This document shows, piece by piece, positions 1-64,000 of a DNA stretch of 64,000 bases. The position numbers and the translations under genes are program-made. The notes beneath the pieces are model-generated. The model saw nothing but the letters and a program-made list of their open reading frames with translations. It searched no databases and was not told the origin of the DNA. The DNA comes from Candidatus Bipolaricaulota bacterium (GTDB taxonomy: Bacteria > Bipolaricaulota > Bipolaricaulia > UBA7950 > UBA9294), in assembly GCA_040752575.1 (NCBI GenBank), contig JBFMGK010000015.1, forward strand, positions 15,823 through 79,822, read 5' to 3'. The number at the start of each line of letters is the position of its first letter. Positions within the stretch are counted from its first letter, which is position 1.

Positions 1-2
1 CC

Positions 3-1445
3 GTGCTTTCCGGCGGAGAGGAAGCGCGCGCCGCGCTGGCGCGCGTCCTGTTGGAGCGTCCCGACCTCCTGCTCCTGGACGAGCCGACGAATCACCTCGA
101 TTTCGGAGCGCTCGACTGGCTCGAGGAACAGCTGCTCGAATTCCCCGGCGCCCTCGTTCTGGTCTCGCACGACCGCCACCTCCTCGAGCGAGTGGCCAAC
201 CGTACTTGGGAGATCGCGTTCGGCGAGGTCTCGGTGTATCGCGTCGGATACGGGCTCTCGCGCGACCTGCGCGACGAAGAGCGGCGCCGACGCCTCGAGG
301 CGTTCGTCGAGCAAGAGGAGACGATCGAGAAGTACAAGGACTTCATCCGACGCCACAAGATGGGCCAGAAGCACCGCCAGGCCAAGGATCGGGAGAAGAA
401 ACTCGAACGGATCGAAGAGAACCGGATCGAGCGCCCGCGGGAAGCGCAGCGCATCCGGCTTCGCATCTCTGCGGGGGCGCCGAGCGGCAAGCGGGTGCTC
501 ACGATTCGAAACCTCGCTGTGGGATTCGACCGGCCCCTGCTCAGCGTCCCCGAGGCCGAGCTGTACCGCGGAGAGAAGGTCGCCGTGATCGGGCCGAACG
601 GCTGCGGGAAGACGACCCTCCTACGGACGATCACCGGCGACGTTGCTCCGCTCGGCGGCGAGGTCGAGCGCGGGCACGGGGTGAAGGTCGCGGTCTTCTC
701 TCAGACGCAGGAAGGGCTCCACGACGACCGCACGGTCCTCGAGACGGTGCTTTCGCAAACGAATCTGACGATCAGCGAGGCGCGGGGTCTTCTCGGCTCG
801 TTCTTGTTCTCGGGCGACGACGTCGAGAAGAAGACGCGCAACCTCTCGGGAGGCGAGCGCAGCCGTGTCGCGCTCGCTCTGCTTTCCCTGATCGAGGGGA
901 ACCTGCTCTTCCTCGACGAGCCGACGAATCACCTGGACCTTGCCAGCCAGGAGATTCTCGAAGCCGCGCTGTTGGCTTACGAGGGAACCGTCTTGCTCGT
1001 GTCGCACGATCGCGCGCTGCTCGAGGCCGTCACGACCCAGGTCTGGCTCGTCGAGGGCACGCGCCTTGCCGCAAAGACGTACGGATACGCGGAGTTCCGT
1101 CGCCGCGCCGTCGAGGCGACAACGCGCTCGGCGATGCCCCCGGCGCATCGCGAGCCCCCCGCCGCGGTGCGCGCAGCGTCGGCACCCCGCGATGCGAAAC
1201 CAAAAAAAGCCGACCGGTACGAGCGACAGCGGATCGAGGACGAGCGCCGGCGCCTCGAGGAGACGATCGGGAGTCTGGAGGCCCGCTTGGCGGAGGTCGA
1301 ACGCGATCTGGCGGCGGCCAGCAGCCTGGGAGACACGGCGCGGATTGCCTCGCTCGGCGAGGACTATCTGCGCATCAAGACGGAGCTCTCGTCGAGTCTC
1401 GAGCTGTGGGGAGAGCTTCCGCCGGAAGGAGGTGGCCCTGCATGA
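3..1445 (+). CDS. ABC-F family ATP-binding cassette protein (5' partial; two ABC domains plus a C-terminal coiled coil)
   Basis: The ORF runs off the left edge. It carries ABC signature LSGGE and Walker B DEPTNHLD motifs twice, plus Walker A GPNGCGKTT. The charged helical linker and C-terminal coiled-coil tail are typical of the ABC-F (EttA/Uup-like) family. Confidence 0.85.
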   Translation: MLSGGEEARAALARVLLERPDLLLLDEPTNHLDFGALDWLEEQLLEFPGALVLVSHDRHLLERVANRTWEIAFGEVSVYRVGYGLSRDLRDEERRRRLEAFVEQEETIEKYKDFIRRHKMGQKHRQAKDREKKLERIEENRIERPREAQRIRLRISAGAPSGKRVLTIRNLAVGFDRPLLSVPEAELYRGEKVAVIGPNGCGKTTLLRTITGDVAPLGGEVERGHGVKVAVFSQTQEGLHDDRTVLETVLSQTNLTISEARGLLGSFLFSGDDVEKKTRNLSGGERSRVALALLSLIEGNLLFLDEPTNHLDLASQEILEAALLAYEGTVLLVSHDRALLEAVTTQVWLVEGTRLAAKTYGYAEFRRRAVEATTRSAMPPAHREPPAAVRAASAPRDAKPKKADRYERQRIEDERRRLEETIGSLEARLAEVERDLAAASSLGDTARIASLGEDYLRIKTELSSSLELWGELPPEGGGPA

Positions 1446-2137
1446 CGGGGATCCCGGGACGTTCGATCGGCGAACGCGTCCAGTACCTGCTGCGCTCCGT
1501 TCCGGCGGACGTTGTCGTCCTCGCCGCAGCCAAACTGCGGACGCCGGACGAGATCCGCGCTGCGCTCGACGCCGGCCTCGGCATCATCGGAGAGAACTAC
1601 GTTCAGGAAGCGCTCGCCATGCAGACCGCCCTCGGACGAGGCGGCGCCGAGTGGCACCTGATCGGCCACCTCCAGAGGAACAAGGCCAAAGACGCCGTCC
1701 ACGCGTTCGATCTCATCCAGACCCTCGACTCGATGCGTCTGGGAGGGGCCGTCGATGCCGCGGCGCGCGCCGCGGGGCGCATCATGCCGGTCCTCGTCGA
1801 GGTCAACAGCGGACGCGAGCCGCAGAAGGCCGGCGTGCTGCCGGAGAATGCAGCCGATCTCGTACAGGCTCTCGACCGATTGGACGCGTTGCAGGTCCTC
1901 GGCCTGATGACGATGGGGCCCGTCGTCGCCGATCCCGAGGCGCTGCGGACCGTGTTCCGCGACACGAGGCGTCTGTTCGAGACGTTTGCCCGTGAGAACT
2001 TTGCGAGAGCCCGCATGAGCATCCTATCCATGGGGATGAGCAACTCGTATCGGGTGGCGATTGAAGAGGGCGCGACCATGGTGCGGATCGGAAGCGCCCT
2101 GTTCGGCCCGCGGGACGAGGGACCTGTCGGCTCGTAA
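1442..2137 (+). CDS. yggS: YggS-family pyridoxal-phosphate homeostasis protein (alanine-racemase-N fold)
   Basis: A 231-aa reading frame embedded in the longer 206..2137 ORF. Its ATG overlaps the ABC-F stop. Conserved YggS/PLPBP blocks are present: GENYVQEA, HLIGHLQRNKAK and the MGMSNSYRVA C-terminus. Confidence 0.8.
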   Translation: MTGIPGRSIGERVQYLLRSVPADVVVLAAAKLRTPDEIRAALDAGLGIIGENYVQEALAMQTALGRGGAEWHLIGHLQRNKAKDAVHAFDLIQTLDSMRLGGAVDAAARAAGRIMPVLVEVNSGREPQKAGVLPENAADLVQALDRLDALQVLGLMTMGPVVADPEALRTVFRDTRRLFETFARENFARARMSILSMGMSNSYRVAIEEGATMVRIGSALFGPRDEGPVGS

Positions 2138-2167
2138 GTCGCGCCGAGCTTCCGCTGGATCGTGCCT

Positions 2168-2196
2168 TTGACATCGGTTGCCCCTTCTTGTATGAT
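2168..2196 (+). promoter_or_regulatory. Near-consensus sigma70-type promoter (TTGACA, 17 nt spacer, TATGAT)
   Basis: Direct read: TTGACA at 2168-2173, a 17-nt spacer, TATGAT at 2191-2196. It lies in the 430-bp gap downstream of yggS, in the same orientation as the small ORF at 2274 and the phosphodiesterase gene. Confidence 0.5.
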
Positions 2197-2273
2197 GGTA
2201 ACGGTGCGTTCCTGAAAGATTCGGACATTCCACTGCGGAGCGGGCGGCCGCGGAGACCGAGGTGGGGTAGGCT

Positions 2274-2552
2274 GTGCCGATCGCCGAATCAGGAGATCGC
2301 TTCCCCTTCTTCGAGGGGTTCGCGTCGCGGCTCGAGTACCTCGTTGCGTTGCGGCGACTCGAGACGTTTCTCGCCGAACTCGTCGCCGCGCCGCGCGACG
2401 AGTCGACTCGGCCCGATGAGCGCATCCTCTACGACTTCCCATCGCGTTCGGCCCTTCGCGTCGCCTGTCGGCGGCTCGCCGCAGACTTGGCCGGCGTGTC
2501 CTTCGAGGATGTCTGCCAACTGGGCGCCTCGCCTATCCCGGGACGCAACTAG
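2274..2552 (+). CDS. Hypothetical small protein (92 aa) with a GTG start
   Basis: A GTG at 2274 is preceded by a GAGGTGGGG ribosome-binding site 6 nt upstream, and the strong promoter lies about 70 nt upstream. I recognise no domain, and chance ORFs of this length are common at this GC content. Confidence 0.3.
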   Translation: MPIAESGDRFPFFEGFASRLEYLVALRRLETFLAELVAAPRDESTRPDERILYDFPSRSALRVACRRLAADLAGVSFEDVCQLGASPIPGRN

Positions 2553-2573
2553 CCACGCGCGGCTACAATCCGC

Positions 2574-3074
2574 GTGGAGGTTGACGTGAAACTGGGCATC
2601 CTATCCGACTCCCACGACCGCCTGCCGGCTCTCGAGGCAATCGTCGAGCGATTCAACGCAGAGAACGTGGACCTCATCCTTCACGCCGGCGACTTCGTGT
2701 CGCCGTTCACGTCGATTCCGCTCTCGCGTCTCCGTGCGCCGCTCCTCGGCGTATTCGGAAACAACGACGGCGACCGCCTGTACCTCACCCAGCGCTTCGA
2801 GGGGATCGGAACCCTGCACTCTGGGTATCACGTCTTCGAGGTCGATGGGCTGCGCGCCGTGTTGATGCACGAGCCGAAGTCGATCGATGCCCTCGCGGCG
2901 AGCGGCCAGGTCGACCTCATCGTCTACGGCCACACCCACGAGGCCGTGCTGCGCCAGGGGCGCCCGGCAATCATCAACCCCGGCGAGGCGTCGGGGTGGC
3001 TCACCGGCCGCGCGACCGCCGCCCTGTTCGACACGCAGACGATGACGGGCGAGATCGTTCGCTTCTCCCTCTAG
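2574..3074 (+). CDS. YfcE/MJ0936-family metallophosphoesterase (phosphodiesterase)
   Basis: Motifs LGILSDSHD, LHAGDF, GNND and GHTH match the calcineurin-like phosphoesterase family. The true start may be the GTG at 2586 (VKLGILSD). Confidence 0.8.
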   Translation: MEVDVKLGILSDSHDRLPALEAIVERFNAENVDLILHAGDFVSPFTSIPLSRLRAPLLGVFGNNDGDRLYLTQRFEGIGTLHSGYHVFEVDGLRAVLMHEPKSIDALAASGQVDLIVYGHTHEAVLRQGRPAIINPGEASGWLTGRATAALFDTQTMTGEIVRFSL

Positions 3075-3094
3075 GCGCGCGGGCGCGTCGCAGT

Positions 3095-6000
3095 CTACTT
3101 CCGCTCGACAACGACGGTATCGATCACCAAGTCCCTGTTGAGGTCCGTGATCACGGCCAAGATCTTCGACTGGACAGCCCGGTAGTTGCCGATCAGGTAA
3201 TCGACCGAGTAGCGCAGATCGTCCTGCGCCCCGTCTCCGTCGAAGTCTCCGCCTTGCACATGGCGCGAGAGGATCGTAAGGCGCAGGTCGAGCAGCACGT
3301 TGTTGTCGAGATCGATGGCCACGGCGCGGGCCTGGCCGGTCGGCATACAGCACACGGTGAACGGCTCCAGCCACACGCGATCGTCGATGCACTCGTCGAA
3401 GTCGAGGTCGACCTGCGTGAACGCGACGGGGTGGCTCTCGGGATCGTACTCGTCGGTTCCGGCAGTGATCTCATCGGCGTTCGCGAAGCGGTCGCCATCA
3501 TCGTCCACCGGCTCGCCGGCGACCGGCGCGAGGAACGGCAGAAGCTCCGAGTTGCAGGGGTCTTCGTCGAGTCCGTCGATGAACCCGTCGGAGTCGGAGT
3601 CGCGGTTCGTCGGATCCAGAACAGGGACAAATCGGATCGAGAAGTCCACGGGATCCTCATCGAACGCCCCGTCGCCGTCGTTGTCCAATTCATCGAGCGG
3701 ATCCTCGTCGATCCATCCGTCCACGTCGTTGTCGAGCGTCGTGAAGGTCGTCTCGACGCAGACGTAGGCCACTTCGAAGCCGTCGAACAGCCAGTCGTTG
3801 TCCGTGTCGTGATCGAGCGGATTCGTCGGATTGAACGGGAAGGCGCTCGCCGGATTGGGCTGGTAGCGCTCGTCGTAGTCGGTCAGATCGTCGTCGTCGG
3901 TGTCGGCATCGCACGGGTTCGTCTCCTCGGGATCCGGCAACGTCGTCTCGACCGATGACGTGAAGATGTCGAAGTCGCTCGACAGGAAGTCGAAGTTCCC
4001 GTCGTGGTTCATCTCCTCGTAGCCGTCGGAGAGCCCATCCCCGTCGGTATCGGGATTGAGCGGATCGAGGCAGCCGCAAGCCGGGTAGACCACATGGATC
4101 GTCCGCCCGAACAGATCCGTGGCCGGGATCATGTACTGGCGCGACGTAGAGAAGCCGAGCTTCTCAATGCCGTCGCCTTCCGCGTCGCCGTCGGTGTCAT
4201 GCTGGTTCGGATCGGTCTCCCCCAGATCCCAGGTTCCGTTTCCGTTCTCGTCTTCGCCCAGGCCCATCGGATTCGGGTGGTCGCCGATCCCGCCCGCGCT
4301 CCCCGGCCTTGCCGAGACAGCGCACGGCGCGTTGCCCGGCACGCTGCACGCTTTGCAGAGCGGGTTCACCAGGACCGTGGGGTGCCCGCTGACCATGTAC
4401 GGAGTTCCCGCTCCGCCGTCGCACAGCCCATCGCCGTCGGTGTCGGCATTCACCGGATTCGTCGTGTTCGACCCGAAGACTTCGGCCGAGTCCAGCAATC
4501 CGTCGTCGTCGGTGTCCGGGTCGAACGGGTCGGTGGGGATCGGCCCTCCCCCCGTGACCTCGTGCCAGTCGCCGCGCCCGTCATCGTCGGTATCCCAATC
4601 CTGAGGGTCGGTCCCCAGCCCGACCTCCTCGCCGTCCGTGAGTCCATCGCCGTCGGAGTCCGGATCGCAGACGTTGCACAGGAGATCGTCATCCTGCTCC
4701 CCCGTCGCCGCCGTGACGATCGTGCGCACGGTGCCGGGCGCCCGAATGTCGGCAGCCGCTACATCCTCAAACCCTTCGAAGAAGATGTACGCATACGCGA
4801 GGCCCGGACCTTGCCGGGAGATGGGAATCACCGCGCCATCCTGGACGCCGTCGCCATCCGAGTCGTCGTCGTTGACATAGGGACACGTCGCATCGCGGGC
4901 CCCGCCAAGACCGCCGGCCAGGTTGGCTACGCCGGTTCCATGGTTCACGACATCGCCGCACTCGCCTTCGACGGGATCGAACAGGTGATCGTCGTCGGTG
5001 TTGATGTCGAGCGGATCGGACTCCTGGTCGAAGGTGCGCTGTGGCGTCGCGCCGGGCGTTCCGCCGGTCGCAATCAGCTCATCCGCATCGAACAGCGTAT
5101 CGTTGTCGCTATCAGCATCGAGTGGGTCCGTTCCGGTGACCATGACCTCTTCGTAGTCCGATAACCCGTCGTTGTCCGAATCCACATCGAGCGCAGGCAC
5201 TGTCTCTGCCATCGCTGGGCCGGAGGCGGGCGTGAAGGTGAACAACGGGCCGCCGCCATAGTCAGGCCCCACCGGAGTCACCGTGGATCGCCCCTCGGGA
5301 ATAACCGTACTGAATCCGGGAGCCACAGGCGGTCTTCCGCCGAGGGGTCCGCCGCCGATGAGGTTGGCCTCTTCACCGTCTCGGATCCCGTCGCCGTCGG
5401 TATCCGGATTGCAGGGATCGGTCTCCCAGTAGGCAACCGTCTTGCTCGATGGCGTGCCGAAGGATCCAATGACGATCCCGGCGCCGGCGTCGCCCCACGT
5501 CCCGTCATGGTTGGCGTCTTCTACGCCATCCTGTAAGCCGTCGTTATCGGAGTCATCGTCGTTAACGTAGGGGCACGTGTTGTCGGGTAAGCCTCCCAGA
5601 CCTCGCGACGTGCCCAAGCCCGATCCCGGGTATTCATTCTGATCCGGGATGTCGTCGTCATCGGTGTCCGGGTCGAGCGGATCCGAGACCTGAATGAACG
5701 AGCGGCTCGGCCACGCTCCCGAGATCGCCATCAACTCGTCCGCATCGCTCAGCGTGTCGTTGTCACTATCCTGATCGAGCGGATCCGTTCCTGTGACGAC
5801 GACTTCCTCGTAGTCGGACAACCCGTCGTTGTCGGCGTCATCGTCCAGGGGAGGCACCGTCCCCACGAGCGGGGCGCCGGCGGCCCCGAAGGTGGTCGAT
5901 ACGCCCTCGGCGATGACCGGCGTGAACCCGTTCGTCGCGCTGATGAGGAGCCCGCCAAGTAGGGCGACTTCCTCGCCGTCCGTCAGTCCATCGCCATCGG

Positions 6001-9000
6001 TGTCCGGATTGCAGAAATCGGTCTCCCCCGACGGGTTGATCTGGGCCTGCGACGTGGAGTCCCCGAGGATGCCGAGGGTGATCGTTCCATTGCCGTCCCA
6101 GCTCTCGGCGCCGTCCTGCAACCCGTCGTCGTCGGAATCGTCGTCGTTGACGTACGGACAAGCATGGTCGCCGTTGCCGCCGAGTCCTTGGGTGGTGCCG
6201 AGACCGGTCCCGGTGTACTCGATGTCGTCGCGCAGCCCGTCATCGTCCGTGTCCGGGTCAAGCGGATCGGATACCTGGGCGAACGTCCGCACCGGCCAGG
6301 CGCCGGAAAGGGCAAGCATTTCGTTCGAATCGGACAGCGAGTCGCCGTCCGAGTCCCAGTTCAGCGGATCGGTGCTGGTGACGACAACCTCTTCGTAGTC
6401 GGAGAGGCCGTCGTCGTCGGAGTCCGTATCGAGGGCGGGCAGGGTCGTAACGTTCCCCGTCGGCGTCGAGGCACTCACGGAACCATGTCCAAACAGCGCC
6501 TCCTCTTCGCCGTCCAGCAGACCGTCCGCATCGGAGTCTGCGCTGCAGAAGTCGGTCTCTCCGCTTCCCGTGGTCCCGGTGCCGCCCAACGTCTGCGTGA
6601 TGGCGCCATCACGGTCCGTGTCCTCGTGCCCATCCTGAAGGCCGTCGTCGTCCGAGTCCGCGTCGTTGACGAACGGGCACCCTGCGCTGATCTCCACGGC
6701 GTCGTTGAGTCCATCTCCGTCGGTGTCCTGCATGAGAGGATCCGCGTGGTCGCGTATCTCGGAGAGAGCCCATGTGCCGACTTCCGTCCCATCGGTCTCG
6801 GTATCGCAGTCCGTGTCAGCCACGCAGAAGCTCGTATTGTAGAGACCGGCCTCGTCTCCGTCCGACAGCCCATCGGCGTCGCTATCGGGGTTGTTCGGGT
6901 TGGGACGACGCGAGCCGCCGTAGTAACCGCCCGCTTCCTCGATCTCGTCCTGATCTCCGAGCCCGTCGCCATCGCTATCCCAGTTGTTGTAGTCCGTCCC
7001 GGTAACGTTCTCCTCGAGCACGTCGGGAAGCCCGTCGTCATCGAGATCGGTGTCCATCGATAGGATCGCGATGTCGAGAAGGATTCCCGCGCCGGCGACG
7101 ATCGCCTTGGCGATGTCGCTGTAGGGAATCGTTACACCCGTCTGGACGATTAGCCCGCCGGTGATGACACCATCAGGAATCACGTCGAGGACGAGAGCCG
7201 TCGTGTCGAGACCGAGCTTCACGGCCTGCAGCGCAACCTCCGACGCATTCAGGTCGAAGATCATCTGCGCAATGTCCTTCCCGCCCGAGCCGCAGCCGTC
7301 GTCGCAGTCCGCGCCCGTTGTTCCGTCGCCCGGATCGTCGGGGAACTGGTCGTACCTCTCGACGTTCACGGAGCCCGTCGACCCGAGGTGGACTCTGTCC
7401 GTGGGCTCATAGCGTACGGTGACGTTCACGAGCGGCGACGTTGTGGAAAAGCTGTCGGTGCAGGAAAGCATCGCGCCGGATAGCCCGGCGCAAGCGATCT
7501 CATCCGGCTCCAGCAGATGGATGTCCCCTTGAAGAACCGTGGCGACTCCTGCGTTGCCCGGATCTTCGCGCACGGTCGCCGTGTAGCTCACGCCCGTCGC
7601 CGTGCTGGTTCCCGTGACCTCTGTGATCGTTGGACGTCGCTGCAAGCCCTGGCCGAAGTAGCCTTCGCTGTTGGCGTGGATTCCGTCGGCCGCCGTGTAG
7701 TCGGCGTAGATGGTGTCGATTCCGGCATCGCCATCCAGTCCTGTGCAGGTGTAGACGAAGGCCCCCGACGGCGCAACGCCCAGCGCAGGGACCTGGGTGG
7801 CATCGCCGCCTAGGTACGAGGAATAGCTCAGCACACCGACGGGATTCGTTGCCGTCCCGACGCCGGCGACATCGGTCACCGTGACGGTATACGAGCAGCC
7901 TTCGCGAACGAGGATCGTCTCGCTGCAGCCGCTGACCGTCACTTCGGTCGGACGAAGGAGCACGTTCAGCACTTCCACGGTGGAACTCTCCGAGTAGATG
8001 TCCGAAGTCGAAGCGAACGTTGCCGTGAGCGTCGTCATCCCCGCTTCGAACGCCCCCGGAGTGTAGGTCACCGTGCAGCAACCGTTGGCATCGAGCGCCG
8101 GGGTAGCGTCGCTGAACACGCCCGTGCCGTCTGTGGTCAACGCAATGTCTTGGCCGCTCAGGGAACCCGGCACGCCAGCCGTCGTGTCGTCCTCGACGCA
8201 CACGCTGATCGTCACCGCCTGACCGATGTAGGCTGTCGCCGGCGACAGCAGCATGACGACATCCGCGGCACGTTTCTCGAGCGCCTGACTGAATGTGTCG
8301 CTGCTTGTAGCGTAGGCACTGTCGCCCGCGTAGCTGGCCGTGATCACGTGCGGCGTGGTCGCAGCGTCCGTCGGCGTGTACGTGAACTCGAACTGCCCAC
8401 CTTCCGCCGCCGTCAAGGTGTGCGTCGCTGGACTCAGCGTCCCGTTGCCGGTGTGGGAGAGGGTCACCGTACCCGTCGGCGCCGCGCCGAAGCTCGTCGG
8501 AACTCCCTCGACGACAACCGTTCCCGTCGCTGTCTCGTTCACAACCAGCGGGGTGTCGGACACGAAGACCGTCGTGACCGTCGGGCGCTTGGAGACCGTG
8601 TGCCCTTCGGTGTCGCTGGAGTCGATGTAGTCATCGCTGCCGGCGTAGGTGGCGGTGATGGTGTGCGTTCCTACAGGAAGCGCCTCGGTCGTGAGCACGG
8701 CTCGGCTCGTTGCCGTTCCCGTCGACACGAGGCCCGCCGTGCCCAAGATGGTTCCGGAGCCGTAGGTGAACGACACCGTTCCGCTTGGGCTACCGCTTCC
8801 GGGCGATGTCACGGTGACGTCGGCTGTCAGGGTGACGGTCTCACCAAGGACGGAGGGGTCGGGCGCAGTCGAAAGAACCAGCGTGGTGGCCGCCCGGTTG
8901 ACGACGTGCGTGCCGGTGCCGCTGGCCGAGCCGAACTCCGTCGGGTCGAGCGGCACGAACGCGGCCGTGAGCGTTTTCGTACCCGCCGTGTAGGTCGTCA

Positions 9001-9325
9001 GGGTGCAGCCCCAGATCCAATTGTCGGGGTACGTGCCGCTCGAGACCGTACGACTGCAGATGCTCCCTTCGCCATCGTCGACGGTGATCGTCCCGTAGAG
9101 GTTGTAGCCGCCCGGGTTGCTCGCGGCGCGGTCCACCCGGAACCGGACATAGTAACCCTCTCCAACCAGCGATGGCTCGATGTCGGACCCCGTGATGGTC
9201 ACCGTGACCGGGATCTGCGCCAGCACCGGGAGGCTGCATGCCGCGACCAGCAAGAAGAGAAGGACGAAGTACTTGGCGTAGCCTGTCAACACACTGTGTG
9301 TTCTGCCATCTGCCGCGTTTCTCAT
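3095..9325 (-). CDS. Giant secreted repeat protein (2076 aa): N-terminal signal peptide, Ig-like domains, then tandem blocks of thrombospondin type-3-like calcium-binding repeats
   Basis: The N-terminal hydrophobic signal (FVLLFLLVAACSLPVLAQ) is followed by about 650 aa of T/S/G/V-rich beta-sandwich sequence. There are dozens of DxDxDGxxDxxE motifs (DTDGDGLTDGEE, DSDNDGLSDYEE, DDDSDDDGLQDG). At least three roughly 200-aa tandem blocks repeat the pattern DPLNWDSDGDSLSD...AWP.RTF.QVSDPLDPDTDDD...CPYVNDDDSD.DGLQDG...DTDGDG. Confidence 0.85.
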   Translation of the reverse strand: MRNAADGRTHSVLTGYAKYFVLLFLLVAACSLPVLAQIPVTVTITGSDIEPSLVGEGYYVRFRVDRAASNPGGYNLYGTITVDDGEGSICSRTVSSGTYPDNWIWGCTLTTYTAGTKTLTAAFVPLDPTEFGSASGTGTHVVNRAATTLVLSTAPDPSVLGETVTLTADVTVTSPGSGSPSGTVSFTYGSGTILGTAGLVSTGTATSRAVLTTEALPVGTHTITATYAGSDDYIDSSDTEGHTVSKRPTVTTVFVSDTPLVVNETATGTVVVEGVPTSFGAAPTGTVTLSHTGNGTLSPATHTLTAAEGGQFEFTYTPTDAATTPHVITASYAGDSAYATSSDTFSQALEKRAADVVMLLSPATAYIGQAVTISVCVEDDTTAGVPGSLSGQDIALTTDGTGVFSDATPALDANGCCTVTYTPGAFEAGMTTLTATFASTSDIYSESSTVEVLNVLLRPTEVTVSGCSETILVREGCSYTVTVTDVAGVGTATNPVGVLSYSSYLGGDATQVPALGVAPSGAFVYTCTGLDGDAGIDTIYADYTAADGIHANSEGYFGQGLQRRPTITEVTGTSTATGVSYTATVREDPGNAGVATVLQGDIHLLEPDEIACAGLSGAMLSCTDSFSTTSPLVNVTVRYEPTDRVHLGSTGSVNVERYDQFPDDPGDGTTGADCDDGCGSGGKDIAQMIFDLNASEVALQAVKLGLDTTALVLDVIPDGVITGGLIVQTGVTIPYSDIAKAIVAGAGILLDIAILSMDTDLDDDGLPDVLEENVTGTDYNNWDSDGDGLGDQDEIEEAGGYYGGSRRPNPNNPDSDADGLSDGDEAGLYNTSFCVADTDCDTETDGTEVGTWALSEIRDHADPLMQDTDGDGLNDAVEISAGCPFVNDADSDDDGLQDGHEDTDRDGAITQTLGGTGTTGSGETDFCSADSDADGLLDGEEEALFGHGSVSASTPTGNVTTLPALDTDSDDDGLSDYEEVVVTSTDPLNWDSDGDSLSDSNEMLALSGAWPVRTFAQVSDPLDPDTDDDGLRDDIEYTGTGLGTTQGLGGNGDHACPYVNDDDSDDDGLQDGAESWDGNGTITLGILGDSTSQAQINPSGETDFCNPDTDGDGLTDGEEVALLGGLLISATNGFTPVIAEGVSTTFGAAGAPLVGTVPPLDDDADNDGLSDYEEVVVTGTDPLDQDSDNDTLSDADELMAISGAWPSRSFIQVSDPLDPDTDDDDIPDQNEYPGSGLGTSRGLGGLPDNTCPYVNDDDSDNDGLQDGVEDANHDGTWGDAGAGIVIGSFGTPSSKTVAYWETDPCNPDTDGDGIRDGEEANLIGGGPLGGRPPVAPGFSTVIPEGRSTVTPVGPDYGGGPLFTFTPASGPAMAETVPALDVDSDNDGLSDYEEVMVTGTDPLDADSDNDTLFDADELIATGGTPGATPQRTFDQESDPLDINTDDDHLFDPVEGECGDVVNHGTGVANLAGGLGGARDATCPYVNDDDSDGDGVQDGAVIPISRQGPGLAYAYIFFEGFEDVAAADIRAPGTVRTIVTAATGEQDDDLLCNVCDPDSDGDGLTDGEEVGLGTDPQDWDTDDDGRGDWHEVTGGGPIPTDPFDPDTDDDGLLDSAEVFGSNTTNPVNADTDGDGLCDGGAGTPYMVSGHPTVLVNPLCKACSVPGNAPCAVSARPGSAGGIGDHPNPMGLGEDENGNGTWDLGETDPNQHDTDGDAEGDGIEKLGFSTSRQYMIPATDLFGRTIHVVYPACGCLDPLNPDTDGDGLSDGYEEMNHDGNFDFLSSDFDIFTSSVETTLPDPEETNPCDADTDDDDLTDYDERYQPNPASAFPFNPTNPLDHDTDNDWLFDGFEVAYVCVETTFTTLDNDVDGWIDEDPLDELDNDGDGAFDEDPVDFSIRFVPVLDPTNRDSDSDGFIDGLDEDPCNSELLPFLAPVAGEPVDDDGDRFANADEITAGTDEYDPESHPVAFTQVDLDFDECIDDRVWLEPFTVCCMPTGQARAVAIDLDNNVLLDLRLTILSRHVQGGDFDGDGAQDDLRYSVDYLIGNYRAVQSKILAVITDLNRDLVIDTVVVERK

Positions 9326-9335
9326 ATCTTCTCCT

Positions 9336-10655
9336 CTACAGGGTAACGCCCGTGCTGATCGAAGCGCGCGTCAGTCCGTATCGACCGAACGTCGCCTGCA
9401 ACGAGATGGTGCCCGGCGAGAAGCGGAACGTGAACTGCGTCGCCAGGCTTGCGAAGCCGAACCTCGCGCCTCGCTGCGCGAAGGTGATTCCCGTCGAGGC
9501 CGAGAACTGCCCGTGGGATACGTTCAACCGTGTCGACAACCCTGTCAGACCGCGCTCGAGACCCGTGGCACGGATGTCAAACCCACCGTTCAGCGCACCC
9601 AGACTGAACGGCGTGTTGCACCCCATCGAGAGGGAGGTCACCTCGAGCTCGTCGAGTTGGAGTCCGAACTGAATACAGGCAAACGATCCCGACAGGCTCA
9701 GCCCCCTCACCTCGGTCGGCCCGCGGAACAGGGTCATCGACGCCCCCAACCCGATGCCTTCGGCCACCTTGGCCGAGAAACTCAGCGTCGCGGACAGGGT
9801 CTGGGTCGTGGAAACGCTGAACGAAATCCCGATCCGCGGGTCCATGAGAAAGAGCGGCCCGACCGCAAAGTCGCACAGTTCGAAGCCGCCTACGGATCCG
9901 TTCAGGTAGTAGTTGCCGGGATCCACGCGTCCGGCCGCCGAGTATCCCTTGACGACGGTCGCGCCCGGACTGGCATTGAACCCCGCCGAGAGCGAGAGCG
10001 ACAGGCCAAGCTGCGAACTCCACGAAACGTCGAGAATGCCCCCGCACGAGAAGGTCTGGTCGGCAAACTCGTAGAACAGGGGGTCATACGATGCGTTCGG
10101 GTTCGGAAAGCTCGTGTCCAGGATCATGAGCAGGTGCCGGAAGTGGAATCCCCCGACGTCGAACGACGAGGTGAGGCGCGAGGTGACGAAGAAGATGTCG
10201 CCGTAGGGGATGACGATCGCGTTGGGAAGGTTGTTCACGTCGGTGACCGCCTCAAACGGAACGGCCATCCACATCTCGCAGGCGAGCGTGACGTCCTCGA
10301 ACAGCACACCGAGGAGGCGGAACGGCTCGATCCGCAGGTCGCCGGTCGCCACGCCGTGCTCCGGACCGGCCATGTTCGTGGCCGCATCCAAAGCGCCTCC
10401 GATCGCCGAGTCGCGAACGCTCACACGAAGACTCGATGCGATGCCAAACTCCAGCTCGGCAAACTCGCTCGGCGTGTCCAGCACCAGATCGCCCGTGAGC
10501 GAACTAGGGATCCGGCGCGCAACGAAATCCAGGCCGAACTGCCCGGAGATCTGCCCGTGCGCCGCCCCGCCCGCGAGCACCAGGCACGCCATCGCGCAGA
10601 TCATCGCGCGACGCACAGAAGCCCGCCTCGCCTTTCCCCTTGGCCATCCCCCCAT
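9336..10655 (-). CDS. Secreted or outer-membrane protein with a signal peptide, possibly a beta-barrel; gene immediately upstream of the giant repeat protein
   Basis: Its stop lies 10 nt from the giant protein's start on the same strand. There is a signal-like MICAMACLVLAGGAAHG segment (alternative start at 10604). The composition is G/S/T/F/L-rich with alternating hydrophobic stretches and an aromatic C-terminal region. No family was recognised. Confidence 0.55.
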   Translation of the reverse strand: MGGWPRGKARRASVRRAMICAMACLVLAGGAAHGQISGQFGLDFVARRIPSSLTGDLVLDTPSEFAELEFGIASSLRVSVRDSAIGGALDAATNMAGPEHGVATGDLRIEPFRLLGVLFEDVTLACEMWMAVPFEAVTDVNNLPNAIVIPYGDIFFVTSRLTSSFDVGGFHFRHLLMILDTSFPNPNASYDPLFYEFADQTFSCGGILDVSWSSQLGLSLSLSAGFNASPGATVVKGYSAAGRVDPGNYYLNGSVGGFELCDFAVGPLFLMDPRIGISFSVSTTQTLSATLSFSAKVAEGIGLGASMTLFRGPTEVRGLSLSGSFACIQFGLQLDELEVTSLSMGCNTPFSLGALNGGFDIRATGLERGLTGLSTRLNVSHGQFSASTGITFAQRGARFGFASLATQFTFRFSPGTISLQATFGRYGLTRASISTGVTL

Positions 10656-10693
10656 GCCTCTCCCCCCTCGCTGCGCCTGGACAGACGTCCGAC

Positions 10694-10717
10694 GGAAGGG
10701 CCCTCCGGGGCCCTTCC
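10694..10717. other. Perfect 10-bp palindrome/hairpin GGAAGGGCCC-tccg-GGGCCCTTCC
   Basis: Direct read. It sits about 40 nt upstream of the 10655 start of the minus-strand secreted-protein and giant-protein operon. It could be an operator site or an RNA hairpin. Confidence 0.35.
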
Positions 10718-11124
10718 CGGAGACGGGAGGAGCGTGTAAGCTTCAAGGCGAACACAAGAGGGGAGTACCGAAGAGCACGATGTCTTCCCTGGCAGGGGAC
10801 CGCGTTGCGAATCGTGTGCTCCCTTTCTCTTCCCGTCGTCAGCCGCGCGTTCTACACCACCTCGTCCGGCCCGTCCGGCAAACGAAAAAAGCCCGCGGCG
10901 TAAGCCGACGAGCCTCTAGACCACCGACCTCCACCCACTCCCACCACAAGCCCACGGCTTGTCCCCCTTGCTGTACATGCCGCGCCACTGCACATCGCCT
11001 CGCCCCCCTCGGCGAAACGATCGTCCAGAATAGACCCGCAGAGGGTGCTTTGTCAAGAGCAAGTCCGTACATCCTTTTCGAACACACGACGCAAGTTCCC
11101 GCGGGGGAGACTACAATCGCGGAA

Positions 11125-11868
11125 ATGGTCGCCCGTCGCTTGCGCCGATATGAGAAGTCGTCGGAGATCTCCTACGCCGAGGGGGTCTTCGCAACACTCG
11201 AACTTCTGACGGCGCGTCCGGACGATGTCGAGGCGGTGCTCGTGTCGAGCCGCGGCGAGCCCAACGCCGGCGTGAAGAAGATCCGCGAGATCTGCGCAGC
11301 GCGCGGCGTCGGCCTCACGGTCGACGACCGGGCGATGGAACGCCTGTCGCCGCGCGGCAGCCATCTGGCCGTCGGCGTGTTCCGCAAGTACTCGACGGAG
11401 ATCTCGACCGAGGACGATCACGTGGTCCTCGTGGAGCCGGCGGACATGGGGAACCTGGGAACGATCTTTCGCACGATGCTTGGGTTCGGCGTTCGCGACC
11501 TCGCGGTCGTCCGGCCGGCCGCCGACGCTTTCGACCCCCGCGTCATCCGCGCCTCGATGGGCGCACTGTTTCGAGCCTCGTTCTCGTACTTCGACTCGTT
11601 CGGGGACTACGCGCGCCGCTTCCCTCGAAAGGTCTACTCGTTCATGATCGACGGCACGACGCGGGTCGACGACCTTCGCTTTCAGGCGCCGTGTGCCCTT
11701 GTTTTTGGCAACGAGTCGAGCGGCCTCGGCGAGACGTTCCGGGCGCTCGGCGAAAGCGTGCGGATCGGCCAGACCGAGGCGGTCGACTCGCTGAGCCTCC
11801 CGGTTGCCGTGGCCGTCGCCCTCTACGAGCGTGCACGGCGCGGCGTGGGGGCTCCCGGTGGGCCATGA
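11125..11868 (+). CDS. TrmH/SpoU-family RNA 2'-O-methyltransferase
   Basis: A 247-aa frame at the C-terminal end of the 10210..11868 ORF. The SpoU methylase motifs VLVEPADMGNLGTIFR and LVFGNESSGL are present. Confidence 0.75.
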   Translation: MVARRLRRYEKSSEISYAEGVFATLELLTARPDDVEAVLVSSRGEPNAGVKKIREICAARGVGLTVDDRAMERLSPRGSHLAVGVFRKYSTEISTEDDHVVLVEPADMGNLGTIFRTMLGFGVRDLAVVRPAADAFDPRVIRASMGALFRASFSYFDSFGDYARRFPRKVYSFMIDGTTRVDDLRFQAPCALVFGNESSGLGETFRALGESVRIGQTEAVDSLSLPVAVAVALYERARRGVGAPGGP

Positions 11869-12644
11869 TGTCGAGCCCGCGGAATGTCCCGCCTCACACG
11901 GTGCGCGTGAGTCGTCGCGCGCGCCACGTTCACCTCCGCTTCTCGGTACGCGCCGGCCTCGAGGTCGTCATCCCCATGGATTTCGATCCGAGCGAGATCC
12001 CAGATCTCCTGACAGCAAGAGCGGAGTGGATTGCCGACGCCGCGAGGCAGATCGAGGCCCAGCGCGCGCTCGCCGACCCCTCTCCGGCGGACCGTCTTCC
12101 CGCGCAGGTCAGCCTGCGGGCTCTCGGAGAGACGTGGAACGTCGAGCTCCGGCCGTCGAAGGCAACGCGCTTGACACTTCGTGAAGCGGCGGAGCATCGC
12201 CTCATCGTCTCGGGACCTCTGCACGAGGACGCTCGCTGGCGGCGCGCGCTCAAACGTTGGGTCGCGCGCCGCGCCCGCCTGGAGCTGGCAAGGTGGGCTG
12301 AGCGCGAGGCTGAGACGCACGGTCTGCCGCGGGTCGACCTGGCCGTCCGCTGGCAACGCGCGCGCTGGGGAAGCTGCTCACGGCGCTCCGGATCGCAGCG
12401 GCCGACTCTGTCCCTCAATGCCGGACTGCTTTTCCTCCCGCCCCATCTAGCCCGTTACGTGATCCTCCACGAGCTTTGCCACACGCAACGCATGGATCAC
12501 TCCCCTGCCTTCTGGAATGCGCTTCAGCGGGTCGAGCCTGCCGCGCCAGCGCTGCGCGAGGAACTCCACGGGGCCTGGCCCTACATCCCTTCGTGGGTGG
12601 ATCCGCCGGCGCCGCCAGTTGACGCGGACGTCGATCGCCCGTAG
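11865..12644 (+). CDS. M48-family (YgjP/DUF45-type) zinc metallopeptidase
   Basis: An HExxH motif is embedded in YVILHELCHTQRMDHSPAFW, which is typical of YgjP-like peptidases. The start overlaps the trmH stop by 4 nt. Confidence 0.7.
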   Translation: MMSSPRNVPPHTVRVSRRARHVHLRFSVRAGLEVVIPMDFDPSEIPDLLTARAEWIADAARQIEAQRALADPSPADRLPAQVSLRALGETWNVELRPSKATRLTLREAAEHRLIVSGPLHEDARWRRALKRWVARRARLELARWAEREAETHGLPRVDLAVRWQRARWGSCSRRSGSQRPTLSLNAGLLFLPPHLARYVILHELCHTQRMDHSPAFWNALQRVEPAAPALREELHGAWPYIPSWVDPPAPPVDADVDRP

Positions 12645-12693
12645 GCTTCGCCGGCTGCGCGACCTGCCGCGGCCGAGCACGAAGGGGGCGCAG

Positions 12694-13185
12694 ATGAAGG
12701 CGTTGGTAGTCTACTACTCGAAGTCCGGCACGACGCGTCGCGTCGCGGAAGAGATCGCACGAGCTCTCGGCGCGGACCTGGAGGAGATCGTCGAAGTCGG
12801 AACGCAACGAAGCGGCCTTGTGGGCTATCTGCGGGCCGGTCGAGATGCCATGCGGGAGAGAGCGAGCCAGATTCGACCCGCGACGAAGCGCCCGGCCGAC
12901 TACGACGTCGTCTTCGTCGGCTCGCCAGTGTGGGGATGGAATCTTGCTCCCGCGGTGCGGTCGTACCTCGCAGCGGCGAACCTCGAAGGCAAGCCCGTCG
13001 CCCTCTTCTGCACCATGGCTTCCAGCGGCGACCGGCGGACGTTCTCGGCGATGCGAAGCCTGGCTCGCGGATCCGAATCCCTTGGCGAACTGGCCGTCGC
13101 GGCCTCGGAACTCAAGTCGCCCGACACCCTGGCTCAGCGCGTCGCGGTATGGGCTCGCGAGATGGCCGCCGGCGCACGCCGGTAG
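12694..13185 (+). CDS. Flavodoxin-family protein
   Basis: The flavodoxin-like N-terminus MKALVVYYSKSGTTRRVAEEIA and the FVGSPVWGWN motif are present. The frame is 163 aa. Confidence 0.7.
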   Translation: MKALVVYYSKSGTTRRVAEEIARALGADLEEIVEVGTQRSGLVGYLRAGRDAMRERASQIRPATKRPADYDVVFVGSPVWGWNLAPAVRSYLAAANLEGKPVALFCTMASSGDRRTFSAMRSLARGSESLGELAVAASELKSPDTLAQRVAVWAREMAAGARR

Positions 13186-13228
13186 GGGCCGAGGCCCATC
13201 CTGAGGCCCCGGCCCTCTTTCACCTCCG

Positions 13229-14185
13229 TCAGGGTCGGCCGTCGAGGTACTTCAGCCAACTCGCGACGCTCTTGCCTTCCTGGCCGAACATCCCCGCATA
13301 GAGCGGCTCGGCGGGTGGATTGGACGCACCGCCGCCGCCGACCGTGGCGTACAGCGCTCCGAGTTCCTTCGCGCGCCGCATGCCCTCGGCGATCACAGCC
13401 TTCGCCAGACCGCGGCGCTGGTGCTCGGGCATCGTGCCGACCGGTTCGTAGTACGTCGTGCGCGTCACGTCGTCGTACCACACCGTGGCGAACGACGCGA
13501 TCTCGCCCGACGGCGCCTCGGCGACGAGGTCGAGGTCACGCCGATACATGGGCGCACGCATGGCGTTGCGCAGCCAGGTCCAGCCGCCGTACTTCTCGTC
13601 GGGGTCGTCGGGGTGAAACGCCCGCCAACTCGCCCAGCTCCGCCGCTTGAGATCGTCCTCCTCGTCGCGCATCGCGCGAACGGCGTATCCGGCGGGAACG
13701 GGCGCATCAGGTATCGGGAGCGCGAGATCGCGTTTCCGCTGGATCTCCTGAAAGTCGGCCCGCCGCACGTGGCCGCGCCGCGCCAGGAGGTCGGTCCGCA
13801 TGGCGTCTCGATCCTCGGCGGACACGTTGATGAATGGGCGTCCAGACGAAGCTCCGATCCCGACGAGCTCACGCTCCGCCACGTCGAGCATCTCCTCCTC
13901 GAGCGCTTGCGCTCGAAATCGGGGATCCACTTGAAGGAAGACGTGCCCGCGGCCCTCGGAGTTGAGCACCGCCGCGAGTTCGCCGCCCGCGGTCTTCCAC
14001 AGGAAGACGTCGGTCTCGAGCTTGCCGTGCCCGCAGTTCGCAATCCCGTGCCAGCGCCACCAGTCAAGTCGCGCCGCCGGCCACGAGTGCTCGCTCCGAT
14101 CGTTCCGCAGGTACACGTCGCGCAAGAACTGCCGGATTCGCCAGTAGTCCTCTTCGTCCCGATAGGGACGCATCGTCAGCTTCAT
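13229..14185 (-). CDS. Two-domain GNAT N-acetyltransferase (MshD/mycothiol-synthase-like architecture)
   Basis: A 318-aa protein with two acetyl-CoA-binding motifs (QRRGLAKAV..A and a second GNAT region). Confidence 0.65.
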   Translation of the reverse strand: MKLTMRPYRDEEDYWRIRQFLRDVYLRNDRSEHSWPAARLDWWRWHGIANCGHGKLETDVFLWKTAGGELAAVLNSEGRGHVFLQVDPRFRAQALEEEMLDVAERELVGIGASSGRPFINVSAEDRDAMRTDLLARRGHVRRADFQEIQRKRDLALPIPDAPVPAGYAVRAMRDEEDDLKRRSWASWRAFHPDDPDEKYGGWTWLRNAMRAPMYRRDLDLVAEAPSGEIASFATVWYDDVTRTTYYEPVGTMPEHQRRGLAKAVIAEGMRRAKELGALYATVGGGGASNPPAEPLYAGMFGQEGKSVASWLKYLDGRP

Positions 14186-14591
14186 CGTCCATCCTCTCCT
14201 CGTGTCGTGTCGCTTTCTGGAACTCGCGTCGCGCGAGCTTCAGCACCAGGTTCACTGCAAGCGGAAAGGAGAGAGCTGCGCAAGATGCCTTCGAATGAGG
14301 CCCCCGAAGGGAGCCAGAGTCCGTGGGATCAAACCCCATGCAGTCGGGTCACAGTCTTCCGATCCGCACTACCGCGCAACCGTCTGCACTTGAGTTCGTC
14401 TCCCCTTCCTTGCCCTGCCAGAGGCAAGGTCCTCGTCGTCTCTGCGGCGAGGGCTGCGGCAGATCTGCCGAGAGTCGGCTCCGCGAGCTGACGAAGTATC
14501 CAAGGGAGGTTCGCTGGCGTCAAGCGGTACGGACCGCGTTGCCTCGAGATGCCCGCGGCGGGATCGCCCCGGAACATGTACCCTTCGCCGC

Positions 14592-15212
14592 ATGAGGGTC
14601 TTCTCGTTCGTCGCTGTTGTCAGCCTGAATGCGTTCATCCTCGTGCGCTATGTCTGGCTCATCCGCCGAAGAGAGATTCAGCCGGCGCTCGCGATGTGGG
14701 TGTTCTTCACGATCGCCGTCGTCGGCAGCTTCGTCACGTACCTCTCCGAGGGCGCGTTCAGCCCGCTCGACAACATCCTCAACACCTCGGACATCGCACT
14801 CGTGGGTCTGGTGTCGCTCGCGATCTGGATCTGGGGAGGCCGCGCCTCGCGGTTCACGCGATTCGACCTCGGCTGCCTGGGAGCGGTCGCGTTGATCCTC
14901 GTCTTCTGGGGCTTCACGCGCGAACACGCCGCGGCCCACCTCGCGATTCAGGCGATTCTCGTGGTCGCGTACTTCCCGGTGGTCAAGAGAATCTGGACCG
15001 CCAATCGGAACACCGAGTCGTTTGCGGCGTGGATCGGCATGCTCCTCGCCGCCGGGCTGTCGCTCTTTTCGAGCAGCGGCTGGCTCGCGACCGTGTACGC
15101 CGTGCGAGCGGTTGTCTGCACCGGGTCGCTTCTGATTCTGATGCTGCGGGCCCGTGGGCGGGAGCGTCGCACGTTTCTGCCTGCGACGCACGCCATCACC
15201 CCCGAGCGATGA
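14592..15212 (+). CDS. Hypothetical integral membrane protein (about 6 transmembrane segments)
   Basis: A 206-aa protein with multiple hydrophobic helices (VAVVSLNAFILV, VFFTIAVVGSFV, VGLVSLAIWIWG, AILVVAYFPV, IGMLLAAGLSLF). No family recognised. Confidence 0.5.
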   Translation: MRVFSFVAVVSLNAFILVRYVWLIRRREIQPALAMWVFFTIAVVGSFVTYLSEGAFSPLDNILNTSDIALVGLVSLAIWIWGGRASRFTRFDLGCLGAVALILVFWGFTREHAAAHLAIQAILVVAYFPVVKRIWTANRNTESFAAWIGMLLAAGLSLFSSSGWLATVYAVRAVVCTGSLLILMLRARGRERRTFLPATHAITPER

Positions 15213-16200
15213 TGTCCCGCCCGGGACGCAGCTCCTTCTCGTAGGCAAGCTGGGTGCGGAACGCCGCAAACCCGGCGCGCTCGTAGAGGCGCAGCGCGCC
15301 GCTCTGGTTTCCGCTGTCGACCATCAGTTCGGCCGATGTGCATCCCTTCTCACGAAGCTTGCCGAGTGTTTCATGCAACAGCGCCGAGCCGAGGCCGCGC
15401 CGGCGCCAGGCCGGACGCACCGCAAGGCTCGCCACGACGCCGCGGGATCGATCGAGCGGCAGGTGCCAGCGCCCGAGGGAGTACCCGGCAACGTCGTCGC
15501 CGGCCCAGGCGAGCGTGGACATCGCCGGATCGATGCCCTCGGCGTGCGTGCGCAACCAGCCACGCCACATCTCCTCTTCCTCCTCGACCGGCAACGGCAC
15601 GTGACCCCAATGGTCGCGGAACGCCTCGCGGCTCGCCGCGGCCAGCGGGCGTAGGTGGCATTCTGGATCCAGCGACGTCAACACCAAGCCCTCGGGCCAG
15701 ACGGGCGCCTTGGGCGCAGCGGCGAGATCCGCCCGCATCCGGCGCATGGCGCGGACTGACGCGTACCCGAGCCGCTCGTAGGCATTCTGCCGCTCTACGT
15801 CCCGCTCGACCGCCCAGAGCGTGAGACAGGTACGCAGTCCCTCCTCTGCCGCGCTCGTCACCTCGCGCGCACGCTCCTCGACCCACTCCAGCAGGAGCCC
15901 CCATGTCACGGGCTCTGCAGAAGACTCGAGAGCGACGCTCACCCACCCTGTGACGTTGACGTACGGCTCCCCAGGCATCTCCAGCCCGGCCCAGCCGCGG
16001 ACGCACCCCTCGCCATCGACAAGCGCGCAGAGATCACGATCCGGAGTGACCCTCGGGTTCTCCCATTCCGCCGCCAGTCCCGATTCGGTCACCGCGTCCT
16101 CTCCGGTGAAGCGGCGATACCGGGAGTTGACGAGGTCGACCAGGACAGGCACGTCCTCGATCCGAGCTGGGCGCAGCAGCCATCGTGAGGCACGAGACAT
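15196..16200 (-). CDS. Two-domain GNAT N-acetyltransferase (MshD-like)
   Basis: A 334-aa protein with tandem GNAT domains. The second has the canonical RRRGLGSALL..ELMVDSGNQSGALRLYERAGF motif. Confidence 0.7.
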   Translation of the reverse strand: MSRASRWLLRPARIEDVPVLVDLVNSRYRRFTGEDAVTESGLAAEWENPRVTPDRDLCALVDGEGCVRGWAGLEMPGEPYVNVTGWVSVALESSAEPVTWGLLLEWVEERAREVTSAAEEGLRTCLTLWAVERDVERQNAYERLGYASVRAMRRMRADLAAAPKAPVWPEGLVLTSLDPECHLRPLAAASREAFRDHWGHVPLPVEEEEEMWRGWLRTHAEGIDPAMSTLAWAGDDVAGYSLGRWHLPLDRSRGVVASLAVRPAWRRRGLGSALLHETLGKLREKGCTSAELMVDSGNQSGALRLYERAGFAAFRTQLAYEKELRPGRDIIARG

Positions 16201-16329
16201 GGTGGGGCTCCCTTCTCAAGTCCAGACGAGACACTGCGCGTAGCGTACCGGCGGGGAATGGGACGCGCAACACAGAGGAGACGGACGGCATCTACGCTGA
16301 TGCACCTTGCGAAATCTAGGGGAGGAACG

Positions 16330-16485
16330 ATGAAGATGCTCCTGCGCAGTCTCCATATCGTGCTCGGCGTCCTCGGAGCTGCACGTCGCGCCTTCGGCAT
16401 GCCCGCTCTCAATCACATGTCGATCGGCTCCCGCTGCGGCGGCTGCCGATATGAAGGACCCTTCGTCGGCGAGTCCGACGACTGA
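16330..16485 (+). CDS. Hypothetical small protein (51 aa) with a hydrophobic N-terminus and CGGC motif
   Basis: A GGAGG sequence sits 4 nt before the ATG (GGGGAGGAACG-ATG). The sequence is MKMLLRSLHIVLGVLGAARRAFG...SRCGGCRYEGPF. It lies 60 nt upstream of the Cys-rich DUF3795 gene. Chance cannot be excluded. Confidence 0.25.
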   Translation: MKMLLRSLHIVLGVLGAARRAFGMPALNHMSIGSRCGGCRYEGPFVGESDD

Positions 16486-16546
16486 CCCCGCCTCTGGGGA
16501 CGTGCCGGGCGGCGAGGTACTCTCTCGCTTCGCGAAGGAGGTTCCG

Positions 16547-16900
16547 ATGGAGAAGATGGTGGCGTACTGCGGGATCGTCTGCACGGACTGCGAAGCCTAC
16601 CTCGCCACGCAGAAGGACGATCGTCTGGCGCTCGAGGAGCTGGCGCGGAAGGCCAAGGCCGACTTCGGCGTGGAGACCACGGCCGACGGATGCCGCTGTG
16701 ACGGTTGTCTGCCCGAACGAGGAGCCAAGATCGGGTACTGCGCAACGTGTGAGATCCGCGCCTGTGCTGTCGCGAGAAGGCTGGAAAACTGCGCCCACTG
16801 CGCCGATTACGCATGCGAGAAGCTCACGGCGTTCTTCCAGATGGCGAAGAAGGCGAAGCCCGTTCTCGACGCGATCCACGTCTCGCTCTCGTCGCGCTAG
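16547..16900 (+). CDS. DUF3795-family cysteine-rich protein
   Basis: The YCGIVCTDCEAY ... CDGC ... CATCEIRAC ... CAHCADYAC pattern is characteristic of DUF3795. Confidence 0.65.
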   Translation: MEKMVAYCGIVCTDCEAYLATQKDDRLALEELARKAKADFGVETTADGCRCDGCLPERGAKIGYCATCEIRACAVARRLENCAHCADYACEKLTAFFQMAKKAKPVLDAIHVSLSSR

Positions 16901-17016
16901 CGACGGCCGGCCCCTCTTCCCCCGATCGAGGCCGCGCGCAGCCGGGCTCGGGTCGGCGTCGCCCGTCCGCGGGTTCCGGCTTTCGCATCCTGATATGCTG
17001 CGTGTATACTTGTGCC

Positions 17017-17637
17017 ATGGTCTGTGACGTCTACGGCCAACTCAAGCGGCGGATTCTCCTCGCGGAATATCGCCCAGGGCAATCGCTGCACGAGCAGGAG
17101 CTGGCACAGGAGTTCGGCGTCAGTCGCACGCCGATACGCGAAGCGTTCATTCGCCTTCAGGCGGAGGGATGGGTCGTGATGGCCAAAGGCCGCGGGGTCC
17201 GCGTCAGCGAGCCAAGCGTACGCGAGCTGAAGGAGGCCTGCGAGCTGCGCCATCAACTCGACGGGTTCGTCGGGAAGCTCGTTCCCGAGCGCGTCACGCC
17301 CGAGGAGCTTGCCGGCATGAAGGCGCTTCTCCAACGAATGAGAAGCGAGACGGAGGCCGCCGAGCTGCGCGCGCTCGACCTCGCATTCCACGAAGCGATG
17401 GACCGCGCGACGCACAACGAACTCCTGAGACAGACCCTCGAAGGACTCCGGCAGCGCATGACGCGCGTCTGGGACCTCGCGGTCCCTGCGGGCCAGGACC
17501 GCTATTTCGCAGGGATCGCCGACGAGTTCACCGCCTTGGTCAAGGCCATCGAGCGAAAGGACGGCGAGGAGTGCACGCGCATCCTGCGCGCGCACCTCGC
17601 ACGCTATATCGATCAGATCATCGCCATCCGCGGCTAG
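17017..17637 (+). CDS. GntR-family transcriptional regulator (FadR/FCD ligand-binding subtype)
   Basis: An N-terminal winged-HTH (SLHEQELAQEFGVSRTPIREAFIRLQAEGWV) and a helical FCD C-terminal domain. It lies directly upstream of the lyase gene. Confidence 0.8.
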   Translation: MVCDVYGQLKRRILLAEYRPGQSLHEQELAQEFGVSRTPIREAFIRLQAEGWVVMAKGRGVRVSEPSVRELKEACELRHQLDGFVGKLVPERVTPEELAGMKALLQRMRSETEAAELRALDLAFHEAMDRATHNELLRQTLEGLRQRMTRVWDLAVPAGQDRYFAGIADEFTALVKAIERKDGEECTRILRAHLARYIDQIIAIRG

Positions 17638-19056
<1,419 letters not shown>

Positions 19057-19102
19057 CGACGTGGAGCGGGTTCGATGTCGAGCTCGCTCCACCTCTGCGG
19101 CT

Positions 19103-20203
19103 CTACTTCAGCCAGCCGTCGGGGATGACGACGGCGAAGACGCAGGCGTCCTTCCCTTCGAGCATCGTCTCGACGAGGCGCACCTCGGGGGCTTCGCCGA
19201 AGACGACGGCCCACTCCTGCGCATACCAGCCGCCCGAGCAATGGCAGAACGTGCGCGAGACGCTCTCGCCTTTGCGCAACGCATCGCGGACGAGCGGGCA
19301 GAAGCACGCCTCGTAGCGCTTCTCCTCGGGCGTCGCCGCCTTCTCGACCTCGTCCGGGCGCGCCGGGCGTCGCCGAATCATAAGGAGCGGCTCGGGCCCT
19401 GACTCGTCGATCCAGTACTGACTGCCGAGCAGCTTCTCCTCGGTGATCTTCGCCACGAGTCTGCGGAGGTCCTTGCCCGTCTCCCGGAACGCCGCCTCGA
19501 CGAGCATGGCGCTCTGGACGATGTAGTGGTGCGCACACGCGTTCATGATGCGGGCCCGATCCGGCTCCGACGGCACTTCGCGGTCGAGACGATCCATCGC
19601 CCCCCGCACCCACGCCGCGGCCCGCTCTCCGTCGAGGGCCTCGACGAGGCCGCAGCTCCCGGCCATGACGCGGTGCGCCGCGTCGCTCCCGACCTCTCGC
19701 GCGACGCCGTCCCGCAGCGCGGCGAGCCACATCGGAAGATGATACGAATACTGGACTTCTGTCAGGTAGAACTCCGCGCGGTCCCCGTGCGTCTCCGCCC
19801 CTTCGTGGTAGAGGAAACGCTCCGGGTCGTCGCCGAGGAGTACGCCCGTCTCGTTCACGAACTCGACGAGCGCCTTGCGCGTATCGATGAGGTTCGTCCC
19901 TTCGGGTCCCCCGACGACCGGCCCGCGGTGCGTGATCGAGAACATCGGAAGCCCGGGAAGGGTCTTCGAGACGAAGCCGTCTCGTTCGATGGCGTCGGAA
20001 ACGGGAAACGCAACCTCGACGTCGACCTTGCCGTCGCGCGGGAAGCCGAGGCGAAGCGCCATCGCCGGGCCGGCAAGGACGTCGGCCACCCGAGGCCGAA
20101 GCTCGCGTAGCGAAGCCAAGATCTCCGCCTGACCCGTCACGTTGAGGTGCGTCGCGAGAACGCGAATCGGCGGAACGTCTTTCACGAGAATCTGCGCGCG
20201 CAT
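19103..20203 (-). CDS. Hypothetical protein with a GyrI-like (AraC effector-binding-type) N-terminal domain and a Cys-rich C-terminus
   Basis: A 366-aa protein whose N-terminal 150 aa resemble GyrI/SbmC-like small-molecule-binding domains. The C-terminus carries CFCPL...FCHCSGGWY...DACVFA. Confidence 0.45.
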   Translation of the reverse strand: MRAQILVKDVPPIRVLATHLNVTGQAEILASLRELRPRVADVLAGPAMALRLGFPRDGKVDVEVAFPVSDAIERDGFVSKTLPGLPMFSITHRGPVVGGPEGTNLIDTRKALVEFVNETGVLLGDDPERFLYHEGAETHGDRAEFYLTEVQYSYHLPMWLAALRDGVAREVGSDAAHRVMAGSCGLVEALDGERAAAWVRGAMDRLDREVPSEPDRARIMNACAHHYIVQSAMLVEAAFRETGKDLRRLVAKITEEKLLGSQYWIDESGPEPLLMIRRRPARPDEVEKAATPEEKRYEACFCPLVRDALRKGESVSRTFCHCSGGWYAQEWAVVFGEAPEVRLVETMLEGKDACVFAVVIPDGWLK

Positions 20204-20305
20204 GGGATCCTCCGCGAGAGGCTCTCTCTGCGCATGCCCCTCGCCGCTTACCCAGTCTAGCGCGCGGCGTCTCGACGGCGTCTCACCGTGCCGGCGGGCG
20301 TCTCC

Positions 20306-20563
20306 CTAGTCGTCGCTCGAAGCGGGCGCGGCGATGGGTTCCTTCTTCTCCGTCGCGCGTTCCTCGCTCGAACCGCTGGTGCGTTTGGCCCGGTCCGTCT
20401 TATAGAAGCCGCTGCCCTTGAACTGGACGGCGACACGCGGCAAGAGACGCTGTGTATCGCGGCTTCCGCACGACGGGCAGACGACGTGGTTCTCGTCTCC
20501 GGGGGACTCGAGAACGCGGAACTTCGCGCCGCATGCTCTGCATTCGTGCCGACGAAGCGCCAT
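20306..20563 (-). CDS. FmdB-family zinc-ribbon protein
   Basis: MALRRHECRACGAKF...VVCPSCGS is the canonical CxxC...CxxC FmdB regulatory zinc ribbon. Confidence 0.7.
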   Translation of the reverse strand: MALRRHECRACGAKFRVLESPGDENHVVCPSCGSRDTQRLLPRVAVQFKGSGFYKTDRAKRTSGSSEERATEKKEPIAAPASSDD

Positions 20564-20695
20564 GAAGTCCTTCCTCAGCCTCGTGAGTCGCGTTAGCACT
20601 CGCGAAAGTTGACTGCTAGATCGTAGCGGGGCCGGCGGTCCCTGTCAAGCCGCGGTGGCACGCAGGCCCATCCGGTTGCACCCTGGATCCCCGCA

Positions 20696-20729
20696 GGGCC
20701 GGGACGGGTACGGGTTCCCGTCCCGGCCC
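20696..20729 (-). terminator. GC-rich 13-bp perfect hairpin immediately 3' of the hppA stop (possible intrinsic terminator without a U-tract)
   Basis: Direct read: GGGCCGGGACGGG-tacgggtt-CCCGTCCCGGCCC, 10 nt downstream of the hppA stop codon on the minus strand. Confidence 0.3.
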
Positions 20730-20738
20730 CCGCGAGAA

Positions 20739-22946
20739 CTATCCCATGAAGATCGGGTACAAGGGGAAGAGAGAGGCGAACACGAGTGCGATCACCGACA
20801 TCAGTTTGATCAGGATGTCGAGTGAAGGCCCGACCGTGTCCTTCAGCGGATCCCCGACGGTGTCGCCAGTGACCGCCGCGGCATGGGCCTCGGAGTCCTT
20901 GCCGCCATGGTGTCCTTCCTCGATGTACTTCTTCGCGTTGTCCATCGCTCCGCCGGAGTTGCCGCAGAAGATGGCGAGCTGGATGGCCGAGAGCAGGGCG
21001 CCGAACAGAAGCCCGCCCAGCATGTAGCGGCCGAAGATCACGCCGAACAGAATCGGCGTGATCACGGCGATCGCCGCAGGGAGGATCATCTTCCGCAGTC
21101 CTCCGTGCGCCGTGATGCTGATGCACCGCTTGTAGTCGGCCATGGCTTCGCCGCTCATGAGTTTCGGGTTCTCTTTGAACTGCCGTCGGATCTCCTGCAC
21201 GAGGACGTCGGCCGTGCGGCTGACGCCCCGAATCAACAGCGCGGAGAACACGTACGGCAGCATGGCCCCGATCAGCAGACCGGCAACCACGTACGCTCCC
21301 ACGAGGATCGGCTGCCCGGTCGGCGAGTACTGCGCCCCGATTTCCCCGACGATCGGAAGCTGCGGGCGGACGACCATGTCCGCGCTGCCGATCGCCGACC
21401 ACATGAACGCGGCGATGAGTCCGAGTGCGGCAAAGGCCGCCGAACCGATGGCGAAGCCCTTCCCGATGGCGGCCGTCGTGTTCCCGATGGAATCCAGCGT
21501 ATCGGTTCGAGATCGAATCTCGGACGGCAGCTTGGCCATCGTCGCAATGCCTCCGGCGTTGTCGGCAATCGGTCCATACGAGTCGACCGACACCGTCATC
21601 GCGACGAAGGAGAGCATGCCCATCGCCGTGAACGCGACGCCGAGAAGGCCGCCGAGCTGGTACGCACCGACGGTCGCGGCGGCGAGGACCAACACGGGGA
21701 ACAGCGTGCTCAGCATCCCGACGGCGAGCCCCTCTGTCACGCCGACGGCCGCGCCGGACTGGTTCATCTTCGCCAGTTCCTTCGTCGGCCGGTAGTGCGA
21801 CGAGGTGTAGTACTCGGAGAGGAAACCGATGGCAACGCCGGCCCCGAGGCCGAGGATGACCTCGTAAAACACGTTCATCCCGACCGGGGTGAACCAGCAG
21901 AAGACGAACGTCGTCGCGGCAGTGAGGAGCGCCGCGAGCCTTGTGCCGCTCATGAGGATGCTTTGCATCTTTTCCTGCCGCCGCGAGAACCGGATGTAGA
22001 GAATCGCGAGCAGGCTCGCGAACGTGCCGCCGGCCACGATCACGAGCGGCGCTGCGAGAATCCACCAGAACGTATCCGGCGTCAGCCCGGCGCGAGGCGC
22101 GATGGCGTGGATGATGTCCTGAATGCTCTCGTTCGCCCGCCCGACGTAGACGTACAGGAACATGACGATGACCGAGATCACCGCGCCGACGAACGACTCC
22201 AGGAGGTCGGCGCCCAGGCCGCCCACGTCGCCGACGTTGTCCCCCACGTTGTCGGCGATCGTCGCCGGATTCCGTGGATCGTCTTCGGGGAGGTGCATCT
22301 CGACCTTGCCGACCATGTCGGCGGCCATGTCGGCGGCCTTCGTGTAGATCCCGCCACCGACGCGGTCAAACAGCGCCACCAGCGAAGCACCCATCGAGTA
22401 GGCGCTCACGATGAGCGCGCCTCGAATGAAGTTCACGCCAAGGGTCGAAACGCCGAACAGATAACGAGTTTCGATCACCAGATTGTCGGGCATGAACCAG
22501 CGACGGAAGATCACAATCACGATCACAAGCCCGAAGATCGCGAGGCCCGCCACCGAGAGCCCCATAACGCTGCCGCCGGAGAACGCGACGTTCAGCGCGC
22601 TCTTGAACGACTTCGTCGCCGCCTGCGTCGTGCGGGCGTTCGCGTGGGTCGCGGCGTTCATGCCGATGAACCCGGCGGCCATCGACAGGAGCGCTCCGAT
22701 CCAGAAGGCCACGGCGATCTCCCAGTAGAACAGGATCCACAACACAACGCCGATGACGGCAAGGGTCGCGAGCATGACCTTCGCCTCGGCGATCATGAAC
22801 GTGAAGGCCCCCGAACGGATGTAGCCCTGCAGTTCCTTCATCCGCTCGTTGCCCTGCGCTTTGCGCACGACCGAGCGGTTGAACAGGAACGCGCTCACGA
22901 GCGCAAGCACCGACACGGCGGCCGGGATAACGATGAGTAGACTCAT
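20739..22946 (-). CDS. hppA: Membrane-bound proton/sodium-translocating pyrophosphatase
   Basis: A 735-aa polytopic membrane protein with hallmark H+-PPase motifs: GGIYTKAADMAADMVGKVE, DNVGDNVGDV and the C-terminal GDTVGDPLKDTVGPSLDILIKLMSVIALV. Confidence 0.95.
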   Translation of the reverse strand: MSLLIVIPAAVSVLALVSAFLFNRSVVRKAQGNERMKELQGYIRSGAFTFMIAEAKVMLATLAVIGVVLWILFYWEIAVAFWIGALLSMAAGFIGMNAATHANARTTQAATKSFKSALNVAFSGGSVMGLSVAGLAIFGLVIVIVIFRRWFMPDNLVIETRYLFGVSTLGVNFIRGALIVSAYSMGASLVALFDRVGGGIYTKAADMAADMVGKVEMHLPEDDPRNPATIADNVGDNVGDVGGLGADLLESFVGAVISVIVMFLYVYVGRANESIQDIIHAIAPRAGLTPDTFWWILAAPLVIVAGGTFASLLAILYIRFSRRQEKMQSILMSGTRLAALLTAATTFVFCWFTPVGMNVFYEVILGLGAGVAIGFLSEYYTSSHYRPTKELAKMNQSGAAVGVTEGLAVGMLSTLFPVLVLAAATVGAYQLGGLLGVAFTAMGMLSFVAMTVSVDSYGPIADNAGGIATMAKLPSEIRSRTDTLDSIGNTTAAIGKGFAIGSAAFAALGLIAAFMWSAIGSADMVVRPQLPIVGEIGAQYSPTGQPILVGAYVVAGLLIGAMLPYVFSALLIRGVSRTADVLVQEIRRQFKENPKLMSGEAMADYKRCISITAHGGLRKMILPAAIAVITPILFGVIFGRYMLGGLLFGALLSAIQLAIFCGNSGGAMDNAKKYIEEGHHGGKDSEAHAAAVTGDTVGDPLKDTVGPSLDILIKLMSVIALVFASLFPLYPIFMG

Positions 22947-23207
22947 TGCTGTAGACGCTCCCCTCCTTCGACGGCCCGCCGTCGCATGGATTCCGCGACC
23001 TCGAACGACCGCGGCGCGAGCCGACGGCTGGCCGGCGGGATTCTACTGCGGCCCCTTGGACCCCGCAACGCTAGATGCCGCCTCGGATGTCGCCCGCTCC
23101 TTTGTGCGTCCGTACGAAGGCGTCCCGCTGGTTGCCGGGCGCGCAAGCGGCGCGTATCGTTGAAGGTCAGGGGCTGCGCCGGCGCGGCGCCCGGAAGGAG
23201 GGCGTCG

Positions 23208-24497
23208 ATGCGTTGGGTTCGGGCCTGGGATCCCGAGCGTTGGGCACCGACGTTCTTCCTTCTTTGGGGAGGGCAGGCGACATCCCTGCTGGGCAGCCAT
23301 CTCGTTCAGTTTGCGCTGGTGTGGTGGCTCACGAAGACCACCGGCTCGGCTACGGTATTGGCCGGCGCCACCCTCGTCGCGCTCTTGCCGCAGATCGTCA
23401 TCTCGCCGATCGCCGGGACGCTTGTCGATCGTTGGAATCGCCGCTGGGTCATGATCTTCGCCGACGCAGCGGTTGCGCTCGCGACGCTCGCCCTGGCGAT
23501 CCTGTTCGCGCTGGACAAGGCCGGTCTCCCTCAGATCTACATCGCGATGTTCGTCCGCTCCATGGGCGGGGCATTCCACTGGCCCGCCATGCAGGCCTCC
23601 ACGGGGATGATGGTTCCGAACCGCCACCTTGCGCGCGTCGGTGGGTTGAACCAGAGCCTGTTCGGAATCGCATCGATCGTCTCTCCCCCGCTCGGCGCGC
23701 TCTTGCTGGAGATCCTGCCGATGCACGGCGTTCTCGCGATCGACGTCGCCACGGCAGCTACGGCCATCACCCCGCTCTTGTTCATCCGGATTCCGCTCCC
23801 CGCACGCATTGAACACAAGGAGAAGCGAACGTCGGTCGTGGACGACTTGTGGACGGGGTTTCGGTTCGTCGCACGGTGGCGCGCGCTGTTCGCGATTATC
23901 GTCGCGGCCGCGCTGATCAACTTGTTCACGAACCCGGCCATCTCCCTCATGCCGCTCCTTGTGACGCGGCACTTCCGGGGAGGTGCGCTCGAACTCGCCG
24001 GCCTGCAGTCGGCGTTCGGTTTCGGGATGGTCGCCGGCGGACTGCTCCTCGGCCTGTGGGGCGGGTTTAAGCGGCGGATGCTCACCGCGATGGCCTCGCT
24101 CGCGATTCAAGGCGTCGGCTTCGGCGCGCTCGGTCTTGTGCCGCCCAGTGGCTTGGCGATCGCGATCGGCGCGATGGCCGTCGTCGGCGTCATGAATCCC
24201 ATCTGCAATGGTGCGCTCTTCGCGATCGTGCAGTCGGCGGTCCCCCACGAGATGCAAGGACGTGTGATGTCTCTTCTCATCAGCGGTGCGACGGCCGCCG
24301 CACCGCTCGGGCTCGCGGTGGCCGGTCCGGTGACCGACCGGGCGTCGATCGGACTCTGGTTCCTTGTCGCTGGCGCGGTCATGGTCGGCGTCTCGGCCGT
24401 CGTCTTGGTGACGCCCGCACTGCTGCGCGTCGAGGATCGAGGCGTCCCCGACGCGCTGCGCCTGCGCGGGCCCGGGGGAGACGCTCCGACGACCTAG
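23208..24497 (+). CDS. MFS transporter
   Basis: About 12 transmembrane helices and the MFS motif DRWNRRWVM. The upstream RBS is GGAAGGAGGG. Confidence 0.75.
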   Translation: MRWVRAWDPERWAPTFFLLWGGQATSLLGSHLVQFALVWWLTKTTGSATVLAGATLVALLPQIVISPIAGTLVDRWNRRWVMIFADAAVALATLALAILFALDKAGLPQIYIAMFVRSMGGAFHWPAMQASTGMMVPNRHLARVGGLNQSLFGIASIVSPPLGALLLEILPMHGVLAIDVATAATAITPLLFIRIPLPARIEHKEKRTSVVDDLWTGFRFVARWRALFAIIVAAALINLFTNPAISLMPLLVTRHFRGGALELAGLQSAFGFGMVAGGLLLGLWGGFKRRMLTAMASLAIQGVGFGALGLVPPSGLAIAIGAMAVVGVMNPICNGALFAIVQSAVPHEMQGRVMSLLISGATAAAPLGLAVAGPVTDRASIGLWFLVAGAVMVGVSAVVLVTPALLRVEDRGVPDALRLRGPGGDAPTT

Positions 24498-24555
24498 CCA
24501 ACTGGAAGTCCCGCCCGGCGCAGGCTAACCTCGACAGGCCGGAGGAAACGATCGG

Positions 24556-25752
24556 TTGAAGCGGATCTTCGCCAGCCTCTTTTTCGCGACCGCGACGGCG
24601 CAGATCGGACTGGGCATCATCTCGCCGATCTTGCCGCTGTACGCAAGGACTTTCGCCGCGAGCGGATTCCAGATCGGCCTTGTCTTCGCCGCGTTCTCGG
24701 TCTCGCGCGCCGTCCTAGGGCCCGTTGTCGGTCGCTTGTCGGACCGCATCGGCCGCAAGCCGATCATCGTCGCCGGGCTGGCCCTCTACGCCATCGTCTC
24801 CGCCCTGTATGCGTTTTCGACCGCCCTCTGGCAATTGGGGATCTTCCGTCTTGTGCAGGGCATCGCATCGGTGATGGTAACGCCGATCGCCCAAGCCTAC
24901 GTGGGGGATCTCACGCGAACCGGGGCGGAGGGGCGCACGCTCAACGCCTTCTATGCCTCGCAGTTCGTGGGCATGGCGCTCGGCCCCATCCTCGGCGGCG
25001 GGATCGGCGCGGCGTGGTCGTACGACGCCGCCTTCTTCGTCATGGGCGGGCTGACGGTGCTGTCGCTCCTCCTCGTCCAGCTCACCGTCCCCACGGACGA
25101 GACCGCGAAAAACCGCGGCAAGCCGAGAGAGCGCAAGATCCTTCCGATCCGTAACGTCCTCGCCAGCGACGCCGTCAAGGCGATGTTCGCGTACTTCGCG
25201 ACGCGCGGCTTCTGGCGCCAGGCGTTTAGCACGTTCTACCCGCTCTATGCCGTGGCCGCCTTGGCCGCGAGCGAGGCGGACATCGGCATCGTCCTTTCCG
25301 CCTACATGTTCGCCGAAGGCCTATTGCAGATTCCGTTCGGGTACCTCGCCGATCGGTACCCGCGCGTTCGCCAGATCGTGGTGGGCAGCGTGTTCGCGCC
25401 GCTCGTCCTGCTCGCGGTGCCGCTCGTCTCGTCGACGTGGGCTGCGGCCTTGCTGACAGTGGCCATGGGGGCGTTTTCCGCGTTGGGACGTGCGTCGCTC
25501 GTCGCGATACGCACCGAGCTGGGGAGGACGCATGGGATGGCCACCCTCGCCGGCGTCCAGGGCAGCGCGTTCGCCGTCGGGCAGATGCTCGGCCCGCTCG
25601 TCAGCGGGGCCGTCGTCGACGCCGTAGGTGTGAGCTATGTCTTCCCTTTCGGCAGCCTCGTCGGCTGCATCGGAACGGTCCTTGTCGTCGTGTGGATTCG
25701 CCGCTGGATCCGGCGGGACGTTCGCGCGGCGGCGATGACGAAGAGCGCGTAA
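24556..25752 (+). CDS. MFS transporter (TTG start)
   Basis: About 12 transmembrane helices and the MFS signature GRLSDRIGRKP. GGAGGAAACGATCGG-TTG. Confidence 0.75.
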   Translation: MKRIFASLFFATATAQIGLGIISPILPLYARTFAASGFQIGLVFAAFSVSRAVLGPVVGRLSDRIGRKPIIVAGLALYAIVSALYAFSTALWQLGIFRLVQGIASVMVTPIAQAYVGDLTRTGAEGRTLNAFYASQFVGMALGPILGGGIGAAWSYDAAFFVMGGLTVLSLLLVQLTVPTDETAKNRGKPRERKILPIRNVLASDAVKAMFAYFATRGFWRQAFSTFYPLYAVAALAASEADIGIVLSAYMFAEGLLQIPFGYLADRYPRVRQIVVGSVFAPLVLLAVPLVSSTWAAALLTVAMGAFSALGRASLVAIRTELGRTHGMATLAGVQGSAFAVGQMLGPLVSGAVVDAVGVSYVFPFGSLVGCIGTVLVVVWIRRWIRRDVRAAAMTKSA

Positions 25753-25792
25753 GGGCGGGCGGCGCGTACCCGCCCGCCCTCGAGGAGCCAAG

Positions 25793-26467
25793 TTACGGCG
25801 CCACTCCCTCCGCTTCGCGCAGACGGCGGAGAATCAGGCCATCAAGACGGAACGACAGCACCTCGAGACGCTCCACCAAGAGGGAGAGACGAGGCGCCTG
25901 GGGCTCGGCGGCCTCGGCGCGGCGCGCCATGCGAAGGAGCGCGTCGGTAAGGGACCGCGTCATCTCGCGAGCCGCGCGCTCGAACTGCGCTGCATCCCGC
26001 GGCGACATCCCCGCGGTGGCCGCAGCGACGTAGCCGCTCACCCAGGCGCGCAGAGACGCGAGCGCATCAGCGGCCTCGGCCCGCTTCGCAGCCTCGGACG
26101 CCGATGCAGCGTCACGCGCGGGTTGCGCTACTTCCTCGAGGACGAAGAGGAGCCGATGCAGAACGAGCGACAGCTCCATCACCTCTCCCGGGCTCACCGG
26201 CTGTTCTTCGTCCGCTGACTCGAGTCGTTCGACAAGTCCCTCCAGCGCTTCGATCGCCTCGCCAAGCCGAGCTTCCAGGCGTTCGGCGGCCGGGCGGTCC
26301 AGCCCGGCGAGACTCTGTTCGAGGCGGGACAAGAGCTCCGTAAGTCCCTCGATCGTCTCAACGGCCGGCCTTTCCTCAGGCGATTCGTCGGCGGCCACCG
26401 CCGCACCCGTTAAGCCAAGGAGCGCGACGACGAGCAACGTGGAAACCATGAACAACGTGCGATGCAT
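25793..26467 (-). CDS. Secreted alpha-helical (coiled-coil-like) hypothetical protein
   Basis: A signal peptide (MHRTLFMVSTLLVVALLGLTGAAVAA) is followed by A/E/L/R-rich heptad-like sequence. Confidence 0.5.
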   Translation of the reverse strand: MHRTLFMVSTLLVVALLGLTGAAVAADESPEERPAVETIEGLTELLSRLEQSLAGLDRPAAERLEARLGEAIEALEGLVERLESADEEQPVSPGEVMELSLVLHRLLFVLEEVAQPARDAASASEAAKRAEAADALASLRAWVSGYVAAATAGMSPRDAAQFERAAREMTRSLTDALLRMARRAEAAEPQAPRLSLLVERLEVLSFRLDGLILRRLREAEGVAP

Positions 26468-26572
26468 CTCTCCTCCTCGCGCGGGGGACATCCCCGACCG
26501 CGCTGACCCGCACCGTAGGGGCTCGCTCGGTCGGGTGGACATCGAGACGCGGTCAACGCGAGATCAACAACG

Positions 26573-27511
26573 TTGACGGGGCTTGCCGCGCTCCCCACCG
26601 GCATCTACTCTGTCGCCGTGCGCGCCCACCGACTGCTGCAGCGGACAGACCGTCTACTGATCGCCGCGGGGATCCTCGTCGTTCTTACGGGGCTCGCCGT
26701 CGGAGCGATCCTGCCCGGGTACGTCGGCCTGCATCACGACGCATTCCGCGACCGTTCGTTGGCCTACGTTCAGGCCTTCGCTGCGACCGCCGAGCCTTGG
26801 CTCGATCGCGGTGCGGTCGACGTCGTCGAAACGTTGAGCCAGGTCTTTGTCTCCGGAAGCGTCGTCTCACTCGAGGTCGTGCACGGCGATCGATCGATCG
26901 TCAGCGCCGGCGACCCGCTGCCGGCCGAGCCTGCGACCTCCTTTGGGCACGCCGATCGACGAACCGCATCCGGACGCCGCGTCGTCGACGTGAGCGCGCC
27001 CCTCCCTTCCCTGGACGGACACGTCCGCGCAGCGATCGACGTCTCGTCGGTCACCGCATCGACGCGTCGCGCCATCGTTCTGGGCGTAGGGGGGGCCGTT
27101 CTGTTCGACGCCACGGTTCTCGGGTTGGTCGCATGGGCGTTGCGCGGCGCGCGACAGCGCCCCGCGGCCCCCGTGGAAGCCGCCCGCTCCCCCTCGGAGG
27201 CCCCGGCCCTTCGGCTCGGCGAGCTTGCGATCATCCCATCGAGGCGCGAGGCGTCGTTCGCCGGCCGGCCGCTGCGGCTGACGCCGAAGGAGTACGCGTT
27301 GCTGACCCTGCTTGCCGCCGAGCCCGGTCGCGTGTTCGCCGAGCAGGAGATCCTCGCGGCCGTCTGGCCCGACTCCCCCTATGCCGACGCCCGGGACATC
27401 AAGCAGTACATCTACTTGCTGCGGCGGAAGCTCAGCAAGGCGGACCCGCGCGGCCGAGACGTGATCGTCAACGTTCCCGGCTTCGGGTATCGCTTGGAAG
27501 ACGCCCATTGA
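26573..27511 (+). CDS. Membrane-anchored transcriptional regulator with a C-terminal OmpR/PhoB-type winged-helix DNA-binding domain and no receiver domain
   Basis: An N-terminal transmembrane segment (LLIAAGILVVLTGLAVGAIL) and a second hydrophobic segment (AIVLGVGGAVLFDATVLGLVAWAL). The C-terminal trans_reg_C signature is LRLTPKEYALLTLLAAEPGRVF...LLRRKL...GFGYRL. Confidence 0.65.
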   Translation: MTGLAALPTGIYSVAVRAHRLLQRTDRLLIAAGILVVLTGLAVGAILPGYVGLHHDAFRDRSLAYVQAFAATAEPWLDRGAVDVVETLSQVFVSGSVVSLEVVHGDRSIVSAGDPLPAEPATSFGHADRRTASGRRVVDVSAPLPSLDGHVRAAIDVSSVTASTRRAIVLGVGGAVLFDATVLGLVAWALRGARQRPAAPVEAARSPSEAPALRLGELAIIPSRREASFAGRPLRLTPKEYALLTLLAAEPGRVFAEQEILAAVWPDSPYADARDIKQYIYLLRRKLSKADPRGRDVIVNVPGFGYRLEDAH

Positions 27512-27592
27512 CCGGCCGTTGACCGGCCTTCGATGGACCGCGTGAGCGGCGCGGGGAGACTGGAAGGCGTGCAAGGGCACGAAGGAGGTGCC

Positions 27593-28129
27593 ATGAAGAG
27601 GATGATCGTCCTGTGCGCCCTGGTCGCCGTAGCGCTCGCCGTTCCCGCGAACGCCGACGAGACCGGTGCGCCAGAGACTCTCTCGGTGGAGGGCCGCCTC
27701 GAGGCGTTCGCCGTGAGGCTTCGCCTCGGGCTTTCGGTCGCCGCCGTGGCCGTCTACTCGCCGACGGTCTCGGACGCGCACAGTCAGGCCCACCGGCTCT
27801 CGACGCTGCTGCGCGGCGATGATCGGGAGGAGATCCCCGGGCTGCTCACCGAGTCGGAGAGGCTACCCGAGTGGGTCGCCTCGCGGCCGTTTGGGGCCGA
27901 CGCGTACCGACCGCTCCTCGCCGCGGCAGCCAACGTTCACACGTACCTGCGCCTCGCGGGCGACGCCGCGGCCGAGGCGATACGACAACGAACCCTTCTT
28001 GGCGCGACGAGGAGTCTCTACGAGGTGTACGCCTACCTCGTCGCGGCGTGGGCCAAGCCGGTCGATGGCGTCGTCGTCCCCGGACTGGAAGCCCTGCTTC
28101 GCGCGTTCGATCTCCCGATCTCCCCGTGA
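27593..28129 (+). CDS. Secreted hypothetical protein
   Basis: RBS GAAGGAGGTG; signal peptide MKRMIVLCALVAVALAVPANA. It is co-oriented with, and 80 nt downstream of, the membrane-anchored regulator. Confidence 0.5.
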   Translation: MKRMIVLCALVAVALAVPANADETGAPETLSVEGRLEAFAVRLRLGLSVAAVAVYSPTVSDAHSQAHRLSTLLRGDDREEIPGLLTESERLPEWVASRPFGADAYRPLLAAAANVHTYLRLAGDAAAEAIRQRTLLGATRSLYEVYAYLVAAWAKPVDGVVVPGLEALLRAFDLPISP

Positions 28130-28138
28130 CCCAAGCGG

Positions 28139-28978
28139 CTAGAACCCGTAGGCCGCGGGGTCGAAAGCGTCCAGGTTCTGCGGATCGAACGTCTCGGCGG
28201 ACAGACTCGCGTCCGGGCGACGCAGGCCCGAGAGCCAAAGCGTCGAGACATCTCCCGACCCGAGGTCGCGGCCGACCATCTCCTCGGGAACTCGCCGTCC
28301 CTCGAACTCGCCGAGACGCTCGACGGAGATCTGCTTCGCAAGCGCTCCGGTTTCGGCGTAACCCTCCAGGCGCAGGAACAAGTCTGCTTCTTGGTCGACC
28401 CAGAGCAGAATGCGGGCGAACTCCGCATCCGGTCCGCCGCGCGGCGTGAGTTCCAGGACCCAGACCTCGCGAGATTCCTCGCCCACTACGAGGGTCTCCT
28501 CGCGCAGCACGGAGGCAGTGTAGTCGTCCTGCAGGTCCCCGGCCCCGGCGATGTCTTCGTACGTCAGCGTGCTGCCGGCGAAGCTTCCTGACTGGTCCTC
28601 CTCCGAGATCAGTTCCTTGGTCAGGCCGAACGAGGAGATGTAGAGCCACATCCTGGTCGCTGTCGCGTCGTTCTCCGGCGTCTCGAGAAGGAAGATCAGC
28701 CCCTCGTCGTCGCCGCCGAGGAAGTACATCAGCGCGTGACTCGTCCCGGCGTCGTCGCTCTGTGCGGCGACAGCCATCCGGACGTCCGTGGTGACGCCCG
28801 TCGCGTAGACGTTCGCGACGTCGAGGGATAAGAGAATCCCCTCGCGGCTCTCCGCGCCGCCGATACTGAAGGCGTCCTGCATTCGATCGAGGATCTCGTC
28901 GCCAGTCTGCGCGAGGCCGGAAGCGGCCGCCGCGAACAGGAAGAGCGCCGTCAAGATCCCCAGTGTCGTAGATTTCAT
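28139..28978 (-). CDS. LolA-like outer-membrane lipoprotein-sorting-type protein
   Basis: Signal peptide MKSTTLGILTALFLFAAAASGLA. Its start overlaps the MMPL stop by 4 nt. The LolA-like fold family commonly pairs with MMPL/RND exporters. Confidence 0.55.
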   Translation of the reverse strand: MKSTTLGILTALFLFAAAASGLAQTGDEILDRMQDAFSIGGAESREGILLSLDVANVYATGVTTDVRMAVAAQSDDAGTSHALMYFLGGDDEGLIFLLETPENDATATRMWLYISSFGLTKELISEEDQSGSFAGSTLTYEDIAGAGDLQDDYTASVLREETLVVGEESREVWVLELTPRGGPDAEFARILLWVDQEADLFLRLEGYAETGALAKQISVERLGEFEGRRVPEEMVGRDLGSGDVSTLWLSGLRRPDASLSAETFDPQNLDAFDPAAYGF

Positions 28979-31359
28979 GAAGGCCTCCTTGAGGTTTGCT
29001 CCCGATGCGCGCGCCGTTGGGCGATTCGATCAATCCACCCTGCCGCCGTGAGAAACCGCGGGGACGCGGCGGCGAGGGCCGCCGGGAGAATCGTCAGCGC
29101 GGCGCTCGCGCTCGCCGCCATCGCCAGCGCCAGGAGTCCGCCGAAGCTCCGAAAGGCGACGAATCGCGACAGACACAGAACGAGGAGTCCGGCCATCACG
29201 GCGGCCGCGTTGAACGCAATCGCCCGTCCCGCGGTCTCTGCGGTCTTCTGCGCCGCGTCCGCGAGGTTCCGGCCCGCGCGGCGCTCGTTTCGGACTCTGG
29301 CCACGTAGTGCACCGCGTAATCGATGCCCGTTCCCATCGTGATGCTGGCGATGGTCGCCGACGCGAGGTTGAGCGTAATGCCGGCGACGGACATCACGGC
29401 GAAGATCGCAAGAACCGTGAACACGAGCGGGATGAGACTGACCAACCCCGCGATGACCGACCCCATGATCGCAGCGACGATCGCCCCGACCACGAAGGTC
29501 GACGAGAAGATGTTGGTGATCTGGCTCCGGATGAGCTGGCGGCTCATCGCGTCGAAGAACTGCGTCGGGCCCACCATGTCCGCCTTCGCGACGTCGGCGA
29601 AGTGCGTCCGAAGATAGCCGCGTACATCGCGAACCAACTGGGCCTTGGTTGCGCCGTCGGCCCGCGGGTACATGCCTACGATCTGGCCGGCGGAGAAGTC
29701 ACGCAGCGCGATCGCGCCGAGGTCGCCTCCCTGAAACGCGAACAGCGCCAGCAACTGGGAGACCTGCTTGCGATCGTCCGGAATCGCGTTGTACGCCGGA
29801 TCGCCGTCGTGAAAACGCAGGTTCAGTTCCCGCACGAGGTCGGTGATCGACGCCGTCTTGCGCACTCCGAAGGAACGCAGCGCGGTCTCGAGTTCGATCA
29901 AGCGACGCAGGAGCTCCGGGTCCTTGAGCCCATCTCGGCGGCCCGTGTCGATCTCGATTCGCAACTGCTCGGCGCCGGAGAAGTGAACGTCGAAGTCCTT
30001 CATCCCAAGGACCGCCGGATGCTGCTCGCCGAGGAAGCCGGTCATCGACGAGTCCGTCTTGATGAGGGGAACCGTCGCGGCAAGGACTCCGACAAGAAGG
30101 AGCGCCGCGACGAGCACCATCCGCGGGCGGCGCGCCGCGGCCCGCGAGAGCCCACCAAGGACTCGGCCAAGCCGGCTTCGCCCCTCACCGAGGTCCTTCA
30201 CCGGCCGCTCGGGGAGGACGGCCAGAACTGCGGGGACAACGACGAGGGCGAGGACCAGGGCCAGGCCGACGCCGGCCGCCGCGATAAGTCCGAACTCGGC
30301 GAACAGCGGCATCGACGACGTCAACAGGGACAGGAAACCGCCCATCGTCGTCAGGCCGGCCATGGTCACCGCCCCGGCAATCGAAGGCACTGCAACGACG
30401 ATGGCCTCGCGACGCGAGACGCCGCGTGCGCGTTCTTCGTCGACCCGGTGCATCACGTGGATTCCATAGGCGATCCCGATCGCAAGCAGCAGCACGGGAA
30501 GAACGAAGGTGATGATCGAGACGGGGACGCCGAGCAGGGCCATCGGACCGAACGTCCAGACGACGGCCAGACCCACGACGAGGAGCGGGATCCAAACGCC
30601 GCGGAGCGAGCGGAACGAGAGAAACAGCACGACGCACATCGCGGCGAGGACGATCGGAATCAAGACGACGAGATCGCCCTGAATGGATTCGGTGAGCGCA
30701 AGCATCATGTACGCTTCGCCGCTGATCGAGTACTTCTCCGGCGGCGTGCCCAGTTCGCCGACCACTGCCCGCACGGATTTGGCCACGTCGAATTGGGGCG
30801 CGTCCCGGTCCGACCGCACGAGAATCGCGATCGCCGACTCGTCCGAGGCGACCAAGAGGTCTTGCATCGTCTGGATTCCCAGGACACGGTCGCGGTACGC
30901 GGCGATCGTTTCCGGCGTCGTCGGGGCGAGGCCGCCCGGAGCCGCTGGCCCGACGTCGAGGGCGTCGGCCGAGCTGACGATCACGTCGCGCCCCAGGGGC
31001 CCGTCGACTTCGGCGACGCCGGGGATGTCCGCTAGACCGGCCTCCAGAGCCTCGACCTTCGCCAACGTACGCGCGTTGAACACCCCGTCCGGCGAAGCCA
31101 CCGCCACCATGAGCAGGGTCTGCGACCCGTAGCGCGCCTCGGCCTGATCCATGAGGAGATAGGCCGGATCGGTGGAGTCGACGTAGGTCGCGAAGTCGAC
31201 ATTCGTATCCAGTCGTGCCAGCGGCACGGCAAGAGCGATCGAAACCGCGCAGACCGCAAAGAGCACGGCGCGCGCGTGGTCAACGATCCATGCGGTCGCC
31301 CTCGCGATCACTGCAGCCAACCCCCGTTCACGAAGGCACTGGCCGCGAGCGCGGCCCAC
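28975..31359 (-). CDS. MMPL-family RND transporter (HpnN-like lipid exporter type)
   Basis: About 790 aa, 12 transmembrane segments in two bundles with two large periplasmic loops, and the MMPL family architecture. The start codon is uncertain because it overlaps the upstream gene. Confidence 0.8.
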   Translation of the reverse strand: MGRARGQCLRERGLAAVIARATAWIVDHARAVLFAVCAVSIALAVPLARLDTNVDFATYVDSTDPAYLLMDQAEARYGSQTLLMVAVASPDGVFNARTLAKVEALEAGLADIPGVAEVDGPLGRDVIVSSADALDVGPAAPGGLAPTTPETIAAYRDRVLGIQTMQDLLVASDESAIAILVRSDRDAPQFDVAKSVRAVVGELGTPPEKYSISGEAYMMLALTESIQGDLVVLIPIVLAAMCVVLFLSFRSLRGVWIPLLVVGLAVVWTFGPMALLGVPVSIITFVLPVLLLAIGIAYGIHVMHRVDEERARGVSRREAIVVAVPSIAGAVTMAGLTTMGGFLSLLTSSMPLFAEFGLIAAAGVGLALVLALVVVPAVLAVLPERPVKDLGEGRSRLGRVLGGLSRAAARRPRMVLVAALLLVGVLAATVPLIKTDSSMTGFLGEQHPAVLGMKDFDVHFSGAEQLRIEIDTGRRDGLKDPELLRRLIELETALRSFGVRKTASITDLVRELNLRFHDGDPAYNAIPDDRKQVSQLLALFAFQGGDLGAIALRDFSAGQIVGMYPRADGATKAQLVRDVRGYLRTHFADVAKADMVGPTQFFDAMSRQLIRSQITNIFSSTFVVGAIVAAIMGSVIAGLVSLIPLVFTVLAIFAVMSVAGITLNLASATIASITMGTGIDYAVHYVARVRNERRAGRNLADAAQKTAETAGRAIAFNAAAVMAGLLVLCLSRFVAFRSFGGLLALAMAASASAALTILPAALAAASPRFLTAAGWIDRIAQRRAHREQTSRRPS

Positions 31360-31814
31360 AGGTCGTCCAGCGGGCCGACGGCAGACGCAAGCCCGGCGAA
31401 CGCGGCGGCGATGCCCTCTTGGAACAGGGCCATGGCCTGCGCCGCATCCGGCCGAGACGAAGGGTCGCCGGCCACGAGCAACCAGATCCGGGTGGCGCTG
31501 CCGTCATCGATTCCCCGCGGGATGATAAGGATAAGGTCGTACGGCGCTTCGGGGGCCTGGCGGCCTGCGAGCGGGTCGTCGAATGGACCGAGCCCGTCGG
31601 CGAACAGCACGGTGAGATCGGCCACTCCGCTCTGCCGGATGGCCCCCGCAATGCCCACGACGCGCATCGTCGAAGTGAAGGTCTTCGTCCCGTCCACGAG
31701 CAACACGCGGTAGCGCGCCTCCTGAGCGGCCGTCGGTGCGACAACGAACAGCACTGCCAGGGCCGCGGCGGCGAAACCTAGGCCCCAACGCCGTAGGCGA
31801 GAGGTCAACATGGG
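31308..31814 (-). CDS. Secreted hypothetical protein
   Basis: The start MLTSRLRRWGLGFAAAALAVLFVVAPTAAQ is preceded by GAGAAAGGAGAACCC. It is translationally coupled between the TetR and MMPL genes. Confidence 0.5.
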   Translation of the reverse strand, partial: PMLTSRLRRWGLGFAAAALAVLFVVAPTAAQEARYRVLLVDGTKTFTSTMRVVGIAGAIRQSGVADLTVLFADGLGPFDDPLAGRQAPEAPYDLILIIPRGIDDGSATRIWLLVAGDPSSRPDAAQAMALFQEGIAAAFAGLASAVGPLDDLWAALAASAFVNGGWLQ

Positions 31815-32440
31815 TTCTCCTTTCTCAGACTGCACCACATGAACTGGGCCAACTCGCGCGTCACGCGAGCCAGGGTGTCGCTCGACGCCTCCGCGCCGTA
31901 GACCGACATGTAGAGCGGCAGGGTCTCCTGCATCGCGAGAAGGACGCACGCGCCGACCCTCGGATCGAACGCCCGGACCTCGTTGAGCAAGGTCCCGCGA
32001 TCAAGCAGGCGCGCGATCCGATCGAGAAGGTACCGATGGAAACTGCGCATCCTCTCATCGCCATCGCTCAACGCCTGCAGAGAGCGGCGACTCAGAACTT
32101 GAACGAGATCCGGCTCCTTGCGGAACAGGTCGATCTGCAGCGCAACAAACGCCTCGAGCACCTCGGGAACGGGAAGCGCGGAGTCGAGCAGTTTGTCGAC
32201 CGCATCCAGCATGGCATCGGTGTAGCGGCGGAATACGTCGATGAGGATCTCGTCTTTGCTCTCGTAGTAGAGATAGACCGTCCCCTTGGCGATGCCCGCT
32301 TCCTGCGCGATGTCGGCGACGGTTGTATCGTGAAACCCGCGCTGGGCGAACACGCGAAGTGCGGCGCGGTGGATTTGGTCTCGCTTCTCTTCTCGGCAAG
32401 TTGGCACGTGAGCCTCCGTGGTGACTGACCGGTCAGTCAT
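31805..32440 (-). CDS. TetR/AcrR-family transcriptional regulator
   Basis: The TetR HTH is FAQRGFHDTTVADIAQEAGIAKGTVYLYYESKDEIL. Confidence 0.85.
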   Translation of the reverse strand: MTDRSVTTEAHVPTCREEKRDQIHRAALRVFAQRGFHDTTVADIAQEAGIAKGTVYLYYESKDEILIDVFRRYTDAMLDAVDKLLDSALPVPEVLEAFVALQIDLFRKEPDLVQVLSRRSLQALSDGDERMRSFHRYLLDRIARLLDRGTLLNEVRAFDPRVGACVLLAMQETLPLYMSVYGAEASSDTLARVTRELAQFMWCSLRKENPC

Positions 32441-32491
32441 TCTACAGGCTGGCGCCATCCGTTCAAGGCTCGGGAAAGAAGGGCTTCTGGG

Positions 32492-33496
32492 TCAGGCGGT
32501 CCGCGTTCGCCATGCCCCGAGGAGGGCGAGAACGCGAACCGTCCAATCGACGGCGCGGGCGTCGCGTCGACGCCACGACTCGGAAAGCGGCAGGGCCCAC
32601 GACCACGCCGCACGGGGTCCGAAGTCCCAAAGGCCGTCGGGCCGGCGTCGTTCGGCCAACGCATCGGCCAACGGGGCGGTGGCCATCCCCGCCACGGAGA
32701 ACCCGGCAAGAAGCTCGTGCGACAGGAACCATCGTTCCCCCGCTCCCGAGTCCGGAGTCTGGACCGGCGCCGAGACCGGGACGCCGTAGCAGCCGATGCC
32801 GTCAGGCTTGCGCCAGATCCACCGCACGAGCGAGGCGGCGAGGCCGTCCGGCAGGTCGGCCGCCCGGGCCGCGAGGAGCGCAAGGGTGTAGCGATTGGAC
32901 AAGACGAGATACGACCCCGTGACGGTCGCCCCGGTCAACGCGTGGTGTGCCTCGGCCTCCGCCGCGGCGTCGTACGACCCATCGGACAACGTTCGCCGCG
33001 CGATCTCTTGCCACAGGCGCCACGGGACGTCGAGCGCTTCGTGGCCGGGCTCGATCCGAGCGAGAGCGGACGCGGCAAACAGCTGAAGCCCCGTCGTCCA
33101 GCGGTCGTTGCGCTCCGGCGGGTCTGGCGGAACGGCTCTCCCGGCCAGGACGTCAGCCAAGTAGCGAACGGCCTTCGCGAGGATCGGGTGCCGTGCGTCC
33201 AGCCCGAGCGCGAGGGCACGCTCGACCGCCCACTCCGTGGTTGGCACGGCCGACCGCGACGACGTATCGCGCGAGTGCAGCCGGCCCCAACCGCCGTCGG
33301 GTCGCTGCTCGGCGATCAGTCTTTCGACGTGAATCGAGGTGTCGACTTCCCGGCGCGCGGCATCGACTCGCTCCTCGCCGGCGCTGCCGCGGAGGACGTC
33401 GCGCGCAAGCCGCAGCCGCACGACGGGGTCCGACGTCCCGCGCGTGAGTTCCAGCGCCAGGGCCCGTGCGTCGTCTTGCGTCAGACGGCTACTCAT
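32492..33496 (-). CDS. Hypothetical protein with prenyltransferase/terpene-cyclase-type (alpha-alpha toroid, QW-like) repeats
   Basis: The motif EQRPDGGWG matches the Q-x-x-DGGWG repeat of the prenyltransferase/squalene-cyclase beta-subunit fold, and a second degenerate copy is RRPDGLWDFG. The protein is helical and 334 aa long. Family assignment is tentative. Confidence 0.45.
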   Translation of the reverse strand: MSSRLTQDDARALALELTRGTSDPVVRLRLARDVLRGSAGEERVDAARREVDTSIHVERLIAEQRPDGGWGRLHSRDTSSRSAVPTTEWAVERALALGLDARHPILAKAVRYLADVLAGRAVPPDPPERNDRWTTGLQLFAASALARIEPGHEALDVPWRLWQEIARRTLSDGSYDAAAEAEAHHALTGATVTGSYLVLSNRYTLALLAARAADLPDGLAASLVRWIWRKPDGIGCYGVPVSAPVQTPDSGAGERWFLSHELLAGFSVAGMATAPLADALAERRRPDGLWDFGPRAAWSWALPLSESWRRRDARAVDWTVRVLALLGAWRTRTA

Positions 33497-34750
33497 ACCT
33501 CAACGCGTCCACGACGGCCATCCGCGCTCCGCGACGCGCGGGCCACAGCCCCGACAGGGCGCCGATCAGGAAGGACGAAAGGAGCGTCACCAAGATGAGT
33601 CCCGGGCTCACGACGAACGGGAACGTCACCCCGCCGGGGAGGTTCGCAAACGTGTTGATGGCCCAGCAAGCCGCCGCGCTCAACAGGAGACCCGCCACGG
33701 TCCCGATCGCGCCGCCGACAAGTCCGATCAAGCCCGACTCGATCAGAAAGATGGAAAGCACGTGGCGGTTCTTGGCCCCTACGGCCTTCATCACGCCGAT
33801 GTCCTTCGTGCGTTCGAGGACCGACGTGAACATCGTGTTCATCACGCCCACTCCGCCGACGATCAACGAGATCCCAGCGAGGCCGGCGAGGAAGACGCTG
33901 ATCGAGCCCAGGAGCGTGTCGATGAAGTCGTTGATGTCGCCCGACGTCACGGCCGCGACCCGCGACCCTTCAGCCTTGAGCGCCGTCTCGGCACGGTCGG
34001 CCACGTCGTCCACCTTGAAGCCGGGAAGGATCTTCACGGCCGTCACAAGGTAGTCGTTGCCCTCCGGCCAAAGCTGATCCATCGCGGCGTTGGGGATGTA
34101 CATCGTGTCCTCGGTCGCCCCGATGCCGCCCGAGAAACCCTGGCTCTCGTCCTCGTCCGAAGCTTTGAGGATGCCGATGACGCTCATCGTCATCTCGCTC
34201 GTCTTCTCTCCGGCGATCAGCAGGGAATCGCCGACCGCGACGTTGAGGCGCTCGGCCAACTCGGCCCCGAGGACGACGACGTCCACGTCGCCTTCTTCGA
34301 TGTCACGTCCGCCCGGCTCGAACTCCGTCTCGGGGGCGAACGCCTTGAACTCGGTGGAGAACTCCGGCGAAATCCCCATGACGGGGAAGAAGCCCTGCGC
34401 GGCTTTGCCGTCGGCTCCCGTCCCACCCTGAACGAAGGCCGTCCTCTGCCGGATGGCCGCCACGGCCTTGACGCCTTCCACGCGCTGCAGCGTCGGCAGG
34501 TCGAGCGCGAACTGCGTCGCCCCGCCGCCATGGCCGCGCGTGAACGTGTCCTCCTCCATGATGACGAAGGTGTCCACGCCGAAGACTTTCGAGACCTGGC
34601 CCTTCATCATCCCCTCGAGGCTCAGGCCGATCGAGATCAAACCCACGACGGCAGCGATGCCGATCATCACGCCGAGCACGGCCAAGAAGCTTCGCAGCTT
34701 GCGATGCAAGATGCTCTGGGCCGCCAACCGCAGAAACTCGCTAACCATGG
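33489..34750 (-). CDS. ABC transporter permease, FtsX/MacB-type
   Basis: An N-terminal transmembrane segment, a large periplasmic domain and a C-terminal FtsX-like 3-TM bundle. It overlaps the ATPase gene. Confidence 0.8.
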
Positions 34751-35427
34751 CGCACCTCTTCAAGAACCCGCCCATCGCGCAGGCGGATGATGCGCCCGGC
34801 GATCGCCGCCGCATCGGGATCGTGCGTGATCAGGATCATCGTCTTGCCCTCGTCGGCGCACAGCCGTTTGAGGAGATCCAGGATCGTCGCACCGGTCTCG
34901 GAGTCGAGGTTCCCCGTCGGCTCGTCGGCCAGGATGATCTCCGGGTTGTTCGCTAGAGCCCGGGCGATCGCAACCCGCTGGCGCTCTCCGCCCGAGAGTT
35001 CGTTCGGGCGATGCTTCACGCGCTCCCCCAGACCGACCTTCTCCAGGAGAGAACGAGCCCGCTCGGCGCGTTCGCGACGCCCGACGCCGAGGAAGATCAT
35101 CGGCAGTTCTACGTTCTGTTGCGCGGTGAGCGTCTGGATCAAGTTGAAGGTCTGGAAGACGAAGCCCACCTTCTTGCCGCGCAGCGTCACGAGCTCGTCC
35201 TCGCCGAGCCGGCCCACGTCGTGCCCTTCGAGGGACGCCGAGCCCTCGCTCGGCGTGTCGAGCGCGCCGAGGATGTGCATGAGCGTCGACTTCCCGGAGC
35301 CCGACGGCCCCATGATCGCTACGATCTCACCCTTCTCAATCGCCAGGTCGAGGCCGCGGAGGGCGTGAACGACCGTCTTGCCCAGCGCGTAGTCCTTGGT
35401 GACGCCTTCGAGATGGAGCAGTCCCAT
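34741..35427 (-). CDS. ABC transporter ATP-binding protein (MacB/LolD-type)
   Basis: Walker A GPSGSGKST, signature LSGGERQRVAIARAL, Walker B ILADEPTGNLD. Confidence 0.9.
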   Translation of the reverse strand: MGLLHLEGVTKDYALGKTVVHALRGLDLAIEKGEIVAIMGPSGSGKSTLMHILGALDTPSEGSASLEGHDVGRLGEDELVTLRGKKVGFVFQTFNLIQTLTAQQNVELPMIFLGVGRRERAERARSLLEKVGLGERVKHRPNELSGGERQRVAIARALANNPEIILADEPTGNLDSETGATILDLLKRLCADEGKTMILITHDPDAAAIAGRIIRLRDGRVLEEVRHG

Positions 35428-35429
35428 GT

Positions 35430-36023
35430 CTAGCTCCCGCTCACGGTGTACTCGACGAGCTCGAGCGAGAAGACCGGGACCCACTGACCGTCGCGCTCTT
35501 CCTCAACGCGGATGAGCGGCGAGATGTAGACCGGGTGAGACAACGCAAAGGCGACCGTCGTCCGCGTCTCAGGGCTGTCCGGATCGATCAACACCCCCTG
35601 CAGCGACCACACGCCCGCCACCGTGACGCCCGTGATCTCCACGAACGACCCGCCGCCGGGAAGAAGGTACTCCTGCCCCTCCTGAAGACGGCTGCGTTGA
35701 TCCATCAGCGCCTGAAGGGACGAGTAGCTGACGTCGTCGCCGCTGCCCGAACTGACGCGCGTCGCCCCGAAGATGAAGCCGAACGCTTCGAGCTCGTCCT
35801 CGGTGCCCGTTCCCTCGGTGACCATGCGGACGGTGTACGTCCCGTCCCCGTGGGCTGTGACCGTCAGCTCGAGCGGTTGCGGCTGCTCCACATCCTCCGT
35901 CCGAATGCTGTAGACCATGCGCGTGACTCCGGTGGGGAACGCGTTGAGATCCGCCTGCCCCAGCGCGGCGGCCGCAAGCCCCAGAACCACTATCAGACCG
36001 ACAAGAACCGAGATCTTCTTCAT
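35430..36023 (-). CDS. Secreted/lipoprotein-like hypothetical protein, first gene of the MacB-type ABC cluster
   Basis: Signal peptide MKKISVLVGLIVVLGLAAAALGQA. Its stop lies 3 nt before the ATPase start. Confidence 0.5.
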   Translation of the reverse strand: MKKISVLVGLIVVLGLAAAALGQADLNAFPTGVTRMVYSIRTEDVEQPQPLELTVTAHGDGTYTVRMVTEGTGTEDELEAFGFIFGATRVSSGSGDDVSYSSLQALMDQRSRLQEGQEYLLPGGGSFVEITGVTVAGVWSLQGVLIDPDSPETRTTVAFALSHPVYISPLIRVEEERDGQWVPVFSLELVEYTVSGS

Positions 36024-36101
36024 GGCATTCCTCTCTTTCGCTTCAACTCATCGCTCTCTCATGCTATCCCACGGCGCAGCCTGCCGACCCGTCGCGAGTA
36101 C

Positions 36102-37931
36102 TCAGGGCGAGACCTCGACCCGCCCGCGGAACTGACTCATGTAGAGCCGGTAGTACGAACCGCGAGACGACATAAGCTCGTCGTGCGTCCCGTGCTCGAC
36201 CACCTCGCCCCCGTCGATCATCAGAATCTGGTCCGCGCCGCGGATCGTCGAGAGGCGATGCGCAATGACAAAGCTCGTCCGGCCCTTCATGAGCTCGAGC
36301 AACGCCTCCTGAATGTGAACTTCGGTTCGCGTGTCCACGCTCGATGTCGCTTCGTCGAGCACGAGGATCCGCGGATCGGCGAGGATCGCCCGCGCGATGG
36401 CCAGGAGCTGCCGCTGCCCCTCGGACAGATTGGCTCCGCGCTCCGAGAGCAGCGTGTCGTAACCGTGCGGGAGTCGCCGGATGAATCCGTCGGCGTTGGC
36501 CAGTCGCGCCGCGGCGACGACCTCCTCGTCGGTGGCATCGAGCCGTCCGTACCGGATGTTCTCCTTCACGCTCTCGGCAAAGAGGAACGTCTGCTGCAAA
36601 ACGATCCCGAGTTGTCTTCGGAGGCTGTCGCGCGTCACCGTCCGGATGTCGACTCCGTCGATCCGAATCGCGCCCGATTCCAGGTCGTAGAACCTTGTGA
36701 GCACGTTGACGAGGGTCGTCTTGCCGGCTCCGGTCGGTCCGACGAGGGCGACGCGCTCCCCGGGCCGCGCGGAGAGCGTCACGTGTCGCAACACAGGTTC
36801 CCCCTTGACGTACGAGAACGAGACGTCGTCGAACTCCACGTGTCCCTCGACGCGTGGAAGATCGATCGCGTCGGGCGCGTCGCGGAGATCGGGAACGGTG
36901 TCGAGGGCCTCGAAGACCCGCTCTGCGCCGGCCAGCGCAGCCTGAACCTGATTGTAGAGGTCGCCAAGTTGGCGAAGCGGCTCGGCGAACCGCCGCGAGT
37001 ACGTGATGAAGGTCGCAATGAGCCCGATGCTCGCGAGCCCCTTCAACGTGAGGTATCCGCCGAGACCGACGATCACCGCGACGTTGGCGTTGGACAGGAT
37101 GCCCATCATCGGCATCAGGAGGAGAGAGTAGGTCATCGCCGTCGCACCCACCCGCCGCACGGCCTCGTTGGCTCCGTCGAACGCGTCGAGGACCCGTCCC
37201 TGCTGGCCGAACGCCATGACGACGCGCTGGCCGCTGTATGCCTCTTCCAGCGTTCCATTCAAGGTTCCAAGGTTCTTCTGGTACTCGCGGAACGCGCCCC
37301 TCGTCTTGCGCCCGACGGCCCCGACGAGGCCGATCATGAGCGGAAGCACGATCATCGAGGCCAGGGCAAGCCACACGTTGAGCAGGAACATCACGATAAG
37401 GATCCCCACAAGCGTGAGCATCCCCGTGAAGAGCATCGTGACATTCTGAGAAAGGACGCGACTGATCGCGTCCATGTCGTTCGTCAGCCGACTCATCAGT
37501 TCTCCGGCGGACCGGCCGTCGTAGAAACGCAGAGACAGCGTCTCGAGGTGGGCGAACAGGTCTCGCCGTAGAACGCGCATCGCGCGTTGCGCCACGGTAG
37601 CCATGACGACACCCTGACCCGTGTGACCCAGCCACGCGACGACGAACGCCGCGACCATCCAGCCGACCACTTCGAGTATCGCCGCAAGGCCTGACCGCGC
37701 GACAATCTCGTTCACCGCGCGCCCCATGAGGTACGGTCCCAACAGGTCCATGGCCGTCGCCAGCGTCGCGACCAGGACCACGAGGCCGAGGGTCACCCGG
37801 TACGGCTTCAGATACGCTAGCAGCCGCACCAGCGAACCGCGCGCGTTCTTTGGGTGTTCGAAGCGCATCCCGTGGCCCCGCGCCGGCCGCATGAGGGAAG
37901 GAGAGGGTTGGCGACGGCTCGGCTCGCTCAT
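36102..37931 (-). CDS. ABC exporter, fused permease-ATPase (type I exporter, MsbA-like half transporter)
   Basis: A 6-TM domain plus an NBD (GPTGAGKTT, LSEGQRQLLAIARAIL, LVLDEATSSVD). Confidence 0.9.
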   Translation of the reverse strand: MSEPSRRQPSPSLMRPARGHGMRFEHPKNARGSLVRLLAYLKPYRVTLGLVVLVATLATAMDLLGPYLMGRAVNEIVARSGLAAILEVVGWMVAAFVVAWLGHTGQGVVMATVAQRAMRVLRRDLFAHLETLSLRFYDGRSAGELMSRLTNDMDAISRVLSQNVTMLFTGMLTLVGILIVMFLLNVWLALASMIVLPLMIGLVGAVGRKTRGAFREYQKNLGTLNGTLEEAYSGQRVVMAFGQQGRVLDAFDGANEAVRRVGATAMTYSLLLMPMMGILSNANVAVIVGLGGYLTLKGLASIGLIATFITYSRRFAEPLRQLGDLYNQVQAALAGAERVFEALDTVPDLRDAPDAIDLPRVEGHVEFDDVSFSYVKGEPVLRHVTLSARPGERVALVGPTGAGKTTLVNVLTRFYDLESGAIRIDGVDIRTVTRDSLRRQLGIVLQQTFLFAESVKENIRYGRLDATDEEVVAAARLANADGFIRRLPHGYDTLLSERGANLSEGQRQLLAIARAILADPRILVLDEATSSVDTRTEVHIQEALLELMKGRTSFVIAHRLSTIRGADQILMIDGGEVVEHGTHDELMSSRGSYYRLYMSQFRGRVEVSP

Positions 37932-39736
37932 CGCGACCTCCCCGTTTCGCCGGCGTCCCCCAGCTGAGAGCGGTAGATCTCGCGGTAGATCGGGCTCGAC
38001 GCGAGCAACTCGGTGTGCGTTCCCTGCGCGGCGATCCGGCCGCCATCTAGAACGAGGATCTTGTCCGCGAGGAGTACGGTCGACACGCGCTGGGCCACGA
38101 TGAACCGCGTGGTGGTGTGCTCGGACTCGACGATCAGCCGGTCGAGCGCATCTTGGAGACGGATCTCGGTCTCGATGTCCACGGCGCTCGTCGAGTCGTC
38201 GAGGATCAGAACCTTCGGCCGGACGAGCAGCGCCCGCGCGATGGCCATCCGCTGCCGCTGGCCGCCCGACAGCGTGACACCGCGCTGCCCGATCAGCGTC
38301 GCGTAGCGGTCGGGAAACGATTCGATGAACTCCTCGGCCTGCGCGGCGCGCGCCGCAGCCACAATCTCGGCCTCGGTCGCATCCGGTCGCCCGTAGGCGA
38401 TGTTGTCGCGGATCGTCCCGGCGAACAGCACGGCCTCCTGGAGCGCCACGGCGACGTGGGCGCGGAGGGACCCGATCTGAAGGTCGCGAACGTCGACTCC
38501 GTCGAACGTGATGCGCCCCCCGGTGACGTCGTAGAAGCGCGGGATCAGGTGGATGAGCGTTGACTTGCCCGACCCGGTCGCGCCGAGCAGGGCCACGGTC
38601 TCCCCCGGCTCCGCGGTGAACGACACCCCTTGGAGAACCGGAGTCGCGTCCGCCCCGTCATAACTGAACGAGACGTCGTCGAACGCAATGCGCCCGCGCG
38701 GCGACGTCAGAGCCCTCGCCCCGGCGCGCTCGCGCACACGAGGTTCGGCATCGAGGACCTCGAGGATGCGGCCCGCCGAGGCATCCGCCGCCGAGAGCGG
38801 GCCGAGCATGCCGGCCAGCATCATCAGCGGGAAGAGCGCGAACATCAGGTAGTTGATCGACGCCACGACCTGGCCCACGGTCATGTCGCCGCCCAGGGAC
38901 GCGACGCCGCCGATCCAGATCGCCGCGACGATGGCGCTGTTGAGAATCAGCGACATGAGCGGAAGCAGGAACGCGAGGAGCCGCATGACGCGAACGCTGG
39001 TCTCGGTCAGCGCAATGTTTGCGGCCTCGAAGCGCGCCTTCTCGTGATCCTCGCGAACGAAGGCTTTGACGACGCGCACTCCGGCCAGATTCTCCTGCAA
39101 CACGGTGTTGAGCCGATCGAGGCGCCCCTGCACGGCGGCGAACAGCGGGCGAGCCTTACGGGCGAACCAGTACACAAACACCACGATGACGGGAACGAAC
39201 GCGAGCATCATCAGCGCGAGCCGCGGACTCGTGAGGACGAGCAGCACGACCGAGCCCGCGATCCAGACGGGAGCGCGCGTCAGAATCCGCAGCGACATCA
39301 TGACGACCATCTGCGCCGCGTTCACGTCGCTCGTCGATCGGGTGATCAGCTCGCCCGTCCGCAGCTCGTCAAGGTTCGCAAACGAGAACGACTGAGCCTT
39401 TCGGAACAGCGCGCTGCGCACGTCGGCCCCGAAGCTCATCGCCACGCGAACCGACAGCGCGTTGTTCGCCAGGGCAAACAGCGCCGAGACGAGCGACGCG
39501 CCGAGCATGATGAGCGCCGTCGTCCAGACCACGCGCAAGTCGCCTCGCGCAATTCCTTCATCGATGATCCGCTGCGAGAGCCGCGGAACGACGAGATCCG
39601 CCGCGACCATCCCGAAGAGAAGGACGAGCGCTCCGATCGCCTGGCGGCGATACGGTCGGACGAAAGCGAAGAGACGGCGGAGCGACTTCATGCCGCGTCC
39701 TCTCCTTCGGTCCCGACGTTGCGGAGGGTGCTGCAT
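37928..39736 (-). CDS. ABC exporter, fused permease-ATPase (partner half transporter)
   Basis: A 6-TM domain plus an NBD (GATGSGKST, LSGGQRQRMAIARALL, LILDDSTSAVD). Its 4-nt overlap with the downstream paralog suggests a heterodimeric exporter. Confidence 0.9.
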   Translation of the reverse strand: MQHPPQRRDRRRGRGMKSLRRLFAFVRPYRRQAIGALVLLFGMVAADLVVPRLSQRIIDEGIARGDLRVVWTTALIMLGASLVSALFALANNALSVRVAMSFGADVRSALFRKAQSFSFANLDELRTGELITRSTSDVNAAQMVVMMSLRILTRAPVWIAGSVVLLVLTSPRLALMMLAFVPVIVVFVYWFARKARPLFAAVQGRLDRLNTVLQENLAGVRVVKAFVREDHEKARFEAANIALTETSVRVMRLLAFLLPLMSLILNSAIVAAIWIGGVASLGGDMTVGQVVASINYLMFALFPLMMLAGMLGPLSAADASAGRILEVLDAEPRVRERAGARALTSPRGRIAFDDVSFSYDGADATPVLQGVSFTAEPGETVALLGATGSGKSTLIHLIPRFYDVTGGRITFDGVDVRDLQIGSLRAHVAVALQEAVLFAGTIRDNIAYGRPDATEAEIVAAARAAQAEEFIESFPDRYATLIGQRGVTLSGGQRQRMAIARALLVRPKVLILDDSTSAVDIETEIRLQDALDRLIVESEHTTTRFIVAQRVSTVLLADKILVLDGGRIAAQGTHTELLASSPIYREIYRSQLGDAGETGRSR

Positions 39737-40188
39737 CGGCAGTCCGACGCGCGTAGAAGACGCGCCCGCACGACGCGGAGGAGCCGCGCCAACGTCTCGA
39801 CGTCCGCCGGCTCAAGACAGGTTCCGATTTCCTCTTCGAGCCCGCGGAAGCAGTCCTCGGCTTCGGCGCGGAGGCCGCGCGCCTTGGCCGTGAGGTAGAC
39901 GCGCGACAGCCGTTGGTCGGCGGGGTCGGCGCGACGCTCGACCCAACCGTCGCGCTCCATGCGCTGCAGCATGGCGCTTACCGAGGCCGCAGTCAGTCGC
40001 AGGCGCCGAGCCACCTCGCCCTGGGTCACGCCTTCGTGATGTCCAAGGAAGAACAACGCCGGCCCCTGGGCCGGGTGCAGGCCGACCGCGTCGAGCCGTA
40101 CCCGCAGCCTCTCGCCCACCAAGCGACTAACCTGAAGCAAGAGCTGCCCGGCACTCCGTTGCGCCCCGTCGTCGTCGTAGAACTCCAT
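39688..40188 (-). CDS. MarR-family transcriptional regulator
   Basis: The MarR wHTH is VTQGEVARRLRLTAASVSAMLQRMERDGWVERRADPADQR. It overlaps the start of the ABC exporter pair. Confidence 0.8.
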   Translation of the reverse strand: MEFYDDDGAQRSAGQLLLQVSRLVGERLRVRLDAVGLHPAQGPALFFLGHHEGVTQGEVARRLRLTAASVSAMLQRMERDGWVERRADPADQRLSRVYLTAKARGLRAEAEDCFRGLEEEIGTCLEPADVETLARLLRVVRARLLRASDCRCSTLRNVGTEGEDAA

Positions 40189-40274
40189 GAGATCCTTAGC
40201 CTGTTGAATGTTAGATGGCTAAGTATACCGGTGCGATGCTCGGGGGCAAGGTGAACGGCAAGCGGAGATCGCCG

Positions 40275-40529
40275 CTAGGGGCGACGGTCCTTCAGCGCAT
40301 CGTGAATCCCGAAGATGGCCATGATGACCTCGCAGACGATGCGCAAGACGACGGGTCCGACGAGAAGGACGAGAATCCCGTTGAGAATCCCAATCCCCGA
40401 TCCGAACCGTCCGGCGTGGGTCGCGATCATCGCTACGCCTTCGGCAACGCAAAGCCCTACCCCGACCCAGAAGACGAGCTCGATGAAGATCGGGGTCAGG
40501 AACTTCCGGAACAGCAGGTAGTCGCGCAT
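40275..40529 (-). CDS. DUF4282-like small membrane protein
   Basis: MRDYLLFRKFLTPIFIELVFWVGVG...ILNGILVLLVGPVVLRIVCEVIMAIFGIHDAL is the typical DUF4282 two-TM pattern. The frame is 84 aa inside the longer 40275..40811 ORF. Confidence 0.5.
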   Translation of the reverse strand: MRDYLLFRKFLTPIFIELVFWVGVGLCVAEGVAMIATHAGRFGSGIGILNGILVLLVGPVVLRIVCEVIMAIFGIHDALKDRRP

Positions 40530-40683
40530 GCTCCCTCCTTGGTCGCTTTCGTCCCTAGCGCCGTACGATAGCCGAACGGGGACAGGCGGCCAAGCAGGGC
40601 CGGCCGGAACGCCGCACGAGATGGACGCGAGACGCGGGCGGCCTATCAACGGGTTCGTCCGCGGAGCGAGGGGGGAGAGGGTC

Positions 40684-41265
40684 GTGAACGTACTCGTCCT
40701 ACACGGGAGTGCACGCAAGGGCGGAGACACCGACGCCCTCGCCGAGAGCTTTCTCGGCGGGATGGCCGAGATCGGCTCCCAGGTCGTCCGCCACTTCTTC
40801 GCCATCGACATGAAGGTGGCTCACTGCCGCGGGGCGGAGTGCCTCGCCTGCTGCGCCGACGGCCAAGCCGGTCGCTGCGTCGTCGAAGACGACATGCAGC
40901 CGCTCTATCCCGCCCTCCGCGACGCGAACGTCGTGGTTCTGGCGACGCCGATGTTCTGGGGATACATGACGTCGCAATTGAAGACCGTGTTCGACCGGCT
41001 CGAGGCCGTGGCGTCGCCGACCTACTTCGGCGGAAAGGACTTCGTCCTCCTCGTCGGCTACCGACGCTACTACGGGTCCATGGTCGAGTGGCTGGGGCGG
41101 ATCGCACGGGGGTTTGGGAGCCGTTTCCACTTCCTGGTCTGCCAAACGTACGACCCTGCAACCGATCGCGACGTACCGATCCGCGAGACACCCCATCGCC
41201 TCGCAGAAGCCCGCGATCTGGGGCGTCGCGTCGCCGCGGCGTGCGGCGGCGGATCAGACGCCTAG
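40684..41265 (+). CDS. NAD(P)H-dependent FMN reductase / iron-sulfur flavoprotein family (flavodoxin-like fold)
   Basis: A GTG start gives MNVLVLHGSARKGGDT, the typical N-terminus of this family, followed by VVLATPMFWGYMTSQLK. Confidence 0.65.
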   Translation: MNVLVLHGSARKGGDTDALAESFLGGMAEIGSQVVRHFFAIDMKVAHCRGAECLACCADGQAGRCVVEDDMQPLYPALRDANVVVLATPMFWGYMTSQLKTVFDRLEAVASPTYFGGKDFVLLVGYRRYYGSMVEWLGRIARGFGSRFHFLVCQTYDPATDRDVPIRETPHRLAEARDLGRRVAAACGGGSDA

Positions 41266-42243
41266 CGAGATCAGCGCGACCGAGGCTCCAGCGAGGAGCA
41301 CGCCCCACAACGCGCGCGGCGTCGGACGCTCGCGCAGGAAGAGAACCGAGAAGAGGAGACAGAACAGGAGCGTGGCCCCGCGAACGGGGGCCACGCTGCT
41401 CGCAGCAGCGCGGCGCAGGCTCTCCAGCCAGAGAAGCCACCCCACTCCGGCGCCGACGATCCCGGACAGGACGATGTATCCGAGGCCGCGCGGCGCAAAC
41501 CGCGCGGGAACGCGTCGACGCAGGAAGGGCAGGAGCAGGGCGGCTCCAAGCGCCCCGGAGGCGGCGAACAACAACAGGAGGGTCTCCGACGACAGACCGC
41601 GGTCGAGGGCCAGCTTCGCCGGCACGGTCTCGGCCACGCCCCAGAGCACGCCGGTTGCCAAGGCGTAGAGCGTCCCCGCGAGGCCCTTCCCTCTCCCCCT
41701 CTGGGCATCGCGCCGCTCCACCAGGAAGGCCGCGCCGGCCACAGCGAGGATCGCGGCGACGACCGCCTGCCACCGCATCGCTTCTCCGAGGAAGAGGATC
41801 GCGGCGAAGACGCCCCACAGCGGCGCGGTATTCGAAAGCGTCGTCGCGCGGTATGCGGACGTCCGCTCAAGGGCCATCAGGTAGAGGAGACCTCCGAGGG
41901 TCGCATCGATGAACCCGGCGAGCACGGCGTATCCCGCCGCCTGCAGAGAAGGAATCGCCAGGGCGCGCGTCGCGACAGCATAGGCGAGGGCGAACAGCGC
42001 CACGAGGCCCCAACGAACCACCAAGTACGTCAGCCGGTCAACGTAGCGGATGGCTGGGACCGCCGCCGTCATCCCGATGCCCCACGCCGCCGATGCCGCG
42101 AGCGCAAGCGCCAACGCCTGAACTGAGATGGGCCCTCCTGTCGTGCCGAGATCGGAGACGATACTTGGCACGTCGCGCCCTTTCACCCCGCCCGCCACAC
42201 GGTCTCCACCGCTTGCGCACGCAGCGCACATCGCGATCCGCAA
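41254..42243 (-). CDS. DMT-superfamily (EamA-like) transporter
   Basis: About 10 transmembrane helices arranged as two EamA-like halves. Confidence 0.65.
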   Translation of the reverse strand: MRIAMCAACASGGDRVAGGVKGRDVPSIVSDLGTTGGPISVQALALALAASAAWGIGMTAAVPAIRYVDRLTYLVVRWGLVALFALAYAVATRALAIPSLQAAGYAVLAGFIDATLGGLLYLMALERTSAYRATTLSNTAPLWGVFAAILFLGEAMRWQAVVAAILAVAGAAFLVERRDAQRGRGKGLAGTLYALATGVLWGVAETVPAKLALDRGLSSETLLLLFAASGALGAALLLPFLRRRVPARFAPRGLGYIVLSGIVGAGVGWLLWLESLRRAAASSVAPVRGATLLFCLLFSVLFLRERPTPRALWGVLLAGASVALISLGV

Positions 42244-42282
42244 GACTGGAAAACCAAAAGCAGTTCACATCAGGAGGTTTCT

Positions 42283-42897
42283 ATGGCGAAGGTTCTTGTT
42301 GGCTTGGGCGTCGTCGCCGCAGCGGTCGTCTTGGTCCTCGGAGCGTTGGGGGGGCCGTCGAAGGCCATCGCCGGCCTCACCGACGAGATCCGCAACGAGA
42401 TCATTCCCGTGGAGGGGACGGAAACGTCCTATGGGATCCCGCTGTCTCTCACATCGTTGCCGCAGTTCATCGCGTGGTGGACGACGAAGGTCCCGCAGGT
42501 CGAGAACGAGGCCGACTACGGATGGGCTCTTGGCTCGCTGGTCGCGCCCTGCTGCGACGACAACCCCGTCTTCCATTGCTGCTGCGAAGGCGGCCCCGGA
42601 CAGGCGTGCAACCTCATCCGGAGCGCCAAGGGACTGGCCGCGCACCTGTTTCTGGACCTTGAGTACTCGGCGGACGAGGTCCGCGAGAGCGTCTACGAGT
42701 GGCTCCGCTTCGCTCGTCCCGATTACTACGTAGCTGCAGAACTCGCAACTCGCGGGGAGAACCCGGCGGCGTACGGTCTTACGACGCAAGGCTCGTGTTA
42801 TCGAGGTCTCTGCAACACGCCGATCAGCCAGGGCGGCTGTGGCGGCATGAACGCAGACGAGATCCTCGAGCCGACGCTCACCGATCAGGACGCCTAG
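42283..42897 (+). CDS. Membrane-anchored/secreted cysteine-rich hypothetical protein
   Basis: RBS CAGGAGGTTTCT-ATG and an N-terminal transmembrane/signal segment. It has an unusual Cys cluster APCCDDNPVFHCCCEGGPGQAC plus later C..C..C. Confidence 0.55.
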   Translation: MAKVLVGLGVVAAAVVLVLGALGGPSKAIAGLTDEIRNEIIPVEGTETSYGIPLSLTSLPQFIAWWTTKVPQVENEADYGWALGSLVAPCCDDNPVFHCCCEGGPGQACNLIRSAKGLAAHLFLDLEYSADEVRESVYEWLRFARPDYYVAAELATRGENPAAYGLTTQGSCYRGLCNTPISQGGCGGMNADEILEPTLTDQDA

Positions 42898-42911
42898 GGA
42901 AGCGCTGGCCG

Positions 42912-44945
42912 TCAGTCCCACATGTCGCGCATGCGCTGACGTACGTCGTCGTCAGGGTCGTAGAACGACCCTAGGTCTTCCTTCGGCTCCGGTTGCGCGA
43001 GCGCGATCTCCTCGACGGACGCGAGGACGTCCTTTGTGAAGAAGCGGCAGAGCTGCGCGTAGCTGTGCGCGTCGCCGAGCGCATACCACTTGTGGTAGTA
43101 GCGCAGGGGCCATGTCACGTACAGGTGGTCCTTCGCCCGCGTGAGCGCAACGTAGGCCAGCCGCCGCTCTTCTTCGATCTCCTCTTGCGATCCTGTCGAG
43201 AGGTCCGACGGCAGGAAGCCGTCCGCAGCGTGGATCAGGTACACGACGTCCCACTCACAGCCCTTCGCGGAGTGGATGGTCGACAGCACGAGCCAGTCTT
43301 CATCGAGCGTCGGAGCCGCGGCCAGGTCGCTCGTCGACGTCGGCGGGTCGAGCTGCACGTCGGCAAGGAACTGGCCCCGCGAGCGGTAGCCTCCCGCGAT
43401 CTGCTCAAGGCTGATGAGGTCGCGTACGCGAGCCGCAGGGTTCTCGTACGTTTTCTCGAAGATCGGGTCGTAGAACCTGCGGATTCGCTCGACCTGCGCT
43501 TCGGGGTTCTTCGCGCCCATGGGAACGAGGTCGTCAAAGACCCCGGCCAAGTCCGCCAGCCCGGCCCGTGCCGCCGGGGGACCGCCGAACGAGCGTACCG
43601 AGCGCGGGTCTCCGCCGTGCAGGCCGACGTGGTCGACGATCCGCGACGCCGTCGTCGGCCCGACCCCGTCCAGAAGGTCCAAGATGCGGAACCAGGCGAG
43701 CTCGTCGCGCGGGTTCTCGAGAACGCGAAGAAACGCGAGGAGGTCTTTCACGTGAGCCGCCTCGAGGAACCGCAGTCCGCCGTACTTGTGATACGGGATG
43801 TTGCGCCGCGCGAGTTCGATTTCGAGCGTGTCCGAGAGGTGGGCGGCACGGAACAGCACGGCCTGTCGGCGCAACGGGATGCCCTCTTCGTAGTGGCGCA
43901 AGACCTCGTCGACGACGTAGTGATCCTGTTCCGTCGTGTCCTTGCACAGGACCAGTCGCGGTCGCTGATCGCTCGCCCGCCGAGACCACAGGTCCTTCGT
44001 GAATCGCTCGCTCGCCCCGGCAATCAACCGGTTGGCAGTGTCGAGAATCGGAGACACGGATCGGTAGTTCTGCTCGAGCGTTACGACGGCCGCTCCCGGG
44101 AACTGCTTAGGGAAGTCGAGCATGTTCCGCACCGTGGCCCCGCGGAACCGGTAGATGCTCTGCGCGTCGTCACCGACCACCATGAGATTCCGGTTGTCGC
44201 GCCGCATCCCTAGGAGGATACGTGCCTGAACGACGTTCGTGTCCTGATACTCGTCGACGAGGACGTGATCGAATCGGCCGTCTAGCTCGGCCGCGAGCCG
44301 CGGGCTCTCCAGGAGCGACATCCAATAGAGCAGAAGGTCGTCGTAGTCGAGGACGTTGCGCTCCTGCTTGCGCGCGACGTAGCGCTTGAACAGCTCGCGC
44401 AGCTCCGCCTCCCAGGCACCGCACCACGGGAAGTCGCGCTCGAGCACATCCTTGAGTTCCTCGCCGCTGTTCACGCGCCTCGAGTAGATCGCCAGACACG
44501 TCCCTTTTCGCGGGAATCGCTTCTCCTTCTCGTGCAGCCCCATTTCGTGGCGGATCAAGTGGATCAGGCTCTCGGCGTCGCCCTGGTCGAGCACGGTGAA
44601 GTCCCGGCTGATGCCAATCGACTCGGCGTACAGCCGGAGAAGGCGGTGGGCCATCGCGTGGAACGTCCCGCCCCAGACGCGCCCGGTCGTCGAGGTTCCT
44701 CGCGCAACAATCGTCGACGCCCGCTCGAGCATCTCCTGAGCCGCTCTGCGGGTGAACGTCAACAGGAGAATTCGTCCGGGGTCGACGCCCTGCGAGATCA
44801 GGTAGGCGACGCGATACGCCAACGTCTTGGTCTTGCCGGTGCCGGCGCCGGCCACAACCAGCAGGGGGCCGGAGCCGTGCGTGACGGCCGCGCGCTGTTC
44901 GGGATTCAGATCGGAAAGCCACGTTGCGTCCTGCTCGCCCCTCAT
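42912..44945 (-). CDS. UvrD/PcrA/Rep-family ATP-dependent DNA helicase
   Basis: Motifs I (AGAGTGKT), II (DEYQDTN) and the later helicase motifs are present in a 677-aa protein. Confidence 0.9.
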   Translation of the reverse strand: MRGEQDATWLSDLNPEQRAAVTHGSGPLLVVAGAGTGKTKTLAYRVAYLISQGVDPGRILLLTFTRRAAQEMLERASTIVARGTSTTGRVWGGTFHAMAHRLLRLYAESIGISRDFTVLDQGDAESLIHLIRHEMGLHEKEKRFPRKGTCLAIYSRRVNSGEELKDVLERDFPWCGAWEAELRELFKRYVARKQERNVLDYDDLLLYWMSLLESPRLAAELDGRFDHVLVDEYQDTNVVQARILLGMRRDNRNLMVVGDDAQSIYRFRGATVRNMLDFPKQFPGAAVVTLEQNYRSVSPILDTANRLIAGASERFTKDLWSRRASDQRPRLVLCKDTTEQDHYVVDEVLRHYEEGIPLRRQAVLFRAAHLSDTLEIELARRNIPYHKYGGLRFLEAAHVKDLLAFLRVLENPRDELAWFRILDLLDGVGPTTASRIVDHVGLHGGDPRSVRSFGGPPAARAGLADLAGVFDDLVPMGAKNPEAQVERIRRFYDPIFEKTYENPAARVRDLISLEQIAGGYRSRGQFLADVQLDPPTSTSDLAAAPTLDEDWLVLSTIHSAKGCEWDVVYLIHAADGFLPSDLSTGSQEEIEEERRLAYVALTRAKDHLYVTWPLRYYHKWYALGDAHSYAQLCRFFTKDVLASVEEIALAQPEPKEDLGSFYDPDDDVRQRMRDMWD

Positions 44946-45053
44946 GAGCCCCCAGGGTACCCGACGGCCGGGGCTCCGGCTACGGTCGCGTGCGCACAGG
45001 TCTCCGGTTAGGGAGCGTAGACGAGCCGAGGTGCGGGAGTCGACTGCCCCGGA

Positions 45054-47162
45054 CTACCGCGGCGTCGTGGCCCCGTAGACTGCGCCGCTGTCACCGCTGC
45101 AGCCACAAGGGTTGGACGCTTTGACCTTGTACCAGAACTCCTGCCCCGGCTCGAGTCCTTCGTCGACGTACCGCGTTTCTGTGATCCCCGTCGCGATTGT
45201 GGCAAAGGGTCCCTCGCGCGCCGGTGCCCGGCTGACGTTGTAGACCTCGGTGTCCTCCATCGGGAGCCACGTCACCTCAATGGAGTTGGTGTAGGTTCCC
45301 ATCGAAGCGCGGACGCCTTCCGGCGCCGCGGGCCGGTAACCATAGCTCCCGTAGATGGTCTTGGACGGGGCGCTCTCCTCCTCGCCGGCGAGAGCCTGAA
45401 CCCGATACCAGTAGTCGCCGCAGAGAACGACATCTCGATCCTCCCACGAGGTGCTGTCGGTTTCGATGACCGGTTCATAGGTCCCGCGATAGCTCGTTGC
45501 TCGCAAAACGCGGTAGCTCTCCGCCCCGCGCACGGTGCTCCAGGAGACCATGACGAGACCATAGGGTCGGCCTCGTGTGGCATCAAACCAGGAGGGCGGG
45601 CTGAGGCGCGTCGGGTCGGGCGGAAGGTCGTAGAACGCCATGCCTTGCGCCTGAGGGCTCAACTCGCTCTTGCCGCAGCCGTTCTCCGCAAAAACCCGGT
45701 AGTTGTACGTCTGTCCCACAACGACGTCGGTGTCCACGAAAAGCGCCTCGGGACCGCTATAGACGTCGTACTGCTGCGCCGGCACCCTCGGCTGGTCGCT
45801 CATGGGCTGCGTCCTCATCAGACGATACGACGTGGCCCCTTCGACAGGCGCCCACTGAACGATCACGGTCGCGGCTTGCGTACCGCCATCGGTCCAGATC
45901 CTCGTCGGAGGCATGGGGACAAGGCCCACGTAGCCGGGAGTCGAGACGGTCTCGAGGCCCAATGCGCCACTGTTGAGCGAGCGGATGGCGTACGAGTACG
46001 GGGTGCATGTCTCGACGTCTCGGTCCTGGAAAGAAAGCCCGCTCGCAACGGCAACTGGCTCGTAGGCCCCGCCAGCCCTCTCGGCGCGCAGAACCTCGTA
46101 GGTCGATGCCCCGGCAGCCGGCTTCCACTCGACGAGAATGCGGTCACCGTAGCTGCCGCGGCTGGCCGACGCCATGCCGGGCGCGGAGCCGCGCGGCAGG
46201 CGGTTCTCTGTCGTCGAGGTTCCCGATGGAGGTAGACCGACCGATGCCCACCCGGCACCCGTCGCCGTGCGGACCAACACGTAGACGGGGTGAATTGCGC
46301 CATCCACCTTCACCGAGGCCATCGCCGTCCCGTCTGCGCCCGTCTGCTCCATGGCTTCGAGCAGCCCCGCCAGTTGAGAAACCGACACGGAGACCGACGT
46401 CGCTTCGGCCCAGGATGAGTCTGCCAGCGCGCCCGTCAAGGTCATCCCGCTCTGCTCTAACGCGAGGCGGTCCGCGTCCGCCAACGCCAAACCCACGATT
46501 TCGACCGACGATGTGTCCATGAGAATGGGCGATGGAGAGAGCGTGAGCGGCGCCTCGGGGTCCTCCGATGTCACGATGTCGCCCCGCGAGACGTATCTCC
46601 AGCCCAGGCTGGACATCCAACTCCAGAAGTCGCCCGCCGCGACCGAGGAGAAGGCCAGAAGGTCCTTCGGCGCAGCCAACGCGATCTCCGACGATGATGC
46701 GCCCTCCGGTACCGGAGGGGTGGGAGTGCACGCCATGCCGTCAAGGACCTGGAGGACGTCGTTCCGCTGGGCCAGCGCACGGATCTGGCTGCCCGCGCCT
46801 CGCGCAACGAGCAAACCCAGTCCGTAGATCGGCGCAAGTCCAATCTCCCAGGCCATGCCGTCGGCTCGCAGAAGCGCTAACGTGTTCTCGACGACGGCGT
46901 CCTGCGCGACCTGGGACGCCGCTTCGCGTCCGCCTGACAGCCAAGCTCGATGCGAGGTCGCAGCGTACGCCTCGTGCTGAACGTCGGTGGAAGAGATCCC
47001 CAGAACGCTCACCAGAACGGTTCGTTCTTCCGTTGTACCGTTGTCGATCCAACGCAGGACGGACGGCGCGACCTTGTCTCTCCATGTCCCCGCAGCAGTT
47101 AACGCAAGAGCGACAAACCCCAAGCTCAGGACTCCCATGAGGACGATTCGCCGGAAGACCAT
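45054..47162 (-). CDS. Secreted protein with multiple fibronectin type-III domains
   Basis: An N-terminal signal or transmembrane segment is followed by several roughly 90-aa Fn3-like modules (W..V.GA..Y.V.R, Y.Y.V.A). The protein is 702 aa. Confidence 0.6.
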   Translation of the reverse strand: MVFRRIVLMGVLSLGFVALALTAAGTWRDKVAPSVLRWIDNGTTEERTVLVSVLGISSTDVQHEAYAATSHRAWLSGGREAASQVAQDAVVENTLALLRADGMAWEIGLAPIYGLGLLVARGAGSQIRALAQRNDVLQVLDGMACTPTPPVPEGASSSEIALAAPKDLLAFSSVAAGDFWSWMSSLGWRYVSRGDIVTSEDPEAPLTLSPSPILMDTSSVEIVGLALADADRLALEQSGMTLTGALADSSWAEATSVSVSVSQLAGLLEAMEQTGADGTAMASVKVDGAIHPVYVLVRTATGAGWASVGLPPSGTSTTENRLPRGSAPGMASASRGSYGDRILVEWKPAAGASTYEVLRAERAGGAYEPVAVASGLSFQDRDVETCTPYSYAIRSLNSGALGLETVSTPGYVGLVPMPPTRIWTDGGTQAATVIVQWAPVEGATSYRLMRTQPMSDQPRVPAQQYDVYSGPEALFVDTDVVVGQTYNYRVFAENGCGKSELSPQAQGMAFYDLPPDPTRLSPPSWFDATRGRPYGLVMVSWSTVRGAESYRVLRATSYRGTYEPVIETDSTSWEDRDVVLCGDYWYRVQALAGEEESAPSKTIYGSYGYRPAAPEGVRASMGTYTNSIEVTWLPMEDTEVYNVSRAPAREGPFATIATGITETRYVDEGLEPGQEFWYKVKASNPCGCSGDSGAVYGATTPR

Positions 47163-47389
47163 ACGACCTCCTTCCGGACGCGCCGGAAGGACGAGGAAGG
47201 CCTAGAGGGTGGCGAGCTTCCCCGTAGATGACGGCGAGTCCCGCACGAGCCCGACCCTATTCCATCATAACACATCCGTAACGGATATCCAACCTCGTCG
47301 AGATCACCTTGCGGATTCGTGCGCGACGGAGAACAATCGTGTAACCAAGGCCCCGTCGCGCAACGCGGGCCGCGCGGGAGACCAGAGAG

Positions 47390-47968
47390 ATGCCCTCTCG
47401 GCCGTATCTGTTCAACACACAATGCCTCGCTGTCCGACGCGCCGTGGCAGACGATGCCCCGTTCATCCTCTCGTTGTGGAGCGATCCGCAGGTCATGCGC
47501 TTCGTTGGGTTTCCCCGCGGCCTTCCGACGGCGGCACGCGACGTCTCACAACGCCTTCGCCTCCCCGGCCGCTCGCCGCTTCTCGTCGTCGAGTACCGTG
47601 AGACGGGCGAGCCGGTTGGACAATGCCTGCTCGGGGCGCCCGACGAGTGCGGCGTCTGCGAGCCGGACATCAAGCTGACGCCGTGCCAGTGGGGACGGGG
47701 ATACGGCACGGAGCTTTGGGTCGCCATCATCGATCAGCTGTTCCTGACGACCGCTTGCGCCGCTGTGCGCGGGACGCCGAACGTCGCCAACGTCGCCTCG
47801 ATCCGGATGATGGAGGCGGCGGGCATGCGCCGCGTCGGCGAGGGCCGGTTCGAGTTCCCGTGCTCCATGCAGGCCTACACGGTTCCCGTTCCGCACTTCG
47901 TCTACGAGATCACGCGTGCGGCCTGGCAGGGACGCCGAGAAGAAGTCTCCGGCCGAACCAGCGAGTAG
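47390..47968 (+). CDS. GNAT-family N-acetyltransferase (RimJ/RimL-like)
   Basis: An acetyltransferase-fold protein of 192 aa with a QWGRGYGTE acetyl-CoA motif. Confidence 0.65.
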   Translation: MPSRPYLFNTQCLAVRRAVADDAPFILSLWSDPQVMRFVGFPRGLPTAARDVSQRLRLPGRSPLLVVEYRETGEPVGQCLLGAPDECGVCEPDIKLTPCQWGRGYGTELWVAIIDQLFLTTACAAVRGTPNVANVASIRMMEAAGMRRVGEGRFEFPCSMQAYTVPVPHFVYEITRAAWQGRREEVSGRTSE

Positions 47969-47992
47969 GATAGCGAGCAGCGAGGAGGTTCC

Positions 47993-48985
47993 ATGTCCCT
48001 TCGTCCGATACGCCTGCCCCAGGATCTGATCCCCGCGGCCGACATGCTCATGCAGACGTTCCAGTATCCGGACCACCCGGAGTGGGGCGTCCAATCCGAC
48101 GAGCAGGCGGCTCTGGTCGACTCGATTCGCCGCATGCGCCGCATCTGGCCGATCGTGCGCGCCCTGCAGCTCGTCTCGCCCTCGCTTCGCGACCTCGCGC
48201 GCGGCTTCGTGTTCGAGGAGGGCGGCCGTCTCGTCGGGCTGACGCTCGCCAATCGAGAGGGCTTGACGTCGTGCTGGTACATCGGGACCGTGGGTGTCCT
48301 TCCCGGATTCCGAGGCCGCGGCATCGCGCGGCAGGTCTTGACGGCGACGCTCGAGATGATGCGCAAGCGCCGGGGCGAACGCGTGCGGCTCGGCGTCATC
48401 AACGGCAACACGCCGGCGCAAGCCCTCTACCGATCGCTCGGATTCGCGGACTACGGGGGCTCGACGCGCTACGCGCGCGAAGCCGGGAGCGCGCCGGAGC
48501 CTGGAGCGCTATCCGAGAGGTACGAGGAGACCCCCCTGCGGGAGTTCGATTGGCGGACGCGCTATGAGCTGGACCGTCGGATCGTGCCGGCCGAGCAGCA
48601 AGCCTACGAGCCGATCGTGCCGGCGCGGTATCGGACTCCGGCGCCGATTCGCCTTCTCGCGCCGCTGTTTCGACTTGCTGAGAACACCAAGGACCGCGAC
48701 GTCGTGGTCCGCGATCGAGCAAGCGGCCAGGTGGTCGCGCGCTGCGGCTGGACGTGGCCGAGGACTCCCAAGGGGATGAACTCCGTGCGCGTTCGCGTCG
48801 ACCCGGCGCACGCCGCGCTATCGTCATATCTCGTCCGCCGCGGCCTCGCCGAGGTCACCGCCCGGCGTCCCGAGCTGCGCGTCGACCTGTTTGTGCCAAC
48901 GTGGATGCCGGACGCCGCCCGCGAGGCGGAAGCGCTGGGCTTCACGCGCCGGACGTCGAATCGCCTCATGGGCATGAAGTTGTAG
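47993..48985 (+). CDS. GNAT-family N-acetyltransferase with a C-terminal extension
   Basis: GTVGVLPGFRGRGIARQVL...GNTPAQALYRSLGF is the GNAT motif A region. Confidence 0.65.
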   Translation: MSLRPIRLPQDLIPAADMLMQTFQYPDHPEWGVQSDEQAALVDSIRRMRRIWPIVRALQLVSPSLRDLARGFVFEEGGRLVGLTLANREGLTSCWYIGTVGVLPGFRGRGIARQVLTATLEMMRKRRGERVRLGVINGNTPAQALYRSLGFADYGGSTRYAREAGSAPEPGALSERYEETPLREFDWRTRYELDRRIVPAEQQAYEPIVPARYRTPAPIRLLAPLFRLAENTKDRDVVVRDRASGQVVARCGWTWPRTPKGMNSVRVRVDPAHAALSSYLVRRGLAEVTARRPELRVDLFVPTWMPDAAREAEALGFTRRTSNRLMGMKL

Positions 48986-49028
48986 CCTTCGGTTCGGGAG
49001 TTGCTCCCGCCGTTCGTGGGTCGGTAGA

Positions 49029-49466
49029 GTGTCCACCGCCATGGTGAAGCGCCTCTCGGTGATCGACGTCGACCGCTGCGTGGGCTGTCAGCTCTGCGTC
49101 TTTGCCTGCGCGCGACGCGAGGGGCACGGCGGCACTGCCGGGGCGCGGATCGGCGTCCGCTCGGCGGGCGGAATGCGGCGGGGGTTCGTCGTCGTCGTGT
49201 GCCGGGCGTGCAGCGACCCGCCGTGCGCGCGCGATTGTCCCACCGGTGCGCTCGTTCCCCGCGACGGCGGCGGCGTCCGCTTCCAGAGCGACCTCTGCAC
49301 AAGTTGCGGCGCGTGCCGCGATGCCTGTCCGTTCGGCGCAGTCTTCTGGGACGAGACGACCGGCCGGCCGCTCGTCTGTGTCTATTGCGGCACGTGCGCC
49401 CGTTACTGCCCTCATGATGTTCTCGCGCTCGAGGAGATCGAGGGGAGGTCAGATGTCTCCGAGTGA
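49029..49466 (+). CDS. 4Fe-4S ferredoxin-domain protein (electron-transfer partner of AOR)
   Basis: Four CxxCxxC(xxx)CP-type clusters (CVGCQLCVFAC, CRACSDPPCARDCP, CTSCGACRDACP, CVYCGTCARYCP). Its stop overlaps the AOR start. Confidence 0.8.
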   Translation: MSTAMVKRLSVIDVDRCVGCQLCVFACARREGHGGTAGARIGVRSAGGMRRGFVVVVCRACSDPPCARDCPTGALVPRDGGGVRFQSDLCTSCGACRDACPFGAVFWDETTGRPLVCVYCGTCARYCPHDVLALEEIEGRSDVSE

Positions 49467-51228
49467 TCCGCTCGCCCGCGTCCTCGTCGTCGACCTGACA
49501 CGGCGTCGTTTCGAGATCGCCGAGCGCCGCGACCTGTTCGACGCTTCGCTCGGCGGCGTCGGCGTCGGCATCCGCCTTCTCGACGAGTTGTGCCCGCAGG
49601 GAGCCGACCCGCTCGGACCGGAGAATCCGATCGTCTTGTCGGTCGGCCCGCTCGTCGGGCTCTTCCCGCTCGCGTCGAAGACCGTCGCCACGTTCGCATC
49701 CCCCCACACGGGCAACCTTGGGGAAAGCCACGCCGGAGGGCGGAGCGCGGTCTCGATCCGCATGGCGGGGTACGGCGCGATCGTCCTTACGGGGGCGAGC
49801 GAGCAGCCGGTCTACGTCGTCGTCGAAGGCGATCGCGTCGCGTTCCGCGATGCGACAGCGCTATGGGGTCTGCGCTCGAGTGCGACCGTCGGCCGCGTCC
49901 TGCGCGAGCGCGAAGCTGGGTCGGGGCACCGCTCGATCTTGCGCATCGGCCCCGCCGGCGAGCGCCGCGTCTCCTACGCCTGCGTGATCACCGAGACCTA
50001 TCGGCACTTCGGCCGCCTCGGTCTGGGCGCCGTGTTCGGGAGCAAGAGGCTCAAGGCTCTGGTCATCGCCGGGCAGCGCTCGCTCCCAGTCGCCGATCCT
50101 GTTGCCTATCGCCGCGCGTACGACGCGATCTACCATGCGGCCACGGACTCGCCGATCATGAAGAAGTACCACGAACTCGGCACGCCGGTGAACGTCCTGC
50201 CGCTCAACGAGCTTGGCGCCCTACCAACGCGCAACCTTCGCGAAGGCCGATTCTCAGGCGCGGCCGCGCTGTCGGGCGAAGGGATGGCCGAGCGATTCCT
50301 CGGCCGCCGCCTGGCGTGCAGCCACTGCCCGGTCGCCTGCATCCACCTCGCCGCACTGCGAACGCCGCACCCGAAGGAGCCCTACTTCTACAAGACGACC
50401 ATGATCGGCTACGACTACGAGTTGATCTACGCGCTCGGCAGCCTGCTTGGGGTCGAGCGGCCGGAGGGCATGCTCGAACTCATCGACGAGGTCGAATCAC
50501 AGGGCCTCGACGCGATGTCCGCCGGCGTCGTCTTGGCCTGGGCGACCGAGGCTCGCGAGCGCGGTTTGATCTCCGACGCGGAGCTGGACGGCGTACCTAT
50601 CGCGTGGGGCGATGCGGCCGCCTACGGCGAAGCCGTAAGGCGGATCGTCGCGCAGCCCACCGGCCTGTACCGAGCGCTGGCGCGCGGCGTCGACGCGGCG
50701 GCCGCGGCGTACGGCGGCGCCGACTTCGCGCTCGCCTTCGGGGGCAACGAGATGCCGGGCTATCACACCGGCCCGGCGGGCTATCTGGGGTTTCTCGCCG
50801 GCGCGCGGCACAGCCACCTCGACAACGCCGGCTACGCGATCGATCAGAAGCGCCTCGCGGCCGGCGTCGCCGCGGTCGACGACGGCATCGTCGACGAAAT
50901 CGTGGCGGAAGAAGCCTGGCGCCAGGTTCTGGCGAGTCTCGTGGTGTGCTTCTTCGCGCGGGGCATCTACACGCCCGCCGCGGTGCGCGATGCGCTGGCC
51001 TGCGTCGGCGTCGAGGCCGACGAGGCACGTCTCCGCACGCTCGGCGCCGAGATCTTGGCTCAGAAGTGGGCGTTCAAGCGGCGCCGTGGGTTCGATCCAT
51101 CGGCTCTCGCTCTCCCCGAGAGGATCTTCGAGACCCCATCGCCCTCCGGCGCAATCAGTCGTGCCGGGCTCGAGCGGCTCGTCGCGCTGTTCGCGCGCCG
51201 CGTTCATGACACGACCCACGGCCGGTAG
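49453..51228 (+). CDS. aor: Aldehyde:ferredoxin oxidoreductase (tungsten/molybdopterin AOR family)
   Basis: A 591-aa frame inside the longer 49102..51228 ORF, with RBS GGGGAGGTCAG-ATG. The AFOR N-terminal (LLDE..P.G.DPLGPEN) and C-terminal domains carry the conserved Cys ligands (CSHCPVAC). Confidence 0.8.
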   Translation: MSPSDPLARVLVVDLTRRRFEIAERRDLFDASLGGVGVGIRLLDELCPQGADPLGPENPIVLSVGPLVGLFPLASKTVATFASPHTGNLGESHAGGRSAVSIRMAGYGAIVLTGASEQPVYVVVEGDRVAFRDATALWGLRSSATVGRVLREREAGSGHRSILRIGPAGERRVSYACVITETYRHFGRLGLGAVFGSKRLKALVIAGQRSLPVADPVAYRRAYDAIYHAATDSPIMKKYHELGTPVNVLPLNELGALPTRNLREGRFSGAAALSGEGMAERFLGRRLACSHCPVACIHLAALRTPHPKEPYFYKTTMIGYDYELIYALGSLLGVERPEGMLELIDEVESQGLDAMSAGVVLAWATEARERGLISDAELDGVPIAWGDAAAYGEAVRRIVAQPTGLYRALARGVDAAAAAYGGADFALAFGGNEMPGYHTGPAGYLGFLAGARHSHLDNAGYAIDQKRLAAGVAAVDDGIVDEIVAEEAWRQVLASLVVCFFARGIYTPAAVRDALACVGVEADEARLRTLGAEILAQKWAFKRRRGFDPSALALPERIFETPSPSGAISRAGLERLVALFARRVHDTTHGR

Positions 51229-51260
51229 CACGCCCCGTCTGGCAGCAGTATGATCTCACC

Positions 51261-51482
51261 ATGGTTGTCAAGAAGCCACGAACGGCACCGAAAGCGATCA
51301 TCAAGGCCAAGAAGGCTTCGGCAATGCAGATTCTGAGTTCATTTGGCGTCACTCAGCGTGACAAACGGGCCGCGCAGAAGGCACTTGACAGCGTTGTGGG
51401 CCACCACGAAGCCGCCTCTCGCGGCACGAAGGCCGCGCTCGCCGCGAGTCGCGCCCTTCCGACAAAGAAGACCACGAACTGA
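51261..51482 (+). CDS. Small lysine-rich hypothetical protein (73 aa) in the low-GC insert
   Basis: MVVKKPRTAPKAIIKAKKASA... It lies in a local ~52% GC region, against a ~69% background. No family recognised. Confidence 0.4.
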   Translation: MVVKKPRTAPKAIIKAKKASAMQILSSFGVTQRDKRAAQKALDSVVGHHEAASRGTKAALAASRALPTKKTTN

Positions 51483-51487
51483 ATCTG

Positions 51488-52084
51488 ATGAGTACCCACG
51501 CGCCGCAGGAGGGGAGTGTCTTCTTGAACATCCCCTATGATGCGAGCTATCAGCCCCTCTTCGTCTCTCTTGTCAGCACTCTCATACATCTAGGCCAGCA
51601 GCCCCATTGCGTGCTCGAGATACCAGAGACTGGGCAAGGCAGACTCCAACGGATCGCCAAGCTACTTGAGTCGTGCAGCCTATCGATTCACGACCTGAGT
51701 CGCCAGGGCGTGCCGACGCGGATGAACATGCCGTTCGAGCTGGGCCTTGCGTGGGCGATTCGACTGCGCGATCCCCAACACCAGGTCGTGCTGATGGACT
51801 CGCGACCGCACCGCCTTGATAAGGTCCTCAGCGATTTGAAGGGCCACGACGCCCTCATCCATAACGGCTCGTGCGATGTCCTGATCAACGAGATTCTCGG
51901 GATCACGCAGGACCCGATTCCCACGATCCGTGAGCTTCGCGAGGAGGCGCGTGTGCTCCGGCAGCTCGCGCGGAGCATTGCGGACTCACACGGTACGGGG
52001 ACGATCTTCAAGGCCGCGCCGTTCAGATCCCTCTTGGCCGCCGCGGTGCATCAAGCGGTGGAAAGCGGGCACATCAACCCGTAG
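51488..52084 (+). CDS. Hypothetical protein with a TIR-like (flavodoxin-like, STIR/TIR-type) fold signature, in the low-GC insert
   Basis: The order of motifs resembles TIR domains: N-terminal beta-strand VFLNIPYDASY (compare VFISYSxxD), a helix plus G..P....E, SLSIHDLS, and PFELGLAW (compare the WC.YEL/E box). Local GC is ~55%. The assignment is tentative because it is pattern-based without a profile search. Confidence 0.35.
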   Translation: MSTHAPQEGSVFLNIPYDASYQPLFVSLVSTLIHLGQQPHCVLEIPETGQGRLQRIAKLLESCSLSIHDLSRQGVPTRMNMPFELGLAWAIRLRDPQHQVVLMDSRPHRLDKVLSDLKGHDALIHNGSCDVLINEILGITQDPIPTIRELREEARVLRQLARSIADSHGTGTIFKAAPFRSLLAAAVHQAVESGHINP

Positions 52085-52404
52085 CTGCGGCTCGCTACCC
52101 CTTGTCCGAATGGGATGCGAACCGACGAGTCGCCGCGTCCGCCCCCATCCTGCGAGGATGACGTCTCGGTCGACTCGTCCGGGTCGCCGGCTGCCCGTGG
52201 CGGCCCTCTCTCCAAGCGCTTGTCCTACCAGGCTACAGCTGGGCGCGTCCACGCGAGGACGGCGCCGATCCGGTGCCGAAAACCACGAGGCAACCGCTCT
52301 CTGCAGCCGCCGAGGAAGACGCGAGAGAGGGCACAGGCCCCTTCATCTCGCCACGTCGACATCTTGGAGGGTCGCCCGCTGGCGGGGCATGCCGCGGGCC
52401 GTCG

Positions 52405-53274
52405 TCAGGGTTTCCGACGGAGAGAGCGCCCAAGCAGCGCTTCGACCGCGTCGCGAGTGGGCAGCGACGGCTGTGCGCCGGGCTGGGTTGTCGCGAGCGC
52501 TCCGGCGGCGTTCGCGAAATGAAGTGCCTGCCGCAAGGGCCACTCGCCGAGGGCCACGGCGAGCGCGGCGGTGAATGCGTCGCCAGCCGCGGTCGTATCC
52601 ACCACGCAGACGTCGAACGCTGCGACGTGCACCGTCTCGTCTCCATAGGCGGTGGCTCCTCGCGCCCCCTCTTTCAACACGACGAGGCCGACGCCACGTT
52701 CGAGGAGATGTCGCGCCGCGCGCTCTGGATCGGCAAGCCCCGTGAGCGCTTCGAGTTCGGTCTCGTTGGGCGTCAGGACGTCGACGCGTTCGAGCGGCAG
52801 GGCGAAGACGTCGCCCGCCGGCGCGGGATCGAGCACGACGAGCGGCCGACCGCGCGGCAATCGCTCCAAGAGCCGCGAGACGGCCGCGATCGGAATCTCG
52901 AATTGCACGAGCACGACGTCGGCCGCCGCGAGACGATCGAGGGTGCGTTCGACGTACGCGCCGTCGACCGCACCGTTCGCGCCCGCCACGCACGCGATGG
53001 CGTTCTCACCGGCCGCGTCGACCCAGATCGACGCCGTTCCCGTGGCAACGCCGTCTGCGCGCTCGACGCCCGCCACGTCGACGCCATCGGCGCGCAGCGC
53101 ATCCAGGAGCTCGTCCCCGAACCCGTCGGCCCCGACCTTGCCGAAGAACGCGACGGCAGCGTCCAACCGCGAAGCGGCCACGGCCTGGTTCGCGCCCTTG
53201 CCCCCCGGGTACTGGCACAGCTCGATCCCACGGACGGTCTCGCCCGGTCGCGGCATGCGGGCGACGCGCGTCAC
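52405..53274 (-). CDS. rbsK: Ribokinase (PfkB-family carbohydrate kinase)
   Basis: The N-terminal GGKGANQAVAA motif and C-terminal DTTAAGDAF (anion-hole/catalytic Asp) are typical of ribokinase. Confidence 0.75.
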   Translation of the reverse strand: MTRVARMPRPGETVRGIELCQYPGGKGANQAVAASRLDAAVAFFGKVGADGFGDELLDALRADGVDVAGVERADGVATGTASIWVDAAGENAIACVAGANGAVDGAYVERTLDRLAAADVVLVQFEIPIAAVSRLLERLPRGRPLVVLDPAPAGDVFALPLERVDVLTPNETELEALTGLADPERAARHLLERGVGLVVLKEGARGATAYGDETVHVAAFDVCVVDTTAAGDAFTAALAVALGEWPLRQALHFANAAGALATTQPGAQPSLPTRDAVEALLGRSLRRKP

Positions 53275-53351
53275 GAGGTCGACGTTGGCGCTGCCGAGAA
53301 CCGAGATCGCGGGCCGCGCCCCGGACGTCGAGCGGCCGGCGGAACAAGCGG

Positions 53352-54293
53352 CTATGGAGTCCCGCCTTTCTTGGCCCGCTCCGCGCGGGGCGCCGGCAGA
53401 AGCTCGCGCAGCGCGATGCGTCGGCCGCCGCGCGCGACGGGGGCGAAAGGCGTCGACACGCCCACGATGTCTGCCGTCCGGGCGAACGCGTCAATCGAGA
53501 CGCGGAGCGCCTCGCGCAGCGCGTCCATCGAGATCGCCAGGAGAGTCATCTCGATCGCGGCAACCGCCTCCGGGGGGAGGCTCGTCGCCACGTGGCCCGA
53601 AAGCGAGGCGCAGTAAGCCTCGTGGGTGGTCGACGCTTCGCCCTTGTACGTCGCCCCGCCGCACTTCACGACGTTCGTCGCGCCGCCGGGCGCGTGGAGG
53701 ACTGCCGCGCCGGGCGCGAGGCGCAGCACATCGGCCGCCGCCTCGCTCGCGCCGGCCAGGCATGCGGCCTCGCTGCGTCCGAAGGCTACCAGCGCGCCGT
53801 CGACACCGGCCACGACGCGAGTCCGGCGCTCCAAGCGTTGATCGCTCACCGACAGAGGAAGACGGATCAGTTCGCGCTCGCCGCTGGTCTCTTTGATTTC
53901 GTGACCATCCCCCCAGCGCGCAAGGCGCGCGGCCAGGTCGACGACCCACTCAATCGGCGCCGCCCGACCCGCGTCGAACAGCGAACAGGTTAGCAGAAGC
54001 GGCGCAAGGTCCAGTCGATCCAGGAGGGCAACCTTGAACGCGTCGAGGCCGGACGCTGTCGGACCGCTGAACAATAGCGTCATGCCCGGGCGTCCGTCCG
54101 GAGTCGATGCCGCCGGCGCCGGGCTCTCGAGGCCACCGCGCAACGCACTGCCGGGAGCGAGCGCGACAGCGGCAAGGAAGCCTGCCGCGGCGAGTGCCAG
54201 AGCTTCGGTCGACGCCGTGAGCGTGAGCCGCGCGACATAGGTGTCGACGACCTCGCAGAACGTATCGTCAATCGACAATCCCTGATAGCGCAT
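53352..54293 (-). CDS. ftr: Formylmethanofuran:tetrahydromethanopterin N-formyltransferase homolog (Ftr/FhcD family)
   Basis: From memory, the N-terminal IDDTFCEV...ARL.LTAST (compare Ftr IEDTFAEAF...RVLVTAAT) and ASTPDGRPG (compare ETPDGRPG) blocks match Ftr. The 313-aa length fits. Confidence 0.6.
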   Translation of the reverse strand: MRYQGLSIDDTFCEVVDTYVARLTLTASTEALALAAAGFLAAVALAPGSALRGGLESPAPAASTPDGRPGMTLLFSGPTASGLDAFKVALLDRLDLAPLLLTCSLFDAGRAAPIEWVVDLAARLARWGDGHEIKETSGERELIRLPLSVSDQRLERRTRVVAGVDGALVAFGRSEAACLAGASEAAADVLRLAPGAAVLHAPGGATNVVKCGGATYKGEASTTHEAYCASLSGHVATSLPPEAVAAIEMTLLAISMDALREALRVSIDAFARTADIVGVSTPFAPVARGGRRIALRELLPAPRAERAKKGGTP

Positions 54294-54360
54294 CGCACCT
54301 CCGTTACGGTCGAGGTTAGCACCCGCGATGCGAGCGGTCTAGCCTGCGTTACTCTGGGGA

Positions 54361-55719
54361 TTACGGCGCGACGACCCTGTGCAGAGCGCCGGGCGCCGTG
54401 CCGTTGGGATCGGCCACCCATAGGAACTGCCCATCGTAGGCCAGGTCGGCCGGCTCCAGCCCCGGCGCCGCGGTTGTGTCGAGAACGACGCCCGTCCAGG
54501 GGTTCACTTTGGCCAGCACGGGCCCGGCGGTGACCCAGAGCGCGCCCCCGGCCCAAGCGAGTCCCGTCGGCGCCACGGCGACGATTCCGCGGGGGGCCAG
54601 GTCCGTCGGTCCGACGGCCGGCGCGGCGAACGATCCTTGGACGGCGCCGGTCATCGGGTCAACCCGAAACACGCGACCTCGGACGAGGTCGCTCACCCAG
54701 AGCGACCCTCCTCCAAAAGCGAGCCCGAACGGCGTGAACTCCTCGCTGTCGAGGACGCCCTGGACGTGATTCGGATCCGTCGTCGGGAGATCGGGATGGA
54801 GCTTGTAGATGCGCCCGTCCGATGCACAGGCGACCCAGAGGGATCCTTGCCCTAGGGCGAGTCCCGCCGGCACGCCGACGGGATTGGGCACGGGGATGAT
54901 GCTCTTGGCGTCGGCCGACGGGACGGCCGAACTGCCCGGCGCGTCGAACGACGAGAGCACGTACCCGTCCGCGGGGCGGACCTTGTAGATCCGGCGTGTG
55001 GATGCGTCGCTGATCCACAGCCACGCCCCGTCGTACGCAAGGCCGGTCGGATCCGGCCCCGGGGCGGAAAGCGTCGCCACGATGCCCTCGACAACGATCT
55101 GACGCCAGGCGCTGCCGACCGCTCCGTCGTCGTCGACGACGTGCAGCGTGGCGGTGCGGACGCCGGCGGAGGCGTAGACGTGAGCCACCGGCAGGCTGAG
55201 GTCCTGGCCGACGACGGGCGTCGAGCCGTCGCCGAAGTCCAGGCTGTACGACACAATGGTTCCCGACGGGACGGGGATCAGCGATGCGGGGTCCTGCGAC
55301 GCCGAGAGGTCAAAGATCACGGACAGCGGCGCAGAGCCGCGGACCGGCGTCACCGCGAACTCGGCGACGGGCGGCGGGTTCGTCGCGTAGAGGACGAGCG
55401 TCGCGCGATCGGAACGACCGTCGTTCGTGTAGACGGTCAGCGTCACGAGGTAGGCTCCGTGCTCGGTGTACGTGTGGGTCGGCGCGACGGCCGTGGACGT
55501 GTTGGCTTCGCCGCTTCCGGGATCGCCGAAGTCCCACGCCACCGCGTCGACGCGACCGGCCGACCCGGCGCTCGAGAAGCGAACGGTGAACGGGATCGGT
55601 CCCGTTTCGGCCCCAAGAATCGCGATACGCGCGTCGAGCGGCAGGAGCCGCGCGCAGCCGAACAAGAGACCCAAGCACCACCCCATCACGACCACAACGA
55701 CGGCAACTCGCGCCTTCAT
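54361..55719 (-). CDS. Secreted protein with two PKD domains and a C-terminal NHL/beta-propeller-like repeat region
   Basis: RBS GGAGG before MKARVAVVVVVMGW (signal). Two roughly 90-aa PKD-like units (FDFGDGS, DFGDGS), followed by repeated LAYDG.WLWISD / LAFGGGSLWVSD blades. Confidence 0.6.
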   Translation of the reverse strand: MKARVAVVVVVMGWCLGLLFGCARLLPLDARIAILGAETGPIPFTVRFSSAGSAGRVDAVAWDFGDPGSGEANTSTAVAPTHTYTEHGAYLVTLTVYTNDGRSDRATLVLYATNPPPVAEFAVTPVRGSAPLSVIFDLSASQDPASLIPVPSGTIVSYSLDFGDGSTPVVGQDLSLPVAHVYASAGVRTATLHVVDDDGAVGSAWRQIVVEGIVATLSAPGPDPTGLAYDGAWLWISDASTRRIYKVRPADGYVLSSFDAPGSSAVPSADAKSIIPVPNPVGVPAGLALGQGSLWVACASDGRIYKLHPDLPTTDPNHVQGVLDSEEFTPFGLAFGGGSLWVSDLVRGRVFRVDPMTGAVQGSFAAPAVGPTDLAPRGIVAVAPTGLAWAGGALWVTAGPVLAKVNPWTGVVLDTTAAPGLEPADLAYDGQFLWVADPNGTAPGALHRVVAP

Positions 55720-55787
55720 CTCACGACCTCCTCTCGGCGGCTCCCCGCCGGCAGTCAATGTACAACTGAAGTGCGCCTTGGGTCTCG

Positions 55788-56543
55788 TCACGAGGTCGCG
55801 CGACCGGTCTCGAGCCACGTCGCCCAGTCAGGAAACCCGTTGGCGCGGGCTTCGGCGGCCGCCGCGCGTGCGTCGTAGGCGACGGCGACGAGCTCGGTCG
55901 TCCAACCCTGGCTCGTCGGCCAGAGAACGGCGAAGCGCGCGTCGGGCGACGCGTTCTCGACCGCGTGGGGCTCGGGAACGTCGTCGACGTACGCCGGGCA
56001 GCCGACGCTTCCCGGGTTCACGACGAGAACTCCGCACGGCGTCTCGACAGCCGCCGGGGTGTGGTCGTGACCGCAAACGACGACGCGAGTCTCGACGCCG
56101 GCCAGCAGGGCGTCCACCTCGGCGCCGGGGCGAGGCGCGAGCCGGCCGTCGGCGACGCGGGACAAGAGATAGACCGTGTCGTCGTGCGGCGCCCCGTGGA
56201 AGAGCGTGATGCCGTCGAGCGACGCGCGTTGAGGCAGCGAGGCCAGCCACTGTACGTGAGCCGGCGCGAGGCGATCGCACGTGAACCGCGCCGTTCGCGA
56301 CGCCGGGCGGCCGGCGGCGGCCTCGACGAGGACTCGGTCTTCGTTGCCCGAGACGCTGACCACGGCGATCGACGGCAGGCGGTCGGCGACCGGCCGCGGA
56401 TCGAACGGACCGTACAGCGCGTCGCCGAGGTTGGCGATCGTCCGGATCCCGCGGCGCTCGATCTCCCGAAGGACGGCGTCGAGCGCGCGAGCGTTGCCGT
56501 GAACGTCCGCCAAGACGGCGATCGGAACGCGCGTCGCGCTCAT
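55788..56543 (-). CDS. Calcineurin-like metallophosphoesterase
   Basis: IAVLADVHGN, NLGDALYGP and VVCGHDH motifs. The 251-aa frame overlaps the aminotransferase stop by 4 nt. Confidence 0.7.
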   Translation of the reverse strand: MSATRVPIAVLADVHGNARALDAVLREIERRGIRTIANLGDALYGPFDPRPVADRLPSIAVVSVSGNEDRVLVEAAAGRPASRTARFTCDRLAPAHVQWLASLPQRASLDGITLFHGAPHDDTVYLLSRVADGRLAPRPGAEVDALLAGVETRVVVCGHDHTPAAVETPCGVLVVNPGSVGCPAYVDDVPEPHAVENASPDARFAVLWPTSQGWTTELVAVAYDARAAAAEARANGFPDWATWLETGRATS

Positions 56544-57649
56544 CGGATCGCGGCGAGAACGCGCTCGAGCGCGGCGAGGAAACGATCGTTCTCGGCCGGC
56601 GTGCCGATCGAGACGCGCAGGCACTTGGGCAGATCGTACGCCGCGCACGGCCGGACGATCACGCCCTCGCACAGCAGCCGCTGCTGCACGTCGCCGGCTT
56701 GGGGTCCGATCTCGACGAGGACGAAGTTCGTGTGGCTCTCGGCAAACGCGAGCCCGAGCCGCGCGAACTCGCGGCACAGGAACTCCCGCCCCTTCCGGTT
56801 CTCGGCCACCGTGAACTCGACGAACTCCGCGTCGTCGAGCGCGGCGATGCCGGCGGCCTGGGCGACAACGCTGACGTTGAACGCCTCTTTCACCTTGAAC
56901 AGCGGGGCCAAGGTGTCGCGGTGCCCGAAGCCGTAGCCGATGCGGATCCCGGCCAGACCGTAGATCTTCGAGTAGGTTCGCAACACGACGACGTTCGGCC
57001 GGCCGTCGCGCACGTAGCCGAGGCTGTCGGGAAACTCGGGCGAGTCGGCCATCTCGGCGTACGCGTCGTCGAGCACGACGAGGGCGTGGTCGGGAACGCG
57101 ACGCAGGAAGCGCGCGAGGTCGTCGGCCGTGACGATCGTGCCGGTCGGGTTGTTGGGGTTGCAGACATAGACCATGCGCGTCCGCGGCGTGATCGCCCGC
57201 GCCATCGCGTCGAGGTCGATCCGGTAGCCGGGCGCGAGCGGCGTCTTGACGAGCTTCGCGCGCATCGCGTGCGCGTAGATGTCGTAGATCGGGAACGACG
57301 AGCGGCTGACGATCACTTCGTCGCCGTCGTCGAGGTAGGCCATCGAGAGCTCGAGGATGATGTCGTCGGCGCCGTTGCCGACCACGACCTGATCGAGCGC
57401 GAAGCCGAAGTGCCCGGCCAGCGCGACGCGAAGGTCGTAGCTCGATCCATCGGGGTAGACGTTGCCTCCGGCGAGCGCCGTCTGCATCGCCGCGAGCGCC
57501 TTCGGCGAGACGCCGTAGGGGTTCTCGTTCGACGCCAGCTTCACGACATCGGTGAGCCCGAGCTCGCGCTCGACCTCGCAGATCGGCTTTCCGGGAACGT
57601 AGGTCTGAATCGCATCGAGTCCACGTTGCGGCCGAAGGCTCACGGGCAA
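56540..57649 (-). CDS. hisC: Histidinol-phosphate/aromatic aminotransferase (class II PLP aminotransferase, HisC family)
   Basis: LASNENPYG, the NPNNPTG motif, and the PLP lysine in YSKIYGLAGIRIGY. Given its operon context with IOR and ACD, it probably acts as an aromatic-amino-acid aminotransferase. Confidence 0.8.
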   Translation of the reverse strand: MPVSLRPQRGLDAIQTYVPGKPICEVERELGLTDVVKLASNENPYGVSPKALAAMQTALAGGNVYPDGSSYDLRVALAGHFGFALDQVVVGNGADDIILELSMAYLDDGDEVIVSRSSFPIYDIYAHAMRAKLVKTPLAPGYRIDLDAMARAITPRTRMVYVCNPNNPTGTIVTADDLARFLRRVPDHALVVLDDAYAEMADSPEFPDSLGYVRDGRPNVVVLRTYSKIYGLAGIRIGYGFGHRDTLAPLFKVKEAFNVSVVAQAAGIAALDDAEFVEFTVAENRKGREFLCREFARLGLAFAESHTNFVLVEIGPQAGDVQQRLLCEGVIVRPCAAYDLPKCLRVSIGTPAENDRFLAALERVLAAIR

Positions 57650-59706
57650 CCTCCTTGCGCCGACGGGCCGCGCGTCGCGCGAACGGCGCGCGCATCCCCG
57701 ACGAGAGCGCCGTGCTCGAGAGAGAACACGGGGTTGAGATCGAGTTCTTCGAGATCGGGATAGCGAAACGGCAGCTCCGAGACGTGGGCGACGAGCGCCG
57801 CGAGGGCTCGGACGTCGCGCGGCGGGCGCCCGCGGAAGGCGCCCAAGAGGGCGGCGCCGCGCAACTCCTGCAGCATCACCGCCGCCTCGTCCGCGTCGAT
57901 CGGCGCGACGCGCAGCGCGACGTCGGCGAGCGCTTCGGCCGCCGTGCCCCCAAGGCCGACGGCGACGACGGGGCCGAACTGCCGGTCGCGCGTCACGCCA
58001 ACGAGGACTTCGACGGCGTCGCCGATCATCGGGACGACGAGCGCGCCGCGGAAGCCCACGCCGCTCGCCCGCGCAGCCAGTGCGGCGAACGCCCGCTTCG
58101 CCTCATCGGCACTCGCGACGCCGAGCGCGACGCCGCCGACGTCGGTCTTGTGCACGACGCCGGTCGCAACGACTTTCAGCGCAACGGGAACGCCGAACGC
58201 GCGCGCCGCGGCCGCGGCCTCGTCGGCCGTCGCCGCGAAGCGATGGGACGGAACGGGCAGGCCTTCGCCGGCGAGCCAGGCGAGCGCGTCGGGCTCAGCG
58301 AGCACTCGGTCGGACCCGGGCAGCTCGCCGGCCGCCGCGGGGACCGAAGCCGGAGGCCGGGCGGCGTCGGCCGTCCACATGGCGATTCTGGAGATCGCGT
58401 CGACGGCCCGCTCGCCGGTCGCGAAGTTCGGCACGCCGCCCGCGACGAGGACGGGCAACGCCGAGGCCACGGTCTTCCCGGCCAAGAACGACGCGGCAAC
58501 GGGCTTGCCCGTCGTCCGCGCCGCCGCAACGACGCCGCGCGCGATCGGCGCCGCGTCGAGGTATGGAACGTTCACGTCGATCGCAAGCGCGGCGTCGAGC
58601 TCGGCGAGGGCCGCGACGAGCGCGTCGCGGTACGCGTCCTCGCCGCCCTGCACGGTCAGGTCGATCGGGTTGCCGAGGCTCGCAAGCGGCGGCGTGCAGG
58701 CGCGCAGGCGGTCGGTCAGGGACTCGCTCGGCGGCGCCACGTCGAGTCCGGCGGCAGTGGCCGCGTCGGCGGCGAGCACGCCGGGCCCGCCGGAGTTCGT
58801 GACGATCGCCAGCCGCTTCCCGCGGACGGGCGGCAGCGAGACGAAGCCGCGGCAAACGTCGAACAGCTCTTCGATTCCGCGAACGCGCAGCGCGCCGCAC
58901 TGGCGAAGCGCGGCGTCGTAGACGGCGTCGGCGCCGGCGAGCGACCCGGTGTGCGACAGCGTCGCGCGGCCGCCAGCGGCCGAGCGGCCGGACTTGATGA
59001 CGACGAGCGGCTTGCGCGATGCCGCCCGCTCGGCCGCGGCGAGGAACGCCCGCCCGTCGGAGACGGTCTCGAGGTAGAGCGCGATCACGCGCGTTTCGTC
59101 GTCGCCTGAGAGCGCGTCGAGGAGGTCGATCTCGTTCAGGTCGGCGCCGTTGCCGTACGAGACGAACTTCGAGAAGCCCAGCCCTTGCTCTTCGGCCCAC
59201 GATAAGACGGCGCCGCCGAGCGCGCCGCTCTGCGAGACGAACGCGACGTCGCCGCGCGGCGGACGGGTTTCGAGCGTCGGAAAGAGGTCGCGCTTTGTAT
59301 TCACGAGCCCGGCGCAGTTGGGGCCAAGAAAGCGGATGCCATGACGGCGGGCGACGCGGACGAGCTCGGCCTCCCGCTCGCGCTCGCCGACTTCGGAGAA
59401 GCCGGCGGTGATCACGGCCGCGGCGCGAACGCCTGCGCGTCCGGCGTCGTCGAACGTCGCGGCAACGGTCTCGGCCGGCGACGCGACGACGACGAGGTCG
59501 ACAAGGTGCCCGGCGGCCGCGAGTTCGCCGACCGAGCGCGCCGCCGCAGCGACGCCGGGCGCGCCGTCGGCACGCGGATTCACGGCGTAGACGGGCGAGA
59601 AGCCGCCGGAAACGAGCTGGTCGACGAGCACGCGGCCGATCTTGCCTTCGCCCATCGAGCCGACGACGGCGACGCCGCGCGGCTCGAACAGCGCGGCGAG
59701 GCTCAT
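57640..59706 (-). CDS. acd: ADP-forming acetyl-CoA synthetase (fused alpha/beta subunits; acyl-CoA ligase of the NDP-forming family)
   Basis: A 689-aa frame inside the 930-aa ORF. It has a CoA-binding N-terminal domain (GVAVVGSMGEGKIGRV), a succinyl-CoA-synthetase-like flavodoxin domain and an ATP-grasp beta domain (VALKVVATGVVHKTDVGGVAL). Confidence 0.85.
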   Translation of the reverse strand: MSLAALFEPRGVAVVGSMGEGKIGRVLVDQLVSGGFSPVYAVNPRADGAPGVAAAARSVGELAAAGHLVDLVVVASPAETVAATFDDAGRAGVRAAAVITAGFSEVGEREREAELVRVARRHGIRFLGPNCAGLVNTKRDLFPTLETRPPRGDVAFVSQSGALGGAVLSWAEEQGLGFSKFVSYGNGADLNEIDLLDALSGDDETRVIALYLETVSDGRAFLAAAERAASRKPLVVIKSGRSAAGGRATLSHTGSLAGADAVYDAALRQCGALRVRGIEELFDVCRGFVSLPPVRGKRLAIVTNSGGPGVLAADAATAAGLDVAPPSESLTDRLRACTPPLASLGNPIDLTVQGGEDAYRDALVAALAELDAALAIDVNVPYLDAAPIARGVVAAARTTGKPVAASFLAGKTVASALPVLVAGGVPNFATGERAVDAISRIAMWTADAARPPASVPAAAGELPGSDRVLAEPDALAWLAGEGLPVPSHRFAATADEAAAAARAFGVPVALKVVATGVVHKTDVGGVALGVASADEAKRAFAALAARASGVGFRGALVVPMIGDAVEVLVGVTRDRQFGPVVAVGLGGTAAEALADVALRVAPIDADEAAVMLQELRGAALLGAFRGRPPRDVRALAALVAHVSELPFRYPDLEELDLNPVFSLEHGALVGDARAVRATRGPSAQGGCP

Positions 59707-60305
59707 CGCGCCCCCGCGGCCTCGAGGCCGAGCCGGAACGCGGCGACGTTCGCGTCGCGCGCCCGCGGCCATCGCGCGGCCACGGCCGCTTCGACGTCGG
59801 CAGGGTCGAGAACGGCGGCGAGCGCGGCGACGGTGCACGCCGCGCCGAGCAAGACGACGTTCGCCGCCGCCGGACGTCCGCCGACGGCCGGGATCTTCGA
59901 CGGCAACAGGACGATCGGCGTCGCGCCCGACGCGCCGACGGCCGCGACGACGTCGTCCAGCGTCGGATAGCGCGCTCGCCCGAGCTGGACGCCGGTCGGC
60001 TCCCAGACGTCGTCGTAGAGGAGGAACGCGCCGCCCGGCCGCACGTAGCCGATGCCGCGCAGCGCTTCGGAACGCTCGGTCGCGAGCACGAGGTCGGCCG
60101 ATTGGGCGGCGATCCGCGGCCCGACAGCGTCGCGCCCGATCCGCAGCTCGGCCTTCACGAACCCGCCGCGCTGCGCCATCCCCTTCGTCGGCGCGAACGA
60201 CGCCGGAACGCCGCGGGCGAGCGCGGCCTTCAGCAACAGCTCGCCGATCGTCAACACGCCCTGCCCACCGACCCCGACGAGGACGATGTCGCACCCGCGG
60301 CTCAC
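59703..60305 (-). CDS. iorB: Indolepyruvate:ferredoxin oxidoreductase subunit beta
   Basis: GTG start with a GGAGG RBS. The N-terminus IVLVGVGGQGVLT is typical of IorB / POR-gamma. The gene overlaps the iorA stop (GTGA) and the acd start. Confidence 0.8.
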   Translation of the reverse strand: MSRGCDIVLVGVGGQGVLTIGELLLKAALARGVPASFAPTKGMAQRGGFVKAELRIGRDAVGPRIAAQSADLVLATERSEALRGIGYVRPGGAFLLYDDVWEPTGVQLGRARYPTLDDVVAAVGASGATPIVLLPSKIPAVGGRPAAANVVLLGAACTVAALAAVLDPADVEAAVAARWPRARDANVAAFRLGLEAAGAR

Positions 60306-62368
60306 GGCCGGCCTCCTCGCTTGCCGTCGAAGCCCCCGCCGTCGGGCTTCGACCCCAGCTGCCCGCCATCGCGCCCCGGCGGGCAGCCGAGAGCCTGCGT
60401 CGGGCACACCGCGGCGCAGAGGCCGCAGCCATTACACAGGGCCGCGTCGATCACGATCGCGCCAGCCGCGTTACCTGTCGGCGACCTGAACGACAAAGCT
60501 GGACAGCCGGTGATCTGGATGCAGCGCTTGCAGAGGACGCACTTCGCGGCGTCGATTTGGATCGGCGCGCCTGCCGCCCCGCGGCGCCGCGATTGGATCG
60601 CGCACTCCTGCCGGGCAAGAAGCACGCGCACGCCCGTCGCCTCTTTCAGGAAGTCGGTCAAGATCGCCGTCGTCGCCGCGAGGTCGAAGGGGTCCGAGAT
60701 GGCGAAGCGGTCGACGCCGAGCGCGGGGATCACAGTCGCGAGGTCGATCCGCCGCCCGCCACGCTGCTCGCCTTCGTCGGTGCCCGGATTCACCTGCATG
60801 CCGGTCATCGCCGTCCAGCCGTTGTCCATCACGACGACAACGAGCGGCGTCCGGTGCTGCACGGCGTTCAGGAGTCCCGGGATGCCGCCGTGGAAGAACG
60901 TCGAGTCGCCGATCGTCGCGACGACAGGCGTCGTGAGGCCGGCGTGGACGTAGCCCTGCGCGAGGCTGACGCTCGAGCCCATCGAGACCTCGTTCCACAA
61001 GAGGTCGAACGGCGGGTTCATCCCGAGGATCGTGCAGCCGATGTCGCCGGTGACCATGACCTCATCCTGCTTGAAGCCCGCCTTCTTGATCGCCGCCTCG
61101 ATCGCCATGTACGTCCCGCGATGCGGGCATCCGGCGCAAACAGTGATAGGCCGCGGCGCGGCCATGTGTGCGCAGGAGAGAACCGTCTCGAATTCAGCGG
61201 CTCCGGACGGTTCTTCTGTAAGGTGGTCCTCGCAACGACCACCGGCGCCGGCTGCAACAGTGATCGGGCGAGGCGCTGGTTCAGCCTGTAGCTTGTAGCT
61301 CGTAGCTTGTGGGGCCTCTCCGACAGCCCCCACAGGCCGCGAGCTGCATGCCACAAGCCCGGCAACGATCTCCGCCATCCCGTATTCGCCGGATCGGCTC
61401 AGCGTTCCGTCGAGCTTGCCGACGATCGGGCCGGCAAAGCCGACGCGGCGCGCGGCCAACAGAACGTCGCGCTCAAGATGGGGTTCGAGTTCCTCAAGGA
61501 CGAGGACGGCGCCAACGTGGCCGAGGAGCGTCTCGACCTCGGCAACGGGGAACGGAACGGTCGACGCAGCGCGGAGGATCGAGACGTCACCTGCGTTCAG
61601 GCCGGCCGCGGCCAGACCCTCGCCGAGCGCACTGACCGGGGCGCCGACGGCGATGACCCCGAGCCCGCCGGGTTTTCCGAGCGTCAGCCGATGGGCGCCG
61701 CGCTCGTGAAGCCACCTCCCGGCCGCCTCGAGCCGTTCGAGCAGCGCCTCGTGCTGGCCAAGGCAGATCGCCGACCCGGCCTTCGTGTACCGCGCGTTGT
61801 CGCGCTCCAGGAGCGGCGGAGAAGGCGGTTCAAGCGGACCCTCGTCGTCGACCTGGACGATCGCGTGCGTCAGCGCAACGGCTGTCGTCAAGCGCAAAAA
61901 AACGAGCCCGCCGATCGCCTCGGAAAGGTCGAACGCGAGCTGCGCGAAGCGATAGGCCTCCTCGACCGAAGACGGCTCGAGCATCGGCGCGTCGGTCATG
62001 AGCGCGAACCCGCGGGTGTCCTGCTCCGGCATCCCGGCCGAAACGCCCGGGTCGTCGGCGACGTAGACCACGAGCCCGCCGTTCGTCCCCGAGTACGCGA
62101 TCGAGACGACCGCGTCGTACGCGACGTTCAGGCCCGACATCTTCATCGTGCAGAGCGCCCGCCGCCCGGCCCACGCCGCGCCCGCCGCGATCTCGAACGC
62201 CACCTTCTCGTTCGTCGACCACTCCACATGCCGACCCGGAAGATCACGCAAGAGAAGACTCGCCAGCGCCTCCGTCGACGGCGTCCCCGGATAGCCCGTC
62301 ACAACCCGGACTCCGGCGCGCAACGCACCCAAGGCAAGAGCTTCGTTTCCCGTGACGATCTTCTTCAT
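60302..62368 (-). CDS. iorA: Indolepyruvate:ferredoxin oxidoreductase subunit alpha (with an unusual ~37-aa in-frame insertion before the CxGCPH motif)
   Basis: The N-terminus MKKIVTGNEALALGALRAGV..GYPGTPSTE is canonical, and the TPP-binding CAGCPHRG and GDIGC / GDSTFFH motifs and two C-terminal 4Fe-4S CxxCxxCxxxCP motifs are present. The APRPITV peptide is duplicated around an inserted segment at nt 61150-61290. Confidence 0.85.
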   Translation of the reverse strand: MKKIVTGNEALALGALRAGVRVVTGYPGTPSTEALASLLLRDLPGRHVEWSTNEKVAFEIAAGAAWAGRRALCTMKMSGLNVAYDAVVSIAYSGTNGGLVVYVADDPGVSAGMPEQDTRGFALMTDAPMLEPSSVEEAYRFAQLAFDLSEAIGGLVFLRLTTAVALTHAIVQVDDEGPLEPPSPPLLERDNARYTKAGSAICLGQHEALLERLEAAGRWLHERGAHRLTLGKPGGLGVIAVGAPVSALGEGLAAAGLNAGDVSILRAASTVPFPVAEVETLLGHVGAVLVLEELEPHLERDVLLAARRVGFAGPIVGKLDGTLSRSGEYGMAEIVAGLVACSSRPVGAVGEAPQATSYKLQAEPAPRPITVAAGAGGRCEDHLTEEPSGAAEFETVLSCAHMAAPRPITVCAGCPHRGTYMAIEAAIKKAGFKQDEVMVTGDIGCTILGMNPPFDLLWNEVSMGSSVSLAQGYVHAGLTTPVVATIGDSTFFHGGIPGLLNAVQHRTPLVVVVMDNGWTAMTGMQVNPGTDEGEQRGGRRIDLATVIPALGVDRFAISDPFDLAATTAILTDFLKEATGVRVLLARQECAIQSRRRGAAGAPIQIDAAKCVLCKRCIQITGCPALSFRSPTGNAAGAIVIDAALCNGCGLCAAVCPTQALGCPPGRDGGQLGSKPDGGGFDGKRGGRP

Positions 62369-62620
62369 AGAGCGCAGAGATTATCCGCGGTCTTCCGAGC
62401 CGCGTCACCTACGAAGCACTGCCCGCGCCCTTGTGTGACTAGGATGCGGCGATCGAGCCGGCCTCGTGTAGCGTCGGGAGCAAGCCCTTGGCGTCGAGGC
62501 CAAGGGACTCTCCGACGTTCGGAATGAGCCTGGCTGCCGGGTGACGGCCCCATAGCCCAACGTCGCACACAGGGTGCGACGCTACAGGGGCCAGCGTCCT
62601 CGCCTCCGACCATGGACTAC

Positions 62621-63268
62621 GGACCCCGGACTGCGCACCGCGGACTGCGCACCGTCAACCCAACGAACTCCACGAACCCAATGAACTCAACAACCCGCTC
62701 GCCCGCGCCTGCGGACTATGGACTGCGCCGCCGCATCTCGCTTTCCAGCTCGGAAGAAGAAACCGACCCGCAGAGCAGGTCGGCTCGAGCCAATATAGTA
62801 ACCGCAATCATTAGACACCGTGGGCGGCACTCTGTCAAGTGTGATGGCGTCGGCCGGGATTCCCGCTCGCGAACCGCACCCCCCGGACCCCGGACCATGG
62901 ACCACGGACTGCGCACCGTCTCTTTGCAGGCGGCTAAGGCCGGAACGGATCAGCTCAGCAACCAACGTCGGAGACAAGCGCCGACGCTACGTGGGACAAG
63001 GAACTCTCGTCGATCCCCCGGACCCCGGACCGCGCACTGTGGACTGTGGACTGCGGACCGCGCACTACGCCGTTCGCAACCCAACGAACCCTACGAACCC
63101 AATGAACTCAACAAACCGCTCGCCCGCGCCCTCCGGACCCCGGACCATGGACCACGGACTGCGCACTGCGCACTGCGCACCGCGGACTGCGGACCCCGCC
63201 CCTCGCAACTCAACGAACCCAACGAACTCCACGAACCCAATGAACTCAACAAACCGCTCGCCCGCGCC
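62621..63268. repeat. Composite iteron-like direct repeats (three A+B units) in a 0.9-kb intergenic region
   Basis: Direct read. A 54-63-bp CA-rich B unit (caacccaacgaac[t/c]c[c/t]acgaacccaatgaactcaacaa[a/c]ccgctcgcccgcgcc) occurs at 62656-62709, 63077-63130 and 63206-63268. Each is preceded by a GGACTGCGCAC / GGACCATGGACC-rich A unit. Inside B there is a 9-bp sub-periodicity (aacgaactc / cacgaaccc / aatgaactc). An extra A copy lies at 62879-62918. Confidence 0.7.
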
Positions 63269-63283
63269 CCGCGGACTCCCCCC

Positions 63284-63312
63284 TTGACGCGATGTCTATC
63301 AAATGATACATT
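63284..63312 (+). promoter_or_regulatory. Near-consensus sigma70-type promoter (TTGACG, 17 nt spacer, TACATT) for the toxin-antitoxin operon
   Basis: Direct read: TTGACG 63284-63289, a 17-nt spacer, TACATT 63307-63312, immediately after the last B repeat. Confidence 0.45.
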
Positions 63313-63368
63313 CGGGCGTGCAAGAGCCTGGCGAAGACATCGAGCGAGCCTGGGTTGTCGCGTTCTTG

Positions 63369-63689
63369 ATGCGATTCAAGGCGTTGGCATCTGCGGATCG
63401 GATGGTCGTATTCCAAAGGAAGAACTACATCGAAACCCTAGGCGCGCTCGGCACACTGCCACACCAAGCGGAGGAGGTCATTCTGGGCCTCACGTTCGAG
63501 GACTACTACAGGGGTGCAGGAGCAGGCGAAAGAGATAGAGAGGAAGTCTGCGAGTTCGGAGCACGCGTGGCAGGGGAGGAAGTCTACATCAAGCCGATCA
63601 TCGATAGGGCGCACTCAAAGGCCATCTGCTGCTCGTTTCACATCGCCGAGAGGGAAATCGGCTACCCGTTTGCGCAAGACGGGTCGTAA
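63369..63689 (+). CDS. mqsR: MqsR-family toxin (mRNA interferase) of a type II toxin-antitoxin pair
   Basis: Recalled similarity to E. coli MqsR: EDYYRG (compare SDFYKS), EEVYIKPII (compare GQVYLKITVI) and KAICCSFHIAER (compare VLIVSFKEK). Local GC is ~57%. The ORF track starts it at 63303, but that ATG lies inside the promoter spacer, so I prefer the ATG at 63369 (107 aa, similar to the 98-aa MqsR). Confidence 0.55.
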   Translation: MRFKALASADRMVVFQRKNYIETLGALGTLPHQAEEVILGLTFEDYYRGAGAGERDREEVCEFGARVAGEEVYIKPIIDRAHSKAICCSFHIAEREIGYPFAQDGS

Positions 63690-63699
63690 GGAGGAAGCC

Positions 63700-64000
63700 G
63701 TGCCAGAGGTGTTCTGCCCCCAATGCAAGGCTCAGCGCGAGCCGAAGGTCCATCGCCGGGATGAGACGATCACGGTCAAGGGCGAACCCGTAGAGATTCA
63801 GGCGAACGTGGCCGTGTGCGCCGAGTGCGGCGAAGACCTCTTTGTCGCTGAGCTGGAGGAACACAACGTCAAGCGAGCTTTCGACATCTATCGACGTCGC
63901 CACGACCTGCTCACCGCAAGCCAGATCAGGGAGCTTCGAGAGCGCTACGGGCTCTCGCAAAGAGGTCTGGCGCAGCTCCTGGGTTGGGGGGAGGTCACCG
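63700..64000 (+). CDS. mqsA: MqsA-family antitoxin (YgiT-type zinc finger plus Xre-type HTH), 3' partial at the window edge
   Basis: RBS TAAGGAGGAAGCC-GTG lies 10 nt after the toxin stop. CPQC...ITVKGEPVEIQANVAVCAECGE is the YgiT/MqsA zinc ribbon, and the sequence then runs into LTASQIRELRERYGLSQRGLAQLLG (HTH). Toxin-then-antitoxin gene order matches the mqsRA arrangement. Confidence 0.7.
   Translation, partial: MPEVFCPQCKAQREPKVHRRDETITVKGEPVEIQANVAVCAECGEDLFVAELEEHNVKRAFDIYRRRHDLLTASQIRELRERYGLSQRGLAQLLGWGEVT

Follow-up and report, generated by a model that had tools for sequence, protein, structure and literature searches.

We found that the window, by which we mean the whole 64,000-nt stretch of DNA analysed here, from an uncultured member of the Bipolaricaulota, contains a conserved 12 kb synteny block (28139-40249) of 11 minus-strand genes, which we read as neighbouring transcription units, probably three and no fewer than two, that would export hydrophobic cargo (probability roughly 0.6). 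The transporters are of known kinds, their arrangement is lineage-specific, and they are accompanied by three uncharacterised accessory families. The features are given below in transcription order, followed by the gene pair next to the block.

40196..40249, minus strand: promoter-like site and inverted repeats upstream of MarR, a probable MarR operator
39688..40188, minus strand: MarR-family regulator, 166 aa (Pfam MarR_2, 1.5e-18)
37928..39691, minus strand: ABC1 half-transporter, 587 aa (ABC_membrane and ABC_tran)
36102..37931, minus strand: ABC2, second half-transporter, 609 aa (Pfam; tblastn)
36024..36101, minus strand: ABC2-sec197 spacer, 78 nt, with -10-like GATAGCAT at 36068-36061, a probable internal promoter
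35430..36023, minus strand: sec197, secreted 197-aa protein (signal peptide)
34741..35427, minus strand: MacB/LolD-type ABC ATPase, 228 aa (ABC_tran, 7.8e-36)
33489..34748, minus strand: type VII ABC permease, 419 aa (MacB_PCD and FtsX)
32492..33496, minus strand: cytoplasmic alpha/alpha toroid with QW-like repeats, 334 aa (uncharacterised family; carries 'QRPDGGWG')
32422..32466, minus strand: internal promoter and palindrome between the toroid and TetR genes, a probable TetR operator
31805..32407, minus strand: TetR-family repressor, 200 aa (likely start GTG 32407, preceded by GGAGG)
31308..31811, minus strand: small secreted protein, 167 aa (conserved YRVLLVDGTKT motif)
28975..31311, minus strand: HAE3-type RND/MMPL transporter, 778 aa (start GTG 31311)
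28139..28978, minus strand: LolA_like/TP_0789-like (PF17131) periplasmic protein, 279 aa (signal peptide, no lipobox)
26573..28129, plus strand: convergent pair encoding 312-aa and 198-aa proteins, syntenic neighbours of the block

ORF and Pfam/NCBIfam analysis places eight of these genes, all on the minus strand, within 28139-36023. An earlier note had described a nine-gene array over this interval; the same-strand layout was borne out, as were the stated families for most genes, whereas the count was one too high, its own list naming eight. The array also extends past 36023 through three further minus-strand genes (MarR, ABC1 and ABC2), upstream to 40188. Within this upstream part 4 nt are shared at each gene junction, by the MarR stop and the ABC1 start (ATGA) and by the ABC1 stop and the ABC2 start. 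From sec197 onwards the junctions are a 2-nt gap (sec197/ATPase), two 8-nt overlaps (ATPase/permease and permease/toroid), an 84-nt untranslated spacer between the toroid and TetR genes (32408-32491), and overlaps of 7 nt (TetR/small gene), 4 nt (small gene/RND, GTGA) and 4 nt (RND/LolA_like, ATGA). The tight junctions that had been claimed for the whole array are thus real at six places, whereas the toroid and TetR genes are not coupled.

Transcription units and their inheritance

A promoter scan of 27900-40500 returned 3 minus-strand promoter-like sites against 0.6 expected. The site before MarR reads TTGCCC-N16-TATACT (40249-40222), and the stretch from 40222 to 40196, 5' of the gene, holds an inverted repeat, TTAGCCATCTAA, together with a further TTAGCC/GGCTAA repeat; a TTGAC-N17-TATAGTTAGC..CTAA pattern upstream of MarR recurs in five relatives (L001, L004, L006, L012 and L014). 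Before sec197, 13 relatives share a conserved promoter-like block, CTTCAC-AGGTTGCACAAGGTTG-..-GCGTAGCAT, of which the window's own spacer retains just the -10-like element, so that transcripts from the MarR promoter might run on into unit 2 here. Before TetR lies a near-consensus promoter, TTGAAC-N16-TAGAAT (32466-32439), whose -10 element is abutted by a perfect 18-bp palindrome, TGACTGACCGGTCAGTCA (32439-32422). Promoter and palindrome are both kept in four relatives (L012-L015), where the rest of the spacers has diverged.

Because TetR has its own conserved promoter and putative operator, we assign it and the toroid gene to different units, and the promoter and inverted repeat before MarR and the promoter-like block before sec197 lend support to separate units there as well. 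Judged from these DNA elements, unit 1 is probably MarR-ABC1-ABC2, unit 2 sec197, the MacB-type ATPase, the permease and the toroid, and unit 3 TetR, the small secreted protein, the HAE3 RND pump and the LolA_like protein. With a helix-turn-helix domain and a putative palindromic operator at the promoter of its own operon, the TetR protein has the marks of an autoregulated repressor.

All 11 genes keep this order in L012, L013, L014 and L090, and L015 has it in part, a recurrence that exceeds chance. The modules are nevertheless inherited independently. The TetR-small-RND-LolA cassette occurs alone in L091 and L092; MarR-ABC-ABC-sec197-ATPase-permease is found with neither toroid nor RND in L088 and L089; and the same six genes plus the toroid, lacking TetR, RND and LolA, are present with the same flanking synteny in L001, L004, L006, L008 and L009. 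MarR is syntenic in all Bipolaricaulota-type loci, and the flanks (UvrD, EamA, FMN reductase and two MFS genes) remain syntenic in loci with the RND unit and in loci lacking it. Homologues of the pair at 26573..28129 have the corresponding place in L089, L090 and L092; the C-terminal domain of its 312-aa protein is an OmpR/PhoB-type winged helix, and the 198-aa protein has no Pfam match. Gene order, which was checked in relatives as the earlier note had proposed, is therefore preserved within a single sub-lineage and disrupted elsewhere, which by the note's own standard tells in part against its proposal. As L090 keeps the full order even though its RND unit is only ~46% identical, the units could work together more tightly than neighbours acting independently would.

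Transporters, carriers and repressors

ABC1 is of the MsbA-related or multidrug type and falls under every equivalog cut-off. The ABC2 frame shows 66.5% identity to L001 ABC2 by tblastn, and a 660-aa ORF at 36064-38046 is a wrong-frame shadow.

The MacB-like ATPase, FtsX-type permease, TetR regulator and LolA-like periplasmic protein proposed in the earlier note were each recovered by domain. The ATPase has its ABC_tran match and is MacB/LolD-like. The permease matches PF12704 (77.9 bits, cut-off 27) and PF02687 (76 bits, cut-off 25.5), a MacB periplasmic core followed by an FtsX-type 4-TM C-terminal module, and by its sequence belongs to the type VII ABC (MacB) superfamily. TetR carries TetR_N (PF00440, 1.6e-17, 63.5 bits), its best NCBIfam match being the Bacillus-type FadR at 76 bits, short of the cut-off of 200. 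The LolA_like protein scores 106.3 bits against PF17131 (cut-off 30), a domain carried by 50 of 50 homologues, in addition to a sub-threshold DUF1329 match (22.5 bits versus 23.1).

Type VII ABC systems work through extracytoplasmic partners (MacA, LolA, EnvC). Among the block's 11 genes there is no MacA/HlyD adaptor, no TolC-type gene and no outer-membrane component, and the soluble protein encoded beside the ATPase is sec197. It had been described as a lipoprotein, a label that does not suit a signal peptide lacking the lipobox cysteine. It has no Pfam or NCBIfam match, and hence no PF03548; its homologues form 304 clusters, with identities of 61-85% among the 120 listed. An AF2 model of medium confidence (pLDDT 74) has LolA, LolB, RseB and MucB as its top Foldseek PDB matches (E 7.5e-4 to 1e-2, TM 0.3-0.45), so its predicted fold is close to that of the LolA/RseB/MucB superfamily, a likeness at fold level only; profile-profile comparison with the PF17131 family by hhalign gave no signal.

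This resemblance could also be taken to mean that sec197 and the MacB-type ABC form a Lol-like shuttle, with the RND/LolA_like pair as a second lipid shuttle, both engaged in housekeeping envelope biogenesis by supplying the toga-like outer membrane of a phylum lacking canonical Lol with lipids or lipoproteins. The strong conservation of sec197 would agree with this, as would the reported near-absence of Lol in Terrabacteria, set beside the diderm envelope of Bipolaricaulota (bioRxiv 10.1101/2021.05.31.446380). LolD and LolC/E are likewise among the best NCBIfam matches of the ATPase and permease, although MacB is slightly higher for each: 256.7 bits for the ATPase against MacB NF007826 (cut-off 966) and 238.9 against LolD TIGR02211 (cut-off 307.75), and 120.3 for the permease against NF007826, a fused NBD-permease model with the same cut-off, and 90.8 against LolC/E TIGR02212 (cut-off 362.45). 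These Lol scores lie well under the equivalog cut-offs, however, and MarR and TetR repressor genes alongside a multidrug-type exporter are typical of inducible efflux. The RND unit, moreover, stands directly under the promoter and putative operator of the TetR repressor and is dispensable at the locus in several relatives. We consider housekeeping shuttles unlikely, and favour separate units for the export of hydrophobic cargo.

The RND protein itself matches PF03176 (MMPL, 9.8e-49, 166.5 bits, cut-off 20.5), and its best full-length match is TIGR00921 (HAE3, 290.4 bits, under the cut-off of 351.9). It had been called an HpnN-like MMPL transporter, of which MMPL stands and HpnN does not, the scores against TIGR03480 (121.3, cut-off 751.85) and NF052374 (67.8 bits, cut-off 1100) both falling far short. 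Its pairing with a LolA-like protein is genuine and recurrent (L090-L092) and has published precedents (PMC6394551, PMC8253772). The 167-aa protein has no Pfam match, and thus no MmpS domain (PF05423), and no PDB relative by sequence. Its gene lies between TetR and RND in L090, L091 and L092 too, the place that MmpS holds relative to MmpL, the likeness being positional only.

The 334-aa toroid

The AF2 model of the toroid is all-helical and confident (pLDDT 93.8), and seven stretches of its sequence can be aligned, weakly, with the squalene-hopene cyclase QW repeats, in keeping with the alpha-toroid and QxxDGGWG motifs first noted. Its best Foldseek matches are weak (E 0.04-0.3, TM ~0.4) and include MstE, drimenyl diphosphate synthase and SHC. 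No Pfam or NCBIfam family was matched by the window's toroid; among 40 relatives, 6 have matches to PF13249, all weak (best E 1e-3). The sequence lacks a DxDD or DCTAE motif, and in the 40-sequence family alignment the only invariant Asp residues are D125 and D317, the invariant positions being mostly charged (H74, E88, D125, E128, R132, E180, H184, R314, D317 and R321) with no invariant or near-invariant Cys.

The zinc ligands are Asp/Cys/His in prenyltransferases and Cys/Cys/His in LanC. We rejected a prenyltransferase beta subunit (no conserved Cys/His zinc site, no PF00432), a LanC-like protein (no conserved Cys, no PF05147) and an SHC/OSC-type class II terpene cyclase (no DxDD, no SQHop_cyclase_N/C, one domain instead of two). 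We infer that the toroid acts in the cytoplasm by binding or modifying a small molecule, is not a canonical terpene cyclase or prenyltransferase, and joined unit 2 as a lineage-specific add-on.

Some 65 homologues from other phyla lack a transporter partner and sit mostly among unrelated genes, where 131 neighbours yield 122 different Pfam families. This scatter, and flanks that stay syntenic with or without the RND unit, would be expected if unrelated efflux cassettes shared a stable chromosomal region with no common function, the toroid being a hitch-hiker gene. We regard this as improbable, since the 8-nt overlap of the toroid gene with the permease stop (ATGAGTAG) is kept in 12 of the 14 relatives having both genes, down to 54% protein identity, and the toroid gene also holds its middle place (order A-toroid-B) in L090 despite the divergence of the RND unit there. 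The kept overlap argues for a real functional tie, the kind of which our favoured explanation does not specify.

The earlier note had gone further, proposing one coupled operon for an isoprenoid or lipid envelope component, which the toroid would modify and the MacB-type and MMPL/LolA systems then export. The toroid fold and QW repeats speak for such a pathway, as do the recurrence of the full order in L012-L015 (partial in L015) and in the divergent L090 and the presence of LolA-type carriers in both transport units (for sec197 by predicted fold). Set against these are the internal promoter and putative operator between toroid and TetR, the modules found separately, a toroid family devoid of DxDD, conserved Cys and Pfam match with its many transporter-free homologues, an RND protein that is not HpnN, and the absence of terpenoid, hopanoid or isoprenoid genes within 10 kb on either side of the block. 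We therefore hold a single isoprenoid pathway to be very improbable, and retain the reading of adjacent, separable export units.

Relation to known export systems

The MacB_PCD and FtsX permease and the MacB-like nucleotide-binding domain recall MacAB-TolC, but here the ATPase and permease are split into two genes and the adaptor and TolC-type genes are missing. As in LolCDE-LolA, a separate ATPase and a permease that combines 4 TM segments with a large periplasmic domain are encoded beside a soluble periplasmic protein, in this case one that is LolA-like in predicted fold only; the block differs in its sub-cut-off LolD and LolCE scores, a partner lacking PF03548, another gene order, the MarR and TetR regulators and the appended cytoplasmic toroid. 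The toroid shares the all-helical fold and repeated Q-x-x-D-G-x-W of class II terpene cyclases and prenyltransferase beta subunits, including the single-domain MstE, and departs from them in lacking DxDD and a conserved Cys/His zinc site and in being one 334-aa domain.

Mycobacterial MmpS-MmpL efflux operons are TetR- or MarR-regulated and run in the order repressor, small secreted or anchored protein, MMPL-type RND. Unit 3 has the identical order with its repressor encoded locally, and differs by a small protein without PF05423 and an extra LolA_like gene after the pump. In AmeABCD of Castellaniella defragrans, an HAE3 RND and a LolA-superfamily periplasmic protein serve monoterpene tolerance (PMC6394551). 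The block likewise encodes an RND, with HAE3 as its best subfamily match, and such a partner, and both would be inducible hydrophobe-export systems; it has neither the DUF1302 outer-membrane protein nor the COG4447 protein, its pump gene being preceded instead by those for TetR and the small secreted protein. An RND is also paired with a LolA-like chaperone in ApeL/ApeM/ApeN of aryl-polyene clusters, a proposed lipid carrier to the outer membrane (PMC8253772), but these genes sit in a biosynthetic cluster, whereas the block has no biosynthetic genes and no LolB-like protein.

In the mechanism that we favour, unit 1 would pair MarR with a heterodimeric MsbA/multidrug-type ABC exporter, and unit 3 would be a TetR-autoregulated cassette whose small periplasmic protein is placed as MmpS is. 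An accumulating hydrophobic ligand would cause both repressors to leave their operators, upon which hydrophobic molecules would be extracted from the cytoplasmic membrane by the ATP-driven type VII ABC machine and by the RND pump, whose energy would come from proton-motive force. Bipolaricaulota are atypical diderms with no LPS genes (PMC6092417; bioRxiv 10.1101/2025.11.21.689855), and in such an LPS-less, toga-bearing diderm the soluble LolA-fold carriers may receive this cargo and shield it across the periplasm.

Gene content of the array

Mechanical ORFs, a reading of the junctions and comparison with relatives together define an array of eleven minus-strand genes at 28139-40188.

Genes of the array, beginning with its first gene
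39688-40188, minus: MarR regulator, 166 aa; first gene of the array
37928-39691, minus: ABC1, half-transporter, 587 aa; ATGA overlap with MarR
36102-37931, minus: ABC2, half-transporter, 609 aa; ATGA overlap with ABC1
35430-36023, minus: sec197, secreted protein, 197 aa; 78-nt spacer after ABC2 (36024-36101)
34741-35427, minus: ATPase, 228 aa; 2-nt gap after sec197
33489-34748, minus: permease, 419 aa; 8-nt overlap with ATPase
32492-33496, minus: toroid, QW-repeat protein, 334 aa; 8-nt overlap with permease
31805-32407, minus: TetR regulator, 200 aa; 84-nt spacer after toroid
31308-31811, minus: small secreted protein, 167 aa; 7-nt overlap with TetR
28975-31311, minus: RND transporter, 778 aa; GTGA overlap with the small protein gene
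28139-28978, minus: LolA-like protein, 279 aa; ATGA overlap with RND

The earlier note had counted nine genes within 28139-36023, where our map gives eight, and that interval leaves out the first three genes of the array, which lie upstream. Mechanical ORF lists are misleading in this 66% GC genome; a 660-aa ORF at 36064-38046 (minus strand), in another frame, is a shadow of the real 609-aa ABC2 gene, and its tblastn identity of ~45% to relatives arises because the underlying DNA is homologous.

Pfam and NCBIfam identify the ATPase as MacB/LolD-like, the permease as a MacB_PCD+FtsX protein, and ABC1 and ABC2 as half-transporters of the MsbA/multidrug type, and bear out the TetR and MarR families; the LolA-like protein belongs to PF17131 (Pfam). 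By the same searches the RND transporter carries an MMPL domain and has its best full-length match in the HAE3 subfamily (290 bits, below the cut-off of 352), whereas HpnN, to which it had been likened, scores only 121 bits where 752 would be needed; the transporter is not HpnN. Its pairing with a LolA-like protein was correctly recognised, and pairs of an HAE3 pump and a LolA-superfamily partner have already been described in monoterpene tolerance (PMC6394551) and aryl-polyene lipid export (PMC8253772). The gene taken to open the cluster with a lipoprotein encodes sec197, which is not a lipoprotein, since its signal peptide (MKKISVLVGLIVVLGLAAAALG/QADL) is present but the protein lacks cysteine altogether; signal peptides without a lipobox are also found on the LolA-like and small proteins. 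Against the PADLOC defence models the toroid, sec197, the small protein and two convergent neighbours gave zero matches, and the ATPase and permease only generic ATPase and LolE-type transmembrane matches. The small protein profile had no significant match in the PDB, and an Rfam scan of 27000-41000 returned none.

Homologues of sec197, a strongly conserved protein, form 304 clusters, with 61-85% identity among the 120 matches listed. Its model is of medium confidence (pLDDT 74), and nearly all top Foldseek matches are members of the LolA superfamily, including a Bacteroides outer-membrane lipoprotein carrier, MucB/RseB, Ehrlichia and Francisella LolA, and Porphyromonas LolB/LolA3. Profile-profile comparison (hhalign) with the window's PF17131 family gave no signal, which places the link to LolA at the level of fold only. 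If that link holds, each energised extractor would have its own LolA-type soluble partner.

Separable modules and their probable control

We scanned for toroid homologues using one genome per species, which yielded 80 loci, and compared the window proteins with all loci, with contig look-ups used in addition.

Arrangements found in relatives (numbered loci)
L012, L013, L014, L015 (partial) and the divergent L090: full 11-gene order; L090 has two TetR genes, and its toroid gene does not overlap the permease gene
L001, L004, L006, L008, L009: MarR to toroid plus a small-protein homologue, without TetR, RND or LolA
L088, L089: MarR-ABC-ABC-sec197-ATPase-permease, without toroid or RND unit
L091, L092: TetR-small-RND-LolA-like by itself
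~65 loci in other phyla: toroid by itself, without MacB or RND neighbour

Conservation of the gene order thus stands in part, with the whole order kept in L012-L014 and L090 and part of it in L015, but the modules occurring separately in L088, L089, L091, L092 and the toroid-only loci. The five loci of the second arrangement are flanked as in the window by UvrD, EamA, FMN reductase and two MFS genes, and the 8-nt overlap of toroid and permease recurs in 12 of 14 relatives having both genes. These arrangements and overlap counts indicate that the pieces are separable cassettes in a stable region; the tie of the toroid to the MacB-type unit is real and confined to this lineage.

Several loci depart in detail. 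Two TetR genes stand in tandem ahead of small-RND-LolA-like in L090 (4870-6157). In L013 a gap of ~890 bp (~9110-10001), which could be an insertion or disruption, separates the toroid from a weaker permease match (55%), in place of the 8-nt overlap of other relatives. The toroid-less L088 (7575-7913) and L089 (7672-7926) carry an extra ORF of 84-112 aa between ABC2 and the sec197 homologue, with no match in Pfam. The small gene clearly belongs to the TetR-RND cassette in L091 and L092; in L001 (11106-11585), L004, L006, L008 and L009 a homologue of 50-58% identity still follows the toroid without that cassette's other genes, and has its own conserved element, TATGCTG in four of the five loci and TAGGCTG in L008.

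Three minus-strand promoter-like sites were found against 0.6 expected, two of them directly preceding the two regulator genes. In the toroid-TetR spacer the promoter TTGAAC-N16-TAGAAT is followed at once by a perfect palindrome, TGACTGACCGGTCAGTCA, and both are kept in L012-L015 while the rest of the spacer is not. Since ATG 32458 falls inside this promoter, the likelier start of TetR is GTG 32407, with GGAGG just ahead of it. The site upstream of MarR is likewise conserved and followed by an inverted repeat, TTAGCCATCTAA. The spacer before sec197 holds a block common to 13 relatives (L001, L004, L006, L008-L014, L016, L030 and L036), CTTCAC-AGGTTGCACAAGGTTG-..-GCGTAGCAT, with a direct repeat AGGTTG-N4-AGGTTG spaced 10 bp and a TAGCAT element; the window's own spacer (36024-36101) retains TAGCAT alone. 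Winged-helix activators typically bind at direct repeats of 10-bp spacing. The window, L089, L090 and L092 share, in synteny with the array, a gene for a 312-aa protein whose C-terminal domain is of the OmpR/PhoB type (26573-27511, plus strand); that it might regulate through the AGGTTG repeat is no more than a guess. The internal and MarR promoters and the sec197-spacer block divide the array into two or more transcription units, probably three.

The toroid family

The toroid, which is 100% identical to a hypothetical protein from a Candidatus Bipolaricaulota MAG, has no match in Pfam or NCBIfam either. Its family comprises ~770 clusters at 50% identity in bacteria and archaea, among them Bipolaricaulota, Chloroflexota, Bathyarchaeia, Thorarchaeota, Planctomycetota and Bacillota. 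An AlphaFold model built on a 40-sequence alignment is all-helical, with 14 helices (pLDDT 93.8, pTM 0.92). Foldseek against the PDB gave weak matches only (E 0.04-0.3, TM ~0.4): an Actinoplanes protein, the single-domain type II terpene cyclase MstE, drimenyl diphosphate synthase, squalene-hopene cyclase, GH105/GH127 and complement thioester domains; for the best match, 6ij1, no literature was found. At E ~0.1 the family profile matches both squalene-hopene cyclase and lanosterol synthase, wholly through the QW repeats, and 6 of the 40 members have sub-threshold SQHop_cyclase_N matches. Model and profile matches bear out the alpha-toroid, terpene-cyclase-like fold that had been claimed.

The toroid has no DxDD motif, and no cysteine is conserved across the alignment; both points make it unlikely to be a canonical class II cyclase, a prenyltransferase beta subunit or LanC. 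Charged and aromatic side chains account for most of the invariant positions. Lacking a signal peptide, the protein should be cytoplasmic. A LanC-like identity is unsupported for want of a conserved cysteine, and so is a glycoside hydrolase, GH105, GH127 and GH9 appearing only among equally weak fold matches, though both stay conceivable.

Neighbour clustering, a Pfam scan and fusions yielded no conserved functional partner outside Bipolaricaulota. All-against-all clustering found local synteny among related Chloroflexota only, and the 131 immediate neighbours at toroid-alone loci are spread over 122 Pfam families, each present at five loci at most. The one domain fusion, in the homologue P0049, is to an N-terminal GNAT (RimJ/RimL-type) acetyltransferase; nine further extended homologues have no Pfam domain. 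Homologues in L002/L025, L003, L073 and L074 have GNAT, APH, KNTase or serine beta-lactamase-family genes nearby, a faint and inconsistent hint of xenobiotic modification, and those of Bacillota have as neighbours beta-lactamase-family, MBL, methyltransferase, NUDIX and radical SAM proteins.

Probable hydrophobe export in an LPS-less diderm

The earlier note had proposed one coupled pathway for isoprenoid modification and export; the internal promoter and putative operator, the separable modules and the lack of any terpenoid or hopanoid gene within 10 kb either side speak against it. Most likely, export units of known kinds for hydrophobic compounds lie side by side here under the control of repressors, and the MacB-type unit carries in addition a cytoplasmic toroid specific to this lineage.

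Bipolaricaulota are atypical diderms without LPS genes and with a toga-like outer membrane (PMC6092417; cultured strain J31, bioRxiv 10.1101/2025.11.21.689855), and the Lol lipoprotein sorting system is reported to be practically absent from Terrabacteria (bioRxiv 10.1101/2021.05.31.446380). It is conceivable, if improbable, that sec197, the MacB-type ATPase/permease and the toroid form an unrecognised Lol-independent shuttle between the cytoplasmic membrane and that outer membrane, delivering lipids or lipoproteins to the latter, in which sec197 would be the periplasmic carrier and the toroid a cytoplasmic partner preparing or selecting a possibly isoprenoid cargo. Elsewhere in the window a 2076-aa ORF (3095-9325, minus strand) with bacterial Ig-like (Big_3_5) and TSP3 repeats probably encodes a giant surface protein.

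As it stands, the locus combines ordinary transporter types in a lineage-specific arrangement. The QW toroid, sec197 and the small periplasmic protein each represent an uncharacterised family delimited by this analysis. In Bipolaricaulota, Thermotogota and other atypical diderms that lack LPS, where canonical Lol is reported absent, the passage of hydrophobic molecules through the periplasm is little understood, and two neighbouring systems, each with an inner-membrane extractor and a LolA-type soluble protein, are reasonable candidates for such traffic or for solvent/hydrocarbon tolerance.

Follow-up and report, generated by a model that had tools for sequence, protein, structure and literature searches.

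A mobile two-gene cassette encoding a TIR/NDT-fold protein and a putative helix-turn-helix partner beside an aldehyde:ferredoxin oxidoreductase gene of Candidatus Bipolaricaulota

Introduction

Enzymes of the TIR fold hold a central place in bacterial, plant and animal immunity, and toxins that deplete NAD+ or nucleotides are a recurring strategy of toxin–antitoxin and abortive-infection systems. The bacterial TIR NADases (ThsB, TIR-APAZ of SPARTA, TIR-SAVED, TIR-STING/Cap12, SpbK and AbTir) are encoded by accessory, mobile genes and are found with SIR2/SLOG, Macro, Argonaute, SAVED or STING partners. These NADases depend on a conserved catalytic glutamate (PMC7282519), carried on the helix after strand C. 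A catalytic glutamate is likewise known from the nucleoside 2-deoxyribosyltransferases (NDTs), DNPH1 (Rcl) and the MilB-BcmB N-glycosidases, and NAD+-degrading toxins of an unrelated, RES/ART-like fold are found in the RES-Xre and MbcT-MbcA type II systems. DUF2188 has already been tied to conflict systems (bioRxiv 10.1101/2022.04.27.489752), and a 2025 preprint described 33 canonical TIR genes adjoining DUF2188 genes as a putative Thoeris type (10.64898/2025.12.03.692087).

In the present study, we analysed a 64-kb stretch of DNA (hereafter the window) in which a sequence-only reading had proposed a recently acquired two-gene insert encoding a TIR-like protein and a lysine-rich mini-protein. 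We find that these 0.86 kb form a two-gene operon that is complete in itself, moves horizontally and belongs to a type that is widespread yet undescribed.

Results

Gene layout and base composition of the cassette

The upstream flank of the cassette is the aldehyde:ferredoxin oxidoreductase (AOR) gene (49453–51228, + strand; Pfam AFOR_N and AFOR_C), which lies outside the cassette and whose 3′ end is the insertion junction. A spacer of 32 nt (51229–51260, +), read directly from the sequence, leads from the AOR stop codon to the gene for the 73-aa partner protein (51261–51482, +; NCBI hypothetical protein MEW5825741.1), which was recognized as an ORF and by a family HMM and starts with MVVKKPRTAPKAIIKAKK. 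After a further 5 nt follows the gene for the 198-aa protein (51488–52084, +), a putative N-glycosidase effector assigned to the TIR/NDT fold from its ORF and predicted structure, which contains VFLNIPYD, SIHDLS and NMPFELGLAW. Both ORFs are on the same strand, intact and of full length in the window. The convergent downstream flank, also outside the cassette, is a PfkB-family sugar kinase gene (52405–53274, −; Pfam PfkB, E = 9e-58), earlier called rbsK, and a gene with FTR/FTR_C domain annotation (53352–54293, −) lies beyond it. The two ORFs with their motifs, and the domains of the three flanking genes, were thus as the sequence-only reading had described them. The NCBI record of the window mis-starts the larger gene, annotating just a 157-aa form from GTG V42, and labels both genes as hypothetical proteins.

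The exact GC content of 51229–52090 was 60.9% (73-aa gene, 59.9%; 198-aa gene, 61.1%), compared with a mean of 67.1% for the window, 70.3% for the AOR gene and 71.6% for the PfkB gene, and just 0.25% of the 862-nt windows across the 64 kb reached a GC this low (z = −2.25). The claimed GC dip is therefore real when set against flanks of 70–72%, but the earlier figure of 52–57% was too low and fits just the local 200-nt minimum of 56.5%. GC at third codon positions was 69% in the 73-aa gene and 77% in the 198-aa gene, compared with 81–86% in the neighbours.

The spacer contains the hexamer TATGAT, ending 7 nt 5′ of the ATG, which by its sequence and position is a possible −10 box of a transcript with a very short leader, a role that we only infer because a consensus promoter scan around the cassette gave no full sigma-70 site. 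At the equivalent position a relative that also carries the cassette (L106) has TATAGAAT. Searches around the cassette for direct or inverted flanking repeats, att-like sites, a sigma-70 promoter and a terminator returned nothing convincing.

The two genes form a conserved pair

Of 75 species loci of the 198-aa family, 71 have a small-protein gene immediately upstream in the same orientation, compared with 0/75 on the opposite strand and 1/75 downstream as controls, and the median gap between the small-gene stop codon and the estimated large-gene start was approximately 0 nt. A single-sequence search with the 73-aa protein found one near-identical protein. The small-protein family was recovered with a profile built from the upstream ORFs, and the 73-aa protein matched the family HMM with E = 1.3e-10. 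In the reverse direction, all three loci looked up from the small-protein profile had a member of the enzyme family immediately downstream (E = 1e-49 to 1e-57), and in two natural fusions (P0246 and P0168) an HTH (helix-turn-helix) motif and the enzyme occur in one protein. The co-occurrence check thus bears out a conserved gene pair. Classical type II toxin–antitoxin systems do not usually show HTH–enzyme fusions, an observation that speaks against a toxin–antitoxin reading.

The possibility that the ORFs are chance reading frames or a decaying, functionless remnant, for which one could cite the NCBI labels and the truncated start of the larger protein, has next to no probability and is refuted by the conservation data. 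The 198-aa family comprises 1,313 homologues (lowest E value, 1e-96) and has 14 invariant residues, the larger protein gives a confident structure model, the pair is retained at nearly all loci and both genes are intact in the window.

The AOR junction is polymorphic and the family is mobile

In relatives with a 77% identical AOR, the AOR 3′ junction was found in different states. It is empty in one (L108), holds a genuine yefM-yoeB module at exactly the same position in another (L107; YoeB_toxin, 38 bits) and in a third (L106) holds the cassette beside an orphan yefM. The empty site in one close relative and YefM-YoeB at the same junction in another agree with the proposal that the stretch is recently acquired DNA. 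The YefM-YoeB module resembles the cassette in its size and in a GC content below that of its surroundings, whereas its proteins are unrelated to those of the cassette and it lies on the opposite strand. No YefM/YoeB remnant was present in the 320-nt spacer 3′ of the cassette in the window.

The family is patchily distributed across many phyla, being present in at least 584 species genomes out of about 185,000, and comprises approximately 2,800 clusters at 50% identity from at least a dozen phyla. Members were found on 16 plasmids and seven IMG/VR (predicted viral) contigs, the plasmids including those of cultured Sphingomonas (S. aliaeris), Bradyrhizobium (strain CW1), Rhizobium and Microvirga (M. 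ossetica), and one member is cargo adjoining TniA/TniB/TniQ transposition genes. No homologue was found in GenBank phages. Some genomes carry two copies, one copy is inserted within a dap operon, and about 6/80 loci are frameshifted or truncated. The flanking genes vary from locus to locus, and there is therefore no conserved metabolic operon. In some lineages the location is kept across species, for example beside aconitase, PurM or LivF homologues, which fits stable retention and not just a selfish mobile element.

In a scan of the 146 ORFs closest to the cassette at 75 loci, identified by crude gene calling, we detected no defence-island enrichment; most are housekeeping genes, and a few match methyltransferase, AbiU or AriA models. 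That the nearest neighbours are mostly housekeeping genes without defence-gene enrichment is a second observation that counts against a toxin–antitoxin reading.

These neighbourhoods bear on a role outside conflict, in which the enzyme would be an NDT/DNPH1/MilB/LOG-like N-glycosidase or transferase for salvage or ‘house-cleaning’, accompanied by its own small transcriptional regulator. The mostly metabolic neighbours, the copy in the dap operon and the conserved position in some lineages would suit such a role, as would the context of the putative catalytic residue described below. However, we regard it as unlikely, given the patchy distribution, the occurrence on plasmids, a transposon and IMG/VR contigs, the duplicate copies, the pseudogenes, the variable neighbours, a cassette GC below that of the host, and a presence/absence polymorphism at a junction that elsewhere holds YefM-YoeB.

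The 198-aa protein has a TIR/NDT-like fold and an invariant glutamate

The AlphaFold model of the 198-aa protein (pLDDT 91.9, pTM 0.89) consists of a flavodoxin-like core (residues 7–125) and a family-specific C-terminal three-helix extension (residues 129–192). The core has the flavodoxin-like three-layer α/β architecture with a five-stranded parallel sheet that is expected of a TIR domain. The top Foldseek match was the TIR domain of SPARTA (E = 7e-5), AbTir gave a TMt of 0.73, and the best matches in a viral structure library were Cap12/Pycsar TIR and phage NDTs. Because NDT and MilB-type N-glycosidases matched the fold almost as well as TIR domains, NADase activity is one of several possible chemistries.

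At the sequence level, neither protein matched Pfam, NCBIfam or PHROGs, and the 198-aa protein gave two noise-level PADLOC matches alone. A Pfam scan of 66 aligned family members at E ≤ 10 returned noise alone, with no match to a TIR model, to PF05014 or PF15891, or to other Pfam families, and an hmmsearch of PDB sequences with the family profile was also limited to noise (best E = 0.14). Comparison by hhalign with two small alignments, TIR_2-type and ThsB-type, built from sequences in a preprint supplement, gave a probability below 1%, a test of little power because the positive control reached just 44%. The description of the protein as TIR-like thus stands for the fold, as matched by Foldseek with the AlphaFold model, but not for sequence-level membership of a TIR family among the 66 members at E ≤ 10.

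Fourteen residues, including Glu84 (E84), were invariant among 76 sequences that included a subfamily of approximately 30% identity. The invariant polar residues are N14, D18, R52, H68, R78, N80, E84 and S115, and judged from the predicted strand positions all of them would lie at the C-terminal edge of the parallel sheet. The signature motif R78-x-N80-M81-P82-F83-E84-L85-G86 is encoded at 51719–51745 (+), the E84 codon being GAG at 51737–51739. In the AlphaFold model, E84 is at the N-terminus of helix 80–94, straight after strand 63–69 (strand 3). This placement makes it the predicted catalytic glutamate, in what appears to be the topological position of the catalytic glutamate of both the TIR NADases and the NDT/MilB/DNPH1 N-glycosidases. 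The glutamate of the PFELG motif, proposed from the sequence as a candidate catalytic residue, therefore retains that status, being invariant and at the start of the helix after strand 3. We take the E-L-G-x-A context around E84 to resemble the NDT/DNPH1 catalytic motif, which is the point in favour of a non-conflict enzyme referred to above.

The family resembles the TIR NADases in the predicted position of its invariant glutamate, in its accessory and mobile genes and in a strand 1 of the form VF(L/I)N.P.D, which is reminiscent of the TIR VFISxxxxD. It differs from them in having no profile similarity to the TIR Pfam models or to the two TIR alignments, in its own signature (R-x-N-M-P-F-E-L-G and L-S-D-x-x-G-x-D) and in the C-terminal three-helix extension. 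It likewise differs from the NDT, DNPH1 and MilB-BcmB enzymes, with which it shares the predicted position of the glutamate, by having no PF05014 or PF15891 match, by the extra C-terminal helical domain and by its arrangement in a two-gene mobile cassette with a putative DNA-binding partner.

The 73-aa partner is a small basic protein, probably of helix-turn-helix type

The 73-aa protein has a pI of 11.55 and a net charge of about +13. Its layout is an extended N-terminus, a two-helix HTH core at residues 21–46 (ASAMQILSSFGVTQRDKRAAQKAL) and a disordered Lys/Ala/Ser-rich tail; the AlphaFold model, of low confidence (pLDDT 67), places the helices at residues 21–27 and 32–46. Partner-family members are 50–100 aa long with a pI of 11.3–11.6, share the basic HTH core followed by a disordered Lys/Arg-rich tail, and match weakly Sigma70_r4 (the best, 5.8e-5), HTH_17, MerR and Rv2175c_wHTH. 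We reasoned that the 73-aa protein is probably a minimal HTH protein of DNA-binding type, with DNA binding as its putative function. The earlier statement that it has no recognizable domain is true for Pfam, but it belongs to a conserved HTH-like family. A ribbon-helix-helix reading, suggested by a strand-helix-G-x-S-helix pattern, was inseparable from the HTH reading, and the Pfam signals favour HTH. The tail is poorly conserved across the family, which counts against an antitoxin segment that binds its toxin specifically and points rather to non-specific binding of nucleic acid.

These charge properties raise the question of a DNA-directed module, in which the basic HTH or DUF2188 protein would tether the enzyme to DNA or RNA and the enzyme would have nucleic acid, not a free nucleotide, as its target, carrying out base excision or modification, or a cleavage like that of 2′,3′-cNMP synthetases. 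The high pI and non-specific basic tail of the partners, the basic enzyme family (median pI 9.1), the natural partner–enzyme fusions and an HU gene that adjoins the cassette on a Sphingomonas plasmid are all compatible with it. Set against these are the slightly acidic pI of 6.6 of the window's own enzyme and the lack of any match, by motif or by fold, to a nuclease or glycosylase, and we consider this wholly speculative reading distinctly improbable.

A divergent subfamily links the enzyme to DUF2188 and Thoeris

In a divergent subfamily, the upstream partner is a DUF2188 domain, or an HTH and DUF2188 together. One such partner (L093) is an HTH–DUF2188 fusion, and DUF3892, HTH_3 and an integrase are encoded in its vicinity. 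In another locus (L097), a pair of DUF2188 and family member sits in a Thoeris island, between ThsA_Macro, ThsB_TIR and TIR_2 genes. This is the 1 of about 105 family loci with a canonical TIR nearby, as judged with two narrow TIR HMMs; with the same HMMs none was found near the cassette in the window or in the 75 species loci. In its DUF2188 partner, the subfamily resembles some canonical TIRs, the DUF2188/DUF3892 conflict operons and the putative ‘TIR + DUF2188’ Thoeris type, whereas the window partner has no DUF2188 domain. The TIRs of the DUF2188 preprint are canonical TIR_2 sequences and not members of the 198-aa family (10.64898/2025.12.03.692087). In the papers on DUF2188 operons that we examined, the ~200-aa protein is a ‘hypothetical protein’ or is unmentioned. 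An operon of DUF2188 and a hypothetical protein is known from Extensimonas (Lau et al.).

These loci give some ground for a Thoeris-like signalling role, in which the TIR-like protein would make a nucleotide signal for its small partner, or a DUF2188/HTH and TIR-like pair would be the sensor and effector for the signal of canonical TIR (ThsB) proteins whose genes lie elsewhere. The position of the L097 pair and the 33 TIR–DUF2188 neighbours of the putative Thoeris type (10.64898/2025.12.03.692087) agree with it. Thoeris combines ThsB with an effector that has sensing and killing domains, whereas the sole partner in the window is a 73-aa HTH protein that lacks both a ligand-binding and a killing domain. 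At the window locus PADLOC gave no Thoeris match and no ThsA-like gene is nearby; a canonical TIR is near only the one locus by the two narrow HMMs; and the flanks of the 75 loci show no enrichment of known defence genes. We therefore judge signalling to be an unlikely role. More generally, the partner is a mini HTH protein and not a SIR2/SLOG, Macro, Argonaute, SAVED or STING protein, and the cassette usually lies outside defence islands, unlike the TIR systems. No described partner (SIR2/SLOG, cyclase or Argonaute) adjoins it in the window, in accordance with the sequence-only reading, whose proposal of an undescribed module also agrees with the absence of a match in PADLOC, Pfam or the searchable literature.

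Discussion

The pair shows features of type II toxin–antitoxin modules: two small, adjacent, co-directional genes, tightly spaced and conserved as a pair, and a mobile, patchy family with variable insertion sites and decay into pseudogenes. We tentatively favour, at a little under an even chance, an undescribed toxin–antitoxin-like or abortive-infection module whose effector cleaves the N-glycosidic bond of NAD+ or a nucleotide. What we infer for such a module is catalysis, a substrate and toxicity for the larger protein, neutralization and DNA binding for its partner, and an anti-phage role for the whole. The 198-aa enzyme would cleave an N-glycosidic bond in NAD(P)+ or a nucleotide, and when unrestrained would deplete an essential metabolite, so that growth stops or infection is aborted; it might instead make a nucleotide-derived signal. 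The partner would bind DNA, probably at the promoter of its own operon, and would restrain or gate the enzyme in the manner of the antitoxin/repressor of a type II module.

Such an arrangement would be close to that of RES-Xre and MbcT-MbcA, where, as here, a small HTH gene lies upstream of a gene for a ~200-aa enzyme (predicted to cleave NAD+ or nucleotides) and the module is mobile, patchy and inserted between housekeeping genes. The toxin fold is unrelated, however, being RES/ART-like in those systems and TIR/NDT-like in the cassette, and the cassette partner is far smaller and carries a non-specific basic tail.

A broader reading, possible but rather doubtful, is that the cassette represents a new, widespread, minimal two-gene conflict family, in which an unrecognized TIR/NDT branch serves as an N-glycosidase effector gated by a mini DNA-binding partner (HTH and/or DUF2188).

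The family is large and its putative active site highly conserved, yet none of Pfam, NCBIfam, PHROGs and PADLOC recognizes it, and it is therefore missed by current defence and toxin–antitoxin censuses. With its minimal architecture (~200 aa plus ~70 aa) it lends itself readily to testing, and the link with DUF2188 and a Thoeris island yields a specific hypothesis on two components of conflict systems that still lack an explanation. If the reading as a gated-effector family is true, DUF2188, which is seen beside canonical TIRs and in operons under CapH/CapP control, would serve TIR-fold enzymes as a dedicated partner, and ‘TIR + DUF2188’ Thoeris-like loci would have their missing effector in the unannotated ~200-aa gene. 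If the protein is instead a nucleotide-salvage enzyme, the family would still be a new branch of the NDT/TIR superfamily.

Layout and base composition of the cassette

The segment 51229–52090 contains two ORFs, both on the + strand and separated by 5 nt, a 73-aa ORF (51261–51482; MEW5825741.1) and a 198-aa ORF (51488–52084; MEW5825742.1, annotated shorter), which is the gene content that the sequence-only reading had given it. Upstream lie a 4Fe-4S ferredoxin gene and the AOR (aldehyde:ferredoxin oxidoreductase) gene (49453–51228, +; AFOR_N and AFOR_C), and downstream are two genes convergent with the cassette, a PfkB-family kinase gene (52405–53274, -) and an FTR-like gene (53352–54293, -), the latter with modest scores of 66 and 47 bits. 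The FTR-like gene, related to formylmethanofuran:tetrahydromethanopterin formyltransferase, adjoins the PfkB kinase gene, an unusual pair for a Bipolaricaulota genome. A -10-like box (TATGAT, within 51236–51260) ends 6–7 nt before the small-gene ATG, as does the box TATAGAAT at 2575–2595 of a related locus (L106), suggesting a leaderless or very short-leader transcript.

The exact GC content of 51229–52090 was 60.9% (59.9% for the 73-aa gene and 61.1% for the 198-aa gene), compared with 70.3% for the AOR gene, 71.6% for the PfkB gene and a window mean of 67.1%; only 0.25% of windows of this length within the 64 kb had a GC content this low. The lowest 200-nt window of the stretch had 56.5% GC, and GC3 was 69% and 77% in the cassette genes against 81–86% in their neighbours. 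Thus the GC dip is real, although it amounts to ~10 points and not to the 12–17 points first estimated. The lowest-GC region of the window (~60%) is at 62600–63280, a complex direct-repeat array of 59–64-nt units with runs of a GGACYSC-like motif spaced 7 or 14 nt, and an ORF across it would encode a PNEL/NSTN-rich low-complexity protein. An adjoining 128-aa ORF (63303–63689, +) had no Pfam match, and any likeness to a small toxin is vague and by eye.

The 198-aa protein belongs to a widespread family with a predicted TIR/NDT fold

An exact look-up placed the window in a Candidatus Bipolaricaulota MAG and showed that MEW5825742.1 is a 157-aa NCBI 'hypothetical protein' starting at GTG V42. This start drops the first 41 codons (51488–51610), which encode the first strand and helix and the invariant residues Asn14, Pro16, Asp18 and Pro39, and because these residues would otherwise be lost we prefer the ATG at 51488 as the start codon. 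With a threshold as loose as E ≤ 10, the 198-aa protein still matched no model of Pfam, NCBIfam or PHROGs, and its PADLOC matches were at noise level. A word-indexed database nevertheless yielded 1,313 homologues of ~195–205 aa, none of them named, and among 1.84 billion representatives the family profile matched 2,804 clusters (50% identity), of which 1,784 reached E ≤ 1e-10. A motif scan with one genome per species found relatives in at least 584 species. The best 80 loci were mostly from Acidobacteriota (Thermoanaerobaculia and Terriglobia), the others being from Verrucomicrobiota, 'Deltaproteobacteria', Nitrospira, Nitrospinota, Anaerolineales, Melioribacter, Rokuibacteriota, Tectomicrobia, Binatus and Lysobacteraceae. 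We found no description of the family in the literature searched. Some members carry C-terminal extensions, as in the database proteins P0175 (280 aa), P0232 (372 aa) and P0263 (295 aa); that of P0175 resembles HicB by eye (…IPGCIVYGNTRAQALAKVQALALRIIAERLE…) and that of P0232 is 180 aa long.

AlphaFold2 with the family alignment gave a confident model (pLDDT 91.9, pTM 0.89), with predicted strands at residues 7–14, 38–41, 63–69 and 99–104, helices at 19–34, 52–61 and 80–94, a short helix at 109–113, a short strand at 121–122 and three more helices at 129–138, 147–167 and 176–192. The top Foldseek match was the TIR domain of SPARTA TIR-APAZ (E = 7e-5), followed by plant TIRs, TIR-STING, NDTs (nucleoside 2-deoxyribosyltransferases), BcmB, DNPH1 and AbTir. 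In the structural search NDTs were interleaved at 10.1 and 9.9, with MilB at 9.8, SARM1 at 9.4, YtoQ at 8.6, ThsB at 8.2 and LOG/SLOG at ~8, and among predicted viral structures the best matches were a Cap12/Pycsar TIR and phage NDTs. These matches therefore support the earlier proposal of a TIR-like protein at the level of fold, and the model places the predicted fold on the boundary between TIR and NDT. At the level of sequence no link emerged. Of 66 family members, none had a Pfam match to TIR or NDT at E ≤ 10, and the family profile found nothing among PDB sequences. We also assembled two TIR alignments from sequences given in the supplement of a preprint and compared the family with them in hhalign; the probability was under 1%, a weak test because the positive control, in which the TIR_2-type alignment was set against the ThsB-type one, scored no more than 44%. 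Because it does not qualify by sequence as a TIR in Pfam terms, we filed the protein as 'TIR/NDT-fold, new family' and not as 'a TIR domain protein'.

Fourteen residues were invariant in 76 sequences, a set that takes in a subfamily only ~30% identical: Asn14, Pro16, Asp18, Pro39, Arg52, His68, Arg78, Asn80, Met81, Pro82, Glu84, Leu85, Gly86 and Ser115. In the predicted structure Glu84 opens the helix after the third strand, which we take to be, topologically, also the place of the NDT/MilB nucleophile. Judged by position relative to the predicted strands, the remaining invariant polar residues would lie at the C-terminal strand ends, the usual ligand crevice in TIR/NDT-type folds. A glutamate at the topological place of Glu84 is required by TIR NADases (PMC7282519).

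The putative enzyme gene is paired with a gene for a small, probable helix-turn-helix protein

The 73-aa protein is strongly basic (pI 11.55, net charge ~+13), and a single-sequence search with it returned one near-identical protein only. In other genomes the ORFs upstream of the enzyme gene have a core in common, K-[IV]-x-[LIT]-x-x-[PA]-[ST]-A-x-E-[IT]-A-x-x-L-G-[VI]-S-x-x-[RK], beyond which a Lys/Arg/Ser/Ala-rich tail shows little conservation, and an HMM of this core matched the 73-aa ORF at E = 1.3e-10. Members of the small family gave weak helix-turn-helix matches to Sigma70_r4 (7/41, best 5.8e-5), Sigma70_r3, HTH_17, MerR and Rv2175c_wHTH. The AlphaFold model (pLDDT 67) had an extended N-terminus, helices at 21–27 and 32–46 and a disordered tail. 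The 73-aa protein is best described as a minimal helix-turn-helix protein, and is probably DNA-binding; a ribbon-helix-helix protein is less likely.

Of the 75 species-level loci with enough flank, 71 had a co-directional small-family gene directly upstream of the enzyme gene, compared with 0/75 on the opposite strand and 1/75 downstream, and the stop codon of the small gene lay a median of ~0 nt from where the large gene is estimated to start. Conversely, the small-protein profile had 195 matches, and in all three contexts inspected a family member was immediately downstream (E 1e-49 to 1e-57). Two proteins, P0246 (279 aa) and P0168 (245 aa), have a helix-turn-helix motif fused to the enzyme. 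Together these results bear out the suggestion that the two genes form a conserved unit. A DNA-tethered enzyme acting on nucleic acid, with which such fusions would agree, appears quite improbable to us. In a divergent subfamily on IMG/VR contigs (L096–L101) the upstream partner was a DUF2188 protein, above the Pfam threshold, and at another locus (L093) it was a helix-turn-helix–DUF2188 fusion. At L048 (5170–5937) the ORF preceding the enzyme gene, a place normally taken by a small-family gene, has, by eye, a SWIB/MDM2-like segment (…KKIWEYVRKHKLQDPKDKRTIRADEKLRLVFG…).

The cassette is mobile and its insertion site is shared with YefM-YoeB

Relatives of the AOR protein were collected from 80 metagenomic loci, and the AOR 3′ junction was compared among the three closest. 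These three (L106, L107 and L108; 77% identity) had the same GNAT–ferredoxin–AOR synteny as the window, together with its PKD-domain gene (54361–55818 in the window). L108 has an empty site, with the AOR stop, 26 nt and then the convergent PKD gene stop (6181–6207). L107 has yefM-yoeB, a type II toxin-antitoxin module, at this junction (3046–3700, -; YoeB_toxin, 38 bits). L106 has the cassette (GC 59.3% against ~67%), made up of a 76-aa gene and a 198-aa gene, the larger being 64% identical, and followed by an orphan yefM (3472–3711, -) whose yoeB is missing. These differences make the cassette a presence/absence polymorphism, and elsewhere its junction hosts a genuine toxin-antitoxin module; in related Bipolaricaulota-like genomes the junction acts as a hotspot for small modules.

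The family was also present on 16 plasmids (of Sphingomonas, Bradyrhizobium, Rhizobium, Sinorhizobium, Microvirga and Sphingobium), always as a 'hypothetical protein' or unannotated, and on 7 IMG/VR contigs, and was not found in GenBank phages. On the Sphingomonas aliaeris plasmid NZ_CP061036.1 (L104, 1–5609) Mu-transposase-like genes for TniA, TniB and TniQ immediately precede the cassette. Genes for HU and a serine protease lie there too, and the arrangement resembles a Tn5053/Tn7-like transposon carrying the cassette as cargo. No flanking repeats or att-like sites were found around the cassette. Some genomes have two copies, and ~6/80 loci are frameshifted or truncated. Among decayed copies, enzyme genes are frameshifted or interrupted at L037 (5983–6703), L070 (3659–4279) and L023 (5974–6837), L028 has an extra truncated fragment (5431–5736) upstream of an intact cassette, and at L057 (1190–1580) an enzyme fragment accompanies another small gene.

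The 146 nearest flanking ORFs were of many kinds, chiefly housekeeping genes (ABC transporters, metallo-beta-lactamase fold, aconitase, PurM and others). With crude gene calling only a handful matched defence models, so there was no defence-island signal. One 61%-identical member (L105, 5679–6588) lies in a lysine-biosynthesis (dap) operon, between dapA and a dapD-like gene and on the same strand; the small upstream gene is not called in its source annotation, where the gap is 320 nt. Such metabolic settings would fit a housekeeping nucleotide-processing enzyme and its regulator, but against the polymorphic junction and the plasmid copies we consider this unlikely.

Links to known conflict systems

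An association of DUF2188 and DUF3892 operons with CapH/CapP regulators is reported in a preprint that, citing Burroughs & Aravind 2020, also credits both with an earlier link to defence (bioRxiv 10.1101/2022.04.27.489752). The neighbourhood of L093 contains DUF2188, DUF3892 and HTH_3 genes and an integrase. In L097 (IMG/VR UViG 2524614854_000003, 1–8400) a DUF2188 gene and a family member (5992–6627) lie as a pair inside a Thoeris island, preceded by KAP NTPase, SNase, DUF4062, ThsA_Macro, ThsB_TIR and TIR_2 genes and followed by ThsA_Macro and TIR_2 genes. The family is thus tied by context to TIR-based immunity. Canonical TIR genes adjoining DUF2188 genes, 33 in number, have been proposed as a putative, untested Thoeris type (2025 preprint 10.64898/2025.12.03.692087), and the unannotated ~200-aa gene may be the real effector in TIR + DUF2188 loci. 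For the cassette itself, set beside the flanking-gene survey, a Thoeris-like signalling or effector role seems improbable.

Our preferred, still tentative, reading is that the cassette is an autonomous toxin-antitoxin-like or abortive-infection module of two genes. Its effector would be an N-glycosidase of TIR/NDT fold with NAD(P)+ or a nucleotide as substrate, and its partner a mini DNA-binding protein that would repress and/or restrain the effector; catalysis and substrate, like toxicity, neutralization and any defence role, are what we infer. The observation made from the sequence was essentially right, its fold and gene pairing having survived testing and only its GC figures having been revised. 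Within the TIR/NDT superfamily the cassette represents a new family, in a minimal two-gene arrangement that is also new, widespread and entirely unannotated; it lends itself to testing and offers a link to the as yet unexplained DUF2188 component of defence loci.

Follow-up and report, generated by a model that had tools for sequence, protein, structure and literature searches.

A probable BIME-like cluster of GTAG-tagged hairpins and short repeat arrays between an ior operon and a toxin-antitoxin cassette in Bipolaricaulota

GTAG-tagged REPs are imperfect palindromes of 20-40 nt whose terminal GTAG is conserved and whose short loop closes an imperfect stem of 7-10 bp that contains a G-T pair. 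They form head-to-head dimers 20-100 bp apart and clusters that are reiterated together with flanking DNA, and they are dispersed and mostly extragenic, while copies within genes and nested insertions occur now and then (Di Nocera et al., 2013, PMC3733652; Nunvar et al., 2010, PMC2817692). REPINs are symmetric doublets of inverted REPs, dispersed in multiple copies, that can form a long hairpin and go together with a REP-associated tyrosine transposase, or RAYT (Bertels and Rainey, 2011, PMC3116915). A RAYT is a Y1 HUH transposase, and REPs often flank its gene. Classical BIMEs contain unique linker motifs. Contiguous, phased short direct repeats near a promoter are also found in the iterons of theta plasmids and in the heptad arrays of omega- and ParR-type ribbon-helix-helix proteins. 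In E. coli, the MqsRA operator is a palindrome within the mqsRA promoter.

Here we describe a 0.9-kb gap that lies between iorA and a toxin-antitoxin pair in a 64-kb stretch of DNA (hereafter the window) from the uncultured phylum Bipolaricaulota. The IorA encoded in the window matches a protein attributed to a Candidatus Bipolaricaulota MAG at 100% identity. We put the probability at about 0.75 that this gap is a BIME-like REP cluster, built from a Bipolaricaulota repeat family and amplified in tandem locally. The family appears to be undescribed, yet of a known kind (REP/BIME): its sequences were not found in the literature searched, and it is absent from the 24 GTAG families of Di Nocera et al. 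(PMC3733652), a survey whose coverage lies outside Bipolaricaulota. What sets the family apart is an unusual, fixed architecture of a hairpin followed by 7-nt and 9-nt micro-arrays.

Three GTAG-tagged hairpins of REP type, overlooked in the preliminary description of this DNA, lie in the spacer; they start with GTAGCGTCG and end with CGACGTT. H1 (62467..62522, + strand) runs from TGTAGCGTCGGGAG to CTCCGACGTT around a nested inner hairpin, with a DNA fold of -16.1 kcal/mol (z -2.7). H2 (62556..62586, - strand) reads GTAGCGTCGCAC-CCTGT-GTGCGACGTT on the minus strand and folds at -10.6 kcal/mol (z -4.4), and H3 (62962..62990, - strand), which reads GTAGCGTCGGCGC-TTGT-CTCCGACGTT on that strand, is a weak hairpin (-6.8 kcal/mol, z -1.5). 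All three carry the terminal GTAG, stems of 7-10 bp with a G-T pair and short loops, and they fit the definition of GTAG REPs given above (Di Nocera et al., PMC3733652), which supports the REP reading. H1 and H2 form a head-to-head pair, with H1 on the left, the GTAG tags pointing outward and 33 nt between them, and the pair could fold as a single long hairpin (-34 kcal/mol, z -3.4) of the kind seen in REPINs. This pair, together with a hairpin cluster in the related locus L131 and a tandem reiteration in L139, reproduces the inverted dimers and clusters of BIMEs. Unlike REPINs, most of the units are a single hairpin plus arrays rather than a symmetric doublet, and no RAYT or other transposase gene was found in ~2 Mb of related sequence with a motif scan and a tblastn search that used an approximate IS200 TnpA query. 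A search for the paired inverted repeats of a MITE returned none at default settings and only hairpin-scale or palindromic pairs with a 6-nt seed; none of the units was seen to be bounded by terminal inverted repeats or by target-site duplications.

Unlike in classical BIMEs, the hairpins are regularly accompanied by micro-arrays in a fixed order: the GTAG hairpin is followed by contiguous 7-nt repeats of the form NNGSACY (A arrays), a short spacer that is C-rich in the window and T-rich in relatives, and an array of 9-nt NAYGAACYC repeats with a GC-rich tail (B units). The first array, A1 (62603..62655, + strand), has seven phased heptads (ATGGACT, ACGGACC, CCGGACT, GCGCACC and so on) and leads into B1 (62656..62709, +), which consists of the nonamers AACGAACTC, CACGAACCC, AATGAACTC and AACAACCCG and the tail CTCGCCCGCGCC. 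An A fragment, the short TGCGGACTATGGACTGCGCC, and ~140 nt of unique sequence occupy 62710..62870; the stretch 62721-62870 had no BLAST match against any related locus examined. It is followed by A' (62871..62917, +), a lone, truncated heptad array (CCGGACC, CCGGACC, ATGGACC, ACGGACT, GCGCACC) that no B unit follows. H3 lies directly to the left of A2 (63012..63077, +), whose seven phased heptads and spacer CTACGCCGTTCGC precede the nonamer array and tail of B2 (63078..63130, +). The last pair consists of A3 (63131..63206, +), with nine phased heptads and the spacer CCGCCCCTCGC, and B3 (63207..63268, +), with five nonamers and a tail; A3 and B3 together are unstructured on either strand (fold z -1.3 and -0.4).

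The repeats lie where the preliminary description had placed them, and they are not random. A 37-nt B core, CGAACCCAATGAACTCAACAAACCGCTCGCCCGCGCC, occurs at 62673, 63094 and 63232 with at most one mismatch, has no further copy in the 64 kb and found no match in 100 shuffles, and the period-7/14 and period-9/18 arrays that TRF detects in the window are confined to the spacer. Ten A units of the GGACTGCGCAC type lie in 62628-63194 and one elsewhere, and GGACCATGGACC occurs twice; within the window, the family as a whole is restricted to the gap between ior and the toxin-antitoxin pair. Two details of that description change. It had counted three copies of an A-plus-B repeat: there are indeed three B units, each ending its 9-nt sub-repeats in a CCGCTCGCCCGCGCC tail, but four A arrays of strictly phased heptads (seven each in A1 and A2, nine contiguous in 63133-63195), the extra one lying at 62871-62917. 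It had also given the B units almost no G or T; they are C-rich (24-27 C in units of 53-62 nt), but with 7-8 G and 4-5 T each the statement was slightly too strong. Among partial resemblances, DnaA boxes (TGTGGAC in A2) and V(D)J-like heptamers and nonamers were rejected as partial or coincidental, and a G-quadruplex on the G-rich strand was rejected with only 2-3 GGG tracts per B unit of the window.

The same units are dispersed through related genomes. The hairpin running from GTAGCGTCG to CGACGTT is present three times in the window, elsewhere in the related loci L001, L003, L004 (three sites) and L005, at least six times in a single spacer of L131, and in at least four Bipolaricaulota MAGs (L019, L036, L116 and L120); the 28-nt H2 sequence has identical copies at two other sites in L004. 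A composite pattern that joins heptads and nonamers (GGACYSCGSAC-N5-30-AACGAACYCNAYGAAC) matched 20 metagenome loci, which include the L002 contig and several samples of the same locus and thus represent fewer distinct loci, and the order was always hairpin, heptads, spacer, nonamers. Three of the 20 lie on one 194-kb contig. About five separate mosaic zones occur within an 11.4-kb contig (L129), five tandem units of ~130 nt stand upstream of a LacI-type gene (L139), and a Bipolaricaulis sp. has four units (L042). Gene context is mixed, with divergent, convergent and tandem spacers and either orientation. The units occupy intergenic spacers and can also lie in frame within enzymes: L131, L142 and L001 each have a xanthine-dehydrogenase-type gene whose MoCoBD_2 domain contains them in frame. 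A nonamer-only pattern matched >119 loci in genomes of many phyla, but many of these matches are coding D-E-L or D-E-P repeats, and in viral contigs a reversed-sequence control had 90 matches against 25 for the pattern itself; we therefore set the raw count aside as a sign of cross-phylum conservation and rely on the multi-locus non-coding arrays within the same MAGs and on the composite pattern. The exact B-tail pattern AATGAACTCAACAAMCCGCTCGCC, which is over-specific, matched no genome or metagenome contig.

As a BIME-like cluster, the spacer would have a simple history. The hairpin-heptad-nonamer unit would spread as non-autonomous selfish DNA, probably through recognition of the hairpin by a RAYT, and tandem duplication and slippage at the spacer would then have generated the series H2-A1-B1, A', H3-A2-B2, A3-B3, that is, two full units (H2-A1-B1 and H3-A2-B2), the truncated A' and the hairpin-less A3-B3. 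Any influence on the adjoining genes would be incidental, through the spacing or insulation of two divergent promoters, through hairpins in DNA or RNA, or, where the plus strand is read, through a C-rich transcript that lacks structure. What speaks against this history is that the family is confined to one spacer within the 64 kb, that the sequence searched yielded no transposase, terminal inverted repeats or target-site duplications, and that the module order is fixed over diverged sequences with a G+C of 56-68%, which could reflect selection for some unnamed function. Repeats of this kind likely fragment metagenome assemblies and create spurious proteins.

A more specific proposal, which we hold only tentatively, is that hairpin, heptads, spacer and nonamers make up a mobile module of Bipolaricaulota that is hierarchically repetitive, has not been described before and moves as a whole, its arrays perhaps serving a hairpin-recognising transposase as binding sites or as sites of cleavage and joining. 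Both array types share an AYGRAC core (ACGGAC, ATGGAC, ACGAAC, ATGAAC). Movement as one module would explain why the micro-arrays always flank a hairpin, how units expand in place and land in frame within genes, and why spacers are marked where accessory cassettes such as the toxin-antitoxin pair integrate. Were the arrays transposase substrates, they would represent a new variation on REP/RAYT biology; otherwise they are ordinary repeat DNA.

It is improbable that the cluster is a functional RNA element, in which an unstructured, C/A-rich plus-strand transcript with GGA motifs would act as a sponge for a CsrA-like protein or attenuate transcription by loading Rho at rut-like sites, with the GTAG hairpins as stabilisers or terminators. 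GGA recurs every 7 nt in the A arrays, the B units are unstructured with 24-27 C against 7-8 G, the hairpin stems have G-T pairs, as RNA would allow, and across loci the modules keep their order and their orientation within the unit. However, many heptads are of the GCGCAC type and lack GGA, and the GGA motifs do not lie in hairpin loops but in A and B sequence that is unstructured. A CsrB/RsmZ-type sponge would show repeated GGA in the hairpin loops of a discrete sRNA that has a promoter and a terminator to itself; the scan gave no such sites on either side of a unit, and Rfam gave no significant family, only noise. Orientation relative to the flanking genes is mixed, some intragenic copies being antisense, and at this spacer there is no upstream plus-strand gene to attenuate.

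Both edges of the spacer carry promoter-like sites. On the ior side, a consensus scan gives GTGACG-17-GATAAT (62380..62408, - strand), followed ~11 nt downstream by the iorA ATG at 62368, which would leave the mRNA nearly leaderless; the same GTGACG...GATAAT stands upstream of iorA in the relative L263. On the other side, the scan gives TTGACG-17-TACATT (63284..63312, + strand), the toxin-antitoxin promoter. The preliminary description had proposed this promoter and put the third B copy 15 bp before it. Both points hold: B3 ends at 63268, 15 nt before the TTGACG at 63284, and the promoter is kept in five loci together with a palindrome, TATCAAATGATA (63297-63308), that covers part of its spacer and the -10 box and is invariant in all five. 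From TTGAC through GGGCGTGC the sequence is largely invariant in these loci, apart from the sixth base of the -35 box, a single base of the -10 box and some of the spacer between them. The palindrome is likely the operator of the MqsA-type antitoxin, in which the locus resembles E. coli MqsRA, where an MqsA-family antitoxin gene also lies downstream of a promoter with a palindrome; the differences are the palindrome itself, the Panacea domain of the orthologous antitoxins, a toxin that matches no MqsR model, and A/B repeats that form no part of the predicted operator. A UP element was rejected, the -40 to -60 region being GC-rich.

We consider it improbable that the arrays regulate the toxin-antitoxin or ior promoter locally, whether as activator or repressor sites or as a tuning tract of variable copy number (a contingency locus). 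The distance of 15 nt from B unit to -35 box recurs in L001, which with the window forms the two closest toxin-antitoxin loci, and short tandem repeats are prone to slippage, the window having three B units and L001 one; the shared distance is equally compatible with a shared insertion and with a local role. Three orthologous loci (L003, L004 and L008), however, lack the repeats and retain both promoter and palindrome, which suggests that the arrays would not be needed for promoter regulation. Homology to the repeat-free relatives starts at 63283 (L003) and 63272 (L004), that is, at the -35 box or no more than ~10 bp upstream of it, and this likewise suggests that the arrays are not the promoter's operator. 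Units of this family also lie before, after and within genes unrelated to these, and where the same locus was recovered from different metagenomes (L129 against L132 and L146, and L138 against L145) the sequences, arrays included, are 99.3-99.9% identical with 0-1 gap openings.

The preliminary description had read the arrays as iteron-like, of the kind seen at plasmid or phage origins and in partition or regulatory arrays, or else as the remnant of an integrative element's attachment or origin region. In that account, which now seems very unlikely, the array is iteron- or centromere-like, and heptads and nonamers are cooperative sites for Rep, ParR/omega-type or other proteins of a plasmid, phage or integrative element. 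The spacer does share contiguous phased short direct repeats near a promoter with such systems; the nine contiguous heptads of A3 look, in form, like the contiguous 7-bp omega-protein sites of pSM19035, and the arrays adjoin an accessory toxin-antitoxin cassette of lower G+C. Unlike in iteron and omega systems, however, the arrays are not joined by a rep or par gene in the window: no rep/par domain was found with Pfam among the called genes of related contigs, and the flanking genes are iorA and the toxin-antitoxin pair, the scanned window ORFs in 62368-63999 giving only the MqsA/HTH match. An AT-rich unwinding region is absent, with a G+C of 0.635-0.69 in every 200-nt segment across 62400-63299, and the heptads lie 85-150 bp upstream of the -35 box without overlapping it. 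The comparison of the units with plasmids and phages that had been proposed returned no match, nor did viral contigs, where the composite pattern also had none. Instead, the units are scattered over many unrelated sites in chromosomes, with several on a single contig, either orientation and some copies within genes, and the dispersed REP-like element that the preliminary description had set against its own proposal is essentially what the 20 metagenome loci of relatives contain. The arrays are very probably not binding sites for a replicon-specific initiator, a partition protein or the antitoxin, and a false lead is thereby removed: neither an origin nor a site of partition or attachment is supported in the spacer.

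That the plus strand holds a protein-coding gene, degenerate or unusual, can be set aside almost entirely: ORFs of 308 aa and 155 aa stay open across 0.5-0.9 kb and real genes elsewhere tolerate the same family in frame, but the ORFs have no Pfam match, B2 and B3 are in another frame than B1, the L001 alignment has 1-nt gaps, the heptad arrays are unable to keep a peptide repeat, and the 308-aa ORF, which the preliminary description had already found not credible, continues across the promoter and overlaps the real toxin gene in another frame, both ORFs being artefacts of a strand-biased repeat.

Beyond the BIME-like cluster, the cassette begins with a toxin-like ORF (63303..63689, + strand; 128 aa) of uncertain start, either an ATG at 63303 within the promoter or a GTG at 63318, the latter of which would make the mRNA leaderless. 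The antitoxin N-terminus (63700..64000, +), cut by the window end, is of the MqsA zinc-ribbon/HTH type (Pfam MqsA_antitoxin, 1.1e-07); its orthologues have 348-359 aa and a C-terminal SocA_Panacea domain, and the L001 orthologue matches TIGR03830 at 7.9e-31. Of the mqsRA-like pair named in the preliminary description, the MqsA-family antitoxin thus stands, but an MqsR-like toxin is unproven, the ORF matching no Pfam, NCBIfam or PDB entry and no MqsR model. The lower G+C of these genes and the accessory nature that it had ascribed to the right end of the window were borne out for the cassette: G+C drops from ~0.70 to 0.57-0.63, the same cassette occurs in three different neighbourhoods, and in relatives its place directly upstream of ior is taken by a xanthine-dehydrogenase-type gene. 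Judged by the sequences of these relatives, in which the spacer is already rich in REPs, the cassette was inserted there as an accessory element, and repeats of this kind may mark insertion hot spots for such cassettes. The orthologous spacer upstream of ior, without the toxin-antitoxin cassette, holds a dense REP cluster in L131 and REPs in L263.

The composite repeats that the preliminary description reported in the spacer between the iorA start (ATG at 62368, minus strand) and the plus-strand toxin-antitoxin operon (spacer 62369-63283) were borne out by a core search with shuffles, by unit counts and by TRF. The 37-nt core of the B arrays occurs three times in the spacer with at most one mismatch and nowhere else in the window, shuffled sequence gave zero matches, and ten GGACTGCGCAC-like units lie in the spacer versus one in the rest of the window. 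TRF found period-7/14 and period-9/18 arrays in this spacer only, and within the window the repeat family is restricted to that single spacer. Aligned in register, each A array resolves into heptads (NNGSACY) in strict phase, nine of them contiguous in A3 and seven each in A1 and A2, and the B arrays are four to five nonamers (NAYGAACYC) followed by CCGCTCGCCCGCGCC. Where three A-plus-B copies had been described, the three B units stand, but there are four A arrays, the extra one (A′, 62871-62917) lacking a B partner. The last B array, B3, does end 15 nt before TTGACG-17-TACATT, and the 308-aa ORF was rightly dismissed as an artefact: it has no Pfam match, its frame in B1 differs from that in B2 and B3, and it enters the toxin gene out of frame.

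Three hairpins with the common ends GTAGCGTCG...CGACGTT had been overlooked. As DNA, H1 (62467-62522, plus strand) folds at -16.1 kcal/mol (z -2.7), H2 (62556-62586, minus strand) at -10.6 kcal/mol (z -4.4) and H3 (62962-62990, minus strand) at -6.8 kcal/mol (z -1.5); the A-plus-B portion shows no structure on either strand (z -1.3 and -0.4). H1 and H2 form a head-to-head pair separated by 33 nt, their GTAG tags pointing outward, and H2 and H3 each have an A array just to their right. These positions give the layout H1; H2-A1-B1; unique 140 nt; A′; H3-A2-B2; A3-B3; promoter.

GTAG REPs are defined as hairpins with GTAG at the terminus, a stem of 6-13 bp containing G-T pairs, and a short loop; they form head-to-head dimers 20-100 bp apart and large clusters that repeat the units along with their flanking DNA, and they include intragenic copies and occasional regular associations with other repeats (PMC3733652). 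The window hairpins satisfy this published definition (PMC3733652), but the window family differs in adding two micro-arrays that are regular and ordered, and its characteristic repeat sequences were not found in the literature searched. We consider it probable, at roughly 75%, that the spacer holds a BIME-like cluster of REPs from a Bipolaricaulota repeat family that appears to be undescribed, locally amplified and lying beside an accessory MqsA/Panacea cassette.

The window-type hairpin recurs in the related loci L001, L003, L004 and L005 and in four Bipolaricaulota MAGs, with L004 carrying it three times, twice as a 28/28 match to H2. A composite pattern requiring both modules (GGACYSCGSAC-N5-30-AACGAACYCNAYGAAC) matched 20 metagenome loci, which include the L002 contig and resampled copies of the same loci, so that distinct loci number fewer than 20. 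In every match the order is constant: hairpin, heptads, a short T-rich spacer (e.g. GCTCTTCCCC) and nonamers. One 194-kb contig holds three composite loci. In L139 a LacI-type gene is preceded by five tandem units of ~130 nt each, about five mosaic zones occur within 11.4 kb of L129, where copies share 85-97% identity, and four units surround a small operon in Bipolaricaulis sp. L042. The spacers occupied by the elements are divergent, convergent or tandem, and both orientations occur. An antisense, in-frame hairpin-heptad-nonamer unit even lies in the gene of a xanthine-dehydrogenase-type molybdoenzyme, inside the MoCoBD_2 domain (L131 2850-3050, L142, L001 4100-4230), where it splits the Pfam match; by eye, this unit encodes a GSLGSLGSSGSLG-like low-complexity loop.

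This dispersal in mixed gene contexts speaks against the earlier proposal that the repeats are iterons of an origin, or a partition or attachment remnant. Replicon features are lacking, the suggested comparison with plasmid and phage databases returned nothing, and the composite pattern had no match in viral contigs, making an iteron or origin reading very improbable. For a REP cluster, units would be mobilised via the hairpin and expanded locally through duplication and slippage, probably serving no dedicated function; no transposase was found in ~2 Mb of sequence searched, which leaves membership of the REPIN/RAYT system hypothetical.

Over 119 genome loci from various phyla matched the nonamer-only pattern. 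We rejected this count as proof of a special motif, and alone it is no evidence, because many genome matches are coding tripeptide repeats and, in viral contigs, the reversed-sequence control gave 90 matches versus 25 for the true motif. Multiple non-coding nonamer arrays, often flanking hairpins, do occur in several Bipolaricaulota, WOR-3 and Vicinamibacterales MAGs. In Vicinamibacterales MAGs (L041 6400-6700, L104 2560-2700, L126, L044), a different GTAG REP, GTAGTGCGCGACTTCAGTCGCGCC, stands between arrays of GGTTCGT and arrays of ACGAACC, an arrangement that forms long composite palindromes at several loci per MAG; any resemblance to the nonamers of Bipolaricaulota may be due to chance.

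The neighbouring genes had been called mqsRA-like, which holds for the antitoxin, an MqsA-family zinc-ribbon/HTH protein (TIGR03830, 7.9e-31 in the L001 orthologue) whose 348-359-aa orthologues end in a SocA_Panacea domain. It is unproven for the 128-aa ORF upstream, in the toxin position (63303-63689; orthologues P0001-P0006), which has no match in Pfam, NCBIfam or PDB and for which a database of 5.8 billion proteins yielded just six relatives; paired with an antitoxin of MqsA N-terminus and Panacea domain, this ORF may represent an uncharacterised family of toxins in a PanA-type system. The accessory nature proposed for these genes is supported by their three neighbourhoods: beside ior (window), after an ABC-transporter gene (L001, L002) and after an HD-CE/HATPase gene (L004-L007). 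A RhuM-family gene sometimes accompanies the cassette in relatives. A five-locus alignment shows a conserved stretch that begins with TTGAC, includes the palindrome TATCAAATGATA and runs to GGGCGTGC; variation is confined to a few spacer positions and to single bases in each of the two hexamers. BLAST homology to L003 and L004 starts at 63283 and 63272, and L001 (toxin 91% identical) has one hairpin-A-B unit at the same position. As judged from the alignment, the promoter and its putative operator are self-contained and independent of the arrays, which lie outside the conserved cassette, since the promoter is conserved even in L003, L004 and L008, whose sequences upstream of the -35 box are unrelated.

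Both divergent promoters (62366-62408 and 63284-63320) would yield leaderless or near-leaderless mRNAs, the ior -10 box ending 11 nt short of the ATG. For the toxin, the annotated ATG (63303) falls within the promoter itself, so that translation may in fact begin at GTG 63318. Beyond the cassette, relatives carry more REP hairpins and heptad arrays (L004 8141-10042, L003 3364-3390, L001 2950-3360), such that members of the repeat family enclose the accessory genes.

The gene immediately upstream of ior in L263 (IorA 76% identical) and L131 is of xanthine-dehydrogenase type and points the same way as ior. The GTGACG...GATAAT ior promoter is retained in L263, which has 2-3 REP hairpins; the L131 spacer holds a dense cluster, with six or more GTAGCGTC...GACGTT hairpins, of which some are nested, and reverse-oriented heptads. 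In L001, the cassette is followed by further mosaic repeats and a convergent xanthine-dehydrogenase-type gene. The simplest history would be insertion of the cassette into a spacer already rich in REPs.

The IorA of the window matches, at 100% identity, an NCBI protein assigned to a Candidatus Bipolaricaulota MAG, and many next-best matches bear that label too. Within iorA itself (61131-61364, minus strand), an in-frame variable tandem repeat immediately precedes the conserved CAGCPHRG motif: two copies of a 29-nt segment, which encodes APRPITV(C/A)AG, lie 117 nt apart and enclose two small hairpins, and upstream of the repeat a long imperfect hairpin contains a 7-nt array (AAGCTAC GAGCTAC AAGCTAC). 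The APRPITVCAGAG...LTGEPS...TVL unit occurs 0-3 times per protein among the Bipolaricaulota homologues of IorA, which are 600-783 aa long.
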